Below, one piece after another: positions 1-64,000 of a stretch of 64,000 nt of DNA. Made by a program: the position numbers and the translations under genes. The stretch is from NCBI GenBank assembly GCA_019322895.1, contig JAHWHZ010000001.1, positions 74,220 through 138,219 of the forward strand, read 5' to 3'. Source of the DNA: Candidatus Woesearchaeota archaeon. GTDB lineage: Archaea; Nanobdellota; Nanobdellia; Woesearchaeales; ARS49. The notes under the pieces were generated by a model. The model was not told the DNA's origin, did no database searches, and saw only the letters and a program-made list of their open reading frames with translations. Each line of letters starts with the position of its first letter. Position 1 is the stretch's first letter.

Positions 1-1
1 T

Positions 2-190
2 TCCTCTAATATCCGGAGGCATCTGAAGCGGCTGAAAGACCTTTTCTTGATTGAAAGCACAGGCAATTCGTACAGGATTACTGAAAATGCCAAGCTGTCT
101 GAGATCTTTACTGAAAAGATTGAGCAGTATTATCTCAAGACAATCTCTGAGAGGGTTAAAGAATATTTTGAAGCATTAGATGGGGAGTGA
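2..190 (+). CDS. 3' end of a hypothetical protein that starts outside the window (open frame from position 2 to a TGA at 188-190)
   Basis: Frame 2 is open across the window start; no recognisable motif. Confidence 0.3.
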   Translation, partial: SSNIRRHLKRLKDLFLIESTGNSYRITENAKLSEIFTEKIEQYYLKTISERVKEYFEALDGE

Positions 191-1594
191 GTGGAGATGG
201 TTTATGCAAAAAAAATAGAAAGTGCAGCGTATGTGCCAGAACTTATTGTGCCAAATAGTTACTTTTTAGATAAAGAACTGCATTATAAAGACAAGCACGG
301 CGGATATCAGAAGAAAGATAATCTGACTGTCGAAGGCATGATTGGCATTCACAGGATAAAAGAAAGAAGATGGTCTGCTCCTGGTGAAACAACCAGCATT
401 ATCGCCAAAAAAGCAGTAGAAAAATTAAGCACGCGGCCAGAACTGCTTATTGTAGGGCATGACGGCGATGTTCCTATTCCTGCTGTTGCAGGCATTGCGC
501 AGTATGCAGGGGGCTACAAGAACGCGGCTTTTTGTGATTTGATCAGCAATAATGACCTGCCAGGCACTGAAATTGCCCAGGCCTTGATTGATTCTGGCAA
601 ATACAAGCATATTATTTGTGCCAGTTCTCCTGAAATTTCTGAGATGAGAACAGAAAAAAAGTTTGACAAGGTAAAATTTTCAGAAGCAGCAATATTATTT
701 GAAAAAGGAAGCAAGCCAAGACCTGCGAATCAAGCTCATCCAGAATCAATTGATTTTGTTATTGTTGATCATAAAGATGCATTTGAGTCTAAATCAGATT
801 ATGTCAAAAATGAGCTGGACTGGGCAGGCATCAATACATTAGATGTCATTGCAGGCTGTCCAGGATATGTCATGTCTGTTGAGATTGCTGATGCGCTGAT
901 CAAAACAAATCAGTATAAGACAATCACTTGTGCTGGCGCTGAAAACCTGGAAAAGATGGCAGACCCCCGGCATCTGGATTACACGCTTTATGCCTCTGCT
1001 GCAGGTGCTGCAACTTATCAGGCAAGCAACGAACCCGGTATTATTTGCTCTTACTTTAAGGGGTTTGGTAATCTGTGGAATTATCTCCGGTTAGATGCCG
1101 GCGTCCCTTTAGCAGACGGCACTCCTACAGGCCCATATCTTGTTATGGAAGGGCACCAATTATACAGGTTTGCAAGAAGAGAGGTGCCAAAAGGCCTGAC
1201 TAAACTTATTGAAAGGTTCAGGGAACATACGCAAAATCTTGATTTAAGTTCTTTTATTTTTCTGCTTCATCAGATGAATGGGAAGCTGCTTGAGCATCTT
1301 CTTTGTAATTTCTTTGATGTTCCTACAAGTGTCAGAAATCTTAAAAAGGGCATTATTCCAGACCGTATCAAAGAGATTATTGACAATCAGGTTCCCTGGT
1401 CTGTTGATGTTTATGCCAATTCCTCTTCAGCAACAATTCCTGTCACAGAAGATCATGCAAGAAGAGGCATTATTCGCAGAAGATTCTCTAAAAAACCATT
1501 TGGTGATGTTCTTGCCATTGGTTCTGGCACTAAATCACTCAATTTTAGTGTTGGTGCAGGGATGATTTTAGGAGGATTTGGAGAAATATTGTAA
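191..1594 (+). CDS. Thiolase-fold condensing enzyme of the FabH (3-oxoacyl-ACP synthase III) / chalcone-synthase family, with an N-terminal extension
   Basis: DVIAGCPGYVMSVEIADALIKT closely resembles the FabH active-site Cys block (AACAGF..SVADQYIK). 467 aa. A 3-nt gap to the next gene suggests an operon. Confidence 0.45.
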   Translation: MEMVYAKKIESAAYVPELIVPNSYFLDKELHYKDKHGGYQKKDNLTVEGMIGIHRIKERRWSAPGETTSIIAKKAVEKLSTRPELLIVGHDGDVPIPAVAGIAQYAGGYKNAAFCDLISNNDLPGTEIAQALIDSGKYKHIICASSPEISEMRTEKKFDKVKFSEAAILFEKGSKPRPANQAHPESIDFVIVDHKDAFESKSDYVKNELDWAGINTLDVIAGCPGYVMSVEIADALIKTNQYKTITCAGAENLEKMADPRHLDYTLYASAAGAATYQASNEPGIICSYFKGFGNLWNYLRLDAGVPLADGTPTGPYLVMEGHQLYRFARREVPKGLTKLIERFREHTQNLDLSSFIFLLHQMNGKLLEHLLCNFFDVPTSVRNLKKGIIPDRIKEIIDNQVPWSVDVYANSSSATIPVTEDHARRGIIRRRFSKKPFGDVLAIGSGTKSLNFSVGAGMILGGFGEIL

Positions 1595-1596
1595 AA

Positions 1597-2748
1597 ATGG
1601 GAATATATTATCCGCGTGAAGACTCGTATTTATTAGAAAAGCATGTGAAACATCTTGCTTTTGGCAGTGTATTAGATGTAGGCACTGGCTCTGGCATACA
1701 GGCCCTTGCTGCTGCTGGAAACAAGAGAGTCAAGAAGGTTCTTGCAGTTGATATCAATCCAGAAGCTATTAAATACTGCAAAAAGAACTCAAAAAACAGG
1801 AAAATAACATATAAAGTCAGTGATTTGTTCAAGAAAGTTCCTAAGCAGAAGTTTGATACGATTATATTTAATCCTCCCTACCTGCCGCAGGAAAGAAAAA
1901 CAAGGGATATTGCAACAGAAGGCGGGAAAAAAGGCCATGAAGTCATTGAGAAGTTTCTTTTGCAGGCAGGAGATTTTCTCAAGATAGATGGAAACATCTT
2001 GTTATTGTTTTCTTCACTCACTGACAAGCGAATTATTGAACAGTTTCTCAAGGAAAATCTGTTTGATTTCAAGATGATTGATTCTATTCATTATTTTTTT
2101 GAGGAGTTGTATGTCTATAATATACTGAAGTCTCCGATGCTTAGGATTTTAGAGAAAAAAGGCATTAAAGACCTGAAATTTCTTGCCAAAGGAAAGCGCG
2201 GAGTTGTCTATACAGGAAAGTACAAGAATAAAAAGATTGCAGTAAAGATGAAGCGCGTTGAAAGCACGGCAATTGGGCGGATAAAGAATGAGGCAAGATA
2301 CCTGAAAATATTGAACAAATACAAAATCGGCCCAAAGTTATTGATGTACGGCAATAACTGGCTTGCTTATGAGTTTGTTCCAGGAGAATTCATCAAGGAT
2401 TGGCTTCCAAAAGCAAAAAAGACAGCCATCAAGAGAGTCTTGAAGATTGTTTTTGAGAAATGCTTTAAGATGGATAAATTAGGCATCAATAAAGAAGAGA
2501 TGCACCACCCATTGAAGCATGTTATAATAGGAAAGTCTGTGAAAATGATTGATTTTGAGCGCTCTAAAAAGACAAAAGACCCTAAGAATGTCTCGCAGTT
2601 CTGCCAATATGTGATGTCGTTAAAGAAAGTGCTTGACAAAAAAGGAATAAAGGTGAATAAGAAGAAAATCATTGATTTGGCAAAAGCCTATAAGAAAAAA
2701 TTAAATAATGCATCTTTTAAGGCAATTTTAAAAGAGATAAACTTATAA
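1597..2748 (+). CDS. HemK/Mtq2-like class I SAM methyltransferase (N5-glutamine type) fused to a C-terminal Bud32/RIO-like protein-kinase-fold domain
   Basis: N-terminal VLDVGTGSGIQALAAA (SAM motif I), VLAVDINPEAI and the NPPY catalytic motif (IIFNPPY). The C-terminal ~200 aa carry a Gly-rich loop (LAKGKRGVVYTG), a VAIK-like IAVKMKR and IDFE in place of DFG. Confidence 0.6.
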   Translation: MGIYYPREDSYLLEKHVKHLAFGSVLDVGTGSGIQALAAAGNKRVKKVLAVDINPEAIKYCKKNSKNRKITYKVSDLFKKVPKQKFDTIIFNPPYLPQERKTRDIATEGGKKGHEVIEKFLLQAGDFLKIDGNILLLFSSLTDKRIIEQFLKENLFDFKMIDSIHYFFEELYVYNILKSPMLRILEKKGIKDLKFLAKGKRGVVYTGKYKNKKIAVKMKRVESTAIGRIKNEARYLKILNKYKIGPKLLMYGNNWLAYEFVPGEFIKDWLPKAKKTAIKRVLKIVFEKCFKMDKLGINKEEMHHPLKHVIIGKSVKMIDFERSKKTKDPKNVSQFCQYVMSLKKVLDKKGIKVNKKKIIDLAKAYKKKLNNASFKAILKEINL

Positions 2749-2771
2749 ACAATCAAAATTTATATGATAAT

Positions 2772-4184
2772 ATGAAATTAAAAAAGCGATTGCAAAGGAT
2801 GTTGAAAAGACTTCCGTATATCGGAAAGCTTAATATTCAACTTGCAGAGCAAATAAGACTTAACAAGAATTCTGAAAGGCTCATTATTCAGATGATGCGT
2901 GAAAGAACAGAATTGAAAAACAGGACAGATACGCTGGAAAAAAGATTAACAGATTTTGAATATGATAAAACCGCGTTTCAAAAAACTGTTGAAAGAAAAA
3001 AGCTGGAAATAATCAATTTAAACAGGAATATTGCAAAAAAGCATGATGAATTGCGCAAGGCAGAAATAGCGCTGGCAGATGAAAGGCAAGAAGCAGATGA
3101 AAGAGAATTTTTTGAAGCTGTCCATGCGCAGGACCTGCAGGAGCGTTATGAAAAAGCGCACCAAAGACTCGATGACATGATGGAGCTTGAAAAATACAGG
3201 CTGGCACAGCATGAAAACCACAAAGCGAAATATGTTCAGCTTAAAAGCAAGGCCATTGCAATAGAAGAAGAAAAAGATGCCTTGCAAAAAGAAGTTTCTG
3301 CTCTTAAGAAGGTTGCAGAAGATCATGATCGTTTCAAGCAGTTATTTGGAAGCAATGTCAAAGGATTTGAAGAAGTATATCATGCCTGGAAAAAAGAAGA
3401 GCGCAGAAGCGCGCGCCTTAAACATCGGGCAGAGATTGCATTTACAGCTGCAAAGGCTTACAAGCACGGCCCTGTTGCTTTTATTGACAGGGATCTTCCA
3501 AGGATTGTGGATCATTTCGGCTATTCTCTGTTGCTGCTCAAGGAAAATGGCGATATATATCACGTCACACCAGCAGCTGCTCAGCAGTTAGGCAAGAAAA
3601 AAGAGGCACTGCTTGGCAAGAATTTCAGCAATGTCTTTGATTGCTCAAGCATAGACTGGCTTGTGGATATCGGTCCAGAGTATCCTTTGGGTGTCAAGGA
3701 CACTTCTGAAGAGATTTGTGCAATGATTGAGGAGATTCCTGGCGGAATCACTCCTGAAAATCCTAATGAAATGCGCATAATCTATGCAATATCCTTGAGG
3801 CGCGAAGAAAAGCAAGGGCCTATAGAAAAACGCAGGACCCGCAGGCTGGCTGCCCCGTATGCAATCACTGAAAGGTACAAGCAGGATATTGCCAGTGCAA
3901 TGAGCGCAGCTACGCAAAAGACAGACAAGAATGTTTATATCGATTTATGGGAAACAAACATCATAGAGCCGGCATTTATTGAATGGGCTGAAAAAATCAA
4001 TGCAGGCAAGAGCGAGGGAAAAATATATTTCTGCTATCCTTCATCAGAAGTCTCGAAGCAATTAAGTCTGTACGATATGCCTGAAGAATATATAACGCAA
4101 AGAAAGCAGAAGAAAAAGAAACTTTCAGGTCCGCGCACAATATGGGAAGGCTTACTCAGCATAAAATTTGCTCCTGCAACATGA
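2772..4184 (+). CDS. Hypothetical protein with an N-terminal coiled-coil and a central PAS-like segment
   Basis: Heptad-rich K/E/R region over residues 1-200; GYSLLLLKENGDIYHVTPAAAQQLGKKKEALLGKNF resembles a PAS core. Confidence 0.35.
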   Translation: MKLKKRLQRMLKRLPYIGKLNIQLAEQIRLNKNSERLIIQMMRERTELKNRTDTLEKRLTDFEYDKTAFQKTVERKKLEIINLNRNIAKKHDELRKAEIALADERQEADEREFFEAVHAQDLQERYEKAHQRLDDMMELEKYRLAQHENHKAKYVQLKSKAIAIEEEKDALQKEVSALKKVAEDHDRFKQLFGSNVKGFEEVYHAWKKEERRSARLKHRAEIAFTAAKAYKHGPVAFIDRDLPRIVDHFGYSLLLLKENGDIYHVTPAAAQQLGKKKEALLGKNFSNVFDCSSIDWLVDIGPEYPLGVKDTSEEICAMIEEIPGGITPENPNEMRIIYAISLRREEKQGPIEKRRTRRLAAPYAITERYKQDIASAMSAATQKTDKNVYIDLWETNIIEPAFIEWAEKINAGKSEGKIYFCYPSSEVSKQLSLYDMPEEYITQRKQKKKKLSGPRTIWEGLLSIKFAPAT

Positions 4185-4230
4185 TATCTGAATTCCAGAT
4201 TGACTTCAAAAAGAGGTTGTATAAGTTCAA

Positions 4231-5367
4231 ATGATGAATATATTCCTTTTAGGGCTTGTAAGTTTTTTGACAGACGTGAGTTCTGAGATGATTATGCCTA
4301 TACTGCCGTTGTTCATCAAGCAGTTAGGCGGGGCAGGCATTGCAATTGGATTGATAACTGGCGTTGCAGGCAGTGTTGCTTCATTATTGAAAGTTTTTTC
4401 AGGCTATTTTTCTGACATATATGGAAAAAGAAAGAAATTTGTCTTTGCAGGCTATTTTATTTCTGCTGTAGCTAAATTGTTTTTTCCATTGTCAACAACC
4501 TGGCAGCATATTCTCTTGCTAAGACCAATTGAAAGGATTGGCAAGGGCATAAGAGTCGCTCCAAGAGATGCAATGGTCTCTTTTTATGCAAAGAAAAAAG
4601 TGAGGGGAAGAGGCTTTGGCATCATGCGGGCAATGGACACTTCAGGAGCTGTTCTTGGCTCAATACTTGCCTTGTTGTTTTTCTGGTATATTGGCTTGAG
4701 TTTCAGGACAATATTCTTTATTGCAGCTTTATTTGCTTTTTTGGCATTGATTCCGATATTCTTTGTAAGAGAGCCCACAGTAAAGCCTAAGAAGTTTGCC
4801 TTGAAAGTGGGCTTTAAGCAGTTGTCAAGGTCTTTGAGAATATTGATTATTGCTGCAACAATTTTTGCTTTAGGTAATTTCAGCTACATGTTCTTTATTC
4901 TAAAGACACAGGAAGCTTTTGTTGCAAAGATGGCTTTTGTGATTCCTATATTGTTATATGTCTTGTTCAATATCTTTTATGCTGCATTTGCAATACCAAT
5001 CGGCATCTTGTCTGACAGAATTGGAAGAAAGAAAGTTTTGCTTGCAGGATATGCTCTTTTTGCAATAACCTGCCTTGGATTTGTTTATTTCAATTCTTTG
5101 GCTTATTTTATTGTGTTGTTTATCTTGTACGGATTGACTTATTCTCTTGTTGACGCCACACAGAGAGCTTATGTCTCAGATTTAGCTCCAAAAGCCATCA
5201 GAGGGACTGCTTTAGGCACATTTCACACAGCAATCGGTGTAATAACACTTCCTGCTGGCTTGATTGCAGGTTATTTATGGGATATCAGCACTGCTTACAC
5301 ATTTTATTTTGGTTTTGCAATGGCGCTTGTTGCAGTTGCCGTGCTTTGCTGTGTTAAATCTAAATAA
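4231..5367 (+). CDS. MFS transporter
   Basis: About 12 predicted hydrophobic helices; MFS signature loops (SDIYGKRKKF and SDRIGRKKVLLAG) in both halves. Confidence 0.75.
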   Translation: MMNIFLLGLVSFLTDVSSEMIMPILPLFIKQLGGAGIAIGLITGVAGSVASLLKVFSGYFSDIYGKRKKFVFAGYFISAVAKLFFPLSTTWQHILLLRPIERIGKGIRVAPRDAMVSFYAKKKVRGRGFGIMRAMDTSGAVLGSILALLFFWYIGLSFRTIFFIAALFAFLALIPIFFVREPTVKPKKFALKVGFKQLSRSLRILIIAATIFALGNFSYMFFILKTQEAFVAKMAFVIPILLYVLFNIFYAAFAIPIGILSDRIGRKKVLLAGYALFAITCLGFVYFNSLAYFIVLFILYGLTYSLVDATQRAYVSDLAPKAIRGTALGTFHTAIGVITLPAGLIAGYLWDISTAYTFYFGFAMALVAVAVLCCVKSK

Positions 5368-5431
5368 AATCCTTTAATCTTCTTATAGCATATTTCCTAT
5401 CTACACTTCTTTAATTAAGAAATAAAAAAAT

Positions 5432-6361
5432 TTAACCGCGTTTTTTCTTGGTTTTCTTGATTTCCTTGTCTAGCTTCAGCTTGTCCAGCAGTTCCTTGTA
5501 CCTGTTTCTTATCGTGACTTCTGTTACGCCTGCAACATCTGCTACTTCTCTCTGTGTTCTTTTCTCGCCGTGTATCAATGCTGAGACATACAATGATGCT
5601 GCTGCTATTCCTGTAGGCCCTCTTCCCGATGTCAGTTCTGCCTGCTGTGCTTTTTCAAGTATCTCCACTGCTTTGCTTTGCGTCTCTGCAGATAGTTTCA
5701 AGGAGCTTGCAAACCTCGCGATGTAATCTGCTGGATTGCTTGGCAATATTGTTATTCCTAATTCTCTTGTCACAAACCTGTATGTTCTTCCGATTTCTTT
5801 TTTCTCTATGCCTGACGCTTCTGACAATTCATCCAATGTCCTCGGAACCTCATGCCTTCTACATGCTGCATACAAAGCTCCTGAGACAACTGATTCCATG
5901 GATCTTCCTCTTACCAGGCCTCTCTGGACTGCCTGCGTGTAGATCATTGCTGCCTCTTCTTCTACCATCTTTGGCAGTTTTAAGAATGAAGAGACTCTTT
6001 TCAGTTCTGCTAATGCTAATTTTAAGTTTCTTTCAATTGCTGTAGAAATCCTGTATTGCCATTTTCTTAATCTGAAGAACTTGTTCCTGCTTTTGCTTCC
6101 AAGCTGGAACAGGTCTGCTTTTCTTCCAACCTCTGTTCCAAGGCCCTGGTCAAATTGCGTGTAGGTCATTGGCGCGCCAGTTCTTCTTCCTGACTGACTG
6201 CCGCTGTCTGACTCAAATTCGCGCCATTCCTTGCCGAATTCAACCATCTTGTCTTCAATTACCAGCCCACAGTCTTTGCAGATTATCTCTCCCTTTTCGC
6301 GATTCACAAATAGATTTATTCCCCCGCATTCAGGGCAGTTTTTTATATAGTACATTGGCAC
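5432..6361 (-). CDS. tfb: Transcription initiation factor IIB (TFB)
   Basis: N-terminal Zn ribbon CPECGG..CKDCG, B-finger/linker and two cyclin-fold repeats; C-terminal HTH (VADVAGVTEVTIRNRYKEL); 309 aa. Confidence 0.92.
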   Translation of the reverse strand: MPMYYIKNCPECGGINLFVNREKGEIICKDCGLVIEDKMVEFGKEWREFESDSGSQSGRRTGAPMTYTQFDQGLGTEVGRKADLFQLGSKSRNKFFRLRKWQYRISTAIERNLKLALAELKRVSSFLKLPKMVEEEAAMIYTQAVQRGLVRGRSMESVVSGALYAACRRHEVPRTLDELSEASGIEKKEIGRTYRFVTRELGITILPSNPADYIARFASSLKLSAETQSKAVEILEKAQQAELTSGRGPTGIAAASLYVSALIHGEKRTQREVADVAGVTEVTIRNRYKELLDKLKLDKEIKKTKKKRG

Positions 6362-6548
6362 ATCCCCCTAATTAAACAAATATTGTGAGATATTCAAACC
6401 CCCATATTTATGTCTAAAAATATATACCTCACCACAATTAAGTTTAAATAAGAAAGGTAGTGGTTATATATAAATGTTGCGATAATTTCAGAAGATTTTT
6501 AAGCTTTTTGTAACTACTTTTTGCTCTTTTATATAAAATTATAAGTAT

Positions 6549-6851
6549 TTACTGCTTTAAAAGCTTTCTCTTTCGTTCTTCAAGACTGCGTATTTCAGCT
6601 TCTTTTCTGCTTATCAGAGCTTCTTTTTGCTTGATATTCTTAGAAATTTTGGCCTGCAACGCTATTGCTTTAGCTGTAAATTTCTTGCCTTCAGAAATAT
6701 CTTTTTTCTTGCCTCCTTCAACAGCAAATCTGGTTACTTTTCGTTTTCTTTCTTCAAGTTTGATGATATTCTCTCTTATTTTAAGAATCTCAGTTTGAAG
6801 CCCTGCGATTATGCCATTAATCTCTTGCAAGGTAAGTTCTTCTTCAGCCAT
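6549..6851 (-). CDS. Small coiled-coil protein, hypothetical
   Basis: 100 aa, K/E-rich heptad pattern. Confidence 0.3.
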   Translation of the reverse strand: MAEEELTLQEINGIIAGLQTEILKIRENIIKLEERKRKVTRFAVEGGKKKDISEGKKFTAKAIALQAKISKNIKQKEALISRKEAEIRSLEERKRKLLKQ

Positions 6852-6943
6852 ATGCTTTTCAATTGAAAGCAGTTATTTAAAGTTTTCTGTGCACTGGACA
6901 GGTCCGCGCAGGATTTATAAAGTCAAAAAATACCAAAGTATAC

Positions 6944-7561
6944 ATGCAATACAATACACTAACAAAACCCGAAAAAACAGCACTATTAATCGGAATGTTT
7001 GCGGGCGATGGATGTCTACCAATCAAACATAATGGAGAAGGTTATAGAAACTACCAGATTGCATTCTATAATACTAATAAAAAATATGTTACTTTATTTC
7101 ACAATTTATTCTCTCAATTATTTCAAATTGAGGGCAAAATTTTTTGCAGAAAAAGAGCTAATAAAAAGCCATTGTGGCGTTTCGAGAAATATAGTAAAAA
7201 GTTGGCAGTAAAATTTAATCAAGAATTTGAAATTCCTTTTGGAAAAAAAGCTTTGTCTGTATTTGTCCCTTCTTTTATCAAAAATGCAGATTTATCTGCC
7301 AGAAAACATTTCTTGCTTGGTTTATTGATTACAGACGGGGGCATTAGAAAAAATGGAACAATTATTTTTCATGCCGCCAGTAAAAAACTTATCGACGATA
7401 TCGGAAAATTAATGTTTGATATTTGGGAAATTAAGAAGCAAACAAAAAAATATAGGCAGGGAAAATCTCGTTCTTATCAGATAAGTTTAAATATAACTGA
7501 AAGCAGAAAGGTACTTACAGACATGCCACCGTCGCATAACCTGGTATTGCGCGGATCTTAA
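6944..7561 (+). CDS. Double-motif LAGLIDADG homing endonuclease
   Basis: Two LAGLIDADG motifs about 110 aa apart (LLIGMFAGDGCL and LLGLLITDGGI); 205 aa like I-DmoI-type enzymes. Flanked by the inverted repeat CCGCGCA (6906-6912) / TGCGCGG (7548-7554). Confidence 0.8.
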   Translation: MQYNTLTKPEKTALLIGMFAGDGCLPIKHNGEGYRNYQIAFYNTNKKYVTLFHNLFSQLFQIEGKIFCRKRANKKPLWRFEKYSKKLAVKFNQEFEIPFGKKALSVFVPSFIKNADLSARKHFLLGLLITDGGIRKNGTIIFHAASKKLIDDIGKLMFDIWEIKKQTKKYRQGKSRSYQISLNITESRKVLTDMPPSHNLVLRGS

Positions 7562-7663
7562 TCCCTCGGGGGTTAGGAGCGTAAGCCTTGAGTGATTCTT
7601 CACAAAGGATTCAGGTTAGCCCGTTCCCTTCGGGGTATCCCGGTTCAAATCCGGGCGGTGGCG
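7525..7663 (+). tRNA. tRNA-like gene, class II (long variable arm), probably intron-containing; anticodon unresolved
   Basis: Canonical T-arm CCCGG-TTCAAAT-CCGGG (7639-7655), 3' acceptor CGGTGGC plus discriminator G (7656-7663), variable-arm hairpin CCC-TTCG-GGG (7626-7635). A perfectly complementary 5' acceptor GCCACCG lies at 7525-7531, followed by a class-II-like D-arm (GCA-taacctggtat-TGC). About 50 extra nt between the D-arm and variable arm imply intron(s). A tyrosine integrase starts 45 nt downstream. Confidence 0.45.
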
Positions 7664-7707
7664 TTTAACTTTTTGGGACAAGAAATAGGCAATATTTATA
7701 TAGTAGT

Positions 7708-8955
7708 TTGTCTTTTATAGACGGTATGAAAAGAAAAATTGACATTCATGAGTATGATAAAAAATTAAAAGTTGCGATTTCTAATTTGGAAAAATCTAAG
7801 ATTAGTAAAATAAATAAAAGTGAAATTAAGAAGTATGCTGATTTTTTGTTTATGGATAATATTGGCAAGGCGAGAATTCTGAAATATGTTTCTACTTTGA
7901 AAATAGTTGCCAAGGCAATTGATAAGGATTTTAAGAAAATAACAGAAGAGGATTTGAAAAGGTTCTTGATTAAGATTCATAATAATCCTAATTTAAGTGT
8001 TTGGACTAAGGTTGATTATAATGTTTCTGTTAAGAAATTCTATAAGTGGCTTGAAGGGGATATCAAAAATAATGTTTGTCCTAAAAAAGTTAGTTGGATC
8101 AAGACAAGTATTAAGAAAAAAGACAAGCCAAAAGTTAAGAAAAGTGAATTGTTAAGAGAGGAAGATATTCAGTTGCTTTTGAAAAACGCGGATAATCCTA
8201 GAGATAAGGCTTTGATTTCTTTAGTTTGGGATACTGGTGCAAGGATTGGTGAGATTGGCGGAATGACTATTAAGCATGTTAGTTTTGAAGATAATGCTAC
8301 TTATGTTGATTTGGTTGGCAAGACAGGAAGCAGGACTTGTTTGGCTATTGAATCTACTCCTTATTTAGTTCGTTGGCTTGAGGCTCATCCTGACAGGGAA
8401 AATTCCAGTAGTCCTTTATGGTTGGATAGGAGTAATAAGTCTATGACTTATGCTGCTTTGGCTAAGGTTATTCGCAGGGCTTTTGAAAAGTCTAAGTTAA
8501 AGAAAAGGTTTAATCCTCATTTGTTTAGGCATTCTCGTGCTACTTGGTGTGCTGAGAATGGTTGGAGCAGTTATGAGATGTGCAAGCATTTTGGCTGGGA
8601 ATTAGACAGTGGTATGCCTGCGGTTTATATTAGCATGGTTGATAAGGATGTTCATAATAAGATGAAAGAGGCTTATGGATTAGATACAGAAAGAAAGCAG
8701 AAGATTGAAGAGAGGAAATTGCAGAAATGTCCTCGTTGTGAGGTTACTAATCCTAACAAAAGTAAATTCTGTTATAAATGTGGCATGGCTTTGGATACTA
8801 AGACTGCTTTGGATGTTGAGAATAAGAGAAAACTTGCTGATGATTTGATGCTTAAATTGTTAAGACAGCCTGAACTTAAAGAGGTTTTGGTTAAAAGATT
8901 AAAAGAACAGCAGTTGGATAAGCAGGTTAAGAAGATTATTGGTGGTAATGAATGA
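7708..8955 (+). CDS. Tyrosine recombinase / integrase
   Basis: Catalytic R (DTGARIGE), K (GKTGSR), HxxR (HLFRHSRATW), H and Y (AVYISM) signature; C-terminal CxxC..CxxC Zn ribbon. N-terminal region similar to the integrase at 49235-50428. Confidence 0.8.
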   Translation: MSFIDGMKRKIDIHEYDKKLKVAISNLEKSKISKINKSEIKKYADFLFMDNIGKARILKYVSTLKIVAKAIDKDFKKITEEDLKRFLIKIHNNPNLSVWTKVDYNVSVKKFYKWLEGDIKNNVCPKKVSWIKTSIKKKDKPKVKKSELLREEDIQLLLKNADNPRDKALISLVWDTGARIGEIGGMTIKHVSFEDNATYVDLVGKTGSRTCLAIESTPYLVRWLEAHPDRENSSSPLWLDRSNKSMTYAALAKVIRRAFEKSKLKKRFNPHLFRHSRATWCAENGWSSYEMCKHFGWELDSGMPAVYISMVDKDVHNKMKEAYGLDTERKQKIEERKLQKCPRCEVTNPNKSKFCYKCGMALDTKTALDVENKRKLADDLMLKLLRQPELKEVLVKRLKEQQLDKQVKKIIGGNE

Positions 8956-9098
8956 ATTATTGTCCGAATTGCGGTCATTGTTTGAAAGAAAAAGAAGTTA
9001 TTGAAGATAGTAATGAGTTGATGCAGGAACTGATTAAAGACCCAGAGTTGAAAAAGCTCATTCTTGAGAAATTATTATAATTATATATTGTATTCATG

Positions 9099-9142
9099 GC
9101 GCGCCGCCCCAAGCAAAAACGCAGTTTTTTGGGGCGGCGCGC
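9099..9142. terminator. GC-rich perfect 14-bp inverted repeat hairpin (GCGCGCCGCCCCAA-16 nt-TTGGGGCGGCGCGC), a probable terminator between convergent genes
   Basis: The arms are exact reverse complements in an AT-rich background. It sits between the integrase 3' end and the 3' end of the minus-strand regulator. Confidence 0.5.
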
Positions 9143-9190
9143 AGTTTGGATAGAAAATTTAGAAGTATGTGTGGGTGATGGAGAAATAAA

Positions 9191-9931
9191 TTATTTTGCT
9201 GTTTTCCATAATTGGAGAAAGAATTTTCTGAATTGCTCTGAGCTTTCTTCGCTTTGGATTTTTATTGCTGTAGGGGTTTCTCCCCAAGTGACCATCACTA
9301 TGTTATCTCTGAAGATGGTAAGTCCTTGAGGAAAATTAAAGTCTGTGAATCTGAGTTTTGTTTCTTGAAATTCTTTTTTAGTATAGCTCTGCTCAAATAA
9401 CTGTCTTGTTTTTGAGTTTCCCAAAAGCCGAATATCTAATTTTTTCTCTTTTCTTTTTTTAATGAAGTTCTTATAGAATACGCGTATTATTGCATTTTTG
9501 TGTTCTTCTCCACGAACGGTGAATGCCAGATATAATTCTTTTGGCTTGGCATCTACAATCAGGTTTCTTAATAGATTAAATACTGCTTTAGTGCCTTCGA
9601 ACATCTCAACTGATTGCTTTTTCTTGGCGAATTTCTGCTTTTCTAAGAGTTCAGGAATCGCTTCAGAAATTCTTTCTCTTTTTTCGTCTAAGAAAGTTAA
9701 TATTGATTTAGGGTCTGCGGCCTGATAATGCCTTTTATTCTCAATTTTCACATAAGAAACTAGGCCTTTATCCTGAAGCCTATTAAGAATTTCATATATT
9801 TTGGAGCTGGGGATTTTTGTCTTTTCCAGGATTGCACCTATTGATGTTGAGCCAAGTTCTAGCAAAGCCAAGTACACTTTAATTTCTCGTTTGGTTAATC
9901 CTATGCTTTCAAATGCTTCTATGTCTATCAT
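9191..9931 (-). CDS. TrmB-family transcriptional regulator
   Basis: N-terminal wHTH LGLTKREIKVYLALLELGSTSIGAILEKTKIPSSKIYEILNRLQDKGLV typical of TrmB; 246 aa. Confidence 0.7.
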   Translation of the reverse strand: MIDIEAFESIGLTKREIKVYLALLELGSTSIGAILEKTKIPSSKIYEILNRLQDKGLVSYVKIENKRHYQAADPKSILTFLDEKRERISEAIPELLEKQKFAKKKQSVEMFEGTKAVFNLLRNLIVDAKPKELYLAFTVRGEEHKNAIIRVFYKNFIKKRKEKKLDIRLLGNSKTRQLFEQSYTKKEFQETKLRFTDFNFPQGLTIFRDNIVMVTWGETPTAIKIQSEESSEQFRKFFLQLWKTAK

Positions 9932-10022
9932 ATTAATAACTTATATTGTTTACTTTATAAAGCTTTTGTTTTATACTCCCTTTAGGGGTAGATAAAATAT
10001 AAAAAGAACTGACGTTACTACT

Positions 10023-10586
10023 ATGTTGGAACTAATAATTACAAAACAAATGAGGCATAAAAAAATGACAGAACAGAATAACAGAGAAAAACAGATTGAA
10101 GGTATGTATTTAAGCGACGCTTTAAAAAAATATCCTAAAACAATGGAAATAGCCGATGTACTTGAATCCATACGAGAGTTAATAATTTGTGACGTCCCTT
10201 ATGGAAAGAGAGCTCACTATAATTTTTACATTCGCCAAGTAGCACCATTTGAAACAGAAAATTTTAAAGGTGTTGTCTACAAAGCAGAAAATAACGGATG
10301 GAGTATGGCTGGAACCCCCCATCAGAATTATCAACTTAGTACAATGTATTTTAAAAAAGGAGAAAGGAAACTAACAGAACTCCCACCACTAGAATATCTC
10401 GCCCTGACCGAGGAGAAATTGAAATATGCTGAGTTAGGTGAACATTCCCTTCACATAAAAGTTCTACCTCAAGACAACTTAGAAATAAAATTAATTGGTG
10501 TGAAATCAGATCATAATGATAAACCACCTTATAATAGAACATTTTTAGCAGATCTAAAAAAAGAAGAACTGGTTAAACGAGACTGA
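10023..10586 (+). CDS. Hypothetical protein
   Basis: ORF only; no motif recognised. Confidence 0.3.
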   Translation: MLELIITKQMRHKKMTEQNNREKQIEGMYLSDALKKYPKTMEIADVLESIRELIICDVPYGKRAHYNFYIRQVAPFETENFKGVVYKAENNGWSMAGTPHQNYQLSTMYFKKGERKLTELPPLEYLALTEEKLKYAELGEHSLHIKVLPQDNLEIKLIGVKSDHNDKPPYNRTFLADLKKEELVKRD

Positions 10587-10645
10587 TTGTAGATTTGGAA
10601 TAATTTCCATCTCCAAATATCTATTTCCTCATGTTAAGTATATTT

Positions 10646-10710
10646 GGGTGATGGAGAAATCCCACCAATCCAAGCCTGTTTTGGCCTTCTTTACTCCACT
10701 CCCCTAAATC
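10646..10710. repeat. Hairpin repeat element, copy B (GGGTGATGGAGAAAT...TGTTTTGGCC...CTCCACTCCCC)
   Basis: Shares a purine-rich 5' arm, a TGTTTWGGCCTT core and a complementary pyrimidine-rich 3' arm with the copies at 11398-11456 and 12510-12580. The 15-mer GGGTGATGGAGAAAT also occurs at 9173-9187. Confidence 0.55.
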
Positions 10711-10798
10711 GAGGTATATGGTTTATTCTGCAGGAATTCTGGTATTTGAAGCAGTGGAGAAAATTGACTTTAGAGGTCTTTTTGGTGGCAATTAAAAA

Positions 10799-11341
10799 TT
10801 ATTTCTCTTTTAATTCATCTATTCCTTTTATGTATCCTAATACTGTGGGCATGATTTCGGATATGATTTTCCAGCTTTTGGATGATTTTGCTCTTATTTG
10901 TGCGAATCTTAATTGTTCTTTTACTGCAATGGATTCATCGCAGTTTTCATTTTTTAAATAATGATAGGCATGTCCTATTAATTCATGATCCATGCCGCTT
11001 TGGTTATAAATTTCATAGAATTCTTCGGGTGTGATTTTTGCATAGGCAGTCATTACTTTATCAATGATATTCTCAGGCATACCTAATGAACTAAGCCCAA
11101 CTCTTACTATTTCCGGAGAATCTGATGCAATATTTTCCCTATATACTTCAATTAATACTTTTCCTGTAGAATAATGTGTAAATCCATACCATCCTCCAAT
11201 ATCACTTGGAGATGCTCTTCTGGGAATTACATCAAGATAAACTTTATCTAGGTTTAACACAGAAGTATCCAACCCTAGCTTATCAGCAAGCAAGACAGCA
11301 TTCTTTTTCCAGCGTTGTAAATCTCTTATTGTAATAAGCAT
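10799..11341 (-). CDS. Hypothetical protein
   Basis: ORF only. Confidence 0.3.
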   Translation of the reverse strand: MLITIRDLQRWKKNAVLLADKLGLDTSVLNLDKVYLDVIPRRASPSDIGGWYGFTHYSTGKVLIEVYRENIASDSPEIVRVGLSSLGMPENIIDKVMTAYAKITPEEFYEIYNQSGMDHELIGHAYHYLKNENCDESIAVKEQLRFAQIRAKSSKSWKIISEIMPTVLGYIKGIDELKEK

Positions 11342-11397
11342 ATTATCTAATAAAAGACAAGTCTTATTTTAAAGATTTTTCTATTTTTTAATAGTTT

Positions 11398-11456
11398 AGG
11401 GGGTGGAGAAATTTCATCAAAAGGAGCTTGTTTAGGCCTTTTTCACTCCCCCCCTC
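11398..11456. repeat. Hairpin repeat element, copy C (GGGGGTGGAGAAAT...TGTTTAGGCCTTTTTCACTCCCCCCCTC)
   Basis: See copy B. About 57 nt upstream of the start of the minus-strand gene 10799-11341. Confidence 0.55.
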
Positions 11457-11556
11457 AAAATGGCAATAAACGCCTTAATACTCTTGAAATCAGGGCTTAG
11501 AAGAGTTGAGGGCCTCCTACTTTAGAGGGGTTTTTGGTGGGAATCAGAATTGCTAA

Positions 11557-12504
11557 TTACTTCTCTTCTTCTCTCACAATCATAATAGAAAAAAGCGATC
11601 CTAAGCAAGATTTAATTCTTCTTATGATACTACACAAATGATGTAAAATACAATCATCTTTATCGTTTGCTTCTAATGAAGAATATAGTTCTTTTGTTTT
11701 CTCTTGAATTTCGCTATGTAATTTGGAGCAATCTTCAATTTTTAATGCTTTTTCTGTTTCTTGTTTCAAGAATAAATTTTTGAAATTAGTAAAGGAATCG
11801 TTTGTTTCTTTGAATAGTTTAAGAGTTTTTTTATCAATTTTTTTCTGTTTTAAGTAATATTTACAAATACTATAATACTCATCACCTATATTTTCTAGTT
11901 CTTTAATGATATAAAAAAGAAAAGGAATTTGGTCTATATCTTCATAACCGACTTTAGTTAGTATTCTTTCACAAAAGTTTGCATTTCTATTTATTATGCT
12001 TTCTTTGGTCATCGCCATTTTGATTTCATTGATATTTTTGGTTTTTATACTCTCAAGACTATCTTTTGAAAATTCCGATAAACTAAAAAGCAACTTTTTT
12101 AGAATACTTTTAAATTGTGATTGATCTATCATGGAAATAGATTCTAAAACACAGAAGTTTTTCTTATTTTCCGTAATATCTAATCCGTTTAAATCTGATC
12201 CAACAACTTTATCAATTGCATTATAAATCTCTGCATTATTATATGCGAATTCTATATGGTCATAGCCCGCGCGGTATAATGCTGCAGTATAGTGCATTAT
12301 TGTAGGGCAAGAAATCTTATCAGAAACAGTGATTGTTTTAGATAGAATCTCTTTTCTTCCTCTGCCCCCAACGATTAGATAATGGCCTTCTTCAACTATT
12401 TGTATTTCGTCTCCTTTATGAAGTTTATTTTTGTTAATCCACTTTATTGGAAGTGTTATTGTTAATGAGGAGCTTCCGTGTTGTACAATTTTTCTTGTTG
12501 CCAT
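11557..12504 (-). CDS. AbrB/SpoVT swapped-hairpin domain fused to a PhoU-like domain (archaeal phosphate-uptake-regulator-like protein)
   Basis: N-terminal IVQHGSSSLTITLPIKWINKNKLHKGDEIQIVEEGHYLIV is AbrB/MazE-like; helical PhoU-like remainder. A paralog lies at 31122-32036. Confidence 0.55.
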   Translation of the reverse strand: MATRKIVQHGSSSLTITLPIKWINKNKLHKGDEIQIVEEGHYLIVGGRGRKEILSKTITVSDKISCPTIMHYTAALYRAGYDHIEFAYNNAEIYNAIDKVVGSDLNGLDITENKKNFCVLESISMIDQSQFKSILKKLLFSLSEFSKDSLESIKTKNINEIKMAMTKESIINRNANFCERILTKVGYEDIDQIPFLFYIIKELENIGDEYYSICKYYLKQKKIDKKTLKLFKETNDSFTNFKNLFLKQETEKALKIEDCSKLHSEIQEKTKELYSSLEANDKDDCILHHLCSIIRRIKSCLGSLFSIMIVREEEK

Positions 12505-12509
12505 AAAAA

Positions 12510-12580
12510 TAAGGAGAGGTTGTTTTGGTGAAACAAATGAACAAACTAAACCAGAGTTTAGAGGTCATTCCCTCTCCCTT
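12510..12580. repeat. Hairpin repeat element, diverged copy D (AAGGAGAGG...TGTTTTGG...CCCTCTCCCTT)
   Basis: Same architecture as B and C; overlaps the 5' leader of gene 11557-12504. Confidence 0.4.
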
Positions 12581-12915
12581 AGTACTATAAAACGCACGCA
12601 TATATAAATGTTTCTATCCAATAAACAAATAAATATAAAATACACATTTTCTAAAAGTTATGCATAATAAACTGCAAAAATACATATATTCATTGTACTT
12701 TATATTATTTAACAAGAACTGAAGGGACACAAGCTTCCTTGGTTCGGAGGTGATAAAAAATGAAAAAAGCACAAAAACAAAAAATGAGATGGGGTATGAA
12801 ATCTTCGGTAATAGATGGATACATATTCGATCGATTTGGAGTTAGTTTTAGACAAATGGGGGCAATAGCCTAAAAAGGGTAGCGTACTACATTACGCTAG
12901 GAGGAAATAAAAAAA

Positions 12916-14229
12916 ATGAAACAAAACGCAATTATTGGAGGGGGCAAAATTGAAGAGCCCAGAATAGCTTTGGGAAACACTATTGATGGAACTGGTAGAA
13001 GTTTGGATCTTAATGTTAACAAACCGCATAATATTGCAATTATAGGTCCTTCAGGATGCGGTAAAACAATGTTATTATCTACGATTTCTGAAGGTTTAAT
13101 TTTTAAGAAGAGTAATTGTCTAAAGAATTTTAATACTAGTATGCCTTTGATTTTATTGGATTTACTGGGAAATATGCATGGACTAAAGAAAACGGACAAA
13201 CAATGCGAATTAATTAAAGAACTAGATCAAAAATCTCTTGAAGATTTAGATTCTAATGTAACACTTAATTATATACCCTCATACATAAGTGATGACGAAA
13301 TGAGTCCTGAAGAGATATTAGGATTTAATCGATTATCAGTAGACTTTTCCAAGATAACTGAATCAGAAGTTTGTGAACTTTTAAAGATTTCTGTAGCTAG
13401 AGATACCAATATGGCGGCACTAGTTAAACGGGTAATGAAGCAGCATCCCAAGAATCCTGGAGAATTTTTCGATATGTTAAATATGTTGAAAGAGGATGCC
13501 TTGCTTCCAGATAATCTCGCTAATGCATTAGACAAGGTTCTTTTTAGAGCAGAAGAGTTAGTAAAGTATTCTATTTTTAGATGGAATAACAATAAGGATG
13601 TGATTAGTCAACTTAGAAATAGAAAAACTGCAATAATAAATTGTGAAAAGTCATTAATGGAGGCGAAAGAAGTAACTAATATGTGGATAAGGCTTTACTT
13701 AGGGAGATTAAAAACTGAGAGAAGAAAAGCAAATGAATCAGAAACACAAAAAAGATACTTTGGAACTGAAGTAGATTTTAAGGATAAATTGCCGGCTTTC
13801 TGGCTTGCTATTGATGAAGTTCATAGGCTTAATCATAGTACAAAAGTAGCATATAATGATTTTGTAAGAACTGCAAGGAATTGGAATTGTTCAACTATTG
13901 TTTCTACTCAATGTGTGGATGATATTGATAAAGAAACTAGGAAAAATCTAACAGTAATGTTTTTGGGTAGAATGAGTGAAAAAGAAGCTATGAAAGCTTT
14001 AAAGGATTTTCCAATCCCAATAAATCATAAGCGAGTTTTGAATAGAGTACAAGATTTGTTGCCTGGACAATTCTTGGTTTTAGATAAAATAAGCGGCGAA
14101 TTTTTTTATCTTAATACAAGAGAAAGAATCACTCAACACGTAGGCGCAACTGTTTCAACTGCTGATTTGATTGAGCTTTACAAGGATGCAAATGAAGCAA
14201 AAATGAAAGTGCCTGCTTTGGTCGCATAA
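12916..14229 (+). CDS. HerA/FtsK-superfamily P-loop ATPase (DUF87/AAA_10-like)
   Basis: Walker A AIIGPSGCGKT and Walker B FWLAIDEVHRL; RBS AGGAGG upstream; 437 aa. Confidence 0.55.
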   Translation: MKQNAIIGGGKIEEPRIALGNTIDGTGRSLDLNVNKPHNIAIIGPSGCGKTMLLSTISEGLIFKKSNCLKNFNTSMPLILLDLLGNMHGLKKTDKQCELIKELDQKSLEDLDSNVTLNYIPSYISDDEMSPEEILGFNRLSVDFSKITESEVCELLKISVARDTNMAALVKRVMKQHPKNPGEFFDMLNMLKEDALLPDNLANALDKVLFRAEELVKYSIFRWNNNKDVISQLRNRKTAIINCEKSLMEAKEVTNMWIRLYLGRLKTERRKANESETQKRYFGTEVDFKDKLPAFWLAIDEVHRLNHSTKVAYNDFVRTARNWNCSTIVSTQCVDDIDKETRKNLTVMFLGRMSEKEAMKALKDFPIPINHKRVLNRVQDLLPGQFLVLDKISGEFFYLNTRERITQHVGATVSTADLIELYKDANEAKMKVPALVA

Positions 14230-14352
14230 GGTGATGAAAATATTTTTTCCACCTTCTTTTTTATCAACAAACACACACAGTTTTATAAAAGATGTTAGCT
14301 TTTTAAGGAACTGTAAAGCCACATTTAAAAAAAACTGAATGAGGATTCAAAA

Positions 14353-15801
14353 ATGAAACTCCTAACCAAATCCAAATATCTAATTGGCTTGCAGTGCCCT
14401 AAATATCTTTGGATTGTTTTTAATGATTCTAAGCAGATTCCTAAGGCAGGGGTTCCTGATGAGTTTAAGTTTAAGGAAGGTGAGAAAGTAGGGGAGTTGG
14501 CTAAGAAGTTGTTTCCTGATGGGATTGATTTGCCTGCTGATGATTTTGTTAAGAATCTTGAGGAGTCTGAAAAGGCTTTGAAAGAGAGAAAGCCTTTGTT
14601 TGAGGCTGGTTTTAAGTTTGGGAATATTTTTTCTAGGGCAGATGTTATTGTTCCTGTTGGTGATGAGTGGGATATTGTTGAGGTTAAATCTGCTACTAAG
14701 GTTAAGGATATTAATTATCATGATGTTGCTTTTCAGAAGTATGTATATGAAAGTAAGGGTCTTAAGATTAGGAAGTGTTTTTTATTGCATTTGAATAGTA
14801 AATATATTAGAAAGGGAGAGTTAGATTTAAAGGGTTTATTTGTTAAGGAAGATATTACTTCTAAGGTTAGTTTGCATTTTTTAGGTATTAAGGGGAGGAT
14901 TGATTCTATGTTTAAAATTATTTCTTCTGAGAAAATGCCTGAAATGAAGGTTGGGGCGCATTGTAGTGATCCTTACAAATGTCCTGTTTGTCATTGTTGG
15001 GAAGAGTTGCCTGAGAATCATGTTTTTTGTTTGTATCGTGGCGGAAAGTTAAGTTGTAAATTATTTGAAGAAGGAATTGAAGCAATTGGAGATATTCCCG
15101 AAGATGTTAAATTAAATGATAAACAAGGAATACAAAGAGATTGTGCTCTTTCTGGAAAACCCCATATACACAAAGAAAGTATTAAACATTTCTTAAACAC
15201 ATTAAAATATCCGTTATATTATCTTGATTTTGAAACTTTTTCAACAGCGATTCCTATGTTTGACGGATTAAAGACTTATTCTCAAGTTCCTTTTCAGTTC
15301 AGTTTGCATGTTGTTGAGAAAGAAGGAAGTAAACCAAAACATTATGAGTTTCTTTATAATGGAAATGAAGATCCACGAGAGGATTTTATTTTGGCTTTGA
15401 AAAAGGTTTTAGGAGATAAGGGTTCTGTTGTTGTTTATAATCAAGTTTTTGAGATTAATAGATTAAAAGATTTAGGAGAACACTTTCCTAAATATAAGAA
15501 ATGGGTAGATTCTGTTTTATCTAGAATTGTTGATTTATTAGTTCCGTTCAGGAATTTTTCATATTATAATCCAAAACAAGAAGGTTCTGCCTCAATCAAG
15601 AAAGTTCTACCTGCGCTCTGCAGTAAAAGCTATAAAGGAATGGGTATTACAGATGGAGGAACCGCATCTGTAAAGTTCTTTAATATGGCTTATGGAGAAT
15701 GTGAAAATAAGGATAAAATCAGGCAGGACTTGTTAAAATATTGCGAACTAGATACTTTGGCAGAGGTTTGGATTGTTGAGGAATTGGGAAAGCTCATTTA
15801 A
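14353..15801 (+). CDS. Two-domain nuclease: N-terminal Cas4/RecB-like PD-(D/E)xK nuclease with Fe-S cysteines fused to a C-terminal DEDD/RNase-H-like exonuclease-type domain (DUF83 + DUF2779-like)
   Basis: N-terminal Cys (LQCPKYLW), a D..EVK block (DVIVPVGDEWDIVEVKSATK), QxxxY (FQKYVY) and a C-terminal Cys cluster CSDPYKCPVCHC match the Cas4 motifs. The second half has YYLDFETFS, an acidic DxE-type motif. Confidence 0.5.
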   Translation: MKLLTKSKYLIGLQCPKYLWIVFNDSKQIPKAGVPDEFKFKEGEKVGELAKKLFPDGIDLPADDFVKNLEESEKALKERKPLFEAGFKFGNIFSRADVIVPVGDEWDIVEVKSATKVKDINYHDVAFQKYVYESKGLKIRKCFLLHLNSKYIRKGELDLKGLFVKEDITSKVSLHFLGIKGRIDSMFKIISSEKMPEMKVGAHCSDPYKCPVCHCWEELPENHVFCLYRGGKLSCKLFEEGIEAIGDIPEDVKLNDKQGIQRDCALSGKPHIHKESIKHFLNTLKYPLYYLDFETFSTAIPMFDGLKTYSQVPFQFSLHVVEKEGSKPKHYEFLYNGNEDPREDFILALKKVLGDKGSVVVYNQVFEINRLKDLGEHFPKYKKWVDSVLSRIVDLLVPFRNFSYYNPKQEGSASIKKVLPALCSKSYKGMGITDGGTASVKFFNMAYGECENKDKIRQDLLKYCELDTLAEVWIVEELGKLI

Positions 15802-15844
15802 AAAAAGAAGTATTTATAAAAGAAATCAAATTAAATATGTTAAT

Positions 15845-16618
15845 ATGATTAGCGATAAATTAAAAGAAGAAATAAAAGAAGAGTTAATTAGGAAAATTAA
15901 GAATAAAATTGCGAATTATGATTTTTCTAAGAAATCAGGAAATCCATTTATAGATATTGTTTTTGGCAAATATTCTAATATCAAATCATTTATTCATGGA
16001 ACTGCAACTATGCTGGGCAGTTATTATGAAATACTTGCTAGAAAAATTGCACAAGAAAATTCCAATTTTATTGAAGCAAAAAAAATTGTGCTTATTGGCA
16101 AAATATCAAATTCGGAAAGTGCAGTTATTAAACATTTAGTTAAGGATTTAGAAGAAAAAAATATTGCTGCAGATCATGATGCCGAAATAAAATCAGTTTA
16201 TTCCGCAGGAGCTACAAATATTAGAGATACGCGAATAACTATCGACTTGTTTTTAAAAGATAAAAAAGGAAAAGAATATTTTATCGAAATGAAAGGCCCG
16301 GATCCTAATAAGAAAGAAGTTCGCGCAGCAAAAGAAGACTTATTAAATGTAATTGCTATGAAAAAAAGAGAAATTTCTATTAAATCTTTCGATAAAAAGG
16401 TTCGAGTTATTTTTGGAGTATATTATAATAATGAAGACGGGGACTATAATAATTGGAAAGTTTCTCCGATGTTCGAAAGAGGACAAGATTTATTAGTTCA
16501 AGAGGAATTTTGGGATCTTTTAGGTGGTAAAGGGACATATAAAGAATTATTGAATATTCTTGAGCAAGTAAAAGAAAAGGTATTCCCAATTATTGAAAAA
16601 ACAATAAATAAATTTTAG
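15845..16618 (+). CDS. Putative type II restriction endonuclease (PD-(D/E)xK); the longest ORF starts at 15773 but overlaps the upstream gene
   Basis: Convergent with and overlapping (4 nt) the DNA methyltransferase; candidate ID..EMK catalytic block (ITIDLF...EYFIEMKGP). Confidence 0.35.
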   Translation: MISDKLKEEIKEELIRKIKNKIANYDFSKKSGNPFIDIVFGKYSNIKSFIHGTATMLGSYYEILARKIAQENSNFIEAKKIVLIGKISNSESAVIKHLVKDLEEKNIAADHDAEIKSVYSAGATNIRDTRITIDLFLKDKKGKEYFIEMKGPDPNKKEVRAAKEDLLNVIAMKKREISIKSFDKKVRVIFGVYYNNEDGDYNNWKVSPMFERGQDLLVQEEFWDLLGGKGTYKELLNILEQVKEKVFPIIEKTINKF

Positions 16619-18222
16619 TTTTTTTTCTGCATATGAAATATTATTTCTGCGTAGGGTTGTCTGTCGCGTTCTGTTCGGTTTAGTACGGGTCTTTTGAATT
16701 TATTTACTATTTTTAATCCGCTTTTTTCGGCGATAATCGGATATAGATTAAATTTATCGTTTGCTACTATAAAAAAGTGTCCATCGTCTTTGACAAATTT
16801 GCTGATATTTGTTAAAACTTGACTGATTCCTTCGATATATTCTTTTCTGGCTTCTGCGCCGCGGCCTTTGTATAATGGTCCTATTTCTTGTTTGTCTCTT
16901 CGGTTTATTTTGAATAGTTCGTATGCATATGCATGTTGTTCGTGATAGTCTATTTGACCTACATACGGGGGAGACGTAAATATTCCTGCGATTTTGTTGT
17001 TTTTTAGGATTTTATATAGTGCTGGATTTTGATTTTTGACTTGTTCTAGTATGTTTATTGTTCTTGAATCGTCAGAAAGTACTGTTTGTTGTGTTTTTTT
17101 CTTTAATTTAGAAAAGTCATTTAGTCTTGTTAGTGTATCGTAGGTGTTTCTTCGCAAATGTTTAAGTATGCTGTTAATGGGGGTGCATATTTTTTTGTGT
17201 TTTCGGCAATAGTAAGGCCCTCTTTGTGGTTCTTTAAGTGTTGCTAGATCCGAATGTGTTGTTGCTCTGCATGATCTAGCAGTTCTACTCAATACTATTT
17301 TCATTATATTTCTTATTTGTTTATCATTAATCGTATTTATCAGCTTTAGGTAAAAATAAAGTTCTTGTTGAATTCTTTTTGAAAACCAGGTATTTAAGAA
17401 AGAGGACATTTTTTCTTGGCTGGCAAGATTAATTTTGTTTTTGGTGCCATTGTTTGTCAGGAATTTTTCATTTTTCTTCAGGAATTCTAAAAATCTTTCT
17501 TGCGCATATTTTTCTTCAGATATTTTTCCTTTAGATACTTTGTGTTTAAATTCTGGATTAGGAAAATGTTTCTGATTAAATTCGTATAATTTTTCTTTTA
17601 ATTGTAAATCATAATCGTCATCAAATGTTCTTTCACTGAATTGTGCAGTTCTTAGCAATGCTTCTTGCAATTTATTACTTAATCTTTTTATGTCATAATT
17701 ATCTAATTTAACTTTTGATAATAGACAGTTGAATTCAGAAATATCTATACCTATTGAATGCATTCCTAATTCAGATGCCTGAATTAATGTTGTCCCGCTC
17801 CCCATAAACGGATCTAGTATTATATCGCCTTTCTTGAAAAATATTTGTTTTTTAAATGTATTAATGTGATTATCTAAGAAGTATTCTACTAATTGAGGAA
17901 TAAATTTTCCTTTGTAAGGATGTAATCTATGAACATGTTTTGTTGTATCTGCTTCGCGCAAATGATCAAAGGATAACGCCCAGTTTAAATCATTTCCAAG
18001 ATATTTTTTCCAGGCATTTTGTTTTTTAATTACGATATCATCGTAATATCTTTTTAATTCATCTTTATTAACAATTATTTTTCTTTGATTATCTACATAT
18101 TTACGAATTTTAGCATATTGAACCAAGTAGGTTATATTTGAAGGGGTGACAGGTTTATTTAAATAATTGGTTGCCCAAGTAGAAGCCTCTTTTATTGAGA
18201 TACAATTATTGATTTTTATCAC
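16615..18222 (-). CDS. DNA methyltransferase (N6-adenine/N4-cytosine amino-MTase)
   Basis: SAM motif I DPFMGSGTT followed by ..LG..IGID..EF; catalytic motif IV TSPPY (IFTSPPYVGQIDY); 535 aa. Confidence 0.8.
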   Translation of the reverse strand: MIKINNCISIKEASTWATNYLNKPVTPSNITYLVQYAKIRKYVDNQRKIIVNKDELKRYYDDIVIKKQNAWKKYLGNDLNWALSFDHLREADTTKHVHRLHPYKGKFIPQLVEYFLDNHINTFKKQIFFKKGDIILDPFMGSGTTLIQASELGMHSIGIDISEFNCLLSKVKLDNYDIKRLSNKLQEALLRTAQFSERTFDDDYDLQLKEKLYEFNQKHFPNPEFKHKVSKGKISEEKYAQERFLEFLKKNEKFLTNNGTKNKINLASQEKMSSFLNTWFSKRIQQELYFYLKLINTINDKQIRNIMKIVLSRTARSCRATTHSDLATLKEPQRGPYYCRKHKKICTPINSILKHLRRNTYDTLTRLNDFSKLKKKTQQTVLSDDSRTINILEQVKNQNPALYKILKNNKIAGIFTSPPYVGQIDYHEQHAYAYELFKINRRDKQEIGPLYKGRGAEARKEYIEGISQVLTNISKFVKDDGHFFIVANDKFNLYPIIAEKSGLKIVNKFKRPVLNRTERDRQPYAEIIFHMQKKN

Positions 18223-18482
18223 CCTCTCTTTAATTTATTATTTGTCTTTTGTTATTTATATATGTTACGTGTATATGTCCAGTGAAGCTTCTTTATATAT
18301 TTTTCTACTTCAAAATCGGAAAATTTACGACATTTTAGTGACATTTTCCGAGACAGAATCTCTTATTTTATCTTCCTCCAGCCATTCGTTTATTAGGAAT
18401 ATCCATTCTGGGAGCTTTTTTCTGAGCTCTTGTTCGTATTCATTGGCTTGGATGATTTTTGTTCACCTTAAGGAATTTAAAG

Positions 18483-18515
18483 GCTTCATGGCCATGGAAG
18501 GAGCCATGAAGCTTT
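18483..18515. promoter_or_regulatory. Hairpin/palindrome GCTTCATGGC-N13-GCCATGAAGC containing CCATGGCCATGG, in the divergent intergenic region
   Basis: 10-bp perfect inverted repeat between the MTase start (18222, minus) and the 19008 operon (plus). Confidence 0.3.
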
Positions 18516-19007
18516 TGCATGGAGGGCAAAAATACACTGTGGTTCGTGGGTTTTCCTTGATTAAGCATGGTAATTCTATTGTTTTCCAAGTTTATATATT
18601 CTAGCGACTTTTCGTGGACACAAAGTTTTTTCATAATTTTTCTTATTGTTTTCCTGATTTAAATATTATTGCGGACTTTTGTAGGACTTTTTTCATTATA
18701 CTGTTTTTCAACAATATTAAACTAAGTCTAAAACTTATCCGATTTCGGACAAAAATATCCATTTTCAGACAAAAAATTAGAAGATGATTAAGTATATAAA
18801 TTCCCTACTCAGTTTTTTTCCGGTAAAAGTGAATAGGGGGTTTATAAAGAGCGCACATCAGCCACTGGACAAATGACCGAAAAATATAAATACGACCTTA
18901 TTAATCTAACATCATGTGTATTAATGATGACTGATTTAATATAATAATAACATTTTTATATCAGTTCTGTTTTATTGCACAAATCTAGGTTTGGAGGGAG
19001 ATGAAAA

Positions 19008-19565
19008 ATGTATGAAACCATAAAAGATAAAATAAAAGAAGTTATTGAAATTACCCAAAAATGTCCTGAAAACTTACAGGAAAAATGTTTTGAATTACTG
19101 ATGTTACCTTTGCTTCAGGAAAAAGTGACTCCGTCAACTGTACAAGAATCAGAAGAAAAAGAGTCTGTTGTAACAGAAGTTGATTTTAAAATACCCTTAG
19201 ATGTACGAGCATTCTTAGAACAGTATGGTGTTTCTGAAGAAAAATTGCAAAAATTATTCCTAATGCAAGGAGAAGAAGTCAAAGAAAAGTTCAATATTAC
19301 TACTTCCAAAAAGGCAAGAGCTCAAATCCAGCTTGCATTATTAAGTGCTTTGCAAAATGCTTTGAAAGGCGAAAAATTTCAATTTTCAATTGCAACTGTT
19401 AAGCAACAATGCGAAGATCATAAAGCGTACGACTTGCCCAATTTCAGAGGAATTTTCAAAAAGAACCAAGGACTGTTCAAGAATCTTGATGATGATGAAA
19501 ATGTCGAATTATCACCCTCTGGAAAAGAAAAACTAGCTGAGACAATTCTTGAAGTAGCAAAATGA
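19008..19565 (+). CDS. Hypothetical protein, first gene of a three-gene module
   Basis: RBS GGAGGG upstream; 4-nt overlap (ATGA) with the next gene. Confidence 0.3.
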   Translation: MYETIKDKIKEVIEITQKCPENLQEKCFELLMLPLLQEKVTPSTVQESEEKESVVTEVDFKIPLDVRAFLEQYGVSEEKLQKLFLMQGEEVKEKFNITTSKKARAQIQLALLSALQNALKGEKFQFSIATVKQQCEDHKAYDLPNFRGIFKKNQGLFKNLDDDENVELSPSGKEKLAETILEVAK

Positions 19566-20395
19566 AGGACAACATTCTTAGAGGATTAGAAGGAATAGAA
19601 TCTTCTCTCAGAAGTCTTAAAGGGCTTGTAAATTTAAACAAGTCTGAATTTGTGTCCAAAGTTTCTATCAAGGGACTTTCAAAAGAAATCGCTGTAAAGT
19701 GGTTTGAAAGTATTGAAAAACCGCTAAGCAGTTCTTTTTCTTTGCAAGAAGACACAATGAAAAAATATCAGGACAATTTCGATAAACTTTTAAAGCTCTC
19801 AATACGCAAAAATGCAAGAAAAAGCACATACTTAAAGCAAATAGACTTATTATTAAGCAATTTCAAGAATGACCTGATTCAGCCAGTATTGAAATATACG
19901 CCAGTGACATCAAAACTCAATAACTGGTCAGGCATATTTAAAGATGTAACAGAAGGAGAAAAAGAATATTTAAATGAAGCAATAAAATGTGCTGATTTAA
20001 ATTTATTTAGAGCATCCATTGTCTTGGGATGGTGTGCAGTTATTGATAGAATTCATAGAGTTATCGAAATGAGAGGATTTAAGGAATTTAGCGAAAAAAG
20101 TGAGGAAATGCGCAAGAAGAAGGATGGTCGTTATAAAAGGTGTAATAAAGCATTTTCAATAAATTCTTTAAACGAATTACGTGTCCAAGTATTTGATAAA
20201 GACCTTTTGTGGATCCTAGAATACATGAACTTAATCGATCCTAACCAACATGACCGGCTTTCATTATGCTTTACTATGAGAAATAACTGCGCGCACCCTG
20301 GAGATGCAGGAATATCGCCAGAAAATCTCCTTTCTTTTTATTCAGACGTAGACAGCATAATATTTAAAAATCCTAAGTTTTTACTCAGTAAATAA
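19562..20395 (+). CDS. HEPN-domain protein (Rx4HxxD type), putative RNase toxin / Abi-like
   Basis: C-terminal MRNNCAHPGD fits the HEPN R-x4-H motif; predicted all-helical. Confidence 0.4.
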   Translation: MKDNILRGLEGIESSLRSLKGLVNLNKSEFVSKVSIKGLSKEIAVKWFESIEKPLSSSFSLQEDTMKKYQDNFDKLLKLSIRKNARKSTYLKQIDLLLSNFKNDLIQPVLKYTPVTSKLNNWSGIFKDVTEGEKEYLNEAIKCADLNLFRASIVLGWCAVIDRIHRVIEMRGFKEFSEKSEEMRKKKDGRYKRCNKAFSINSLNELRVQVFDKDLLWILEYMNLIDPNQHDRLSLCFTMRNNCAHPGDAGISPENLLSFYSDVDSIIFKNPKFLLSK

Positions 20396-20434
20396 TACCC
20401 TACATTGCTAGTTTAAAAGAAAGAGAAAAACTAA

Positions 20435-21022
20435 GTGAGTTTATTTAGAATGAACGAAGAACAAATAACACAAGAAGAATACATACTAGAAGTATTAAAA
20501 GATGACTTAAATACGGGAAGATACCCTATTTTACAAAAATCGCCATCACTTATTACAAATGCAAATCTTCTGTCTGAAGATGAAAATCAAAAGAGATTAA
20601 AGTTAATACAAAATAACGGCGCCTTTGGCAGAATCTTTGAGATTCGTAATTTTGTTGCTTTTTATAAATCACAGATTAAACAGGAAGAGTTTCTAGAACT
20701 ATTTTGGTGTCCTAAGGGTAATGAAACAGACCAAGATGGAATAGATTTAATGAGCGACAATACTAGAAATATTGCTAAGTTAATTGCTTTTCTCAAAAAA
20801 GAATATTTAGGAACTGATCCAAAAATAATACAACAAATCAAGAGTTTTTTTAATGAAGAAATAAGGAAAGATAAAGAAATCCGACTCTTCTTATTTGAAA
20901 CATCCCGTAGTAAATTAATAATAGATGGGAACCATCGGGCGGGAGCAATAGTAAAGTCAATATCACAGGAAAATATAGAAAATGTATTTCCCATTACTGT
21001 GTATGTCGCAAAAATATCCTAA
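20435..21022 (+). CDS. ParB/Srx-like nuclease-domain protein
   Basis: IIDGNHRAGAI matches the ParB N-terminal DGxHR motif; 195 aa. Confidence 0.4.
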   Translation: MSLFRMNEEQITQEEYILEVLKDDLNTGRYPILQKSPSLITNANLLSEDENQKRLKLIQNNGAFGRIFEIRNFVAFYKSQIKQEEFLELFWCPKGNETDQDGIDLMSDNTRNIAKLIAFLKKEYLGTDPKIIQQIKSFFNEEIRKDKEIRLFLFETSRSKLIIDGNHRAGAIVKSISQENIENVFPITVYVAKIS

Positions 21023-21120
21023 ATCCCGTCCCTTTCGGTTTAACGTGGGGCGGTGGCGTCTATATTTCTACCTGAAAACTGCTTAAAAAAAATCCCGAAT
21101 CTTTATAAACAATCTCAGAT

Positions 21121-22944
21121 TTGTGTATATCGATGAAGACACGTAATGCTGGAGATATTGTTGGCAGGGGAGGACGCTATAAATTAGTGGAAGAGATCGG
21201 AGCAGGTGCTGTTCTAGAGGTCTGGTCTGCAAGACAATGTCTGGATATGGGCAACAGGACTGTTGCACTTAAATTTCTAAAAGATTCAAGCAATATAGCA
21301 CATCTTCAGAGCGAGATAGATTTGCTGCAGAAAGTCGGCCAGCACCCGCACATTGTTAATTTGTATTATAGAGAGCTTGAAAATGACCCTTTTATTGAAG
21401 TTGATTTATGCCACGCCACTCTTAATGAAATATTAGGGCCTGATGGACTGCCTTTTGACGATCCTGTTAAAAAACAAGAGGTTGCAGTAAAAAAGATAAG
21501 GAACCTGGCAAATGCTGTTCAGTTTGTGCACAACAAGACTTCTGACAGCATCATTGACTTGGACCCGACAAATATAATGCTTCAGCAGTATGATTCTGAC
21601 AAGCGCGAAACTGCAGTCCAGCTTTTGGAAGGCACAGTAAAGATCTGTGATTTAAACGCGAAAATCAATCAAGTTTCCGTAAGAGATTCTCTTGTAGCTT
21701 CATTATCCACATCTATCAGTACAGGCGAGAAAGGCAGCACGCATGTCTTTGCAAAGCCTTATTTTATTGCTCCTGAATTATTGAATTCAGATGCAGAGCC
21801 TACTTTTGCTGCAGATGTCTATTCTCTTGGAAAGATTCTTTCAGTGATGCTGACTGGAAGAAAAGAGCTCAATCCAAGATACATGCCCTCTAAGATGGGC
21901 ATTGCGCCTGCTTATGATGAGGTTCTTGCAACTGCTGTTGAGCCAAAAATTGAGGAAAGGTTCCAGGATATTGGCCAGTTTTTAGAGGCTGTTGAAGCAG
22001 CTGAAAAACGGCCTGTCAGGGTGACTGTCAGTAGCTGGGAATGGGTTAAAAGCGGTTTTAGCTATAAAAAAGCACAGGCCAAAAAAGAAAAAGAAGCAGA
22101 AGCAAAGTGGCGCGAGGACGTGCAGGGCATTGTTGATACAGCCAGAAGAAAGATTGAGGATGCAGAACGCGATAAAAGATGGGAGGCAGATAGAGACAGA
22201 AGTATAAAAAGAGAACAAGAAAAGAAGAAAAAACAACAAGAAGCAGAAGAAGCAAGAAGAAAAGAAGTGGAGGCTCTTGAAATACTACTCAAAGAGCGGC
22301 CAGATGAATCCCGCGCTGCGTGGCTCCGTGATGATTCAGATATCGTAATTTATCAGGTTAATAAAGTTCATGATTCCACGTATACACCTACAATATTGAA
22401 TGTGCCGAGCATTGAAAGGCGTGAGTTTCACATCCAGTGGATGGCATGGGTCAATGGAGGAAAACATCTTGCATATTGTGCAAACTTTAGACAAAAAAAT
22501 AATCCCTATTCTGAATATTCTGCAATTGGTTTGATAAACACAGACACTTTTGAAATAATCGAGGAATCATTGGAATACTTATTAAAAACACACAATATTC
22601 ATGCAGATGCAGAAGAACCAATAATTTATGCTGCAAATACAGAAGGAAAATTGATTAAATTTGACCTGTTTAATCCAGAAGAAGAAGGGCGGGCAAAATT
22701 CGTCCCTATACGCGGCTTAAGGGTTTGCGAACAAACAAACAGCCGCTGCGGCCGTTTTACATTGCAGAAAAATATAAAGATAGAATCCCATGCGTATAAT
22801 GAACCCCGTAGCCAATACGCTGCAATAGTAAGCAAAGAAAAACCAGATATTGGTTTTGTGATTGGCAAGCCTTCTAAAATAGCGGTCTGGTATGACCCTG
22901 AGAAAAAAACAGAAGAATCTACAGAGCCAGAATCAGCTGTTTAA
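21121..22944 (+). CDS. Eukaryotic-type Ser/Thr protein kinase with a K/E-rich linker and a large C-terminal domain of unknown function
   Basis: Gly-loop IGAGAVLEV, VALKFLK, catalytic-loop-like IIDLDPTNIML and ADVYSLGKIL. Confidence 0.7.
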   Translation: MCISMKTRNAGDIVGRGGRYKLVEEIGAGAVLEVWSARQCLDMGNRTVALKFLKDSSNIAHLQSEIDLLQKVGQHPHIVNLYYRELENDPFIEVDLCHATLNEILGPDGLPFDDPVKKQEVAVKKIRNLANAVQFVHNKTSDSIIDLDPTNIMLQQYDSDKRETAVQLLEGTVKICDLNAKINQVSVRDSLVASLSTSISTGEKGSTHVFAKPYFIAPELLNSDAEPTFAADVYSLGKILSVMLTGRKELNPRYMPSKMGIAPAYDEVLATAVEPKIEERFQDIGQFLEAVEAAEKRPVRVTVSSWEWVKSGFSYKKAQAKKEKEAEAKWREDVQGIVDTARRKIEDAERDKRWEADRDRSIKREQEKKKKQQEAEEARRKEVEALEILLKERPDESRAAWLRDDSDIVIYQVNKVHDSTYTPTILNVPSIERREFHIQWMAWVNGGKHLAYCANFRQKNNPYSEYSAIGLINTDTFEIIEESLEYLLKTHNIHADAEEPIIYAANTEGKLIKFDLFNPEEEGRAKFVPIRGLRVCEQTNSRCGRFTLQKNIKIESHAYNEPRSQYAAIVSKEKPDIGFVIGKPSKIAVWYDPEKKTEESTEPESAV

Positions 22945-22997
22945 GACAACATTTTTATACTAGTTTATTCTACATATAGAAAAAAAGAGGATATTGA

Positions 22998-24695
22998 ATG
23001 AACTTAATAGCAGACATAGGAATCATACTGATAGTAGCGACTGTTCTCGCAATTGTAGCTAGGTTCTTGAAGCAGCCTTTGATAATTGGCTATATGCTGG
23101 CGGGCATAATTATCGGCCCGTTGGGCCTCGGGTGGGTAGTCAATCATGATGTAATAACTACTTTATCTGAAATTGGTATTGCTTTTCTGTTATTCATTGT
23201 TGGTTTAGAGTTAGACATAAGAAAACTAAAACACTTAGGAGCAGTCTCATTGATTGTCGGTTTAGGGCAGGTCATTCTGACATTCATAGCAGGATACATC
23301 CTTGCAATATTTTTGGGTCTGCCTTCAACTTATGCATTTTATGTAAGCATTGCATTGACTTTAAGCAGCACTGTAATCATAGTCAAGCTTCTTTCAGACA
23401 AGAATGAAATAAATGCACTGCATGGAAGGATTGCTTTAGGCGTCTTGTTAGTGCAGGACTTTATTGCAGTCATGATCTTGGCAATGATGGCTAATTCAGG
23501 CCAGATAACAACAAGCCACATCATGAGCAATCTTATCACAGGAATCGGCTTTTTTGCAGTTTCAATCGTTATAGGAACCTTATTCTTGAAATATGTATTC
23601 AAGCCGATTGCAAAATCAACTGAATTATTGTTCTTAGGCGCAGTGTCCTGGTGCTTTGCATATGCAATGCTGTCTCACTGGTTTGGCTTCTCTATTGCAA
23701 TAGGCGCTTTCTTGGCAGGAATCAGCCTGGCTCCTTTGCCATATCACATTGAGATAGCATCAAGAATAAAATCATTGAGGGATTTCTTTGCCACAATTTT
23801 CTTTGTGACTTTAGGAATGCAGATTGTCTTGACAGGAATACAGTATCTTGTGTGGCCTATAGTTCTTCTTTCATTGTTTGTTTTAGTGTGCAATCCTTTG
23901 ATTGTTATGATTTTGATGTCTGTAATGGGCTTCAAGGCAAGGCCTTCTTTCTTGACAGGAATCTCTTTGGCCCAGATAAGCGAGTTCTCCTTGATAATGA
24001 TGGCAACAGGATACACAGTAGGCATAATTCCGCAAACAGTTGTCTCAGTGATAGCTATTATTGCTGTAATCACTTTCACGATCTCATCTTACATGATAAC
24101 TTATGATGAGCAGTTATACAGATTGCTCAAAAAATTGCTCAAGCCTTTTGAAAACCTGTCAGTCAAAGGGTTTGATCTCGAGTATCTGCCTGAAAAAGAG
24201 GCAGATTACAAGATTATCTTGTGCGGCTGCGACAGGATTGGCCATGCAATACTTGAATCTGCGCAAAACATGAACAAGAGCATCCTTGTTGTTGATTTTA
24301 ATCCAGAGCTGATAAAGAAGCTGATGAAAGAAAAAATACATTGCTTGTACGGAGACATAAGTGATGTTGAGATAATGAATAAACTTAACTTCAGGAAGGC
24401 AGAGATCGTGATATCCACTATTCCAGATTATGCAGACAACATCATGCTTGCAAAGAAAGTCAAGAGTGTCAACAAGAAAGCGATTGTCATTGTTACTGCA
24501 GAAGATGTTGATGATGCATTGGAATTATATAATAAAGGAGCAGATTATGTCATACTGCCGCACATGCTGGGTGGAGAGCATATCTCTGTATTGCTGCAGG
24601 AGACTGCCAAGAACCTTGGCAAGATCATGAAATCAAAAAGATTCAATATCGCAAAACTGAAAAAAAGGCAGGCCAGCAAGAATGGTAGACATTAA
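22998..24695 (+). CDS. CPA2/Kef-type monovalent cation:proton antiporter with a C-terminal RCK/TrkA-N domain
   Basis: N-terminal transmembrane exchanger domain (LIIGYMLAGIIIGPLGLG); C-terminal Rossmann fold KIILCGCDRIGHAILE. Confidence 0.75.
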   Translation: MNLIADIGIILIVATVLAIVARFLKQPLIIGYMLAGIIIGPLGLGWVVNHDVITTLSEIGIAFLLFIVGLELDIRKLKHLGAVSLIVGLGQVILTFIAGYILAIFLGLPSTYAFYVSIALTLSSTVIIVKLLSDKNEINALHGRIALGVLLVQDFIAVMILAMMANSGQITTSHIMSNLITGIGFFAVSIVIGTLFLKYVFKPIAKSTELLFLGAVSWCFAYAMLSHWFGFSIAIGAFLAGISLAPLPYHIEIASRIKSLRDFFATIFFVTLGMQIVLTGIQYLVWPIVLLSLFVLVCNPLIVMILMSVMGFKARPSFLTGISLAQISEFSLIMMATGYTVGIIPQTVVSVIAIIAVITFTISSYMITYDEQLYRLLKKLLKPFENLSVKGFDLEYLPEKEADYKIILCGCDRIGHAILESAQNMNKSILVVDFNPELIKKLMKEKIHCLYGDISDVEIMNKLNFRKAEIVISTIPDYADNIMLAKKVKSVNKKAIVIVTAEDVDDALELYNKGADYVILPHMLGGEHISVLLQETAKNLGKIMKSKRFNIAKLKKRQASKNGRH

Positions 24696-24960
24696 GGCAC
24701 AAAGAGCAAAGGCGCAGTTTTTGCATCCTGCCATGCAGATAGGAAAATCAGGCATCACCGAAGGGCTGATAACTGAGCTGAAAAATCAGCTAAAGCTCAA
24801 GAAGCTGATAAAAATAAAGTTCATGAAGTCCTTTATTGAAGACAAGGACAGGAAAAAAGTTGCAGCAGAGCTGGCAAAAAAAACAAATTCAATAATCGTG
24901 CTGCAGATAGGGAACGTTGTTGTGCTTGCTAAAAAACAAAAAATTAAAAAGGGCAAATAA
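24682..24960 (+). CDS. CRM-domain RNA-binding protein (YhbY family)
   Basis: AMQIGKSGITEGLITELKNQLKLKKLIKIKF...ELAKKTNSIIVLQIGNVVVL matches YhbY. Confidence 0.7.
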   Translation: MVDIKAQRAKAQFLHPAMQIGKSGITEGLITELKNQLKLKKLIKIKFMKSFIEDKDRKKVAAELAKKTNSIIVLQIGNVVVLAKKQKIKKGK

Positions 24961-24987
24961 GTATGAGGAGATAAAAGAGGAATTATC

Positions 24988-26529
24988 ATGACTGCAGGCA
25001 GTAAACGGATGATTTTGTATGGTTTTTATAATAAGGAATTCAAGAAATCCCATCCGGATTTTGATAAATTAGATGATAAAGAAAAGAAAAAGCTTGTTAA
25101 TTCTCTTTCAGATAAAGATGCAGAGAAGTTTGCAGACCATGAAGTTTTTGAATTAGAAAGAGACCAGATGGTCTTGCAGGATTATCCAAAGCCTGTTAAT
25201 AGGTATTACATGATATATGAATCTCCTAACGAATCTATTGAGCCGATTTACTTCTTTTGCCTGAATCAGCTGGAATCTTCATGGGGATACCCGCGGATTT
25301 ACAAGATATCTGATATTTTCACAGCAGCAGAGCACAGCTCTTTCTGGGGAGCTGCAACAGCAAGGCTTGGCCTTGCAGCTGACAAGGTTTCCCAATATCT
25401 TGCGACAATCGGCCAGTTCATAAGAAAAGACTTGTTCCAGCTTGTGAGAGACATCAGATGGATTGATGAAAGGCTGAAATTTCATGAAGATGCCCGAAAA
25501 AATATTGAATCTGCAGAAGTCACTCTTAAAGGAATCTGGTGTGATGTTGTTGACGGCGTAGTGCAGGGCCAGAGAGTAGGAGCAAATATCTTCCAATTGG
25601 CAACTCAGCTGCAGTTCACTACACTTCCTGACTGGTTTTTTACAGTTCATCCTAAAGACGTGGAAGATATTGACAAGAAAGTCGATGCCCTTCCCACTAC
25701 AAAGGTTGTCAAGAATCTCTTGAAAAGAAAGCTTAACCAGTACATGGTGTGGAGAGATGAAAACTACAAGGAATTAAAGCAGAGAAGGCTTTTTGAATTA
25801 AAATATCTCAGGCAGAATTATAATGTCATCAGGATGTACTTGATGTGGCTCAAGCCTTATCTGAAGCATATTGAAAGATTGAGCGTTGATGTGAAAAAAT
25901 TAAGTTCTGCAGAATTGATTTCAGCATTTGAAGGCTCTTTGATAGAGATTGAGATTCTTGCTGCAAAGATTCCAGAAGGCAATTCAAAATATTTTGACTG
26001 TATATTAGAGACTTTTAATTACAGGACACGGCCTTCTATGTCGTTTACCCAGGAAACTCCAGGATATCATCGGGGTCCTGTGCATGTCGGACAGACGAGG
26101 ATAAACTATCGGGCATATGCCTGGACACAAGAGCAGATAGATAATTTCATCAGGATGAAAGAAAAAGAGGATTTTGAACTATTGAAAAACATTGATGCTT
26201 CAATAAAGCAGACCTTGGATGCAATAGGCGATGACATGGAAGAATATCTTACGCAGGCTGGCGAGGCAATGGAGCCAGAAGAAAAGAAAAAAGAACCAGA
26301 AGCTCCTTCTGTATTTGAGCCGTTTGCAGCTATTGGCAAGGGATTCAAGGAAATGTTCGGCTCATTTGTCCCGCTTACATTCAGGAAAGAATTCAAGGCA
26401 AAGAAGCCAACTAAGGCAGAGATTGCAAAGTGGGCTAAAGAACAAAAATCAGCTGCAAAAGAAGCTAAAGTAATGCTGTTTCAGAACTACAAGGTCTTTA
26501 AGAAGGCCCATGGAATAGTCACCTGGTAA
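24988..26529 (+). CDS. Hypothetical protein (513 aa)
   Basis: ORF with an RBS (GGAG) upstream; no motif recognised. Confidence 0.3.
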   Translation: MTAGSKRMILYGFYNKEFKKSHPDFDKLDDKEKKKLVNSLSDKDAEKFADHEVFELERDQMVLQDYPKPVNRYYMIYESPNESIEPIYFFCLNQLESSWGYPRIYKISDIFTAAEHSSFWGAATARLGLAADKVSQYLATIGQFIRKDLFQLVRDIRWIDERLKFHEDARKNIESAEVTLKGIWCDVVDGVVQGQRVGANIFQLATQLQFTTLPDWFFTVHPKDVEDIDKKVDALPTTKVVKNLLKRKLNQYMVWRDENYKELKQRRLFELKYLRQNYNVIRMYLMWLKPYLKHIERLSVDVKKLSSAELISAFEGSLIEIEILAAKIPEGNSKYFDCILETFNYRTRPSMSFTQETPGYHRGPVHVGQTRINYRAYAWTQEQIDNFIRMKEKEDFELLKNIDASIKQTLDAIGDDMEEYLTQAGEAMEPEEKKKEPEAPSVFEPFAAIGKGFKEMFGSFVPLTFRKEFKAKKPTKAEIAKWAKEQKSAAKEAKVMLFQNYKVFKKAHGIVTW

Positions 26530-26586
26530 ACAAAAGATATTTAAAACATCAAGTTCTTCAAGCACATAATTGGGGGTGTTTAAACA

Positions 26587-26874
26587 ATGGAACTAAAGAA
26601 AATAGGAGTTTTCTCCTTGGCAAAGATACAAGCTATCTTGATGGCTATTATGGGCCTGCTTGTAGGAATATTTTATGCAATTTTAGGAACAGCAATGGGT
26701 CCTGCAATGGGAGCACAGGGGGCAAACCTTCTCCACAGTCTTGGACTTTTGTCAATTGTGATAATGCCGATATTCTATGGAGTGTTTGGCTTCATCAGCG
26801 GTCTTATCGGTGGATTCTTGTACAACATTGTCGCAGGTGCAGTCGGCGGTGTTGAATTGCATTTCAAGAAATAA
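26587..26874 (+). CDS. Small Gly-rich membrane protein
   Basis: Two or three transmembrane helices with GxxxG patterns. Confidence 0.3.
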   Translation: MELKKIGVFSLAKIQAILMAIMGLLVGIFYAILGTAMGPAMGAQGANLLHSLGLLSIVIMPIFYGVFGFISGLIGGFLYNIVAGAVGGVELHFKK

Positions 26875-26933
26875 TTTTTTTATTTCTTTTTTTATAGAAA
26901 GATTTAAATGTTCTAAAACTGAATCCTTCTTAA

Positions 26934-27293
26934 ATGAAAAAAATAATATTATTGCTTTCAGTATTGCTTCTTATTACAGCTTGTGCTAAAGAGGCTCCTG
27001 AAATCATAGTTCCAGAACCAGCTCCTGAACCAGAGCCAGAACCGCCAATCAAGATAGAACCTATCCCTGAGCCAGAGCCAATCCCAGAAGTTGAAGTGAA
27101 AGAGCCGCCTGTGCAGGAAGTTCCAGCAGGCAGGCCTACTTGCAAGATTTTGACAGAGACCGGCCATGTCTACACTCCAGAAGATGTTGTCAAAGGAATA
27201 ATCTCTATAGATGAATATCACAATACAAGATTATGCTATCCTTATTTTTCTGAGAATCAAGCCAGTACTGAAAGCATGTGCTGCGTCATTTGA
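26934..27293 (+). CDS. Lipoprotein with a Pro/Glu (PEPEPEP) repeat linker
   Basis: Signal peptide plus lipobox LITAC; low-complexity PEP repeats. Confidence 0.4.
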   Translation: MKKIILLLSVLLLITACAKEAPEIIVPEPAPEPEPEPPIKIEPIPEPEPIPEVEVKEPPVQEVPAGRPTCKILTETGHVYTPEDVVKGIISIDEYHNTRLCYPYFSENQASTESMCCVI

Positions 27294-28791
27294 TCTCCAT
27301 TAGCTTAAGCCTGTTTGCGCAGTCAATTGCATATCCAAGCTCTTCTTTGTTATGAGAATATATTGTAAATAATTTGTCTCCTTTCTTTACTTTACAGCCT
27401 TTATGGACATGCAGGTATATTCCAGAGCCGTGGTCACTTGGCGCTCCTGCCAGCCGGCCTATCTTTGTTGTGATTTTATTGTCTACATGGGATATCCTGC
27501 CTGACTTGCGCGCCCTGAATGTTCTTGTGCATTCTCCGAGTTTTATTTTGTCAGTTTTTATTTCACAGCCGCCTTGTGCCTTGATTATTTTGACAAAGGC
27601 CGTGTATGCTGCGCCGCTTTCCAGCAATTGCGCAGCTATCTGTATTCCTTTTCCTTTTTTTGCTTTGCCTGTGAATTCAAGCATCATTGCCGCCATTTTC
27701 AATGATTTTTTTCTTAAATCTTGCGGAGCTTTTTTATCATTTTTTAACACCCAGAGAACATCTCTTGCTTCTAGTGCCGGGCCTATGCCGTTTCCTATGG
27801 GCTGCGAGCCGTCGTCTATGTAGTATAATATCTTGATTCCAAGAGACTTGCTTATCCTGTCAAAATACCAAATCAGGTGTTTTGCTTCCTGCCGGCTGTG
27901 TATTTTTGCGTTCTTGCCCACAGACATCTCAAGAAGAAGATGTGTGGCATTGACACTTGCTTTTTTTGCCATGATTGATGCAATCATCTGACCTTCTGCA
28001 TCTATCTCAATCGGGTGCTCTATCTTGATAATCTTGTCATCTGCTGGCGCGAGGTTTATCGCTCCGCCCCACACCATGAATCCGCCGACTTTCTTGATGA
28101 TTTTTTTCAGTTTAGGTATTGGCAGTGCAACTTTACAGAAGACATCCATCGTGTCTGCTGTTCCTGAAGGTGATGTTATTGCTCTTGAGCTTGTTTTTGG
28201 CACCTTTAATCCAGCTGCCACAAGTATCGGCACAACTATCGGCGTTGTCCTGTTTCCTGGAACTCCTCCGATGCCATGAATATCTGCTATTATGCCGTTC
28301 TTGATGTCAATCACAGATCCTGTGTCTTTCATTGCTTTTGTTGAATCAAGTATTTCCTTGAGAGACATTCCATGGACATAATTTGCAGTGATGTATGATG
28401 TCAATTCAATGTCTGTCAAGTCATCTTTTACAATGTCTTTCATTATTTCAAAGGTTTCAGGATATGTCAGTTCTTTGCCATCCAGCTTTTTCTTTATGTA
28501 AGATACAGATATTGGTTTCTTGCCGGTGCTTAAATCAACTAAAGCGCCGTGTTTTGCGTTTAATGCATCAAGAACTTCCTCAAACAAGCCTATTTTTCCA
28601 ATAGGAACTGCTTTTCTGCTTTCTGCAATGTCTAATACTGCTGTCGTGAATCTTTTACCTTTTCTTACGATAACTCTGTCATTATGATGCAGGTCCAGTT
28701 TTTCTGCATCTTTTTCATTAAGAAGAACAACCTTGACGCCGCCTGTAGCTATGTCCATGTCTTTGACTTTGAGTTTCATTTGTATATGCAC
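27286..28791 (-). CDS. AMP phosphorylase / thymidine phosphorylase family (archaeal DeoA-type, glycosyl transferase family 3)
   Basis: 501 aa with an N-terminal extra domain as in archaeal AMPpase. Contains DIHGIGGVPGNRTT (cf. the DKHSTGGVGD motif of nucleoside phosphorylases). Confidence 0.75.
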   Translation of the reverse strand: MHIQMKLKVKDMDIATGGVKVVLLNEKDAEKLDLHHNDRVIVRKGKRFTTAVLDIAESRKAVPIGKIGLFEEVLDALNAKHGALVDLSTGKKPISVSYIKKKLDGKELTYPETFEIMKDIVKDDLTDIELTSYITANYVHGMSLKEILDSTKAMKDTGSVIDIKNGIIADIHGIGGVPGNRTTPIVVPILVAAGLKVPKTSSRAITSPSGTADTMDVFCKVALPIPKLKKIIKKVGGFMVWGGAINLAPADDKIIKIEHPIEIDAEGQMIASIMAKKASVNATHLLLEMSVGKNAKIHSRQEAKHLIWYFDRISKSLGIKILYYIDDGSQPIGNGIGPALEARDVLWVLKNDKKAPQDLRKKSLKMAAMMLEFTGKAKKGKGIQIAAQLLESGAAYTAFVKIIKAQGGCEIKTDKIKLGECTRTFRARKSGRISHVDNKITTKIGRLAGAPSDHGSGIYLHVHKGCKVKKGDKLFTIYSHNKEELGYAIDCANRLKLMEIK

Positions 28792-28903
28792 CTTTCAAAG
28801 TCAAAGGCTTGAAAAAATTGGAAATTCCTTTGAATTTCCAAATTCACGAAAAACTTTGTTTTTCGCGAAATTCTCAATTTTTCATTGTCCTTTACTTTTA
28901 ATT

Positions 28904-29980
28904 TCATCTTAACACTCTGTCTTTTTGGTAGATGTCAATGAATGACTTGAATGCTGTCAAGATCAGCGGGCCTATTATGAATCCTGCAAAGCCGAAAAGT
29001 GTCAGGCCTCCTAGAACGCCTAATAAGATAAGCACAGGATGCAGTCCTGCCCTGTCTCCGATTAACTTAGGTTTTAATAGATTGTCTACGCTTGAGATTA
29101 TGAATGTTCCGTAAAGCAGTAATCCCACGCCGTTCCATATCAGTGTCATGTTTCCTTCTGTTGAGCCTTTTGCAATGAGGAACAATGCTGCTGGAATCCA
29201 AATGATTGCTGTGCCTACAAAAGGCACTAATGCAAATATTGCCATTACTAGACCCCATATCAGGAAAGTATTTATGCCAAAAATCCAGAACCCAAGTGCT
29301 CCTAGCGCGCCTTGTATCAATGCTATAAGGATTGAGCCGTACATTACTGCATGTGTCGTGTCTCTTATCTTGCCAAATATCCTTTCTTTATGAGCCACTT
29401 TAAGCGGCAGAAATGCTTTTATCTGCTTGATAAGACTCGGGCCGTCCTTGAGCAGGTAAAATATCACGAAGAATGTTATTACAATCTGAAGTATGATTCC
29501 TGGCAAGGAGAATATCAGGTCTGATGTCTTTTCAATCGCCAATGATGTGAACCTGCCCAGCATGTCCTGCAAGTAAAACTTTACTTCAGGATCTTCAATC
29601 CATACTTTTGTGAAATCAGTTGCTCGGCATAACAGCGTGTCCTTGCCTGCGCAATCAAGGTCAAGTATTTCTCCTGTAAGTATCTTTTGTTTTGCTCTTA
29701 TGTACATATACTGCGCTTCTGTGGCAGATGATTTGAGGATAAATGCAAAAGGGGTTATTATCAATAATATTATTACTACTGACACTATCAATGAGCATAT
29801 TGTCTTGTTTCTTATGACCTTATTGATCCATTTGAAAACAGGATAGAATATGTATGCTATCACTATGCTTGCCAATAATGCGTTTATGAAAGGCTTAACT
29901 ACCAAGAAGCTCAAAAAGCCCAGAAAGATGAATATCCCTAGGAAAAAGTATTTTACTGTATTGTTTGGTTTTACACCCAT
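28904..29980 (-). CDS. AI-2E (PerM/UPF0118) family membrane transporter
   Basis: About 8 transmembrane helices, 358 aa, typical topology. Confidence 0.45.
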   Translation of the reverse strand: MGVKPNNTVKYFFLGIFIFLGFLSFLVVKPFINALLASIVIAYIFYPVFKWINKVIRNKTICSLIVSVVIILLIITPFAFILKSSATEAQYMYIRAKQKILTGEILDLDCAGKDTLLCRATDFTKVWIEDPEVKFYLQDMLGRFTSLAIEKTSDLIFSLPGIILQIVITFFVIFYLLKDGPSLIKQIKAFLPLKVAHKERIFGKIRDTTHAVMYGSILIALIQGALGALGFWIFGINTFLIWGLVMAIFALVPFVGTAIIWIPAALFLIAKGSTEGNMTLIWNGVGLLLYGTFIISSVDNLLKPKLIGDRAGLHPVLILLGVLGGLTLFGFAGFIIGPLILTAFKSFIDIYQKDRVLR

Positions 29981-30026
29981 TTTTTAAGAAATAGGATGTT
30001 TAAGTATATATAAATGTTTTTATAAA

Positions 30027-30098
30027 TGGGCCCACCCGGGATCGAACCGGGGACCTCCTCGACGTCAACGAGACGTCATACCACTAGACCATGGGCCC
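30027..30098 (-). tRNA. tRNA-Val (anticodon GAC)
   Basis: Reverse complement folds as acceptor GGGCCCA/TGGGCCC, anticodon stem TCTCG/CGAGG with loop TTGACGT, and T-arm CCCGG-TTCGATC-CCGGG. Confidence 0.85.
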
Positions 30099-30139
30099 GC
30101 AACAATTAAAAGTTATATTCTGTTTAAAAAGGTTGCTCT

Positions 30140-31081
30140 TTAAGGCAAATTATCATAATAGAAATCTTCTACTGTGTTTGATGGGATTGCAAAGCCAACT
30201 CCTTCAAAATCAGATATTTTCTTTGTGTTTATGCCTATTATCCTTCCTAAAGTATCTACTAAAGGCCCGCCAGAGTTGCCTGGATTGATTGGGACATCTG
30301 TTTGTATGTAAAAGTTGCCATCTACTTTCCTGTTTAGAGCACTTACTATGCCTTCTGTCACTGTGAAGTCTAGTCCGCCAGGATTTCCTATTGCTATCAC
30401 GCTCTGTCCTATATCTACTTTGTCAGAATTGCCGAAATCCATTGCATCAAATGTTCCGTTGAATATCTTTATCAATGCAAGGTCAAGGTCTTCATCATAT
30501 GCGACCATTGCAACAGGATGCACTTCCTTGTCATATGTCAATGCTCCTGCACTCTTTGCTCCTTTCAATACGTGATAATTTGTTATTACAAAGCCTTCGT
30601 CATTAACAATCACTCCAGAGCCCACTCCTTTGTCTGTTCCTACTGACACAACTGCCTTTAATGCGTCTTCTATGATATTAGAGAAGTCTGTTGTCTTAAA
30701 GCTTAGTTTTGATAATTGCGTCTCTAGTTCCTCGCTTTTTGAGGCAACTTCGCTCAACTGCCCTGAAAGGCTTGAAAACTGCTGCTGGCTCTGCGCAGAG
30801 ACAGATTGTATGTTTGTTTCCAATGAAGTAACCTGCCCTGAAACATCTCCTTTGAAATCCGTGAATTCAGTATAGATTGTGTTTATCCTTCCTGTTATCT
30901 TGTTGTCAACATCTGTTATGCTTGATTCCAGGTTCTTGCTTTTTTTCTCTAGTTTTTGGTCCAGAGAAGCGAGCTCCTGCTTTAGGTTCTTGTTATCCTT
31001 GTAGAACTTGAATGTGATTCCTGAAGCTACAACTAAGATTAATAATGTGCTTATTATGAAATATTTGGTTGCCTGCTCCAT
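30140..31081 (-). CDS. Membrane-anchored trypsin-like serine protease (HtrA/S1C-like) with a coiled-coil
   Basis: N-terminal transmembrane helix; catalytic triad contexts ITNYHV (His), DLALIKI (Asp), GNSGGPLV (Ser). Confidence 0.75.
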   Translation of the reverse strand: MEQATKYFIISTLLILVVASGITFKFYKDNKNLKQELASLDQKLEKKSKNLESSITDVDNKITGRINTIYTEFTDFKGDVSGQVTSLETNIQSVSAQSQQQFSSLSGQLSEVASKSEELETQLSKLSFKTTDFSNIIEDALKAVVSVGTDKGVGSGVIVNDEGFVITNYHVLKGAKSAGALTYDKEVHPVAMVAYDEDLDLALIKIFNGTFDAMDFGNSDKVDIGQSVIAIGNPGGLDFTVTEGIVSALNRKVDGNFYIQTDVPINPGNSGGPLVDTLGRIIGINTKKISDFEGVGFAIPSNTVEDFYYDNLP

Positions 31082-31121
31082 ACGCCTGTTTTTGAATAAC
31101 TAGAATATAAATTTTGTGGAA

Positions 31122-32036
31122 TTATTCCATCTTCAATGTAAAAAGTATCCCGCCGTTGCGCGCAACATCTTTTATTATCTGTGCTGCAGACAAGATGACT
31201 AGATTGTCTGGGTTTTTCTTGCTTATCAAGGCAGGCAGTCTCTTGTTTAACAGTTCTCCTTTTGTTGTTGAGAGCCTTGGAATGTCTTTCAGCTTTTTTT
31301 CATAGAATATATTGTAGAACATCACATAAAAATCATATGTCTGCTTCACAAAATTGATGCAGTCCTTGCTTATGCGCAGGTTTTTCTTGTTAGACATCTG
31401 CTCATAGATATATTCTATTGTATTTGCGCAGGAAATCAACCGCACTATCAAAACATATATTCTTGTGCTCTTGAAACTGTTGAAGATGTGCTTCTTTGCA
31501 AGCATTCTTCTGCAATAATCACCGAATTGGTGGATGTTCTTTGTAACTCCTCTTACTTGGTCCAGCTTGTCCAGGTCATTGTTTTTCAGGTCCTGCAATA
31601 GCATCTCAATTAAACTTTTGTTCAGCAGAAACACTTTTCTCAGCAGCACAGAGAATTCCTCATTTATTACAGAAGAAAGGTTCTTTATCAAGCAGCCTTT
31701 GCTGGACTGTTCTATGATATGGTATCCTATGAGCTCGTCAACTGCCTGGTTCAGGCGGTTTATGCTTTTTCTGTCAAAGAATTTAACGTATATTTCATCA
31801 TAGCCTGCCAGATACAGGTTCCTGATGATTTGTTTTACATAGATTGGATTATTTGATTCAAGCTGGATCTCTATCCTGCTGCCTTTTCTTGGCTTGCCAT
31901 AGTTTACAACCAATTCGTTGCCAGATTCCTCGACATCAAGCTCGCTTTCTCCTGATAAACCCATCTCTTTAGTCCATTTTTTTGGGAGGGTCATCGTAAG
32001 TGTCCCGTTCCCCTGCTTGATTACCTTGCGCCTCAT
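31122..32036 (-). CDS. AbrB/SpoVT domain fused to a PhoU-like domain (paralog of 11557-12504)
   Basis: N-terminal VIKQGNGTLTMTLPKKWTKEMGLSGESELDV. Confidence 0.55.
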   Translation of the reverse strand: MRRKVIKQGNGTLTMTLPKKWTKEMGLSGESELDVEESGNELVVNYGKPRKGSRIEIQLESNNPIYVKQIIRNLYLAGYDEIYVKFFDRKSINRLNQAVDELIGYHIIEQSSKGCLIKNLSSVINEEFSVLLRKVFLLNKSLIEMLLQDLKNNDLDKLDQVRGVTKNIHQFGDYCRRMLAKKHIFNSFKSTRIYVLIVRLISCANTIEYIYEQMSNKKNLRISKDCINFVKQTYDFYVMFYNIFYEKKLKDIPRLSTTKGELLNKRLPALISKKNPDNLVILSAAQIIKDVARNGGILFTLKME

Positions 32037-32139
32037 ATTTCCTTATAATATCTTGTTCTATTTAAATGTTACGAATGATATTCAAATATATCAATTATAT
32101 TGCATAGATATATATTTTTATTTCGCTAAGAAATATATC

Positions 32140-32700
32140 ATGGCAAAGAAATGTGTTTTTATCGAGGCAATGCCTAATAACGGGCCTGCAGGAGATTATC
32201 AAGAGCAGAACAAGAAGATTCTAAAGGTTTTGAAAGAAAAATATGCGGTAATAACATATCACAGCCTTGAGCATGCTGCTTATCAGATGACTCATGCTGA
32301 TGCAGAGCAATGCAGTGATGTTTCTTTCATGGTAACAAACATTCCATATAGTGTGCAGATTCCTGAAATTGCAAAAATAAAGGCAGAAAGCATAAGAAAA
32401 AGGCTTGAAGGATTAGTAGGAGAAGAAAAAGAAGCAGAATTAAAAAACATTTCAGATGAAAATGCATTCAGTTCATACAAAGAGGCATTTGAATGCTTAA
32501 AGACATTAAAACAAGCTTTTCCTAAGATGAAGATCATTGCTTATTCTGCTGCCCACGAGACAGTCAGGAAAAAAGTGTATGAAGATAATCTGGCTTTTCG
32601 CGTGCACCAGAGAAATCACAGGTCTGGCCCTGCCTGGGAGCGCGCTAATCTGATTAATGGCATTGAGCGGGCCTTGGAAGGCTGGCAGGGGTGTGAATGA
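32140..32700 (+). CDS. Hypothetical protein (the ORF track extends to 31918, but that part overlaps the opposite-strand gene)
   Basis: Internal ATG at 32140 with an AT-rich promoter-like region upstream. Confidence 0.3.
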   Translation: MAKKCVFIEAMPNNGPAGDYQEQNKKILKVLKEKYAVITYHSLEHAAYQMTHADAEQCSDVSFMVTNIPYSVQIPEIAKIKAESIRKRLEGLVGEEKEAELKNISDENAFSSYKEAFECLKTLKQAFPKMKIIAYSAAHETVRKKVYEDNLAFRVHQRNHRSGPAWERANLINGIERALEGWQGCE

Positions 32701-33440
32701 TGCTTGAAAAAATCATTAAAAGTGCAAGGAATCTTTTGCTTTTAGGGGCATTGGCAGTTACTGGATGCTCTGCTTATGCTCCGCTTAAAAGCACGAATAT
32801 TCTTGATTCAAAAAAAGTTAAAACACAGGTCTGCCTGCGTTCTGGCATTGATTATGTCGGCTGGACTCCGCACACGACAAGCGAGCAAAGAACTGTCCCT
32901 ATTCATCCTGCAGACGGCGGATCATCAAGAGGCAAGATCACAACACAGAATTATTATGACTGCCCTTTTCGGCCAAGGCTTGGCATTGCAGGCTCTCTTG
33001 GAAATGATTCCTGCAGAATCAAGATTGGCCTGGACAATATGCTCAATCTGGGAATCATGAATGGTGAAGAGCAGGATCTGCCGAAACCGTATGAATCTTA
33101 TGGATTCTCTACTTTTCATCCTGACTTGATTACTTTCAAGCCGTTTATTGGATTGGAGACCGAATTTCTTGACACGCTGCTAATAAGTTTAGAGGCGGGG
33201 ATTACTTACTCTTCTTTCAGGCTTTACAAGGGTCATTACAGGTGGGCTGATTATGAAAAAATAGAAAAATACTCTCTTGGTTCTGGCCCAGGTGTTTTTG
33301 CAGGCATGGATCTTGCATTAAAGCTTGACAAAGACATATATTTCGGTGCAAGATTCGGTTTTGAGAATTATTTTATTGATGGCAGGCCAGACATCCAATG
33401 TTATTCTGGTTCGCTTTTGTTAATAAAAACTTTCAGGTGA
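32697..33440 (+). CDS. Lipoprotein, hypothetical
   Basis: Signal peptide plus lipobox AVTGCS. Confidence 0.4.
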   Translation: MMLEKIIKSARNLLLLGALAVTGCSAYAPLKSTNILDSKKVKTQVCLRSGIDYVGWTPHTTSEQRTVPIHPADGGSSRGKITTQNYYDCPFRPRLGIAGSLGNDSCRIKIGLDNMLNLGIMNGEEQDLPKPYESYGFSTFHPDLITFKPFIGLETEFLDTLLISLEAGITYSSFRLYKGHYRWADYEKIEKYSLGSGPGVFAGMDLALKLDKDIYFGARFGFENYFIDGRPDIQCYSGSLLLIKTFR

Positions 33441-33444
33441 AAAA

Positions 33445-33807
33445 ATGCTGCGATTTAATATTGAAAATGCCCGCGTGATGATGGATGTATTGTATGAGCC
33501 AGATTATACTTTAAGTATTTCTCGCAGTTCTTTTGGAAGTCCAAGTGATGATGAAGAAGGTTTTTGGGTCTATTTCAGCAATGGCAAGGAATCAATTGAT
33601 ATGATTGTAACATACAAAGGAGAAGGGATTTATCTTGAGAGGACTCCTGGCTACAGAAGCCATGCAGAAGACCATCCATTCCAGGAATATAATCCTGCAA
33701 TAACAGGAGACCCGCAGTCTCTCAGGAATTTTTTTGAGAAGATGAAGAGAATTCCTGCAGGCTCCGGGCCTGGAGAGATTACAGATCTGGTTTATAGAAT
33801 TGAGTAG
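33445..33807 (+). CDS. Hypothetical protein
   Basis: ORF only. Confidence 0.25.
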   Translation: MLRFNIENARVMMDVLYEPDYTLSISRSSFGSPSDDEEGFWVYFSNGKESIDMIVTYKGEGIYLERTPGYRSHAEDHPFQEYNPAITGDPQSLRNFFEKMKRIPAGSGPGEITDLVYRIE

Positions 33808-35074
33808 CTTTATTAACAATGAAAATCTTTATAGAGGCAAGATGAAGAAATATGGATTGTTTGTTCACCCGAATGTAGAAGATCCTAGTTTTAAGAATTC
33901 TGCTTTTGGAAGGCTTGAGCCTAGCGGAAGGATTGCCTGCACTGAGAACGGGCATATTCTTCAAAGTTATCTTGATAACAGAAAGATAATTCAGGAATTA
34001 AGCAAGACTTATGAGATGCGGTGGATGAATGATTTCTGGTATGCTGCTTCAAGGATTATCAAAGGGGACCCTTTAGACAGGTTTGATTTCATGATTACTA
34101 ATTTTCCTCCGAGAAGGGATGCAACAGAGTTAAGCATACGGCGCGGCGATAAGCTGGAAGCATTGGCAAGAGGAAAATCACCTGAAGAAAGAAGAAATAT
34201 ATTCCAGGAGTTCACAAAAGATCATCACGAATTTACAAGAATGCTTTATGAAAGAAGCATTGATTGCCTGGATCAGATACAGGAAAACCTTCCAGATCTC
34301 TTGATTATTATCTACACAGGCGCTCCAGGATATATTCGGAATTTATGCCATGAAAAAGGCGCTCATGTTCTTCACAGGAAAAGATACGGGATTGAGATTG
34401 AGACTGATGATATGAGAAGGCAAATCAATAAACTCCTAACAAATCAAGAATTGCTTGGCATAATCAAAAATAAAACATCTGGACTTCAAGCAGCTGCACA
34501 AGTTCTGGGAAGCCGAAAAGATGAAAGCACTGTTCCTGATTTAATATCCTTGCTGGAATCTCCTGGATTTGCAATGAATGACTATAAGCATATTGCTCAG
34601 GCATTGGGCGATATTGGCGATGTACGTGCAATTGCGCCGTTGTTCAGTTTTTTAGAGGAAGCAGGCCACCAATTCACTGGTTATGACAAGGATTATGGTG
34701 TTTGCCTGGCGCTTTACAGGATTGGCAACGAAAATGCGGGCAATAAAGCGAAAGTTGTTCAAGGCGCAATAGATTATTTGAATTCAAGGATAATGATTGA
34801 CAAAAGGCAGTTTAATTGGCAGCATGCAGCTTATGTTCTTGGAGAGCTCCGCGCAGAAGAAGGTGTTGATGTCCTGGTTGAACTTATCTGCGAAGACTAT
34901 CCAAAAGAAAAGAAAAGCATTGCAATTGATGCTCTTGGAAAAATTGCAACTGAGAAAGCAACAGAAGGCCTGAGAGAATGTGTCAGGAGAGGCTTTAGCG
35001 ATGTTGTAAAAGCAAGAGTTTCTCAATACAAGTATTTGCTTAAGAGAAATCCTGCGCTGAAAGAGTTCTTGTAA
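33800..35074 (+). CDS. HEAT/PBS-lyase repeat protein
   Basis: C-terminal HEAT-like repeats (ALGDIGDVRAIAPL..., ALGKIATEKATEGL). Confidence 0.4.
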   Translation: MSSFINNENLYRGKMKKYGLFVHPNVEDPSFKNSAFGRLEPSGRIACTENGHILQSYLDNRKIIQELSKTYEMRWMNDFWYAASRIIKGDPLDRFDFMITNFPPRRDATELSIRRGDKLEALARGKSPEERRNIFQEFTKDHHEFTRMLYERSIDCLDQIQENLPDLLIIIYTGAPGYIRNLCHEKGAHVLHRKRYGIEIETDDMRRQINKLLTNQELLGIIKNKTSGLQAAAQVLGSRKDESTVPDLISLLESPGFAMNDYKHIAQALGDIGDVRAIAPLFSFLEEAGHQFTGYDKDYGVCLALYRIGNENAGNKAKVVQGAIDYLNSRIMIDKRQFNWQHAAYVLGELRAEEGVDVLVELICEDYPKEKKSIAIDALGKIATEKATEGLRECVRRGFSDVVKARVSQYKYLLKRNPALKEFL

Positions 35075-35098
35075 ATTATTTTCCTGCAAAAAGGGTGT

Positions 35099-35473
35099 CT
35101 ATTTTAATACCCCTTGATAGCTTACATCTAATCGCAGCAATTCAAATTCTCCTTTTGCCTGCCTTTCTTTGTTGTGTTGGTATGCATCTGCTAATTTGTC
35201 AAGCATGCTGTAAAACTTCCATGTTGCACAGACTCCCATGTGCTCTCCATCCATGCCGCCTAACAAAACTGCGGTTGGAGTGAGGCTCATTTGGCTTAAA
35301 TATTTCTCTGCTAATTCTCTTATTGTTATTTCTTTGCCATTAAGCCTTGCAGGTACGATCTCATCAGCATCTGGATGTTTCCGTAGAAATGCCTCTAAGT
35401 CCATTCCCATATCCATTCTTCCTGCAAAGATAGACGCCGGTATCCTGTTTAATATTCTTAAAATTGTTTTCAT
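35099..35473 (-). CDS. Hypothetical protein
   Basis: ORF only. Confidence 0.25.
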   Translation of the reverse strand: MKTILRILNRIPASIFAGRMDMGMDLEAFLRKHPDADEIVPARLNGKEITIRELAEKYLSQMSLTPTAVLLGGMDGEHMGVCATWKFYSMLDKLADAYQHNKERQAKGEFELLRLDVSYQGVLK

Positions 35474-35504
35474 CTTACCCCCCCAGTCTTAACATTAATT
35501 TATT

Positions 35505-35888
35505 TTAATTTCTTTGATGCGGTAGCCCGATAAACTGTACTCGCAACGGCACTGATTTTCTCATTCCTTCATCTCTTCTCCTGCAAGCCTCAAGAGCTTC
35601 TTCAACAGCGATAGAAGAATATCCTTTTGGAGACAGGCCGCGTTCTTCTCTTATTTCTGCGCCCCATTCATCGCACAAGTCTTTAATAGAGGTTTGGTCT
35701 ATATGAGTATACACTTTTTCCCCCATGTTTCCATCAAGTACCGTGCCCATAAACCCTTGTATCTTGTCTCTTAGCAAGTTTTGCGGAACACAATGCAAAT
35801 TCTCAACTTTTTTTCTTCTTGCATACAAGTCTGCTTCTTCTAACTTGCGATAAACATGATCTTCAATCCGCTCCTTCAATCCAGCCAT
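35505..35888 (-). CDS. Hypothetical protein
   Basis: ORF only. Confidence 0.25.
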   Translation of the reverse strand: MAGLKERIEDHVYRKLEEADLYARRKKVENLHCVPQNLLRDKIQGFMGTVLDGNMGEKVYTHIDQTSIKDLCDEWGAEIREERGLSPKGYSSIAVEEALEACRRRDEGMRKSVPLRVQFIGLPHQRN

Positions 35889-35910
35889 TGTATATCACTA
35901 GAATATATTG

Positions 35911-37260
35911 CTACTTTAAATATTTTGCCCTGCCGATGCGTGCGATATCCAGCAAATCATAAGTCTCTATCTTGTTTTCCAGCCCTGCGAGTATTGGATT
36001 AAGGAATCTTACAACTCTCTCTTCAAGCTCGTCGCTTGTGCGTTCCCAGAAAGTTGGCACGTCTTTCCTGGTCATCTGCAATATTTCCCCTTTTTTACAG
36101 GGTTTTTTTGGAAACCTGTGCATCACTGCTATTGGCTTGCCTGCCAATACCTGCGCGCGGATGACTCCTTGATGCAATTGCCCTGTCTTATTTGATTTTG
36201 TTGGCATTGCTTCAAAATATTCCTGCAGTATTGATGCCCCCAGTTCTGCCACAGGATACTGCCACTTTTCCCCAAGCATCCAATACCACTTGAATGCATC
36301 ATTTTTCTTGTCTTCATCTGTATAATCAAATCCATTGTCCATTGCGTCTTCAACTTTTGCTCTTATGCCCTGCAGATCAAGCTTTTTTTCCTGTTCAATT
36401 AGTTGCTTAATATCTTCTTGTGAGAGAAAAGAGACTGAAACACCCATGTGGGTGCAAAGCGGTTTTTTTACAGCAACAATGCCGCCTGGTTTTAGTGTCT
36501 GCCTGAATTCTTCCAGTTCTTCAGGAGTGCTTATGCCCATTCCAAGATAAGTCTCTCTTGGAAATACTTCTTCAGGGTTTTCAATAAAATTTCTTGCAGT
36601 CCATTTTGGCACATGGGTATTGAGTGCATAAGATATCTGCAGTGAATTCAGGACAGGAAAAGTAATTCTTGCCGGTTCATATTGCTGATACCAGTAGATG
36701 CCTGCTTCTGGATGCCTTTCATAATCATGCCCCCATAAAACCAGAAGCCCGACATCATCAAAAGGCGCCAGCTCTTTCCACATTTCCATTCTCTTGAGGT
36801 TTATATGTTCAAACAGCACGCCGTCTTCTGGTGAATATGCAAACAAGTCTCCAAAAATAAATTCAACTTTGCTTCTTCTTGCTGCTTTTACAAGAAATTC
36901 TATTTCTTTTTTGAACACGCCGTGCGTAAGATTCTCATCGAATACTTTTTGTTCAGCCCGCCACTCAAGATGCGCTGCTCCTTTTGGAAGGCTGTCATAA
37001 AATTCTTCCAATGCTTTTGGAAAATTGTAAGGCTTTCTTTCCTTGGAAACAGACAAGTAAAGTATTTTTCTGCCTTGGCTTATTTCCTTAAGCATATCCA
37101 TGAACCTGTATATCCTGGACAGTCTTGGCTTGTATCCTGCTTTCTCGCTAAAACTTATAGCATCGCTCAATCCATGCATATCAAGAATCTTGAAAGTGTC
37201 TTCTTTTGTGTGGATTACATCAATGCCGTAGTAGTTCTTGGGCTGCATAGATATCTTCAA
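35911..37260 (-). CDS. Hypothetical protein (449 aa)
   Basis: Long ORF; 4-nt overlap with the upstream gene 37257-37823 suggests an operon. Confidence 0.3.
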   Translation of the reverse strand: MKISMQPKNYYGIDVIHTKEDTFKILDMHGLSDAISFSEKAGYKPRLSRIYRFMDMLKEISQGRKILYLSVSKERKPYNFPKALEEFYDSLPKGAAHLEWRAEQKVFDENLTHGVFKKEIEFLVKAARRSKVEFIFGDLFAYSPEDGVLFEHINLKRMEMWKELAPFDDVGLLVLWGHDYERHPEAGIYWYQQYEPARITFPVLNSLQISYALNTHVPKWTARNFIENPEEVFPRETYLGMGISTPEELEEFRQTLKPGGIVAVKKPLCTHMGVSVSFLSQEDIKQLIEQEKKLDLQGIRAKVEDAMDNGFDYTDEDKKNDAFKWYWMLGEKWQYPVAELGASILQEYFEAMPTKSNKTGQLHQGVIRAQVLAGKPIAVMHRFPKKPCKKGEILQMTRKDVPTFWERTSDELEERVVRFLNPILAGLENKIETYDLLDIARIGRAKYLK

Positions 37261-37823
37261 AGATATAGATTTATCCTTTCTGCAAGCATATCCCCTATTT
37301 CGTCATTAGTTGCTCCGTTGCTGATTGCTGCTGCAACTCTGTTTAAGACATTAGTTATTGGGTATTTCTCAGCTCCACTCTCGCTTGTTCTATCTGCAGA
37401 TATCTGCAAGATTTCATCCCTAGTTGCTCCACTGTCAATTGCTGCTGCAGCTTCTATTAAGACATCAGTCAGTATCCTTTTTTCTTCCCAGCAGCCGCCT
37501 AAGCGATGATACGAATCCTTTAAAATCTTTCTTAAATCCTCCAAAGCGTAATATGCAAGGTCATCAACAAAGCGGTAAGGCTGTCCTGACAAGGCTTTTT
37601 TTAAAAAAGTATGATACCGCATATAAGCGCGCGTTGCGCTGTGTGGTTCCCCTTCATGACCACATTTTTCCCAGAAATCCTCGCTCCAATCAAAGCCTCC
37701 TCTGTCTTCCTGAACTGTTGCCAAGCGCAGCAGTTCATGCTCAGGATCTTTTGCCTGTAATTGCTCATACTCCCCAAGTATAATGCTTAATATGCTTGAG
37801 ATATCATCCATTGCGTTTCCCAT
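37257..37823 (-). CDS. Hypothetical protein with an internal duplicated motif
   Basis: VLIEAAAAIDSGATRDEILQI / VLNRVAAAISNGATNDEIGDM repeat. Confidence 0.3.
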   Translation of the reverse strand: MGNAMDDISSILSIILGEYEQLQAKDPEHELLRLATVQEDRGGFDWSEDFWEKCGHEGEPHSATRAYMRYHTFLKKALSGQPYRFVDDLAYYALEDLRKILKDSYHRLGGCWEEKRILTDVLIEAAAAIDSGATRDEILQISADRTSESGAEKYPITNVLNRVAAAISNGATNDEIGDMLAERINLYL

Positions 37824-37986
37824 TTTTTATCTCCCCCGATACCAATAATTCGCTTATAATAAATATCTCTTTAAATATTTTGCTGAAAAAAAGCTCCACA
37901 AAAACTGATTGTCTTACAAAGTTACAATTTCGTCAAGTCTATGCCTGCGGCCAAAAGCTTTAAAAAGAAGAATCTGCTGTAAAAGA

Positions 37987-39084
37987 GCAATGATAAAGCA
38001 GATATTTATTTTGCTTGCTTTATTTTTGCTGGTTGGGTGCAATGCAGAATTAAAGCAGATAACAGAAGGCCCTGATGAAGGCTTTGTTGAATTAGGCAGG
38101 GAGTATTTCTACGCAATGTGGCCTGCGGATATTGACGGCAAACTGGCGTATGTTGCTTCCAGGGACTATAAGCATTTTGTGATTTTGGACGGGGTGCAGG
38201 GCAAAGAATATGATTATGTGCCAGGATACGAGCTGATTGCTGTTGACGGCAAATTAGCATATGCTGCGGGGAATTATAAGGGAGACAGGGGCCAGTTCAT
38301 CGTGTTTGACGGTCATGAAGAAGGGCCGTATGAAACAGTCCGCCATCTGACTGGCATTGACGGCAGACTGGCTTTTTTGACTTACTTGAAGGCTGAGCTG
38401 GAAGAAAAAGATAAATGGTTTGTTGTTTATGACGGCCACGCCTCTCCAAAGTATGATTATATTGAATGGATTAAAGAAATAGCCGGCAAGCCTGCTTATG
38501 CAGTAAGAAATAACGGCAAATCTTACGTGGTCTTTGACGGGAAAGAGCTTGCTTTTTATTATGATGATGTCTATGGCTTTACAGATGTTGGCGGCAAAAT
38601 GGCGTTTATCGCTGAGCAGGACAAAAAATTCTTTGTTGTCGTTGATGATGCAGAAGGAAAAAGATATGATGAAATCAAAAGCGACAATATTTATGACATT
38701 CAGGGCAGGCCGGCTTATGCTGCAAGGAAAGAGAATCAATGGTTTGTCGTTCATGGCGCAGAAGAATACGGCCCGTATGAAGAAGTGCACAGAATACAGG
38801 ATGCAGGAGATAAACTTGCCTTTTCTGCTGTTCAAAATGGCGAATCAATCTGCTTACTTGATGGAAAAGAGCTGCGGCCAGAACCGCAGGCATACGGTGA
38901 AATAATTGATGTGAACGGCAGATTAGCATATGCACGGTATGATGATGTCGGCGCGCATATCATCTATGACGGCAGAGAGCTGGGCAGGCAATACGACCGC
39001 ATACAAAACCTCCGGTCTATAGGAGATAAATTAGCATACCAGGCCACAAAAAACAATAAAACATTCATTGTGCTGGAAGAATGA
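37987..39084 (+). CDS. Lipoprotein built of ~10 tandem ~30-aa WG/DG..AY repeats (likely beta-propeller-like)
   Basis: Signal peptide plus lipobox LLVGCNA; repeated DGK/R-LAY...F.V.DG units. Confidence 0.45.
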   Translation, partial: AMIKQIFILLALFLLVGCNAELKQITEGPDEGFVELGREYFYAMWPADIDGKLAYVASRDYKHFVILDGVQGKEYDYVPGYELIAVDGKLAYAAGNYKGDRGQFIVFDGHEEGPYETVRHLTGIDGRLAFLTYLKAELEEKDKWFVVYDGHASPKYDYIEWIKEIAGKPAYAVRNNGKSYVVFDGKELAFYYDDVYGFTDVGGKMAFIAEQDKKFFVVVDDAEGKRYDEIKSDNIYDIQGRPAYAARKENQWFVVHGAEEYGPYEEVHRIQDAGDKLAFSAVQNGESICLLDGKELRPEPQAYGEIIDVNGRLAYARYDDVGAHIIYDGRELGRQYDRIQNLRSIGDKLAYQATKNNKTFIVLEE

Positions 39085-39090
39085 ATGCGT

Positions 39091-39345
39091 CTATTTTTCT
39101 TTTCTAAGTTTCTGATAAACCGCTCTTGCCCCGTAATACGTCATCGCACCACCCAGCGCAGTCGCCAAAATTGGCATAACAATGCAGTATGAAACTGGCG
39201 TCATGATGCATGACAGCCCCGCATCTTTCGCACCCTTTGCAACAGAAAGTAGAGAAAGTTCTCTATCTTCTGATAAGGTCTCTTCCAGGTCTTTTTTCCA
39301 CCCTTCTTTTGTTAAGTAGTCTCTTAGTCTCTGCATTTTCTTCAC
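39091..39345 (-). CDS. Small membrane protein
   Basis: One or two transmembrane helices. Confidence 0.25.
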   Translation of the reverse strand: MKKMQRLRDYLTKEGWKKDLEETLSEDRELSLLSVAKGAKDAGLSCIMTPVSYCIVMPILATALGGAMTYYGARAVYQKLRKEK

Positions 39346-39431
39346 CTCTAGTAAATATCAAGATATTCAGCACTTATAAATCTTTGTTGTTGTGATTAAC
39401 CACAACATTTAAAAACAATCGCGTATTTCTA

Positions 39432-40181
39432 GTGCAGATGGAAGCAAAAGAACTCATAGAGCTGGGATTAACCAAAAACCAGGCAGCAGTCTATATTGCC
39501 CTGGTCAAGAAACCAGAGCAAACTGCAGGGCAATTAGCCAAAAAACTGGCAATAGACAGGTCATTTGTATATGGAATTCTAGGAAGCTTGATTGATAAAG
39601 GCCTGGCAGGACACATAACTAAGGAGAACAAAAAAATATTCCATGCTTTAGATCCTGAAAATCTAGTTAAAGAGATAGAAGAAAAAAGAGCAAAAGCACT
39701 AAAGACAATTGAAAAATTAAAGCAATTAAAAAAATTAACCAAAGAAGAAATAATTGTTAAAGTATATGAGGGAAAAGCAGGACTTAAATCATACATAAGA
39801 GATTTCTTAGAAAGCGATATTTTTCATACACTAGGCGGAGGAGGGCAATTAAGCATTCTTGAAGCACTAAAATATGAATACCCCCATTATTTGAAAGAAT
39901 TATCAAAGAAAAAAATGAAAGGGCAGATACTAACATCTTCTAAAAATATACCCAAACTGAAAAAATTATTCAAAAAAACGCAGGTAGAATTAAGAACACT
40001 TGAAAATATCGAAAGCCAGGCCAATTTCACGATATTCAAGAACAAATTAGCAATCTATTCTGCAGAAGAAAAGCCATTTGTCATAATAATAGAAGATAAA
40101 ACAATCACAAATGCCTTGAAAAATTATTTTGATGTTCTATGGCAGATTGCTAAAAACGTCCCAGCTATTTCTCAATCTTAA
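39432..40181 (+). CDS. TrmB-family transcriptional regulator
   Basis: N-terminal LGLTKNQAAVYIALVKKPEQTAGQLAKKLAIDRSFVYGILGSLIDKGL. Confidence 0.65.
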   Translation: MQMEAKELIELGLTKNQAAVYIALVKKPEQTAGQLAKKLAIDRSFVYGILGSLIDKGLAGHITKENKKIFHALDPENLVKEIEEKRAKALKTIEKLKQLKKLTKEEIIVKVYEGKAGLKSYIRDFLESDIFHTLGGGGQLSILEALKYEYPHYLKELSKKKMKGQILTSSKNIPKLKKLFKKTQVELRTLENIESQANFTIFKNKLAIYSAEEKPFVIIIEDKTITNALKNYFDVLWQIAKNVPAISQS

Positions 40182-40194
40182 AAGCAACGCTCTA

Positions 40195-40638
40195 TTATTC
40201 TTGATACAAAGCACGAACAGCGTCATCTACAGATAATATTGCAGATTTTACTTCCTCAATGTTACTGTCATCAAACGGCCCAACCAGCTCTATGTTTGTT
40301 TCATCAGCATCCAATCCAAATTGAGTGTCCTTAAATTGTTGTGATAACTGGGTTGTTATTTCTGAGCGTTGCATATATTCGCATTTTGCAGGAAGGTTTG
40401 CGCTAAAAGAAAATCTCCCTTTTTGGTAGGTTTCTTGATCAAACTCCAGTTGTAGGTCCAGATTGCCGCATTTTGAGTTTATAACAGTCTCTGGACATTT
40501 ATCTGGGCCAGAATAGCGTCTTTCATAAGTTCCATTTAAGTAATGTTCGCGCGTGAACAAAGCTAAAGCAATATCATCGCTTATTCTGCTAAAATTTTTT
40601 AATTTTTCTGATTCATCCATTTTATCTCCCCCAACCAA
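40195..40638 (-). CDS. Hypothetical protein
   Basis: ORF only. Confidence 0.3.
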   Translation of the reverse strand: MVGGDKMDESEKLKNFSRISDDIALALFTREHYLNGTYERRYSGPDKCPETVINSKCGNLDLQLEFDQETYQKGRFSFSANLPAKCEYMQRSEITTQLSQQFKDTQFGLDADETNIELVGPFDDSNIEEVKSAILSVDDAVRALYQE

Positions 40639-40897
40639 ATATTTTCAATATAAACAAGCAATAGAATATAAATGTTACGCCCCAGCTGGGCATTAAGGAA
40701 AACCCTTAAATTATTGTTTTAGATTATACACGGCCAACACGATAACAGCTATTAAGGGTGGAAGCACCCAATAAAGCCAGCCTCCTGGCCAGCCCAACTT
40801 ATAACTTCCGAAAGCACACACATATAAAAATATTGTTATTAAAAACCAATAAATCGTTTGTTTAAGCCAATATTTAAGTTTATTATTCATCGCTCTG

Positions 40898-41104
40898 TCA
40901 ATTTCCCGCAGTTCTGTCTACATCAGCACCTTGTTTTATTCTTCGTTGTTTTCTTAATCTTGTCAGATACCTTACGCCATTAGGCAAATAAAATTCATAC
41001 CTGTCAGGGAATTCTTTTTTGACACAATTACACTTTACACAGATCTCTTTTGTGCGAGATATTCTTTTTCTAAGGTGTATACAGTTACTTGGCCGAATAA
41101 TCAT
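40898..41104 (-). CDS. Small Cys-containing zinc-binding protein
   Basis: 68 aa with Cys residues spaced as CxxxxC / CxC plus His. Confidence 0.25.
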   Translation of the reverse strand: MIIRPSNCIHLRKRISRTKEICVKCNCVKKEFPDRYEFYLPNGVRYLTRLRKQRRIKQGADVDRTAGN

Positions 41105-41158
41105 TTTTTACTTACATTAGCTTTTGGAGTATTTAAATTTTTTTAATTTAAACATGGT

Positions 41159-41713
41159 TTAAGATAGTATTTTTTCTATTTGGTCTTTTAACTGATGCAG
41201 TTCTTGAACTAATTCAGGAGTTGGCTTGTTGATTTTAGCTAGTTCTTGCCTGAACTCCCTTACTGTATTGGCTATTTTGTCTGCTTGTCCAGTGTCCAGT
41301 GCTTTTTTACCGGGATTCCCGGCATTTTTCTTTGTCTTTAAATCTTTGTTTAACTGCCTGACGCTGGTTTTTTGTGCTTTAATAATAAGCCTGTTTTGTT
41401 CTTTTGGATCTTGGTTCAGTATTAGTAATAGTTTGGCTATGCCTAATTGTTCTATTTTCAGTTTTTGTTCTGGATTTCGTAACATTGATTTTACTTTATT
41501 ATAGATTCTTATCATGTTATACGCGTGTTGTCTTGTGAAGCTGAATCCTTCTTTTTCCAGGTATTGTTCAAAGCTGTTGTATTTTGCTTTGTAGGCCTTT
41601 GTTTTTTGAATCATGCTCAGGGCTTTGCCTATGTCAAGAAAGCTTGTTAGAATGGCTTTTTCAAGCTCTTTTATGCATTGTGTGGCTTGGTTTAGATTGT
41701 TTTGGAATGTCAT
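41159..41713 (-). CDS. Hypothetical protein (element 2)
   Basis: ORF only. Confidence 0.3.
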   Translation of the reverse strand: MTFQNNLNQATQCIKELEKAILTSFLDIGKALSMIQKTKAYKAKYNSFEQYLEKEGFSFTRQHAYNMIRIYNKVKSMLRNPEQKLKIEQLGIAKLLLILNQDPKEQNRLIIKAQKTSVRQLNKDLKTKKNAGNPGKKALDTGQADKIANTVREFRQELAKINKPTPELVQELHQLKDQIEKILS

Positions 41714-41781
41714 TTTTTATCACCTGTTTTTAAAATTTTTTTTTGGGGGTTGGATTGAAGAAAGAAAAAAAAAGTTTTTTT

Positions 41782-42033
41782 TTAGAGCCCGATTAGTTCA
41801 ACCGCTTCTTTGAACGTTTTCTGCCAGTCTGCTGTTTTTGTTTCTAGTAATTTGTTTATTAAAGCTGTCCGATTGTTTAGTTTACAGCATTTGACCATGT
41901 CGTTATCTTGACTTTCATTACTATTTTTTGGGGTTTTGCTTTTTTTCCAGCAGTCAATGCAGAGTTTTTGGTTTTGGAATTTAGGCTGGAATTCTGCTTT
42001 GCATTGCTCGCAAGTGCGGGGGTTTCCTACCAT
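41782..42033 (-). CDS. Zn-finger protein (CxxC...CxxC)
   Basis: CEQC...CIDCWKK. Confidence 0.3.
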   Translation of the reverse strand: MVGNPRTCEQCKAEFQPKFQNQKLCIDCWKKSKTPKNSNESQDNDMVKCCKLNNRTALINKLLETKTADWQKTFKEAVELIGL

Positions 42034-42499
42034 TATATTTCACCCCCGTATAGAACTAGCTGACCGCTTACTATTTGTAGTTGGCCTGTGCTTATCATTT
42101 CTGCAAGCAAAACTTTTATATGCTTGCGTGTTTTTTCCTCTTTTGAGGACTTCATTTGTTCGCGCATTTGGGGTTCCTCCAAGGGCTGGGACTTTGGTCC
42201 TGGCCTTTTTTTATTTTATTTTTTTAGTTTGTTTCTTTTTGTTTTTTTTGCCAGTTGCTGTTTTTGCAGTGCGGGCATAGTTTTGGTAATGTTTGGTTTC
42301 TGGTGTTCCATTGGTGTTGGCATTTTTCGCATTTGCATTGCCAGTGGATTGTTTGTTTCTTACTCATTTTACCTATGATAAGTAAGGGTGGTATTTAAAT
42401 CTTTCTATAAAACTATATACTACAGAATACAAATCAAAAAGAAAAAAAACAGTTCCACGAGAAACACACCCCAAAAACGCATTTCCTATGGAAAAAAAA

Positions 42500-42952
42500 T
42501 TATTTTAAATCCTTCCCAAAATCATTGCTCAAAACCTTAACCAGCTTACAAACAAGCTGTTCCTCAGTCTGAACCTGCCGGTAACTCACAAGCTTCTTCA
42601 TACAATCAAATAAAGCAAAATTCACATCACATTGTTGCTTAAAATGCTGAGCCACAAGCACATGCACTAATTCGTGCAACAACACCTTACTCACGAACTC
42701 GCTCTGTTCAGGCAAAAAATCCAACAAATCCTTATGAACCTTAATCTCAGCCCTTAAATAATTACTCCAAGTCTGGACTTTAGCCGCGGTTTCGTTATCA
42801 AACTCCCAATCTTTAGAATAAAGAATTGTAATCTTCCAGTCAGTTAAGCCAAGTAATCTTTGTAAATCTTTAACTTTTTGTTCAACAAAAATTTTTTTTT
42901 GCGTGACACTACAAGATTTAACTATCTTCTTTCGGCCTGGTTTAGTTTTCAT
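42500..42952 (-). CDS. SprT-like / WLM-type zinc metalloprotease
   Basis: HExxH motif in LLHELVHVLVAQHF; 150 aa. Confidence 0.4.
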   Translation of the reverse strand: MKTKPGRKKIVKSCSVTQKKIFVEQKVKDLQRLLGLTDWKITILYSKDWEFDNETAAKVQTWSNYLRAEIKVHKDLLDFLPEQSEFVSKVLLHELVHVLVAQHFKQQCDVNFALFDCMKKLVSYRQVQTEEQLVCKLVKVLSNDFGKDLK

Positions 42953-43121
42953 TCCGATTTTTCAACCTTTTCAACCAATTCACAAACTAAAACATCCATA
43001 CTATCCGCATCAGATTCCGTGCTAAAACCATGCAAGTCGTATTCTTGCAATTCTTTAGCATACTTGGACTTTTCTAACAGTTCTTCAACTTCTTCCGAAC
43101 TCAACCTTATTTTTAATTCTT

Positions 43122-43460
43122 TCATGTTAGTTCCTCCTTAATCTTACAATATTTTTTGTATTCTTCAAAATATTTTTTTTTAGCTTGCTCAAGCCGTGCC
43201 CTATTATAAACCGAATTATCTTTACATTTACAATTTTGCTCTAAATCATGAAATAAGAAAACAAACTTGAACCGTTCAGCTTGCTCTTGTAAGTGGTCAG
43301 GTAAAAACTTGTATTCCAATTTTCCGGTTTGTTTAAGGCATGCTATTCTTAAAATAGTTTGAACAGCTTCCAAACTCTTCTTTTTTAGTTTAAAATCCAG
43401 CCAAGCCTCAGCCTCCACTTTATTTAAATCACATAAAAAATTTTTAAAACTTTCAATCAT
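43122..43460 (-). CDS. Hypothetical protein (element 2)
   Basis: ORF only. Confidence 0.25.
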   Translation of the reverse strand: MIESFKNFLCDLNKVEAEAWLDFKLKKKSLEAVQTILRIACLKQTGKLEYKFLPDHLQEQAERFKFVFLFHDLEQNCKCKDNSVYNRARLEQAKKKYFEEYKKYCKIKEELT

Positions 43461-43974
43461 CCTTTAAATCCCCCAAAATTTCTTTAATTTGATCATCAGA
43501 ACAAACCCTAAACAAACTCTTTTTCAGTTTTTCATAATTTTCCACGCTCACTCCAGAATCAAGCACGACATGCTCGCTTAACCTTTCTTTCCAACCATAC
43601 CTTTCTAAAACAGTAGTTAACTTATCAGCCAAGTAAGCCACTGTTTTAGCAGCTTTAAGCTGTACCATCACATCATTGCTAGTCAACATTGCTTGATCAC
43701 ATTTTCCAAGCGCGTTTTTCAAACTAGTCCATAAATGAACGCCTATTTCTTTAACATCGCCTGGCTCTAACTCTTGAATAATCGCTTTAATATCCTTTGA
43801 AACCATTTGTTGACTTACGCCAAACTTGTCTGCAAGGGCTTGTTGTGAACTTGCATAAAAGCCTACTTTGCTAATTATTTTTTTTATTTCTTCTCGTCTT
43901 TGTTTGACTGGCAGTTTAGGTCGTGTTAATTTTTTTTCCATTGTTCTACTACTTATACAACTTTGGTTAGGCAC
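43453..43974 (-). CDS. Hypothetical protein (element 2)
   Basis: ORF only; 8-nt overlap with the downstream gene. Confidence 0.25.
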   Translation of the reverse strand: MPNQSCISSRTMEKKLTRPKLPVKQRREEIKKIISKVGFYASSQQALADKFGVSQQMVSKDIKAIIQELEPGDVKEIGVHLWTSLKNALGKCDQAMLTSNDVMVQLKAAKTVAYLADKLTTVLERYGWKERLSEHVVLDSGVSVENYEKLKKSLFRVCSDDQIKEILGDLKDD

Positions 43975-43986
43975 TATGTAATTCGT

Positions 43987-44448
43987 TTAGTACGGGAGCT
44001 GTCTTGCCTGCCTGTACACACTTTTATCATTGTTGCTGAACGGCATTTTACAAAAAATTATTTTTTTTGCACGAATTTGGTTTTCAGAATGCTCTATTGT
44101 TTCTTGACATTTAGGACAAACTGCTTCTATTAAAGCTTGTCTGGTCATGTTTTCGTAGAGTTCTGTTATTACTGGCGTAATTTTTGTTCCACAAGTGGGG
44201 CATTGTATGACTAGTTCTATTTCGTGAAATATTTTTTTTTGTAATTGCCTTGCTTCTGCTATGATTTCACGTTTTTTCTTATCACTAATCTCTTTGTTTA
44301 GTTCTTGCACTTTTCTTTGCTCTTCCGCAATATTTGTATTTATGTTATCCCAAGCTTTTTTTTTCTTTTGAAGCTTTTCTAGCCTTTCTTCAGCTTCGTT
44401 TTTGATTCCCAACAAATCCATTATTTCTCCCATTATTAACACCTCCAA
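43987..44448 (-). CDS. Coiled-coil plus Zn-ribbon protein
   Basis: CPTCG...CPKC. Confidence 0.3.
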   Translation of the reverse strand: MEVLIMGEIMDLLGIKNEAEERLEKLQKKKKAWDNINTNIAEEQRKVQELNKEISDKKKREIIAEARQLQKKIFHEIELVIQCPTCGTKITPVITELYENMTRQALIEAVCPKCQETIEHSENQIRAKKIIFCKMPFSNNDKSVYRQARQLPY

Positions 44449-44469
44449 TGCTAAAAAAATTTTTTTATT

Positions 44470-44790
44470 TAGTTTTGTGTTGAAAAAAACCCTTTTTATG
44501 TGTATGAAACAGATAAAATAAAAAACTGATTTTCTTATTTCAAGTGTTTTTTCTCTTTTTCTGTAGTTTTATGTTGATAAAACTCTATTTTATGTGTATA
44601 AAATTGTTTGAATGAATTCTGAGATTGCTTTTTATGTTGTATTATAATTATAATATATAATATTATAAATATATATTTATAATATAATATAAAAGTCAAA
44701 AGATACTTCACTTTACAGCTTACTTGCGCACACAACAGTTTTATGTTGATAAAACCTTTTTTTATACACATAAAATTCATTATCGCTTCA
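44470..44790. repeat. Putative replication-origin/regulatory region: two copies of the inverted-repeat site GTTTTATGTTGATAAAAC, each followed by TTTTATGTGTATAAAAT-like sequence, flanking an AT-only palindromic tract
   Basis: 18-mer at 44563-44580 and 44738-44755; AT tract with palindromic ATAATATTAT/TATAAT units at about 44635-44700; no credible ORF. Confidence 0.45.
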
Positions 44791-45231
44791 CCCCCCACCT
44801 TTTAAAACAGACTTAACACCACCATTATTCCACCAACAATTTTTACAATATTGATACCGAAAATAATCAGTATCTTGATTTTGAATTTTGTTTCCGCAAA
44901 CCTTACAAAATAATTTTTTATTCTCAAGCTCTTCTTCTCGTTGCTGTTTTTCTTCTAATTCCTCTTTCGCTCTAGCCTCCTTTTCCTTCAACACAGAAAC
45001 TTTAACAGCTTTATCGGTTTGCAAACTCAATATTTGTCGGTCAATATTATCAATTTCCAGTTTCAACCTTTCTATACTGCAAGTTTGTTTGCCTATAATT
45101 TCAGCGAGAGCTTTGTTAAAAACGTCACTTCTATTCACTCCTAGTTTTTCGGCGGCTTCTAATAATTCAATATCCGCGCTAACTTGTGTTGGTTTTGATC
45201 CTCTGGGGTATTTTCTTGGTCGTCCGGTCAT
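44788..45231 (-). CDS. Putative DNA-binding protein (N-terminal RHH/CopG-like, coiled coil, C-terminal Zn finger)
   Basis: CKVCGN...CKNCW. Confidence 0.3.
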   Translation of the reverse strand: MTGRPRKYPRGSKPTQVSADIELLEAAEKLGVNRSDVFNKALAEIIGKQTCSIERLKLEIDNIDRQILSLQTDKAVKVSVLKEKEARAKEELEEKQQREEELENKKLFCKVCGNKIQNQDTDYFRYQYCKNCWWNNGGVKSVLKGGG

Positions 45232-45434
45232 GCTTCCACTCCGTTACTGTTATCTGGTGGTAGCCATTGAATTACGGCTTGTGTTTTTGGCACGGTATAA
45301 TGACTTTTGTATTCTCCTTTACCGTCTTTCAAAAAGATCTCCCACAATAACAAGACTTCTTTATTGCTTTTAACTATCGCATCCTCTTTGATGCTTTCTT
45401 CGCCGAACGTGAATGCCACTATTGCTTTTTTCAT
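45228..45434 (-). CDS. Hypothetical small protein
   Basis: Overlapping-start operon arrangement. Confidence 0.25.
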   Translation of the reverse strand: MKKAIVAFTFGEESIKEDAIVKSNKEVLLLWEIFLKDGKGEYKSHYTVPKTQAVIQWLPPDNSNGVEA

Positions 45435-45631
45435 TGTGGTACCTCTCCAAGAAATTCTTCTTCAGTGTCTGCAATATTTTTAAGATACCTCTTATTCAGA
45501 AAATGCGTTTTGTTTCGTGTGCGAAATTCAATAAAAAAGTCTGTTTCGCCAACAATAATTCCTAGCAGACTAACTAGTTTGCCTTCGGCTCCATAGAACT
45601 GAACCTTCTTACAATACCTTTTTTTATTCAT
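45431..45631 (-). CDS. Hypothetical small protein
   Basis: ORF only. Confidence 0.25.
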   Translation of the reverse strand: MNKKRYCKKVQFYGAEGKLVSLLGIIVGETDFFIEFRTRNKTHFLNKRYLKNIADTEEEFLGEVPQ

Positions 45632-45988
45632 TTTTTTGCCTCCATTTCACTTTCTGGTTTCAGAATTCAGTTCCTTGGCGCCATTCCAGCTTTTACGGTT
45701 GTTGTAATCCTGATTTTTTTAGCAATCTTTCAATAACGCAATAATATGGTTCGTGTTTGCATAATTTGAGTTTTTCAAGCCGGTTTTTCAAATCATGTGT
45801 GACCGCAACATGCGTTAAATCAATCGCCATAAGTATCCATAAGTCGCAACTAATATAAAAACACTAACTTTTTTACACGATAAAAAATAAATTTTTTTTG
45901 GGTTGGAGGTTGAAGAGGCAAAAGAATGATGAAGTAAAATTCTCTTGCCCCCAAATTTTTTAAAGATTTGAAACAACCCAAAAAAAAT

Positions 45989-46384
45989 TTATTCGCCACT
46001 TCCTTGAATCAGAGCAATCTCCCACGATACCGTATTTGGGTTTCCTTCCAAGTACCGCCACCGCACACTTTGAATTTTAACAGTATAATTAGAATTAGTA
46101 GTATCGCTATGGTATGTAGCACTGCTTTGACTTCCAGTAATTAACGCTTGCAAACAAGGATTTGATGCGTGGTAAATAAACTCTCTGCATTCAGTTTTCG
46201 TTCCAGTAAAAGTGCCACGAACAGTAAAAGTTGAGGTAGCGCCAAACATGTCAAACACTAAAGCATTGTCTGCACTGCTTGCCGGCATCGGAAAATGCAT
46301 CAATTGAGCGTCTAAAAATTGTTCTTCTTCGTTCAGTACGGTTAGCGATAACGCTCCACGATTGTTTGTTATACTATAAGCCAT
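45989..46384 (-). CDS. Thr/Ser/Asn-rich beta-strand protein, candidate structural (capsid or pilin-like) protein
   Basis: Composition and predicted beta-rich pattern. Confidence 0.25.
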   Translation of the reverse strand: MAYSITNNRGALSLTVLNEEEQFLDAQLMHFPMPASSADNALVFDMFGATSTFTVRGTFTGTKTECREFIYHASNPCLQALITGSQSSATYHSDTTNSNYTVKIQSVRWRYLEGNPNTVSWEIALIQGSGE

Positions 46385-46528
46385 TTATTTTTTACCCCTT
46401 AACTCTTTTCTTAAACTTTCTAGTTCATTGCTGATTTTGTATAAAAAATTATTAGACATTCTAACCTGATGAATTAACTCAGCTAATTTGGATTCCATTC
46501 TTTCGTTCATGCTCTGCTCCTCCTTAAT

Positions 46529-46876
46529 TTATGCATCGCGATAAATAATTTTTATTGTGGCCGTGCACGCGCCTCCTGTTTGTGAAAACATGATTTTAAG
46601 CCCGTCACTGCTTGTGCCAAAACAGTTTGTTGGTGTGTAAGCGTATGCCGTGCTCGTATCTGCATTTTCTGTTTTTTCAGGGTAGTCATTTGTTCCGTCA
46701 TTAAAAGTTATGGTGATGTTTCTGGATTGAGCCGTGCTAAACTTTATTAAGATTCTGCTGATTTCCCATGCTTTGCTGAAATTAGCGGTGTATGTTCTAT
46801 TGCTTGCTGTTCCGTTGGTTAAGTCTAGTGTGTTGCTTGTTTTTACTTCTGTTGTTCTTGTTATATTGACTTTCAT
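46529..46876 (-). CDS. Thr/Asn-rich beta-strand protein, candidate structural protein
   Basis: As above. Confidence 0.25.
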   Translation of the reverse strand: MKVNITRTTEVKTSNTLDLTNGTASNRTYTANFSKAWEISRILIKFSTAQSRNITITFNDGTNDYPEKTENADTSTAYAYTPTNCFGTSSDGLKIMFSQTGGACTATIKIIYRDA

Positions 46877-46880
46877 GATA

Positions 46881-47534
46881 CTAGTTTCCTGTGATTTTGT
46901 CTCCTTCGTATTTTTGCCTGATTTCGTTCAGGTTTTGCATTAGTTCAGTTAATCTACTAAAAATTATGCTTCTGGTTTGTTTAGAATGCCCTTCAGTATT
47001 TGGTAAATCAAAAGTGTCTAATAGCCATGTTTGAAAATGATCCAGTATTTGTATGTAGAACTTGAATTGTTCGTCTGAGAAAGTGCTTAATTGACTGTTT
47101 GTGGTTTCCAAAGCTTTCAATAATTTTTTTGCTTTATCATCTTTTTCCTCAGGAATGTTATAATAGCCGGATTTAATTTTCATCATTTCTTCAACTGACG
47201 GTTTGATTCGGCCTTCAAGTAAAAAATCTTTTTGCAATTGTTTTAGTTCTTTGTCTAATGCTGCTATTTCTGATTTTAAGCTTTCATCTCTTTTATTTTT
47301 TAGTCTTTGGCTTAAATTTCGCATTCTAACTATCATTCTTTGTAATCTTTTTGTGATGTAATTTTTTGCTTCGTCATGTAACTCGTTTGGATTTAGTTTT
47401 TCTAGTTCTTCCAGCCAGTTTTCAAAAGCATCACTGTTGTTCATGAAAGCTTGTAGTGTTCCGCTTTCGTCTGCTTGAGCAAGTTTTTGCACTATTAAAC
47501 TTTTTCTTAATTCATTAAAATTGTAAGAATTCAT
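46881..47534 (-). CDS. Coiled-coil protein
   Basis: Heptad repeats. Confidence 0.25.
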   Translation of the reverse strand: MNSYNFNELRKSLIVQKLAQADESGTLQAFMNNSDAFENWLEELEKLNPNELHDEAKNYITKRLQRMIVRMRNLSQRLKNKRDESLKSEIAALDKELKQLQKDFLLEGRIKPSVEEMMKIKSGYYNIPEEKDDKAKKLLKALETTNSQLSTFSDEQFKFYIQILDHFQTWLLDTFDLPNTEGHSKQTRSIIFSRLTELMQNLNEIRQKYEGDKITGN

Positions 47535-47761
47535 TTTTGTAACCCCTTTTTTTGTCTTGCTTCTACTTGTTTTTGAATGTTGATTCGCATCATTTCTTCA
47601 ATGCTGGGTTGTATCGTTTTCAGGCCTAGTTCTGATTGTATTGCTTTGCTGAGATTTAATAGTCTGTTGATGACTTTGTCCCAGCTTTCAAAACTTCCTT
47701 GTTTGAATTTTTCCAACTCGTTTTTTGTGTTTATTGATATTTGTATCGTAGTGTGTAACAT
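47531..47761 (-). CDS. Hypothetical small protein
   Basis: ORF only. Confidence 0.25.
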   Translation of the reverse strand: MLHTTIQISINTKNELEKFKQGSFESWDKVINRLLNLSKAIQSELGLKTIQPSIEEMMRINIQKQVEARQKKGLQK

Positions 47762-47950
47762 TGTTTTTTTTACCTCTAATTCTTTGTTAAGATTTTGTTA
47801 TATAAAAACCATAACTCAACTACAGCATAGTTATAACTAATATAAAAACACTAACTCTCAAAATTGCTGTGAGAAAATCAAGTTTTTGTATCGTCTAAGA
47901 ACACAGTAAAATTTAAATAAGAAAACAATTAAAAAAGAATAAAAAAAAAT

Positions 47951-48832
47951 TTATTTAAGCACAGCTCTCAACACATCTCTGAACTTTTCATTATTAGCAA
48001 TTTTTTGAGCTAATTCATCCAATTCATTACTCGGGTTATCCACACCTATAAAGTTTTCTTCAAGGTTTGGTGGCTTAATAGCTTCAATACCGCAATCCAT
48101 TCGGTCAGCAACTAATCTTTTAATATACCTATAAGTGCTGTTTACTTGCGAGTGTCCCATAAAATGTGCTGTTGTTAAAAGAACGTCTTGTATTCCTTTT
48201 TCCATACACGCCATTGCATACCATGTTGCTCTGCTTTTTCTGAAAGCATAAAGACTTAGTCTTTTAATGCTTCGGAGTTCTTTGTTTGGGCCTCCGTATC
48301 TTTTCATTACTTCGTCATTAACCCACGAATATCTTATCCTATTCGTGTTTATCATTTGTGTTCTTGTTCTCCATAAAAAGGATTCCCATCCGCTTACGCT
48401 CATTGGTTTTTTGTTGTTTCTGTTGCTTGGAAACAAGTACCCGTCTGCCATTGTGTGCCAGTTTTGGCGAATGTATTCTTCTAAATAATCTCTGAACCAT
48501 AACGGTATTAGTCTGGTTTTTTTCTTGATTATTCGCGTGATTATTTTGTTTCCTGCTTGGTCGGTTCGGATTGTTCTTTTGTATTTGGTTATCAGATTTG
48601 ATATTTTGGGTTGTGTTCTGTCTTCAAAATGTAGGTTTTCTATTTGTGCTCTTGTGCATTCTATTGGCCTGAACCCTGTTAGTCCCGCAAATAAAAAATA
48701 TGCTTGGTGTTTGCTAAATGGTTGTAGGTAGTTGATGAAGTCTTTGAATTGTTGGTATGTTAAGTACCTGTCATCATCTAAGTCTTTTAGTATGGTGACT
48801 TCTACAAGGTTTTGTCCAGTGTTTTGATTCAT
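47951..48832 (-). CDS. Tyrosine recombinase (short XerC/D-like integrase)
   Basis: R (TGFRPIE), HxxR-like FRKSRATW, HFMGHS, YRYI. Confidence 0.7.
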   Translation of the reverse strand: MNQNTGQNLVEVTILKDLDDDRYLTYQQFKDFINYLQPFSKHQAYFLFAGLTGFRPIECTRAQIENLHFEDRTQPKISNLITKYKRTIRTDQAGNKIITRIIKKKTRLIPLWFRDYLEEYIRQNWHTMADGYLFPSNRNNKKPMSVSGWESFLWRTRTQMINTNRIRYSWVNDEVMKRYGGPNKELRSIKRLSLYAFRKSRATWYAMACMEKGIQDVLLTTAHFMGHSQVNSTYRYIKRLVADRMDCGIEAIKPPNLEENFIGVDNPSNELDELAQKIANNEKFRDVLRAVLK

Positions 48833-49234
48833 TCTTTTTTTTCCTCCAAGTAAAGCGAATCTTAAAGAAAAAACTTTTATTTCTTGCCAGCTCTCTGAAG
48901 CTTTTTTCTTTTTGATTACTTTTTTTAGAGGATTTATTCACGTTTTTAAGGCATCACCTCACTTCTTTTTTTTAGCATTTGTTTGAATATACTGCGCTCA
49001 CACAGGAGCTTTCACAATTACTTATTTGCATTTTAGTTTCTCCAAATTCTGATTTAATTTCTTCAATTCAGCCAATATCAACGCTTGGCCTACCACGTCT
49101 ACACGCACGTCATTATTTTGCCGGGATTTAAGTATTAAATCAAGGCTTTGCTCAAAACCAGAATCAACAATGTTTTTACCCATTTTTTTCAGCACCTCAC
49201 TTTTTTTTATTGTTTTACGAGTATAAAAAACTTA

Positions 49235-50428
49235 TCATTCCTGCTCTTTAACTTTTTTTTCAAAATCTGCCAGGCTCTTCTTAACACCACTAAATAAGTT
49301 TGTCATTAAAGGATTATCCAGCATTTCTTGCATTTGAGCCTTCATGTCACTTAATTCTTTTTGTAACCGATCTTGTTGTTCCTGCAAGCCGATGTTTTCT
49401 TTTTTGATTTGACTGACTTGATCGTTTTCCCACTCTTTTTTAACAACTTCATTAGCATCTATTTCGTCAGTGTTCACGTACCTGCGTAAGCTTTTGCTTC
49501 CTAAAACGTGCCCGCTTCGTTTTCCTAGCCTGATCAGGTTTCCGCCTAAGACTTTATCTCCATAATACGTGATGCTGCTTTTTCTCATAGTGTAAAGATT
49601 GTAGCTTTTGTTCGTAACTATTTTAGTGGCTTGAGCGAAACTTCTGCGGTATTGGTCATAGCTTAGATTAAATAATAACGCGTTTTCGTTATCTTTATCC
49701 GGGTGTCTTTTCAGCCATTCCCTTAACAAACTAGTAGCTATTGGCACGTTTATTTTTCTTGGACTGTTTGTTTTAGTAGCATTAAGGTTTAATTGAATCG
49801 TTTTTTGTTGTGTATTCTTGTCTGTTTGAATCAGGACGTCTTTGATTTTCATGCTTAATAATTCCATTGGCCTGGCTCCGCTGTCAAATCCTGTTATGAT
49901 TATTGCTTTGTTTTGCCAGTTTTTTGCAGTGTGGGCTATGTCTAACCATAAGTTTTTGTCTATCGTGACTGGGTTTGATTCTATTATTTTGTGTCTGGCT
50001 TTTGGTAAGAAATTGAGTTCATAATTTTCTTGTTGGTTTAGGTATTTTAGGAATAAATTGAATGCTTTGATAGTGGAACTTTTGGTTTCGTCACTGTAAC
50101 TTTGCCCGTTTTGTTTGAGTACTTTGTCTTCTGTTAGTTTGTTGATTAGTTCTACATAGCTTTTTTTGGTTAGATTGATTTTTTTGTTTTTCGTGATTGG
50201 TTTGTAATCATTCCAGGTTATGAAGTCTTTGATGTGTTCTAAGTACCTGCCTCTTTTTGCTTGGCCTACGCTTGTTCTTCCGCCGTGCATTCCTATGCTT
50301 GCGTCTCTTTCAAATTGCAGGATTAGTTTTTTGGTTTTTGAATCTATTTTTTTGTGGTTTTTGATTTGGTTGATTAGATTTTGTAGTTTTTGGTTTTGTT
50401 TATGAATATCGCGTTTAATGTTTGACAT
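49235..50428 (-). CDS. Tyrosine integrase with an N-terminal DNA-binding domain
   Basis: SGARPMEL, TKTNSPRK, MRKSSITYY, KRSGHVLGS..LRRYVN; N-terminus resembles the integrase at 7708. Confidence 0.75.
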   Translation of the reverse strand: MSNIKRDIHKQNQKLQNLINQIKNHKKIDSKTKKLILQFERDASIGMHGGRTSVGQAKRGRYLEHIKDFITWNDYKPITKNKKINLTKKSYVELINKLTEDKVLKQNGQSYSDETKSSTIKAFNLFLKYLNQQENYELNFLPKARHKIIESNPVTIDKNLWLDIAHTAKNWQNKAIIITGFDSGARPMELLSMKIKDVLIQTDKNTQQKTIQLNLNATKTNSPRKINVPIATSLLREWLKRHPDKDNENALLFNLSYDQYRRSFAQATKIVTNKSYNLYTMRKSSITYYGDKVLGGNLIRLGKRSGHVLGSKSLRRYVNTDEIDANEVVKKEWENDQVSQIKKENIGLQEQQDRLQKELSDMKAQMQEMLDNPLMTNLFSGVKKSLADFEKKVKEQE

Positions 50429-50507
50429 AGTTTTTCCCCTCCCTTTTAGAAATAGTATAGACTAACTAGTATTTAAACCTTATTATTAAATTAAGGGTTT
50501 TTTCAAA

Positions 50508-50634
50508 CGCCCCAGCTGGGAGTCGAACCCAGGTCGGAGCCTTTCTGCGCAGGGCTTTACGCCCGGCTGTTTGATCAAACTTTTTTAAAGTTTGCTCGAC
50601 AGGGCTCCATGATAGACCACTACACTACTGGGGC
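50508..50634 (-). tRNA. tRNA-Asp (anticodon GUC) with a ~53-nt intron at the canonical 37/38 position
   Basis: Reverse complement: acceptor GCCCCAG/CTGGGGC plus G, D-arm GTGTAGTGGTCTATCA typical of tRNA-Asp, anticodon stem GAGCC/GGCTC with loop CTGTCG-(intron)-A, T-arm CTGGG-TTCGACT-CCCAG. The intron contains the hairpin AAACTTT/AAAGTTT. Confidence 0.85.
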
Positions 50635-50674
50635 ATATCTTGAGTAATAAGCTGGTGGTTTTTAAATCTTACTG

Positions 50675-51439
50675 TTATCTTTGCGGTCTTTTCATCAAGT
50701 ATAATTTTCCTGTTTTTAATGATTTTGAAGGCATGAATAAAGTTTCATTTATAGCTGCTGTTGCATATTTGTGTCCCTGGAATTTCCAAAGCAAAAGTTT
50801 GTTAAAATAAAAATTATAATGCCTTATCAATAAATCTTTGAATCTCTCAGAAACTCTAAAACCATTTTCAATTTCTTTTAATTGGTTATGAAAAGCTCTT
50901 AATTCAAGCATGTTCAAATACATTCCATCTCCTACTTTTGATGGAAGTATTTTTTCGCCGCAAAGCCGTATTCCATTTGCATGGTCTAATGCATGAACCG
51001 ATTCATGATGATTCACTATGCTTTTCAATTCGTTTAAACCGTATTGTTCAAAAACATTTGGAAAAATAATAATAACTGATTTTTTCCCTTTTCCCAAACA
51101 TCTTTCAGGCATTGATGTCTGTGCAAAAGTTTTCTTTTTCTTTGAAAGAGAATTCCAATATTTTTCAAATTCACCAGAGCTTATTCCAAAAACCCTGTCA
51201 AGTGATTCATAACATCTTTCCTTGTTATTTTCATGAAAATAGATTATATCTTCAATATTTGGCTCAAATTCTGCTATTTCCTCCAAAGTTCTTTGTCTTT
51301 CTTCTGCTTCTGAAACCAATTCATATATTCCTATTCCAACACTTACTCCGCCAACTGGCTCAGGAATAAATGACTTTTCAGCAGAACAGCCTATATAAAG
51401 TGCCAAAGTCGCTGTCAGTGTTAGAAATAATTTTTTCAA
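50675..51439 (-). CDS. Lipoprotein, putative zinc metallopeptidase
   Basis: Signal peptide plus lipobox YIGCSA; HESVHALDH (HExxH...H). Confidence 0.4.
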   Translation of the reverse strand: MKKLFLTLTATLALYIGCSAEKSFIPEPVGGVSVGIGIYELVSEAEERQRTLEEIAEFEPNIEDIIYFHENNKERCYESLDRVFGISSGEFEKYWNSLSKKKKTFAQTSMPERCLGKGKKSVIIIFPNVFEQYGLNELKSIVNHHESVHALDHANGIRLCGEKILPSKVGDGMYLNMLELRAFHNQLKEIENGFRVSERFKDLLIRHYNFYFNKLLLWKFQGHKYATAAINETLFMPSKSLKTGKLYLMKRPQR

Positions 51440-51729
51440 TTTGCCCCAAATTAAAAATATCCCCGCTCCCAGATTTGAATTTCCCGGCTTTTACGTTGGT
51501 TAAAAACCTCTGGGAACCTCGCGGTCTCGGCTGTCTGTTTATCACCCCAAGCTTTATGCAAAGTCAAAACAGCGATTTTATCTACAGCCGCGCGCTCTAC
51601 CGTTGAGCTAAGCGGGGATAATAGAGGATAACTATACAACGCTTTATAAAGTTTTCGAGACAGTTGCTCTGTAATATAACTATTTGCTTCTATAAAACTT
51701 TAAATAAAACTGTCTTTTTCCAGATACTT

Positions 51730-52323
51730 ATGGGGAGAAAGAAGCAAGGCGTTTTTGTGGAGGCATATGAACCAGAAAACTGCATAGATTCAAGAGTCAG
51801 ACAGCTGTATTTCAATGCTTTGGAAAGCACAGCAGTAAGAAAAGATGATGTTCCGCAGGTCAGCACTAAAAACTTAGTAACGCCGAAGTTTTATTTGTTT
51901 GAAAAAGGTTTGGGATTCTACCATCCTAGTCTGCACAGCCCTATTCTGGTCATTTCTGGCAAAACAGAAAGTGATGTTAAAGAAACCTTTGTCTATATTC
52001 AAGATAAGCTTGAGCATCTGTTCCATAATGACGAAACTGTTGATTCGGGTGTGTCTAGCACTCCTGGCAGAAAACCCCTGGCAGAATACGGCCAATTTGA
52101 AACTCCTCATTTTGTAGAAGCAGATCATAATCAGCAAATGAAAAGCAAGATCAAGAAGTTCTTGAAAACTCTGGGAAGCTATAATTTAGCTCTTGAACAG
52201 CAGTTTGAGCTGGCATGCAGTATTGATAGTAATTATTTCCCTGTAAGATCTGCTGATCAAAGAGGAAAGAAGCCCTCTAAAAAGAAACCTAAGAAAAAAT
52301 CTTCAAAGGATATTCCATTTTAG
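51730..52323 (+). CDS. Hypothetical protein with a basic C-terminal tail
   Basis: ORF; alternative upstream start at 51664. Confidence 0.3.
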   Translation: MGRKKQGVFVEAYEPENCIDSRVRQLYFNALESTAVRKDDVPQVSTKNLVTPKFYLFEKGLGFYHPSLHSPILVISGKTESDVKETFVYIQDKLEHLFHNDETVDSGVSSTPGRKPLAEYGQFETPHFVEADHNQQMKSKIKKFLKTLGSYNLALEQQFELACSIDSNYFPVRSADQRGKKPSKKKPKKKSSKDIPF

Positions 52324-52343
52324 ATTTATCTTGTCTGCGCTTT

Positions 52344-53765
52344 CTACCGAATAAATCCAATAACTGCCTTGTTAGAATTTGCTGTCCTTGTTCTTTTGCC
52401 TGCTTCAAACTTTGCAGCTGCAGACGGCAGGGTAACTCCGCCTAAAATGCTTAATTTAGACTTTATCTTGTAGCTTATCACGCGTTCTTCGCCAGGATCA
52501 ATGCTTTCTATGCCCCACTTGACAAGCGTCCCTTTTCTTTCATGCTTCACGACCTTATCTGGCTTTAATGTCCCTACGTCATAATCTTTTGCAAGGTTTG
52601 CTATCCTAGGAACATTATCTATTATTTTGACGTGCTTGACTGGCTTCTTGCTCCTGTTCACTATTTCTATAATGACTTTCAGCTCAGATATGCCTCCTTC
52701 TTTTGTTGCAAGGACTGTTGCTGTTTTTCTCAGGATTACTGGGCTCCTGAAAATAATGTAAGCAACAATAAGCACAATTAACACAATCGTGATAATCAAT
52801 ATCGGCTGGTAATTGAAAGTGTACATGATTAGTTCGCTTTCGCCGCTTTTAATATCTAAGTCCCACACAAGATATCCTGCTTCTTTTTTAGCAGAAGGCG
52901 TTGTTGTCACAAATATGTTCTTGAAGAATGAGCTTGGAACTTTGTAATAATCCACATAAGGAATGTTTCCATTATTCTTTAAAGTAACAAGATAATTTGT
53001 TTTCAAGAATCCCTTGTCTATTTTCACTTCTTCCTGAAAATCCTCATAATCCTGCACCTCAAATGCCACAGGATCTAAATCAAACCTGAATCCACGGTCT
53101 TTTTCAGGAACTATAATAGAAACTTTAAGCAAATCTTTCTGTGGCGCTGTATAAGGCGATAATTTGATAAAGAATTTCAGTTCTTTTTTCTCTAAAGGTT
53201 CTAAGCTGACTGTGTAGTCCTTATTGATGGTGCTGCTTCTCAGCTTTACATCCACTTTCTCTAAATTCCGCCTGTTCTGGTTTTCCAGCATCACTCTTAC
53301 TTTCAGTTCTTCGCGGGGGTCTACCTTGTCTTCCATGTAGACTTCTCCCCGGACTGCAGGAAAGTAGGATTGTTCTGGGGGAACAAGGGATTGTATCTCT
53401 AATAATACGTCTTTCTTTTCTTTCAGGTCTGTTCCGACCATCTTCACTGTCAATGGCACCCTGTATGCTCCAGGATTAATGTTAAGAGGCCTCACAAACA
53501 GTCTTGTGCTGAAGAATTCAGAGGGCTCCACCCTTAAAGAGTCTCTTACCCTGACATCCCAGATTACATTTTCAGAATAAATCTCAAAAGTCTTTATCTC
53601 ATCTGCGGTATGGGTTATGCTGAAATTGAATTCAGCAGTCTCATCTTGCTTTATAACCACTTCACTTGGGAATATCTCTGCATTGAAGTTAACTGATGCA
53701 TATGCTATTGCAGAAAATAATATCAATGCAAGCATCCATAATCCCAATTTTTTATTCAAAATCAA
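52344..53765 (-). CDS. Secreted or membrane-anchored surface protein (N-terminal signal, C-terminal transmembrane anchor)
   Basis: Signal peptide; beta-rich middle; transmembrane helix near the C-terminus followed by a basic tail. Confidence 0.35.
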   Translation of the reverse strand: MILNKKLGLWMLALILFSAIAYASVNFNAEIFPSEVVIKQDETAEFNFSITHTADEIKTFEIYSENVIWDVRVRDSLRVEPSEFFSTRLFVRPLNINPGAYRVPLTVKMVGTDLKEKKDVLLEIQSLVPPEQSYFPAVRGEVYMEDKVDPREELKVRVMLENQNRRNLEKVDVKLRSSTINKDYTVSLEPLEKKELKFFIKLSPYTAPQKDLLKVSIIVPEKDRGFRFDLDPVAFEVQDYEDFQEEVKIDKGFLKTNYLVTLKNNGNIPYVDYYKVPSSFFKNIFVTTTPSAKKEAGYLVWDLDIKSGESELIMYTFNYQPILIITIVLIVLIVAYIIFRSPVILRKTATVLATKEGGISELKVIIEIVNRSKKPVKHVKIIDNVPRIANLAKDYDVGTLKPDKVVKHERKGTLVKWGIESIDPGEERVISYKIKSKLSILGGVTLPSAAAKFEAGKRTRTANSNKAVIGFIR

Positions 53766-53792
53766 TCACCCGTACTAGAATCAATTTATATA

Positions 53793-55856
53793 CTAGTATT
53801 TATACTTTGCGGTGCTTACATGCTCCTGTTTTTGCACGTTTATCACGTGGTCTACAAACGTTTCTATCTTAGGCTCGTGGCTAACAATGATCACCTGCCC
53901 TGCATTCAACTCTTCCAGCACATCTCTTATCTTGTCCAGCTGTTCTGTGCTGAATCCGTCTGTAGGCTCGTCAAGTATTAGAATCTGTTTTGTCTGCACA
54001 GATGTTATCAGGTCATTGATTACCTTATTCAAGGCCAATCGATAAGCAAGTGCGCAGGCTGTTTTTTCTCCACCACTTAAATTCTCAAGCAACACATCAT
54101 AGCCGTTCTGCTGCACAACAGGCGTAAATGCATCATCAAGCCTTGCCTGTATTGCCTCGTCTTCTATAAGCATGTCAAACCAGCTCTTGAAAAGCTCGTT
54201 GAATTCCCCATATACTCTTGTCATGACTTGTTTCTCAATAACGTCTATAAGATTAAGGAAATAATCACCGAACCAGTTCTGGAATTTTTGTATCTGCTTT
54301 AATTTTTGCTGGATTTTAATCTTCTCCGCAATTTCTTTTTCAAGCCTCAATAGAATCTCAGCAACAACTTCTTTTTCTTTCATTAAAGTGTTGTATTTTA
54401 TCTCAATCTCTCTTTCTTTCTGGTTTTTTTCTTCAAATTCCTTTCTTTTCTCTGCAAATTTCTCTTCAAGAGCGCCAAGTTCCTTGATTTCATCGCTTAA
54501 TTTAATCTTTTTCTGGTTTATCTCGCCAATTTCTTTCTTTATCTGCTCCTGCTCTCCAGATAATGTCTTTTCTTTTGCTTGTTTTTCTTTCAGGTTTGCT
54601 TGTTTTAATTTAATCAAGGCCATTGCTTTCTCTTTTTTTCGCAGTTCTTCCAGTTCCTGCTTGAGAATTTGCAGCTCTTTCTCTTTTTCAGAAGTAAATG
54701 AGTTGTGCTGCTCTATCTGCTCTTCAAATATCTTTATCTTTGAGTCTTCTGCCTGCGTTATCGCGGTCTTGTGCAAAGCAGTTACTTCCTGCAGGCACGT
54801 CGGGCAGTTGTTCATGCTGCTTATCTTGTCTTTTGTCTCGTGGCTCATCTGTTTTTTTGTCTTGCTTTCAGTTATTTTTGCATGGATTTCTTTTAATCCT
54901 GCATCAATCTTAATTATCTGATCGTTTTTTTCCTTGATTTTAGAAGCAACATCCTCTGTTTCTTTTCCTTCAAACTCTTTTTCAAGGGTTTCTATCTCCT
55001 GCTTCAATGTTCCAAGTTCAACAGCATTCCTGCTGTTCTGCTCTGTCTTCAGTTTCAGCCGGGCTTCTGCAATTTCAAGCTCTTTTTTCTTTTCCTGCAG
55101 TGTCTTTATCTTTTGTTCAGTGTTTTCAAGTGTTTTCTTGCTTGATGCAACTTCTTTTTTTGCCTTGTCAAGCCTTGGCTTCTGCTCAGAAAGGTTCTCT
55201 GCAAGCTCTTTTGCCTTTGCATCCTGCTCTTTTTTCTGTTTTTTCTTGTCATCAAGGTCTGAAATCATTCCAGAGTATTCCTTGCTTTTTTCCCGCAGGG
55301 TTTTGTTATAATTAGCAGTGTTTTCTTTTATTCTCTTGTATTTATCAATGTCAAACACCTTTCTTAATATGTCCAGCCGTGATTCCTGGCTGTCAAGAAC
55401 GATTTTTTTCATGTCTTCCTGCGGGGTGTAGACTGTATACCTATACACAAGGCTCTTGCTTTTTGAAAGCATGCTTTTAGGATAGCCTATCAATTCCAGG
55501 ATTTCTGTCTTAAGCTCCTGAGGCGTCCCATCCTTGCGCGCATTATTCCTTATAATATAGCCAGCTTCCTGCTCTACTGCGTTCTTTGTTCTTTTAAGTT
55601 TCCTATGCACTGTTATTTTCTGCTTGTTAAGCTCAAATTCAAGCTCTACAGAGCCTTTTTCTTCCCCATTGCGCAATAAGCTATTGCCGGAAAGATCTCC
55701 TCTCAGGATACCAAAGAGCGCGAATTCAATCGCAAGAAGTATTGTTGATTTTCCAGAGCCGATATCTCCTGATAATAAAACAGTCCCTTCTGGAAACTGC
55801 AGCTCCTGGTCTAGATAGCTTCTGATATTCTTTAGTTTTAGAGATTTAAGTAGCAT
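53793..55856 (-). CDS. Rad50/SbcC-family SMC-like ATPase with a central CxxC zinc hook
   Basis: N-terminal Walker A GDIGSGKST; C-terminal signature LSGGE, Walker B ILILDEPT, H-loop VSHE; long coiled coil with CPTC at its midpoint; 687 aa. Confidence 0.75.
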   Translation of the reverse strand: MLLKSLKLKNIRSYLDQELQFPEGTVLLSGDIGSGKSTILLAIEFALFGILRGDLSGNSLLRNGEEKGSVELEFELNKQKITVHRKLKRTKNAVEQEAGYIIRNNARKDGTPQELKTEILELIGYPKSMLSKSKSLVYRYTVYTPQEDMKKIVLDSQESRLDILRKVFDIDKYKRIKENTANYNKTLREKSKEYSGMISDLDDKKKQKKEQDAKAKELAENLSEQKPRLDKAKKEVASSKKTLENTEQKIKTLQEKKKELEIAEARLKLKTEQNSRNAVELGTLKQEIETLEKEFEGKETEDVASKIKEKNDQIIKIDAGLKEIHAKITESKTKKQMSHETKDKISSMNNCPTCLQEVTALHKTAITQAEDSKIKIFEEQIEQHNSFTSEKEKELQILKQELEELRKKEKAMALIKLKQANLKEKQAKEKTLSGEQEQIKKEIGEINQKKIKLSDEIKELGALEEKFAEKRKEFEEKNQKEREIEIKYNTLMKEKEVVAEILLRLEKEIAEKIKIQQKLKQIQKFQNWFGDYFLNLIDVIEKQVMTRVYGEFNELFKSWFDMLIEDEAIQARLDDAFTPVVQQNGYDVLLENLSGGEKTACALAYRLALNKVINDLITSVQTKQILILDEPTDGFSTEQLDKIRDVLEELNAGQVIIVSHEPKIETFVDHVINVQKQEHVSTAKYKY

Positions 55857-55923
55857 AAGTCCAGAGAATCAAAGCTGGTTAATATTTATTGTTGTGGTAG
55901 AGAAGATAGTTTAGACAATAAAC

Positions 55924-56970
55924 TTACTGATATTGATCCGCTAATCGCGCTAAATCTCGGCAATTTAAAATTTTTGCAATTTTGCGTTGATTACGCACAG
56001 CACTCAATTTTGTTAATGCATTTTTAAAAGTTAAAACTTTATCTCTTCCAGATTCTTTCGCAACATATAACGTTGCATCCATCTGTCGAAATAATTCGTC
56101 TCTAATTTCAAACTCTGCAGGCGTTCCAGTAAAGAACAAATCTTTATTTGCGAGCAAAGACTTGGTGGTTTGTATACCTCCACTAAGTGTTAGACCTTTT
56201 CGTTCCCCGACTTGCAAAGTACTGAAATATCTTTTAACTCTTGCACGTATACCATTAGCAAGCCTATATGCTTCGCCCAGTCCTACTCCCGGAAACACTG
56301 CAACAATCTCTTCACCACCAAAACGGCCTAATTGTTTGTGTTTTAACAAGGTGCCAAAATCTATGGGTTTTTGAAATAAATCAATAATACATTTTTGCAA
56401 TTTTTCATCTTGAATTTTACTAGGATTTAACAAATAATCTCTCAATAAATGTTGATATGAAGCTACAATGCCCTGTTCAGGATCTCTGAAACTTTCTTGC
56501 AGAACCGCGCAAGTTCCTTTTAAAACCTCATCACCTTTAGCATGACCCAAAGTATCGTTTACTTTTTTGAAGAAATCAATATCAAACATCACTTGTGCAA
56601 GATCAGGTATCTTGCCTTGCAAAAACAGGGCAATATTTGCATCAAGCAATGCGTCAAATGCTGCTCTGTTATACAGATTTGTTAAAGGATCCCGCTTAGC
56701 ATATGACTCTATTCTCTGCCGGATTCCCTGGTATTGGAGAAGTAATTGATACATTATTTTCTGATAAATATGCTCACCTACTACTTTTTTTACTTCGCAG
56801 TATAGTTCTGGCCGCGTTGCGGCAGTAACTAAAATCCCAGATGTTAAACAGTCTAACTCAAATAGAGTAAAAATATCTATTTTCTCTCCTTTGTCTAATT
56901 TGAAAAGCAAATCTTCAGAATTTAACCGTTTTTCTAAATCATCAATTTTTTTAAGTTCTCGCGCCAGCAT
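55924..56970 (-). CDS. GGDEF-domain nucleotide cyclase (diguanylate-cyclase-like) with an N-terminal domain of unknown function
   Basis: RDPLTNLYNRAAF, FDIDFFKKVND..GH..GDEVL, RFGGEEIVAVFPG, LTLSGGI; ~50-aa insertion before GGEEI. Confidence 0.7.
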   Translation of the reverse strand: MLARELKKIDDLEKRLNSEDLLFKLDKGEKIDIFTLFELDCLTSGILVTAATRPELYCEVKKVVGEHIYQKIMYQLLLQYQGIRQRIESYAKRDPLTNLYNRAAFDALLDANIALFLQGKIPDLAQVMFDIDFFKKVNDTLGHAKGDEVLKGTCAVLQESFRDPEQGIVASYQHLLRDYLLNPSKIQDEKLQKCIIDLFQKPIDFGTLLKHKQLGRFGGEEIVAVFPGVGLGEAYRLANGIRARVKRYFSTLQVGERKGLTLSGGIQTTKSLLANKDLFFTGTPAEFEIRDELFRQMDATLYVAKESGRDKVLTFKNALTKLSAVRNQRKIAKILNCRDLARLADQYQ

Positions 56971-57077
56971 ACTTTAGTCACCCGAAAGTAGTTAAGCTTA
57001 GCTACCTTTATAAAGCTTATGCACACACACCGGAATCGGTCAAAATCTTTAAATATTTCAGAGATTTATGAGCAAAT

Positions 57078-57383
57078 ATGACCCATTCAGAAATAAGTAA
57101 TCTGGTAGAATCAATCATAAGTAGAGCAAAGTCTATCACAGCTAAAGAAAGCCAAGAAAATGAATATCGTGTTTTTGTTCCATATGCCGAAATACGAAAT
57201 ACTGGCAAAAGTAAACACCACGTGGCAGAAATCGTGCTTACAGAAGCATCTGCAGAAGATGCTAGAAATCACGCAATACGGCAAGTGCAAGATTCTTGTA
57301 TGGCCGCAAGAAGCAGAAAAGACATTACTTCTTTCAAAATCGTTTATTCTGATGTCGATGTTAAAAAAATAACAAAATATTAA
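57078..57383 (+). CDS. Hypothetical small protein
   Basis: ORF only. Confidence 0.25.
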   Translation: MTHSEISNLVESIISRAKSITAKESQENEYRVFVPYAEIRNTGKSKHHVAEIVLTEASAEDARNHAIRQVQDSCMAARSRKDITSFKIVYSDVDVKKITKY

Positions 57384-57440
57384 TCACGCTTTCTTTTAAA
57401 ACAAGTCAAGAAAAAAATTAAAAAGAGAAATAAAAAATAT

Positions 57441-58724
57441 TTAATTAAATGCGCCAGGGTCAAACACCGGCGGCCTGTTCTTGTCCACTACATTTACAGT
57501 TACATCTTTTGTTGCTGTGTTTATGCCGTCTGTCGCTGTTATTGTAACTGCGTGCGTTCCTGCGTCGTCATAGTCTGTCTGGTAGCTGCTTGATGTCATC
57601 CATCCAGAGTATGTGATTGTCAGCTCATCATTCTCTGGATCAGTTATGTCTGCGTCAATGTTCACTATTTCTCCTTCTTCTACATTGATTGTCTCTAGTG
57701 CAAGGGTTATTACAGGCGGATTATTCAGGGACTGTACATTTATCTTGACTTTCTTTATGTCAGTCAGCTCTCCATCAGATGCTGTCACATCGATTTCATA
57801 TGTGCCTGCATCTCCTGGCTCTGTTTTCCAGCTTCCGCTTGTTCCTATAGGCGATCCAAAGGAGATTGTGATTTCATCCCCGTCTGGGTCTGTTGCATCT
57901 GCCTCTACAAACACTTTTTCTCCTTCCTTGACTGTTATTTCTGCGATTTCACCTAGTTTTGGCGCGCGGTTCACGTTGTTTACTGTTATTGTAACTTCTT
58001 GTGTGGATTCTCCTTTGCCATCAGATGCTGTGATTGTTACTGTGTGTGTTCCAGCATCATCAAATGTTGTTTCTCTTGTTGCGCTGTCCATCCAGCCAGA
58101 GAAGGTGAGTGTCACTTCATCATTATCTGCATCCTGTGCCTGGGCATCCAGAGAGATTGTTTCTCCTTCATCCACTGTGATTGCTGTTGAGCTCAGCGTG
58201 ATTGTTGGCAGGGCATTTGCCATCTTGACAACAAGCTTGATGTCCTGGCTCACTTCATTCTTGCCGTCAGATGCTGTGATTGTTATGACATATTCTCCTG
58301 CATCTCCTTCGCTTGTCTGCCAGTTGCCTTTTTCATCTAATGGTGATGTGAATGTGTATGTGATTGGGTCTCCATCAGGGTCAACTGCTTTAAGATTAGG
58401 GAAGCTTACAAGGTTGCCTTCTGTGACTTCTTTTATTGGAAGCCCTTCTGCATCTACTGTTGGTGCAGGTTTTGTTTCTTTCTTTTCAGGTGTTGTTTCT
58501 TTCTTTTCTGGTTTTTTCGCTTCAGTCACATTTGCCGGCTCTTTTGCTTTTTCTTCTTTTTTGACGTCTTTTTTAGCGTCCTCTTTTGCAATCTGCTTGT
58601 CATCTGCTTTTTTATCGCCGGCATCCTTATCTTCAGACGCTTTCTGGAGCTTGACGCATCCAACCAAAGACAATATTACGACTATTGTTAGAACAGCTAA
58701 TATCACTGATTTCATTCTTTTCAT
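57441..58724 (-). CDS. Surface lipoprotein with four tandem cadherin/PKD-like Ig-fold repeats
   Basis: Signal peptide plus lipobox LVGCVK; K/E-rich linker; repeated DPDGD.ITY...GDAG.Y...ASDG units. Confidence 0.5.
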   Translation of the reverse strand: MKRMKSVILAVLTIVVILSLVGCVKLQKASEDKDAGDKKADDKQIAKEDAKKDVKKEEKAKEPANVTEAKKPEKKETTPEKKETKPAPTVDAEGLPIKEVTEGNLVSFPNLKAVDPDGDPITYTFTSPLDEKGNWQTSEGDAGEYVITITASDGKNEVSQDIKLVVKMANALPTITLSSTAITVDEGETISLDAQAQDADNDEVTLTFSGWMDSATRETTFDDAGTHTVTITASDGKGESTQEVTITVNNVNRAPKLGEIAEITVKEGEKVFVEADATDPDGDEITISFGSPIGTSGSWKTEPGDAGTYEIDVTASDGELTDIKKVKINVQSLNNPPVITLALETINVEEGEIVNIDADITDPENDELTITYSGWMTSSSYQTDYDDAGTHAVTITATDGINTATKDVTVNVVDKNRPPVFDPGAFN

Positions 58725-58754
58725 TTTAAACTTCCCCCTTTAAAATTGTTGTTA

Positions 58755-59381
58755 TTACAAAATAACAAACTCATTTATATATTTTATTGTAGTGAAAGAT
58801 ATAAGTCGCAGTTTTTTGCTCGAGAAGGCAGTTATCACCAACCCCAGACAAAAACCACGCAAAATTATTGATTTTGCAAAGGCTTGGAAGAATTCAAGAG
58901 GATAAAGGTTGACAAGCAGGTCATTTATCTGGAAAATCCATGTCCCTTTTGCGAAAAATAAGCTGTGCATCTGGGAAAATATACAGTCAAAAGGCAAAAT
59001 CAAGAATAAAACAGGCAGGACAACAGATATTATCCCCCCATACAAGAATATTTTTCTTTTATCTTTGATAAATCTAAGCGAAACAATAAAATATACCAGT
59101 GCAATCATGAAAAAGCCAAGCAGATAATGTATAACTGTCCGTACATCCTGCAGATGAGTCATTTCTCTTTCATTGAATTCATTAAAACTTGCAGGAACCT
59201 GGCCTGTAATAAAATAATTTACCATGTCTTTGTTCATCTCTGCAGCTTTCTCTGGCATCAGGCTGTATTTTTGCGTCAGTTTTGTGTAAAAGCTGGAATC
59301 ATAAATCAATATCCCGAATGAGAACAAGTAAACAAGTACAGGAATAAGAATTATTAATAGAATTTTACAATACTTTTGCAT
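58755..59381 (-). CDS. Integral membrane protein, hypothetical
   Basis: Four or five transmembrane helices. Confidence 0.3.
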   Translation of the reverse strand: MQKYCKILLIILIPVLVYLFSFGILIYDSSFYTKLTQKYSLMPEKAAEMNKDMVNYFITGQVPASFNEFNEREMTHLQDVRTVIHYLLGFFMIALVYFIVSLRFIKDKRKIFLYGGIISVVLPVLFLILPFDCIFSQMHSLFFAKGTWIFQINDLLVNLYPLEFFQAFAKSIILRGFCLGLVITAFSSKKLRLISFTTIKYINEFVIL

Positions 59382-61344
59382 TGTCGCCTATCTTTGCCTT
59401 TATTTCTTCTTTTTCTGTCTTGAGAGCCTTTCCTTTGTATCTTACTTTTTTGTCTTTTGTTGTCATCTGCACCTGCTGGAATTCTTTCAAGGTGATTTGT
59501 CCTTCTCCTGGCTCTATTCCCTCTACAAATACCTTTTCTCCAGGAGAACTTTTAGGAGCCTCTACCAGCGCCACTTGCTTCTTCAGCTCTGCTGCCAAGA
59601 GTATGCCTGCACTTTCCACGCCTTTTAATTTTGCAGGCTTCAAGTTAGTCACAACAACGATGTGCTTGCCTTTCAATTCTTCTGGTTTAAAATAAGGCTT
59701 CAGCCCTGCAACTAATTGTCTTCTTTCTTTGCCTAAAGTTATCTGCAGTATATACAGCTTCTCTGCTTCAGGATGCTCTTTGACTTCTGTTATCTCTGCC
59801 ACCTTTAAATTTAGTTTAGCAAAAGGGTCTTCTTCTTTTACCTCAAATTTCTTGAACAATATCTCTGGTTTTGGTATTGTTCCTTTTGTAGTCTTCTTGA
59901 ATTTAACATCATTGAATGTTCCAAGCTTCTGCCCTATCTGTTTTGCTATTTTTTCTCCTGTCTCTGGGATAAATGGATATACATATATTGAGATGGTTCT
60001 CAGGCATTCTGTCAGGACATATAGTATTGTCCCTAATCTTTCCTTGTCTTCCTTTAATTTCCATGGCTCTGTGTCATTGATGTATTTGTTGCATGCCCGG
60101 ATAAAGCTCCAGATCTTGTCTATTACCTTGTTCCACACAAACTTGTGCATTAATTCATTGACTTCATCAAAAATCTCAGATTCTTTTATCAGTTCTTCAT
60201 CTATTTTCTCAAATTTGCCTGGTTTTGGTATTTCTCCTTCAAAATTTTTCTGTGTAAGCACTGTCACTCTCTGCAATAGATTGCCTAGAACATCTGCTAA
60301 GTCTGAGTTTGATCTCTCAACAAGCGCTTCATAAGAAAAATTGCCGTCTTCTCCTGCAGGTATCTCTTTCAAGAAGAAATATCTTACAGGGTCTGTGCCA
60401 TAATCATCTAATAATCTGACAGGATCAACTACAATGCCTCTTGATTTTGAGAGTTTCTCTCCGCCTAAGTTAACAAATCCGTGGCAGTGCACTGTTATCG
60501 GCAGTTTCAGTCCAGCTGACATCAACTCGCACGGCCATATGACTGTGTGAAACCAATTTATGTCTTTGCCGATTATGTGAACATTTGCTGGCCAGTATTT
60601 CTTGAAGTCTTTTCCATCTGGATAGCCTATTCCAGAGATGTAATTCAATAATGCATCAAGCCAGACATACAGTATCTGGTTTGGATCTCCGGGTACTGGC
60701 ACTCCCCATGGAAGGGATGTTATTGGCCTTGAGACGCACAGGTCTCTTAGCGGCTCTTTCAGCCTGTTGATTATCTCTTTTCTTCTTGATTCTGGCAGTA
60801 TGAAGTCAGGATGCTGATTGATGTGCTTGATTAATCTATCTTGATATTTTGACATCTTGAAAAAATACGTGTCTTCTTTCAATATCTCTGGCTTTTTCTT
60901 GTGCACAGGGCAAAGCCCTTCTTCCAGCTCTTTTTCAGTATAATATCTTTCGCACCCCACGCAGTACAGCCCTTCATATGCCCCTTTGTATATGTCGCCT
61001 TTTGCTTTCAGCTTTAGGAAAACCTCTTGGCAAACTTTTTTGTGTTCTTCTGAAGTTGTTCTGATAAACTTATCATATGATATGTTTGCTTTTGTGCATA
61101 ATTCCTTGAAAAAAGGGACATTCTTTTCCATCAATTGCAGTGGTGTTATTCCCTGCTCTTTTGCTGTCTTGTAGTTCTTCTGGCCATGCTCATCTGTCCC
61201 TGTCAAGAAAAAGACATCCTCTCCCAGTAGCCTGTGCCATCTTGCTATGGCATCAGCTATTGTTTTCTCGTACAAATGCCCAATGTGGGGCTTTGCATTA
61301 GGATAATCAATTGCTGTTGTTATGTAAAATGTCTTCTTGGCCAT
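59365..61344 (-). CDS. metG: Methionyl-tRNA synthetase with a C-terminal tRNA-binding (Trbp111/EMAP-like) domain
   Basis: HIGH motif (PHIGHLYE), KMSKS (KLSKSRG), Zn knuckles CVGCE..CPVHKK, C-terminal LKVAEITEVKEHPEAEKLYILQI. Confidence 0.92.
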   Translation of the reverse strand: MAKKTFYITTAIDYPNAKPHIGHLYEKTIADAIARWHRLLGEDVFFLTGTDEHGQKNYKTAKEQGITPLQLMEKNVPFFKELCTKANISYDKFIRTTSEEHKKVCQEVFLKLKAKGDIYKGAYEGLYCVGCERYYTEKELEEGLCPVHKKKPEILKEDTYFFKMSKYQDRLIKHINQHPDFILPESRRKEIINRLKEPLRDLCVSRPITSLPWGVPVPGDPNQILYVWLDALLNYISGIGYPDGKDFKKYWPANVHIIGKDINWFHTVIWPCELMSAGLKLPITVHCHGFVNLGGEKLSKSRGIVVDPVRLLDDYGTDPVRYFFLKEIPAGEDGNFSYEALVERSNSDLADVLGNLLQRVTVLTQKNFEGEIPKPGKFEKIDEELIKESEIFDEVNELMHKFVWNKVIDKIWSFIRACNKYINDTEPWKLKEDKERLGTILYVLTECLRTISIYVYPFIPETGEKIAKQIGQKLGTFNDVKFKKTTKGTIPKPEILFKKFEVKEEDPFAKLNLKVAEITEVKEHPEAEKLYILQITLGKERRQLVAGLKPYFKPEELKGKHIVVVTNLKPAKLKGVESAGILLAAELKKQVALVEAPKSSPGEKVFVEGIEPGEGQITLKEFQQVQMTTKDKKVRYKGKALKTEKEEIKAKIGDNAKVL

Positions 61345-61367
61345 GGCTTAAAGAAAAAGTATAGCAT

Positions 61368-61937
61368 TTATAAATCTTTATATTCTCTCAAGTGCAGTTC
61401 AAGTCTTCCAGGGTCTATTTTTGACGTGTCAATTGTTACGTCAGGATCATGTATCATTTCTGTTCTTGATTTGACATGCTCATACACCTGCTGGCCTGCA
61501 ACATATTTGCCATCGCTGGACTGTTCAAGTCTTTCTTTTATTCTTCGCAAGGTCTCTTCTTCAGGACAGATTATTTGTATCAGTTTTGAATCAGGCGTTA
61601 TTGCTCTTGCCTCATCAACCAACGTCTTTGCGTATAGTGTTGCATCTATTATTACATTTATTCCTTGTTCAATAAGATTTCTTGCGCTTGCAAACAAATC
61701 AGCGTACATTGCATCAACTTTTTCATTTGGAAACACCGCATCCTTGACACCAGGATCAACATCAAAGAAATCCTTGCGAATATCATCCATGCTCAATACT
61801 ATTGCATCATGTTTCCTTGACAAGAATCTGCTTATTGTTGACTTCCCTGTCCCAGGTAATCCGCGTATTATGTATAGCATCATAAAAAAGAAATTACAAG
61901 TCTCTTTTAAAACTTTTGTTTCACCAGTTGTGGACAA
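61368..61937 (-). CDS. P-loop kinase-like ATP-binding protein
   Basis: Walker A GLPGTGKST. Confidence 0.4.
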   Translation of the reverse strand: MSTTGETKVLKETCNFFFMMLYIIRGLPGTGKSTISRFLSRKHDAIVLSMDDIRKDFFDVDPGVKDAVFPNEKVDAMYADLFASARNLIEQGINVIIDATLYAKTLVDEARAITPDSKLIQIICPEEETLRRIKERLEQSSDGKYVAGQQVYEHVKSRTEMIHDPDVTIDTSKIDPGRLELHLREYKDL

Positions 61938-61939
61938 AT

Positions 61940-62347
61940 TTAGCGGCGTGATCCAAACCCAGATTCTTTTTCAGTTATGCCAAATCTTTCAATGTATTTT
62001 TCTGCTATCTCTTTCATCTGCTTTACTTCATCATCAGTAAATTTGGCTCTTTCGCGTTCAAAAGTCCTTTTGCAGTTTTCTACGTTGATTTCAAAAGGGT
62101 CAAAGTTCAGTCCCCATGAAGAGATGTGGTATCCAGACATGTTGCTGTGCGCCTGGTTCAGCTGCCTGCTGTCTATTCCCGCAGCACCCTTGTTCCTGAA
62201 TGGAATCATCTCTAGCACAGAATATTGATCTCTAAGCTCGTAAAAAAAGTCACACCATTCCTGCATGCGTTTCTGCCGGTAATACCTTTTTTCTTTTGGA
62301 ACAAAAGAGAAAATACCTGCCAATAAATCTTCAATAAAACGCACCAT
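61940..62347 (-). CDS. Hypothetical protein
   Basis: ORF only. Confidence 0.25.
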   Translation of the reverse strand: MVRFIEDLLAGIFSFVPKEKRYYRQKRMQEWCDFFYELRDQYSVLEMIPFRNKGAAGIDSRQLNQAHSNMSGYHISSWGLNFDPFEINVENCKRTFERERAKFTDDEVKQMKEIAEKYIERFGITEKESGFGSRR

Positions 62348-62385
62348 AATATAAGGAATGACCTTGAAATATTAAAATTTTTCTA

Positions 62386-62802
62386 CTATTTCATCTTTTT
62401 TGTTATCAGGATATCTTTGCCGCATTTCTGGCACTGGAATTTGACAGCATCCATTGATTTCTTCTTTTGCGCTTCTTCATCAAATACCTGCACTTTCTTT
62501 CTCTTGAAAGGCACCTGCAGTTCGCCTTTGTTTCCGCAGTGCGGGCAGGTGTACTCAATATTGCAGGTCAATGTCTCTTCATATGCTTTTTTCTCAACAG
62601 TGTGGCCGCATGCAGGACACACATATTCTTTTGCCCTTACTTTTACTTTTCCTGTTTTCTCATCTTTTGGCTTGCTCATCTTTGCCTTGCCGCACTTAGA
62701 ACAAGTTTCTTTGAATACCCATGCAACGACCTTGCCGTCTTTTATTGTCCTTCTGGTAAAATAAATGCATTCATCCATTGATTCTGGGAAGCGTAAAGCC
62801 AT
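62386..62802 (-). CDS. Multi-zinc-ribbon protein (four CxxC pairs)
   Basis: CSKCGK, CPACGH, CPHCGN, CQKCGK. Confidence 0.35.
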   Translation of the reverse strand: MALRFPESMDECIYFTRRTIKDGKVVAWVFKETCSKCGKAKMSKPKDEKTGKVKVRAKEYVCPACGHTVEKKAYEETLTCNIEYTCPHCGNKGELQVPFKRKKVQVFDEEAQKKKSMDAVKFQCQKCGKDILITKKMK

Positions 62803-62841
62803 ATAATCACCTCTCTAAGAATTGTTTTTTCTTTTCTGTAT

Positions 62842-63423
62842 TTAAGGGTTTTGGTATAATGCATTCAGTGAAACCTGCAGTTCTAAATCATAATAAAAAA
62901 CTTTTTGTGCAGTCTCTCTTGCAAGCTTGACAAATTCATCATTAAATGCTTTCCTGATTTCTCCTTTCCTGCGGCTGGTAATCCGGGTAGGCTGCTTTAA
63001 TGCTTTGCTGCTGAGCTGTTTCTTGAGTGTTTCTAAAATCTGTTCAAGTTTTCCAGCATCTGTTTCCCCGAATGTTAATGTTTCCTTGACATACTCATCT
63101 TTCCAGACCGGCTCAATTGTCATGATGTAAGGATCTTTAAGTTCTATTTCACCTGTGCTTTGGTTAAGTTCTGCTATCGGAATTATCCATCTTAATCTTT
63201 CTGCATCTCTCCAAAGCACGCTTCTGTAGCCCATCACTTCAGACTGATTGCCTTGTGCTGTAATGCTTGCACCGCCGCTATAAACATTGTTATGGCCGTG
63301 ATTATTTTGAAACAATAATACTTTGGCTGGCAATAATATGTGTTTTTCGCCGTTGATAGAGCTAGTGCGATTCTGCATTCCATGTTGCTGCGCGTGCCAT
63401 TTTTCTGGATTTGTTCTTCGCAT
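62842..63423 (-). CDS. Hypothetical protein
   Basis: ORF only. Confidence 0.25.
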   Translation of the reverse strand: MRRTNPEKWHAQQHGMQNRTSSINGEKHILLPAKVLLFQNNHGHNNVYSGGASITAQGNQSEVMGYRSVLWRDAERLRWIIPIAELNQSTGEIELKDPYIMTIEPVWKDEYVKETLTFGETDAGKLEQILETLKKQLSSKALKQPTRITSRRKGEIRKAFNDEFVKLARETAQKVFYYDLELQVSLNALYQNP

Positions 63424-63458
63424 TTTTTGTTAAGAAAAAATAGTCTCTTTTTAAAGTT

Positions 63459-63977
63459 TCAGGTTCTCTTAACCTCTATAGAAACAGCATCGCAATTCAC
63501 GCGGATATATCGAGGACAGATTGTATAAGGCAGTTTGTTTTCATCGCAGTATTTTATTATTTTCTCTTTTTCTTTTTCATCTTTGAATTTAACAATTACA
63601 TTTATTCCTGTCTTTTCTTTGTGGATTATGTCAAAATCTTTCAGGTCTGCCTTGATTTTCCAGTGCATTCCGTTCCATCTCAGCTGCCTTGCAAATAATT
63701 TATCTAATTCCTCATCCAGCGCAGCCAATTTAGCGGAGTCAAATTCTCCTTCAAAAGAATAATCCTCATCAAAAGCAATAAAACCGCCATAATGCAGATT
63801 GACTGGCTTGTCTTTCCCAAAGCTTCCTATGATTATGTCTCCGATCTGGGCCAGTTCTGTTCCAATGCTTCCAGAGGCATCATTTACCAGCAGGCATTTT
63901 TTTTCAGCGCATATTTCTGTAATCTCTTCCATTGGCTGTTCTGAAAAATAGCCGTTAAGAGAATTGACCAATAGCAC
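63459..63977 (-). CDS. Hypothetical protein (may extend beyond the window end)
   Basis: ORF reaches close to the window edge. Confidence 0.25.
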   Translation of the reverse strand: MLLVNSLNGYFSEQPMEEITEICAEKKCLLVNDASGSIGTELAQIGDIIIGSFGKDKPVNLHYGGFIAFDEDYSFEGEFDSAKLAALDEELDKLFARQLRWNGMHWKIKADLKDFDIIHKEKTGINVIVKFKDEKEKEKIIKYCDENKLPYTICPRYIRVNCDAVSIEVKRT

Positions 63978-64000
63978 AGATTTTTCATCTGCTTTTTCTT

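What the first reader, a model, noticed from the sequence alone, without database searches (positions are those of the whole stretch)
19008..21022. Three-gene module of an unknown protein, a HEPN protein and a ParB-like nuclease at the distal end of the island
Two tightly coupled genes (ATGA overlap) are followed by a third, 40 nt downstream. The middle protein ends in MRNNCAHPGD, a textbook HEPN Rx4H RNase motif. The third has the ParB/Srx DGNHR motif seen in ParB-like nucleases of defence and TA systems. The first protein has no recognisable domain and is a candidate antitoxin or sensor. The module sits between an R-M system and the attR repeat. A divergent promoter region with a strong palindrome (18483-18515) precedes it.
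Basis: partly seen in the sequence, partly recalled or inferred. Interest (0 to 1): 0.7.

Follow-up and report, generated by a model that had tools for sequence, protein, structure and literature searches.

The report
Two-gene HEPN module plus unrelated neighbour
The supposed three-gene unit is really a widely travelling two-gene cassette, a predicted winged-helix (DNA-binding-type fold) protein coupled to a predicted HEPN RNA-cutting enzyme that is probably a toxin-antitoxin or anti-virus module, followed by a rare gene that is not part of it.

Summary
All three ORFs, the ATGA overlap, the Rx4H motif and the DGNHR motif are present as described. The three-gene grouping fails.

**A-B pair.** Of 63 genome loci and 3 viral contigs encoding a relative of the middle protein (B), 61 have a relative of the first protein (A) directly upstream on the same strand. 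The gap is -8 to +11 nt in intact pairs. The 5 loci without A hold truncated or decayed B copies. None of the 66 loci has a relative of the third protein (C). A and B distance matrices correlate (r = 0.89), and no third gene is conserved.

**B.** It belongs to the uncharacterised Pfam family PF27235 (AF_1680). Its C-terminal half is very probably a HEPN domain:
- R240 and H245 are invariant.
- Members weakly match the HEPN part of PD-T7-3/DARNA, an abortive-infection tRNA nuclease.

**A.** It has no sequence family. It is modelled as a helical hairpin, a disordered linker and a winged-helix domain.

**C.** It belongs to a very rare family (19 representatives in 1.8 billion proteins) found in varied contexts. 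ParB/Srx membership rests on the motif only.

**Verdict.** A-B is a new variant of HEPN toxin-antitoxin/abortive-infection modules. Function is inferred, not shown.

The parts
19008..19565 (+). Gene A (185 aa), the conserved upstream partner of B. Predicted N-terminal helical hairpin (residues 2-36), disordered variable linker (39-56) and a confident alpha/beta C-terminal domain (61-185) containing a winged helix.
19562..20395 (+). Gene B (277 aa), Pfam PF27235 'AF_1680'. N-terminal helical domain (1-111) plus a C-terminal HEPN-like domain (about 118-277). Its start overlaps A's stop (ATGA).
   Evidence: More than 141 homologs, all carrying PF27235; family name. AF2 model pLDDT 93.9, all-alpha.
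19913..20392 (+). Predicted HEPN RNase domain of B (residues about 118-277): helix 1 131-145, helix 2 149-171, insert 173-221, helix 3 227-244, helix 4 253-268.
20279..20296 (+). Codons for R240-N-N-C-A-H245, the Rx4H motif (predicted catalytic site).
   Evidence: R240 and H245 invariant in 38 of 38 and 55 of 55. The motif sits at the end of helix 227-244 and the start of the loop.
20450..21022 (+). Gene C (190 aa from the annotated ATG; the mechanical GTG start is at 20435). A rare stand-alone gene with a conserved DGNHR motif. Not part of the A-B module.
   Evidence: 3 homologs in 5.8 billion clusters and 19 representatives in 1.84 billion proteins. Absent from all 66 A-B loci. Varied contexts elsewhere.
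20924..20938 (+). Codons for DGNHR in C.
   Evidence: In the 18-member alignment G160 and R163 are invariant and D159 and H162 are at 90% or more; the third residue (N161) varies.
18479..18516 (.). Strong hairpin/palindrome (14-nt arms, 10-nt spacer) in the 785-nt gap between the methylase gene and gene A. Context only; no demonstrated link to A-B.
   Evidence: -21.4 kcal/mol, z = -3.8; terminator-like on the minus strand.
15773..18222 (.). Neighbouring type II R-M pair (TdeIII-family endonuclease on the plus strand, N6/N4 methylase on the minus strand). Context.
   Evidence: Pfam RE_TdeIII 6e-40 and N6_N4_Mtase 4.8e-18.
21036..21067 (+). Degenerate copy of the 3' end of the tRNA gene at 7524-7664: a likely decayed distal att site marking the island end.
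   Evidence: Repeat D7, 75% over 32 nt. Shared 12-nt core GGGCGGTGGCGT. GC step at about 21 kb. Intron-containing tRNA found by ARAGORN with intron search. Integrase at 7708-8955.

Best explanation
Genes A and B form a self-contained, horizontally mobile two-gene cassette. Gene C is an unrelated neighbour.

B is the effector. Its C-terminal domain is a HEPN-type, metal-independent RNase with R240 and H245 as the active site. It is distantly related to the HEPN domain of the abortive-infection tRNA nuclease DARNA (PD-T7-3).

A is made first from the same transcript (overlapping stop/start). It is B's cognate partner, probably holding B inactive through protein-protein contact. A's winged-helix domain would bind nucleic acid, either for autoregulation or for sensing an invader. 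When A is lost, degraded or diverted, for example on virus infection or loss of the island, B would cleave cellular RNA and arrest growth. That is toxin-antitoxin / abortive-infection behaviour that also stabilises the island.

Shown here: the strict A-B linkage, their co-evolution, the motif conservation, the predicted folds, and the lack of any link to C. Inferred: RNase activity, toxicity, neutralisation by A, nucleic-acid binding by A, and the trigger.
For: **Linkage**
- A relative of A lies immediately upstream on the same strand in 58 of 63 genome loci. These span more than 15 bacterial phyla plus archaea.
- The same holds in 3 of 3 viral contigs.
- Gaps are -8 to +11 nt in nearly all intact pairs; the commonest is the 4-nt overlap.
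- The 5 loci without A hold truncated or decayed B copies.
- No other gene cluster recurs in more than 7 loci.
- A and B pairwise distances correlate: r = 0.895, Mantel p = 0.001, 55 pairs.

**Mobility**
- Flanking genes differ from locus to locus. They include DNA methylases, integrases, ResIII, GmrSD, HNH, zeta toxin and a T4SS pilin.
- In the window the pair sits in a low-GC island bounded by an integrase and a tRNA.
- Decayed copies exist.

**HEPN assignment for B**
- R240 and H245 are invariant.
[quoted passage not shown] This is as described for HEPN domains (PMC3710099).
- phrog_27609 matches at 4.8e-10.
- PD-T7-3 is matched by 7 of 38 members, over profile positions 13-121, which include its R117x4H122 region.
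- There are sub-threshold hits to HEPN_RiboL-PSP, PaREP1 and PDB 'Dandelion-hepn'.

**A**
- Winged-helix fold in the C-terminal domain.

**Gene order**
- A 5' partner followed by a 3' HEPN gene is the arrangement reported for antitoxin-toxin dyads (PMC3710099).
Against: - No experiment exists on this family, and no literature was found for PF27235 / AF_1680.
- All matches to recognised HEPN families are sub-threshold or weak.
- The residue after R240 is Cys in 36 of 55 copies, rather than the usual N/D/H.
- Both proteins are larger than classical type II TA components.
- Upstream regions of A show no general excess of inverted repeats across 55 loci (Wilcoxon p = 0.84). Operator-type autoregulation is therefore unsupported.
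- A could activate B rather than inhibit it.
- The pair is absent from sequenced plasmids and cultured phages and from PADLOC 2023 as a system.
Confidence: 0.6

Rival explanations
1. A-B is a sensor-effector defence pair rather than a toxin-antitoxin. A's winged helix recognises an invader-specific nucleic acid or protein and then switches B's HEPN RNase on. A would supply in trans what DARNA's C-terminal ssDNA-binding domain supplies in cis. B alone would be inactive and non-toxic.
For: - B's HEPN domain is closest, among characterised systems, to DARNA/PD-T7-3. That protein is auto-inhibited and activated by ssDNA plus phage SSB.
- A has a nucleic-acid-binding type of fold.
- No excess of operator-like palindromes lies upstream of A.
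- Both proteins are larger than typical TA components.
- The pair occurs next to R-M and other defence genes in some loci.
Against: - The same linkage and coupling data fit an inhibitory partner equally well.
- The 5' position of the partner is the classical antitoxin arrangement.
- There is no evidence on what A binds.
- Defence-gene neighbours occur in only a minority of loci.
Confidence: 0.25
2. One reading: A, B and C form one three-gene defence/TA system combining a HEPN RNase with a ParB-like nuclease.
For: - The genes are co-directional and closely spaced in this window (39-54 nt between B and C).
- C has a conserved DGNHR motif.
- C relatives sit in or near R-M operons in 2 other loci.
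Against: - 0 of 63 genome loci and 0 of 3 viral loci with A-B carry a C relative.
- None of the C-family contexts examined outside this organism contains A or B.
- The C family is about two orders of magnitude rarer than B's.
- ParB/Srx membership of C is untested at fold level and weak at sequence level.
Confidence: 0.03
3. A-B has a non-conflict role, for example a transcription factor (A) paired with an RNA-processing or ligand-binding HEPN-like protein (B) that is not toxic.
For: - Some HEPN domains are non-catalytic binding domains (PMC3710099).
- Many A-B loci have ordinary metabolic neighbours.
- There is no direct evidence of toxicity.
Against: - The Rx4H motif is invariant. Non-catalytic HEPNs typically lose it.
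- The distribution is sporadic and crosses domains of life: 63 of about 185,000 species representatives, with gene-tree co-transfer.
- The pair occurs in islands and viral contigs, and decayed copies exist. These are the marks of accessory selfish or defence genes.
Confidence: 0.1

Closest known systems
DARNA (PD-T7-3), single-protein abortive-infection tRNA anticodon nuclease of E. coli (bioRxiv 10.64898/2026.02.22.705581; Vassallo et al. 2022, PMC9519451)
   Same: - A HEPN domain with an Rx4H motif.
- B-family members match the PD-T7-3 PADLOC model over its HEPN part, profile positions 13-121.
- An all-helical protein associated with a nucleic-acid-binding module.
   Different: - DARNA is one 456-aa protein with the HEPN domain N-terminal and a Pds5-like ssDNA-binding C-terminal domain.
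- B is 277 aa with the HEPN domain C-terminal and an unrelated N-terminal helical domain.
- B has an obligatory separate winged-helix partner.
- The sequence similarity is weak (best E = 5e-5; the window protein itself does not hit).
HEPN-MNT (HepT/MntA) toxin-antitoxin modules
   Same: A two-gene dyad with the partner gene 5' and the HEPN gene 3'. The HEPN protein with Rx4H is the predicted RNase toxin (PMC3710099).
   Different: The partner here is not a minimal nucleotidyltransferase. It has no NTase hit and a winged-helix fold. Neutralisation by AMPylation is therefore not expected. B also carries an extra N-terminal domain.
AbiE (AbiEi/AbiEii) type IV toxin-antitoxin/Abi system (PMC3985639, listed; properties from my own knowledge)
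   Same: A bicistronic operon in which the upstream protein carries a winged helix and is the antitoxin/regulator.
   Different: The AbiEii toxin is a nucleotidyltransferase, not a HEPN protein. No sequence similarity between A and AbiEi was detected.
AbiT (AbiTi/AbiTii) of Lactococcus
   Same: A two-gene Abi system. 5 of 40 A-family members weakly match the PADLOC AbiTi model (best E = 7e-4). AbiTii relatives are fused to HEPN domains in other bacteria.
   Different: The match is sub-threshold and absent for the window protein. Lactococcal AbiTii lacks a HEPN domain, and AbiTi is described as endoribonuclease-like. This is a lead only.
DndB / DGQHR-domain and DUF262 (GmrSD_N) proteins of the ParB/Srx superfamily (for gene C)
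   Same: A conserved D-G-x-H/Q-R motif preceded by a hydrophobic strand-like stretch and followed by a helix-like stretch. 2 of 18 C-family members hit Pfam DndB at E = 0.015. hhalign places DGNHR on DGQQR of DUF262.
   Different: - No hit reaches any curated threshold, and the hhalign probability is 5.8% over 24 columns.
- The motif lies only 30 residues from the C-terminus of a 190-aa protein.
- The fold is untested.
- DndB-type proteins are regulators or NTP-binders, not nucleases.

Membership tests
HEPN superfamily (protein B) | Rx4-6H motif, conserved across the family | tested here: met
   R240 and H245 invariant in 38 of 38 and 55 of 55. It is the only R....H in the protein.
HEPN superfamily (protein B) | Four-helix core with the motif at the end of helix 3 / start of the loop to helix 4, and an insert between helices 2 and 3 (PMC3710099) | tested here: met
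   AF2 model pLDDT 93.9: H131-145, H149-171, insert 173-221, H227-244 (R240 in the helix end, H245 first loop residue), H253-268. This is a predicted structure, not a solved one.
HEPN superfamily (protein B) | Polar residue (N/D/H) immediately after the conserved R | tested here: inconclusive
   N in the window protein and 18 of 55 copies; C in 36 of 55; S in 1.
HEPN superfamily (protein B) | Significant sequence or fold match to a recognised HEPN family | tested here: inconclusive
HEPN superfamily (protein B) | Metal-independent endoribonuclease activity | not testable with these tools
   Needs an in vitro cleavage assay.
DARNA / PD-T7-3 family (protein B) | Single protein of about 450 aa: N-terminal HEPN plus C-terminal ssDNA-binding helical domain | tested here: not met
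   B is 277 aa. Matches cover only profile positions 6-121 of 432, and the HEPN domain is C-terminal in B. The architecture is described.
HEPN-MNT toxin-antitoxin | Partner gene encodes a minimal nucleotidyltransferase | tested here: not met
   A has no NTase hit in Pfam, for the window protein or for 40 family members. Its model shows a winged helix.
Type II-like toxin-antitoxin dyad (A-B) | Two co-directional, translationally coupled genes conserved as a unit, with the partner upstream of the toxin | tested here: met
   61 of 66 loci. Gaps of -8 to +11 nt in nearly all intact pairs. r = 0.895 between A and B distances.
Type II-like toxin-antitoxin dyad (A-B) | Upstream protein has a DNA-binding domain and autoregulates through operator repeats | tested here: inconclusive
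   Winged-helix fold predicted. No general excess of inverted repeats upstream of A (p = 0.84).
Type II-like toxin-antitoxin dyad (A-B) | Toxicity of B and neutralisation by A | not testable with these tools
   Needs expression assays.
   C relatives in 0 of 66 A-B loci. No A or B beside any C-family gene examined outside this organism.
ParB/Srx superfamily (protein C) | Conserved DGxHR-type motif after a beta-strand | tested here: met
   In 18 members G160 and R163 are invariant and D159 and H162 are at 90% or more; the third residue varies. A hydrophobic stretch precedes the motif. The strand itself is inferred, not modelled.
ParB/Srx superfamily (protein C) | Profile match to ParBc, DndB, DUF262 or sulfiredoxin families | tested here: not met
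   No Pfam hit for C. DndB in 2 of 18 members at E = 0.015, far below the curated cut-off. No ParB/Srx chain in PDB profile searches. hhalign to DUF262 gives probability 5.8%.
ParB/Srx superfamily (protein C) | ParB/Srx alpha/beta fold | not tested

The most novel reading that the evidence does not exclude
The A-B pair is a previously undescribed anti-virus system found in both archaea (including DPANN) and bacteria. In it a separate winged-helix protein senses an infection-specific nucleic acid and releases or activates a DARNA-like HEPN tRNA nuclease. This would be a 'split' version of single-chain HEPN abortive-infection proteins. PF27235/AF_1680 would then be its effector family.
Probability: 0.3. 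Interest if true: 0.6.

Novelty: new variant of a known kind. Interest (0 to 1): 0.45.

Why it matters
HEPN RNases are among the most common effectors of toxin-antitoxin, abortive-infection and CRISPR-associated immunity. How each is kept off and switched on is the open question.

This work gives a Pfam family with no literature found (PF27235/AF_1680) a predicted catalytic domain. It identifies an obligate, co-evolving winged-helix partner that no database describes. It shows that the pair moves between more than 15 bacterial phyla, several archaeal lineages and viral contigs. That makes a compact, directly testable two-gene candidate, including one from a cultured bacterium (Propionivibrio soli SG131, locus L042).

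It also prevents a false three-gene system from entering catalogues. Separately, it flags a very rare DGNHR protein that in one metagenomic locus (two near-identical assemblies, L067/L068) is inserted between hsdS and hsdM of a type I R-M operon.

Tried and rejected
- **Direct family scans.** Pfam, NCBIfam, PADLOC and PHROGs scans of the three window proteins gave nothing except a PHROG of unknown function for B.
- **PDB profile searches.** A gave none. C gave only chance-level hits.
- **Literature.** Searches for PF27235, AF_1680 and a 'Dandelion' HEPN defence system found nothing relevant.
- **Operator test.** The best inverted repeat in the 160 nt upstream of A in 55 loci, compared with mononucleotide shuffles of each region, showed no enrichment (p = 0.84).
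- **hhalign of the C family.** Against four DUF262 N-domains taken from the fetched loci it aligned the motifs, but at 5.8% probability.
- **Sequenced replicons.** tblastn of B against sequenced plasmids and cultured phages found no match.
- **More C-family loci.** The metagenome scan returned only an already known contig.
- **tRNA at the island's proximal end.** Rfam did not call one. ARAGORN with intron search did.
- **Considered and rejected.** HEPN-MNT membership (no nucleotidyltransferase), DARNA family membership (different architecture) and the three-gene module (C unlinked).
Full report
**What is in the window.** The three ORFs exist as described: A 19008-19565 (185 aa), B 19562-20395 (277 aa) and C 20435-21022 (195 aa from a GTG). 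A's stop and B's start overlap as ATGA at 19562-19565. Public annotation starts C at ATG 20450 (190 aa), and an alignment of its closest relatives begins at that annotated Met, so the B-C gap is 39 or 54 nt. B carries MRNNCAHPGD at residues 239-248, and C carries DGNHR at nt 20924-20938. The source is a Candidatus Woesearchaeota (DPANN archaeon) assembly, and all three products are annotated 'hypothetical protein'.

**Surroundings.**
- The genes lie at the end of a low-GC stretch, 0.30-0.34 against about 0.39-0.43 outside, running from about 7.7 to 21 kb.
- That stretch begins with a tyrosine-recombinase integrase (7708-8955).
- It contains a TdeIII-family restriction enzyme (15773-16618) and a convergent N6/N4 DNA methylase (16615-18222).
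- ARAGORN with intron search finds an intron-containing tRNA at 7524-7664, just before the integrase.
- A degenerate copy of that tRNA's 3' end lies at 21036-21067, right after C: 75% over 32 nt, with a 12-nt identical core.
- The 'island with a distal att repeat' picture is therefore reasonable, although the repeat is weak.
- It lies about 490 nt upstream of A, inside a 785-nt gap, and nothing ties it to the module.

**The linkage test.**
- B has more than 141 homologs, all carrying Pfam PF27235.
- A scan of one genome per prokaryotic species returned 63 loci. They come from Bathyarchaeota, Nanoarchaeia, Acidobacteriota, Planctomycetota, Verrucomicrobiota, Bacteroidota, Chloroflexota, Actinomycetota, Bacillota, Patescibacteria, several proteobacterial classes and others.
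- tblastn and all-against-all clustering of the ORFs show a relative of A directly upstream of B, on the same strand, in 58 of the 63.
- The gap is -8 to +11 nt in nearly all intact pairs, and the commonest arrangement is the same 4-nt overlap.
- The five loci without A hold truncated or decayed B copies. One is fused in frame to a helicase-like fragment that I read by eye as type I HsdR.
- Three IMG/VR viral contigs also carry the pair, as do three further metagenomic or genomic contexts, including Nitrosopumilus sp. SW.
- No other gene family recurs in more than 7 loci.
- A relative of C occurs in none of the loci.
- Pairwise distances of A and of B across 55 pairs correlate at r = 0.895 (Mantel p = 0.001), so the two genes travel and diverge together.

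**Protein B.**
- Direct scans of the window protein against Pfam (local copy), NCBIfam and PADLOC are empty.
- The precomputed family is PF27235, named AF_1680. I found no literature on it.
- The AlphaFold model built on 38 homologs is confident (pLDDT 93.9) and all-helical. It has an N-terminal domain (1-111) and a C-terminal domain (about 118-277).
- R240 and H245 are invariant in 38 of 38 and 55 of 55 sequences, and this is the only R....H in the protein.
- In the model R240 is at the end of helix 227-244 and H245 opens the loop to helix 253-268. A helical insert (173-221) separates the first hairpin (131-171) from helix 227-244.

**Sequence evidence for HEPN.** It converges, but each item is weak.
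- phrog_27609 matches at 4.8e-10 over residues 131-268.
- The PADLOC PD-T7-3 model is matched by 7 of 38 family members (best 5.4e-5). Residues 124-241 align to profile positions 13-121 of 432.
- HEPN_RiboL-PSP (best 0.0015) and PaREP1 appear sub-threshold.
- The best PDB profile hit is 'Dandelion-hepn' 9wx2, with both motif regions aligned (E = 0.16).
- PD-T7-3 is now called DARNA. It has an N-terminal HEPN domain (residues 1-159, R117x4H122) that cleaves tRNA anticodon loops in an abortive-infection response. It is activated by ssDNA through a C-terminal domain (bioRxiv 10.64898/2026.02.22.705581).
- The residue after R240 is N in the archaeal-type sequences but C in most bacterial ones.
- I put the HEPN assignment at about 0.85. 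B is not a DARNA family member, because its architecture differs.

**Protein A.**
- There is no family hit in any library and no PDB relative by sequence.
- The model (pLDDT 87.7) shows a helical hairpin (2-36), a disordered and length-variable linker (39-56), and a confident alpha/beta domain (61-185).
- A therefore has a predicted nucleic-acid-binding fold plus a separate N-terminal element that could contact B.
- Five of 40 family members weakly match PADLOC AbiTi (best 7e-4). That is a lead only.

**Protein C.**
- The family is extremely rare: 3 homologs in the 5.8-billion-cluster index and 19 representatives among 1.84 billion proteins.
- In 18 members G160 and R163 are invariant and D159 and H162 nearly so; the motif's third residue varies.
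- Contexts differ from locus to locus:
  - between hsdS and hsdM of a type I R-M operon, with 4-nt overlaps (L067/L068);
  - near an HsdS gene (L077);
  - beside an IS110 transposase;
  - inside a glycosyltransferase cluster;
  - next to enolase.
- Support for a ParB/Srx fold is limited to the motif, two sub-threshold DndB hits and a 24-column hhalign match to DUF262 at 5.8% probability.

**How it most likely works.**
- The data show an obligate, translationally coupled, co-evolving pair that moves horizontally. It appears in islands and viral contigs and decays in some genomes.
- The downstream gene encodes a HEPN domain with an intact catalytic motif, and the upstream gene a winged-helix protein.
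- The best reading (0.6) is a toxin-antitoxin/abortive-infection cassette. A, made first, restrains B. Loss or diversion of A frees the RNase.
- A close rival (0.25) is a sensor-effector pair in which A activates B, as DARNA's own C-terminal domain does in cis.
- The lack of enriched upstream palindromes slightly favours sensing over classical operator autoregulation, but it does not decide.
- A non-conflict role (0.1) is disfavoured by the invariant motif and the sporadic cross-domain distribution.
- The three-gene reading is at about 0.03.

**Novelty and score.** HEPN-based two-gene modules are a well-known kind. This one pairs an uncharacterised HEPN family with an undescribed winged-helix partner and is absent from PADLOC 2023 as a system. 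I rate it a new variant of a known kind, interest 0.45. Everything about activity is inference. The decisive experiments are simple and are listed above.

Noticed in passing
window 7524-7664 (+), with ORF 6944-7561: An intron-containing tRNA (43-nt intron, long variable arm) is found only by ARAGORN with intron search. Default ARAGORN and Rfam miss it. Its 5' end overlaps the 3' end of a LAGLIDADG homing-endonuclease-like ORF, and the island integrase follows directly.
   Followed up: partly
window 50508-50634 (-): A second tRNA gene with an intron (127 nt) is detected by Rfam but not by default ARAGORN.
   Followed up: no
window 9191-15801: The rest of the island carries a TrmB-like regulator, an AbrB/MazE-plus-PhoU protein (11557-12504), a HerA-like ATPase (12916-14229), a DUF2779/RNase H-like protein (14353-15801) and two proteins with no family hit (10023-10586, 10799-11341). 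These may be further defence or mobile-element functions.
   Followed up: no
window 18223-19007: An unusually long (785 nt) gap lies between the methylase gene and gene A. It holds a strong hairpin (18479-18516), other imperfect inverted repeats, and small ORFs that gene callers call inconsistently (50 aa on the plus strand, or 64 aa on the minus strand).
   Followed up: partly
L067 5063-5638 and L068 2299-2874: A relative of gene C (DGNHR protein) is inserted between hsdS and hsdM of a type I R-M operon, with 4-nt overlaps on both sides. Another relative lies near an HsdS gene (L077).
   Followed up: partly
L060 4954-6399; L048, L057, L061, L063: In L060 the C-terminal half of a B homolog is fused in frame to a helicase-like fragment that I read by eye as type I HsdR. 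Several other loci hold frameshifted or truncated A-B copies. This indicates decay of the cassette in some genomes.
   Followed up: partly
L072 1391-1897 and 1921-2553: A viral contig carries two tandem A-like genes upstream of B.
   Followed up: no
window 21121-22944: A 607-aa protein with a eukaryotic-type protein kinase domain (Pfam Pkinase in the public annotation) starts right after the island boundary.
   Followed up: no
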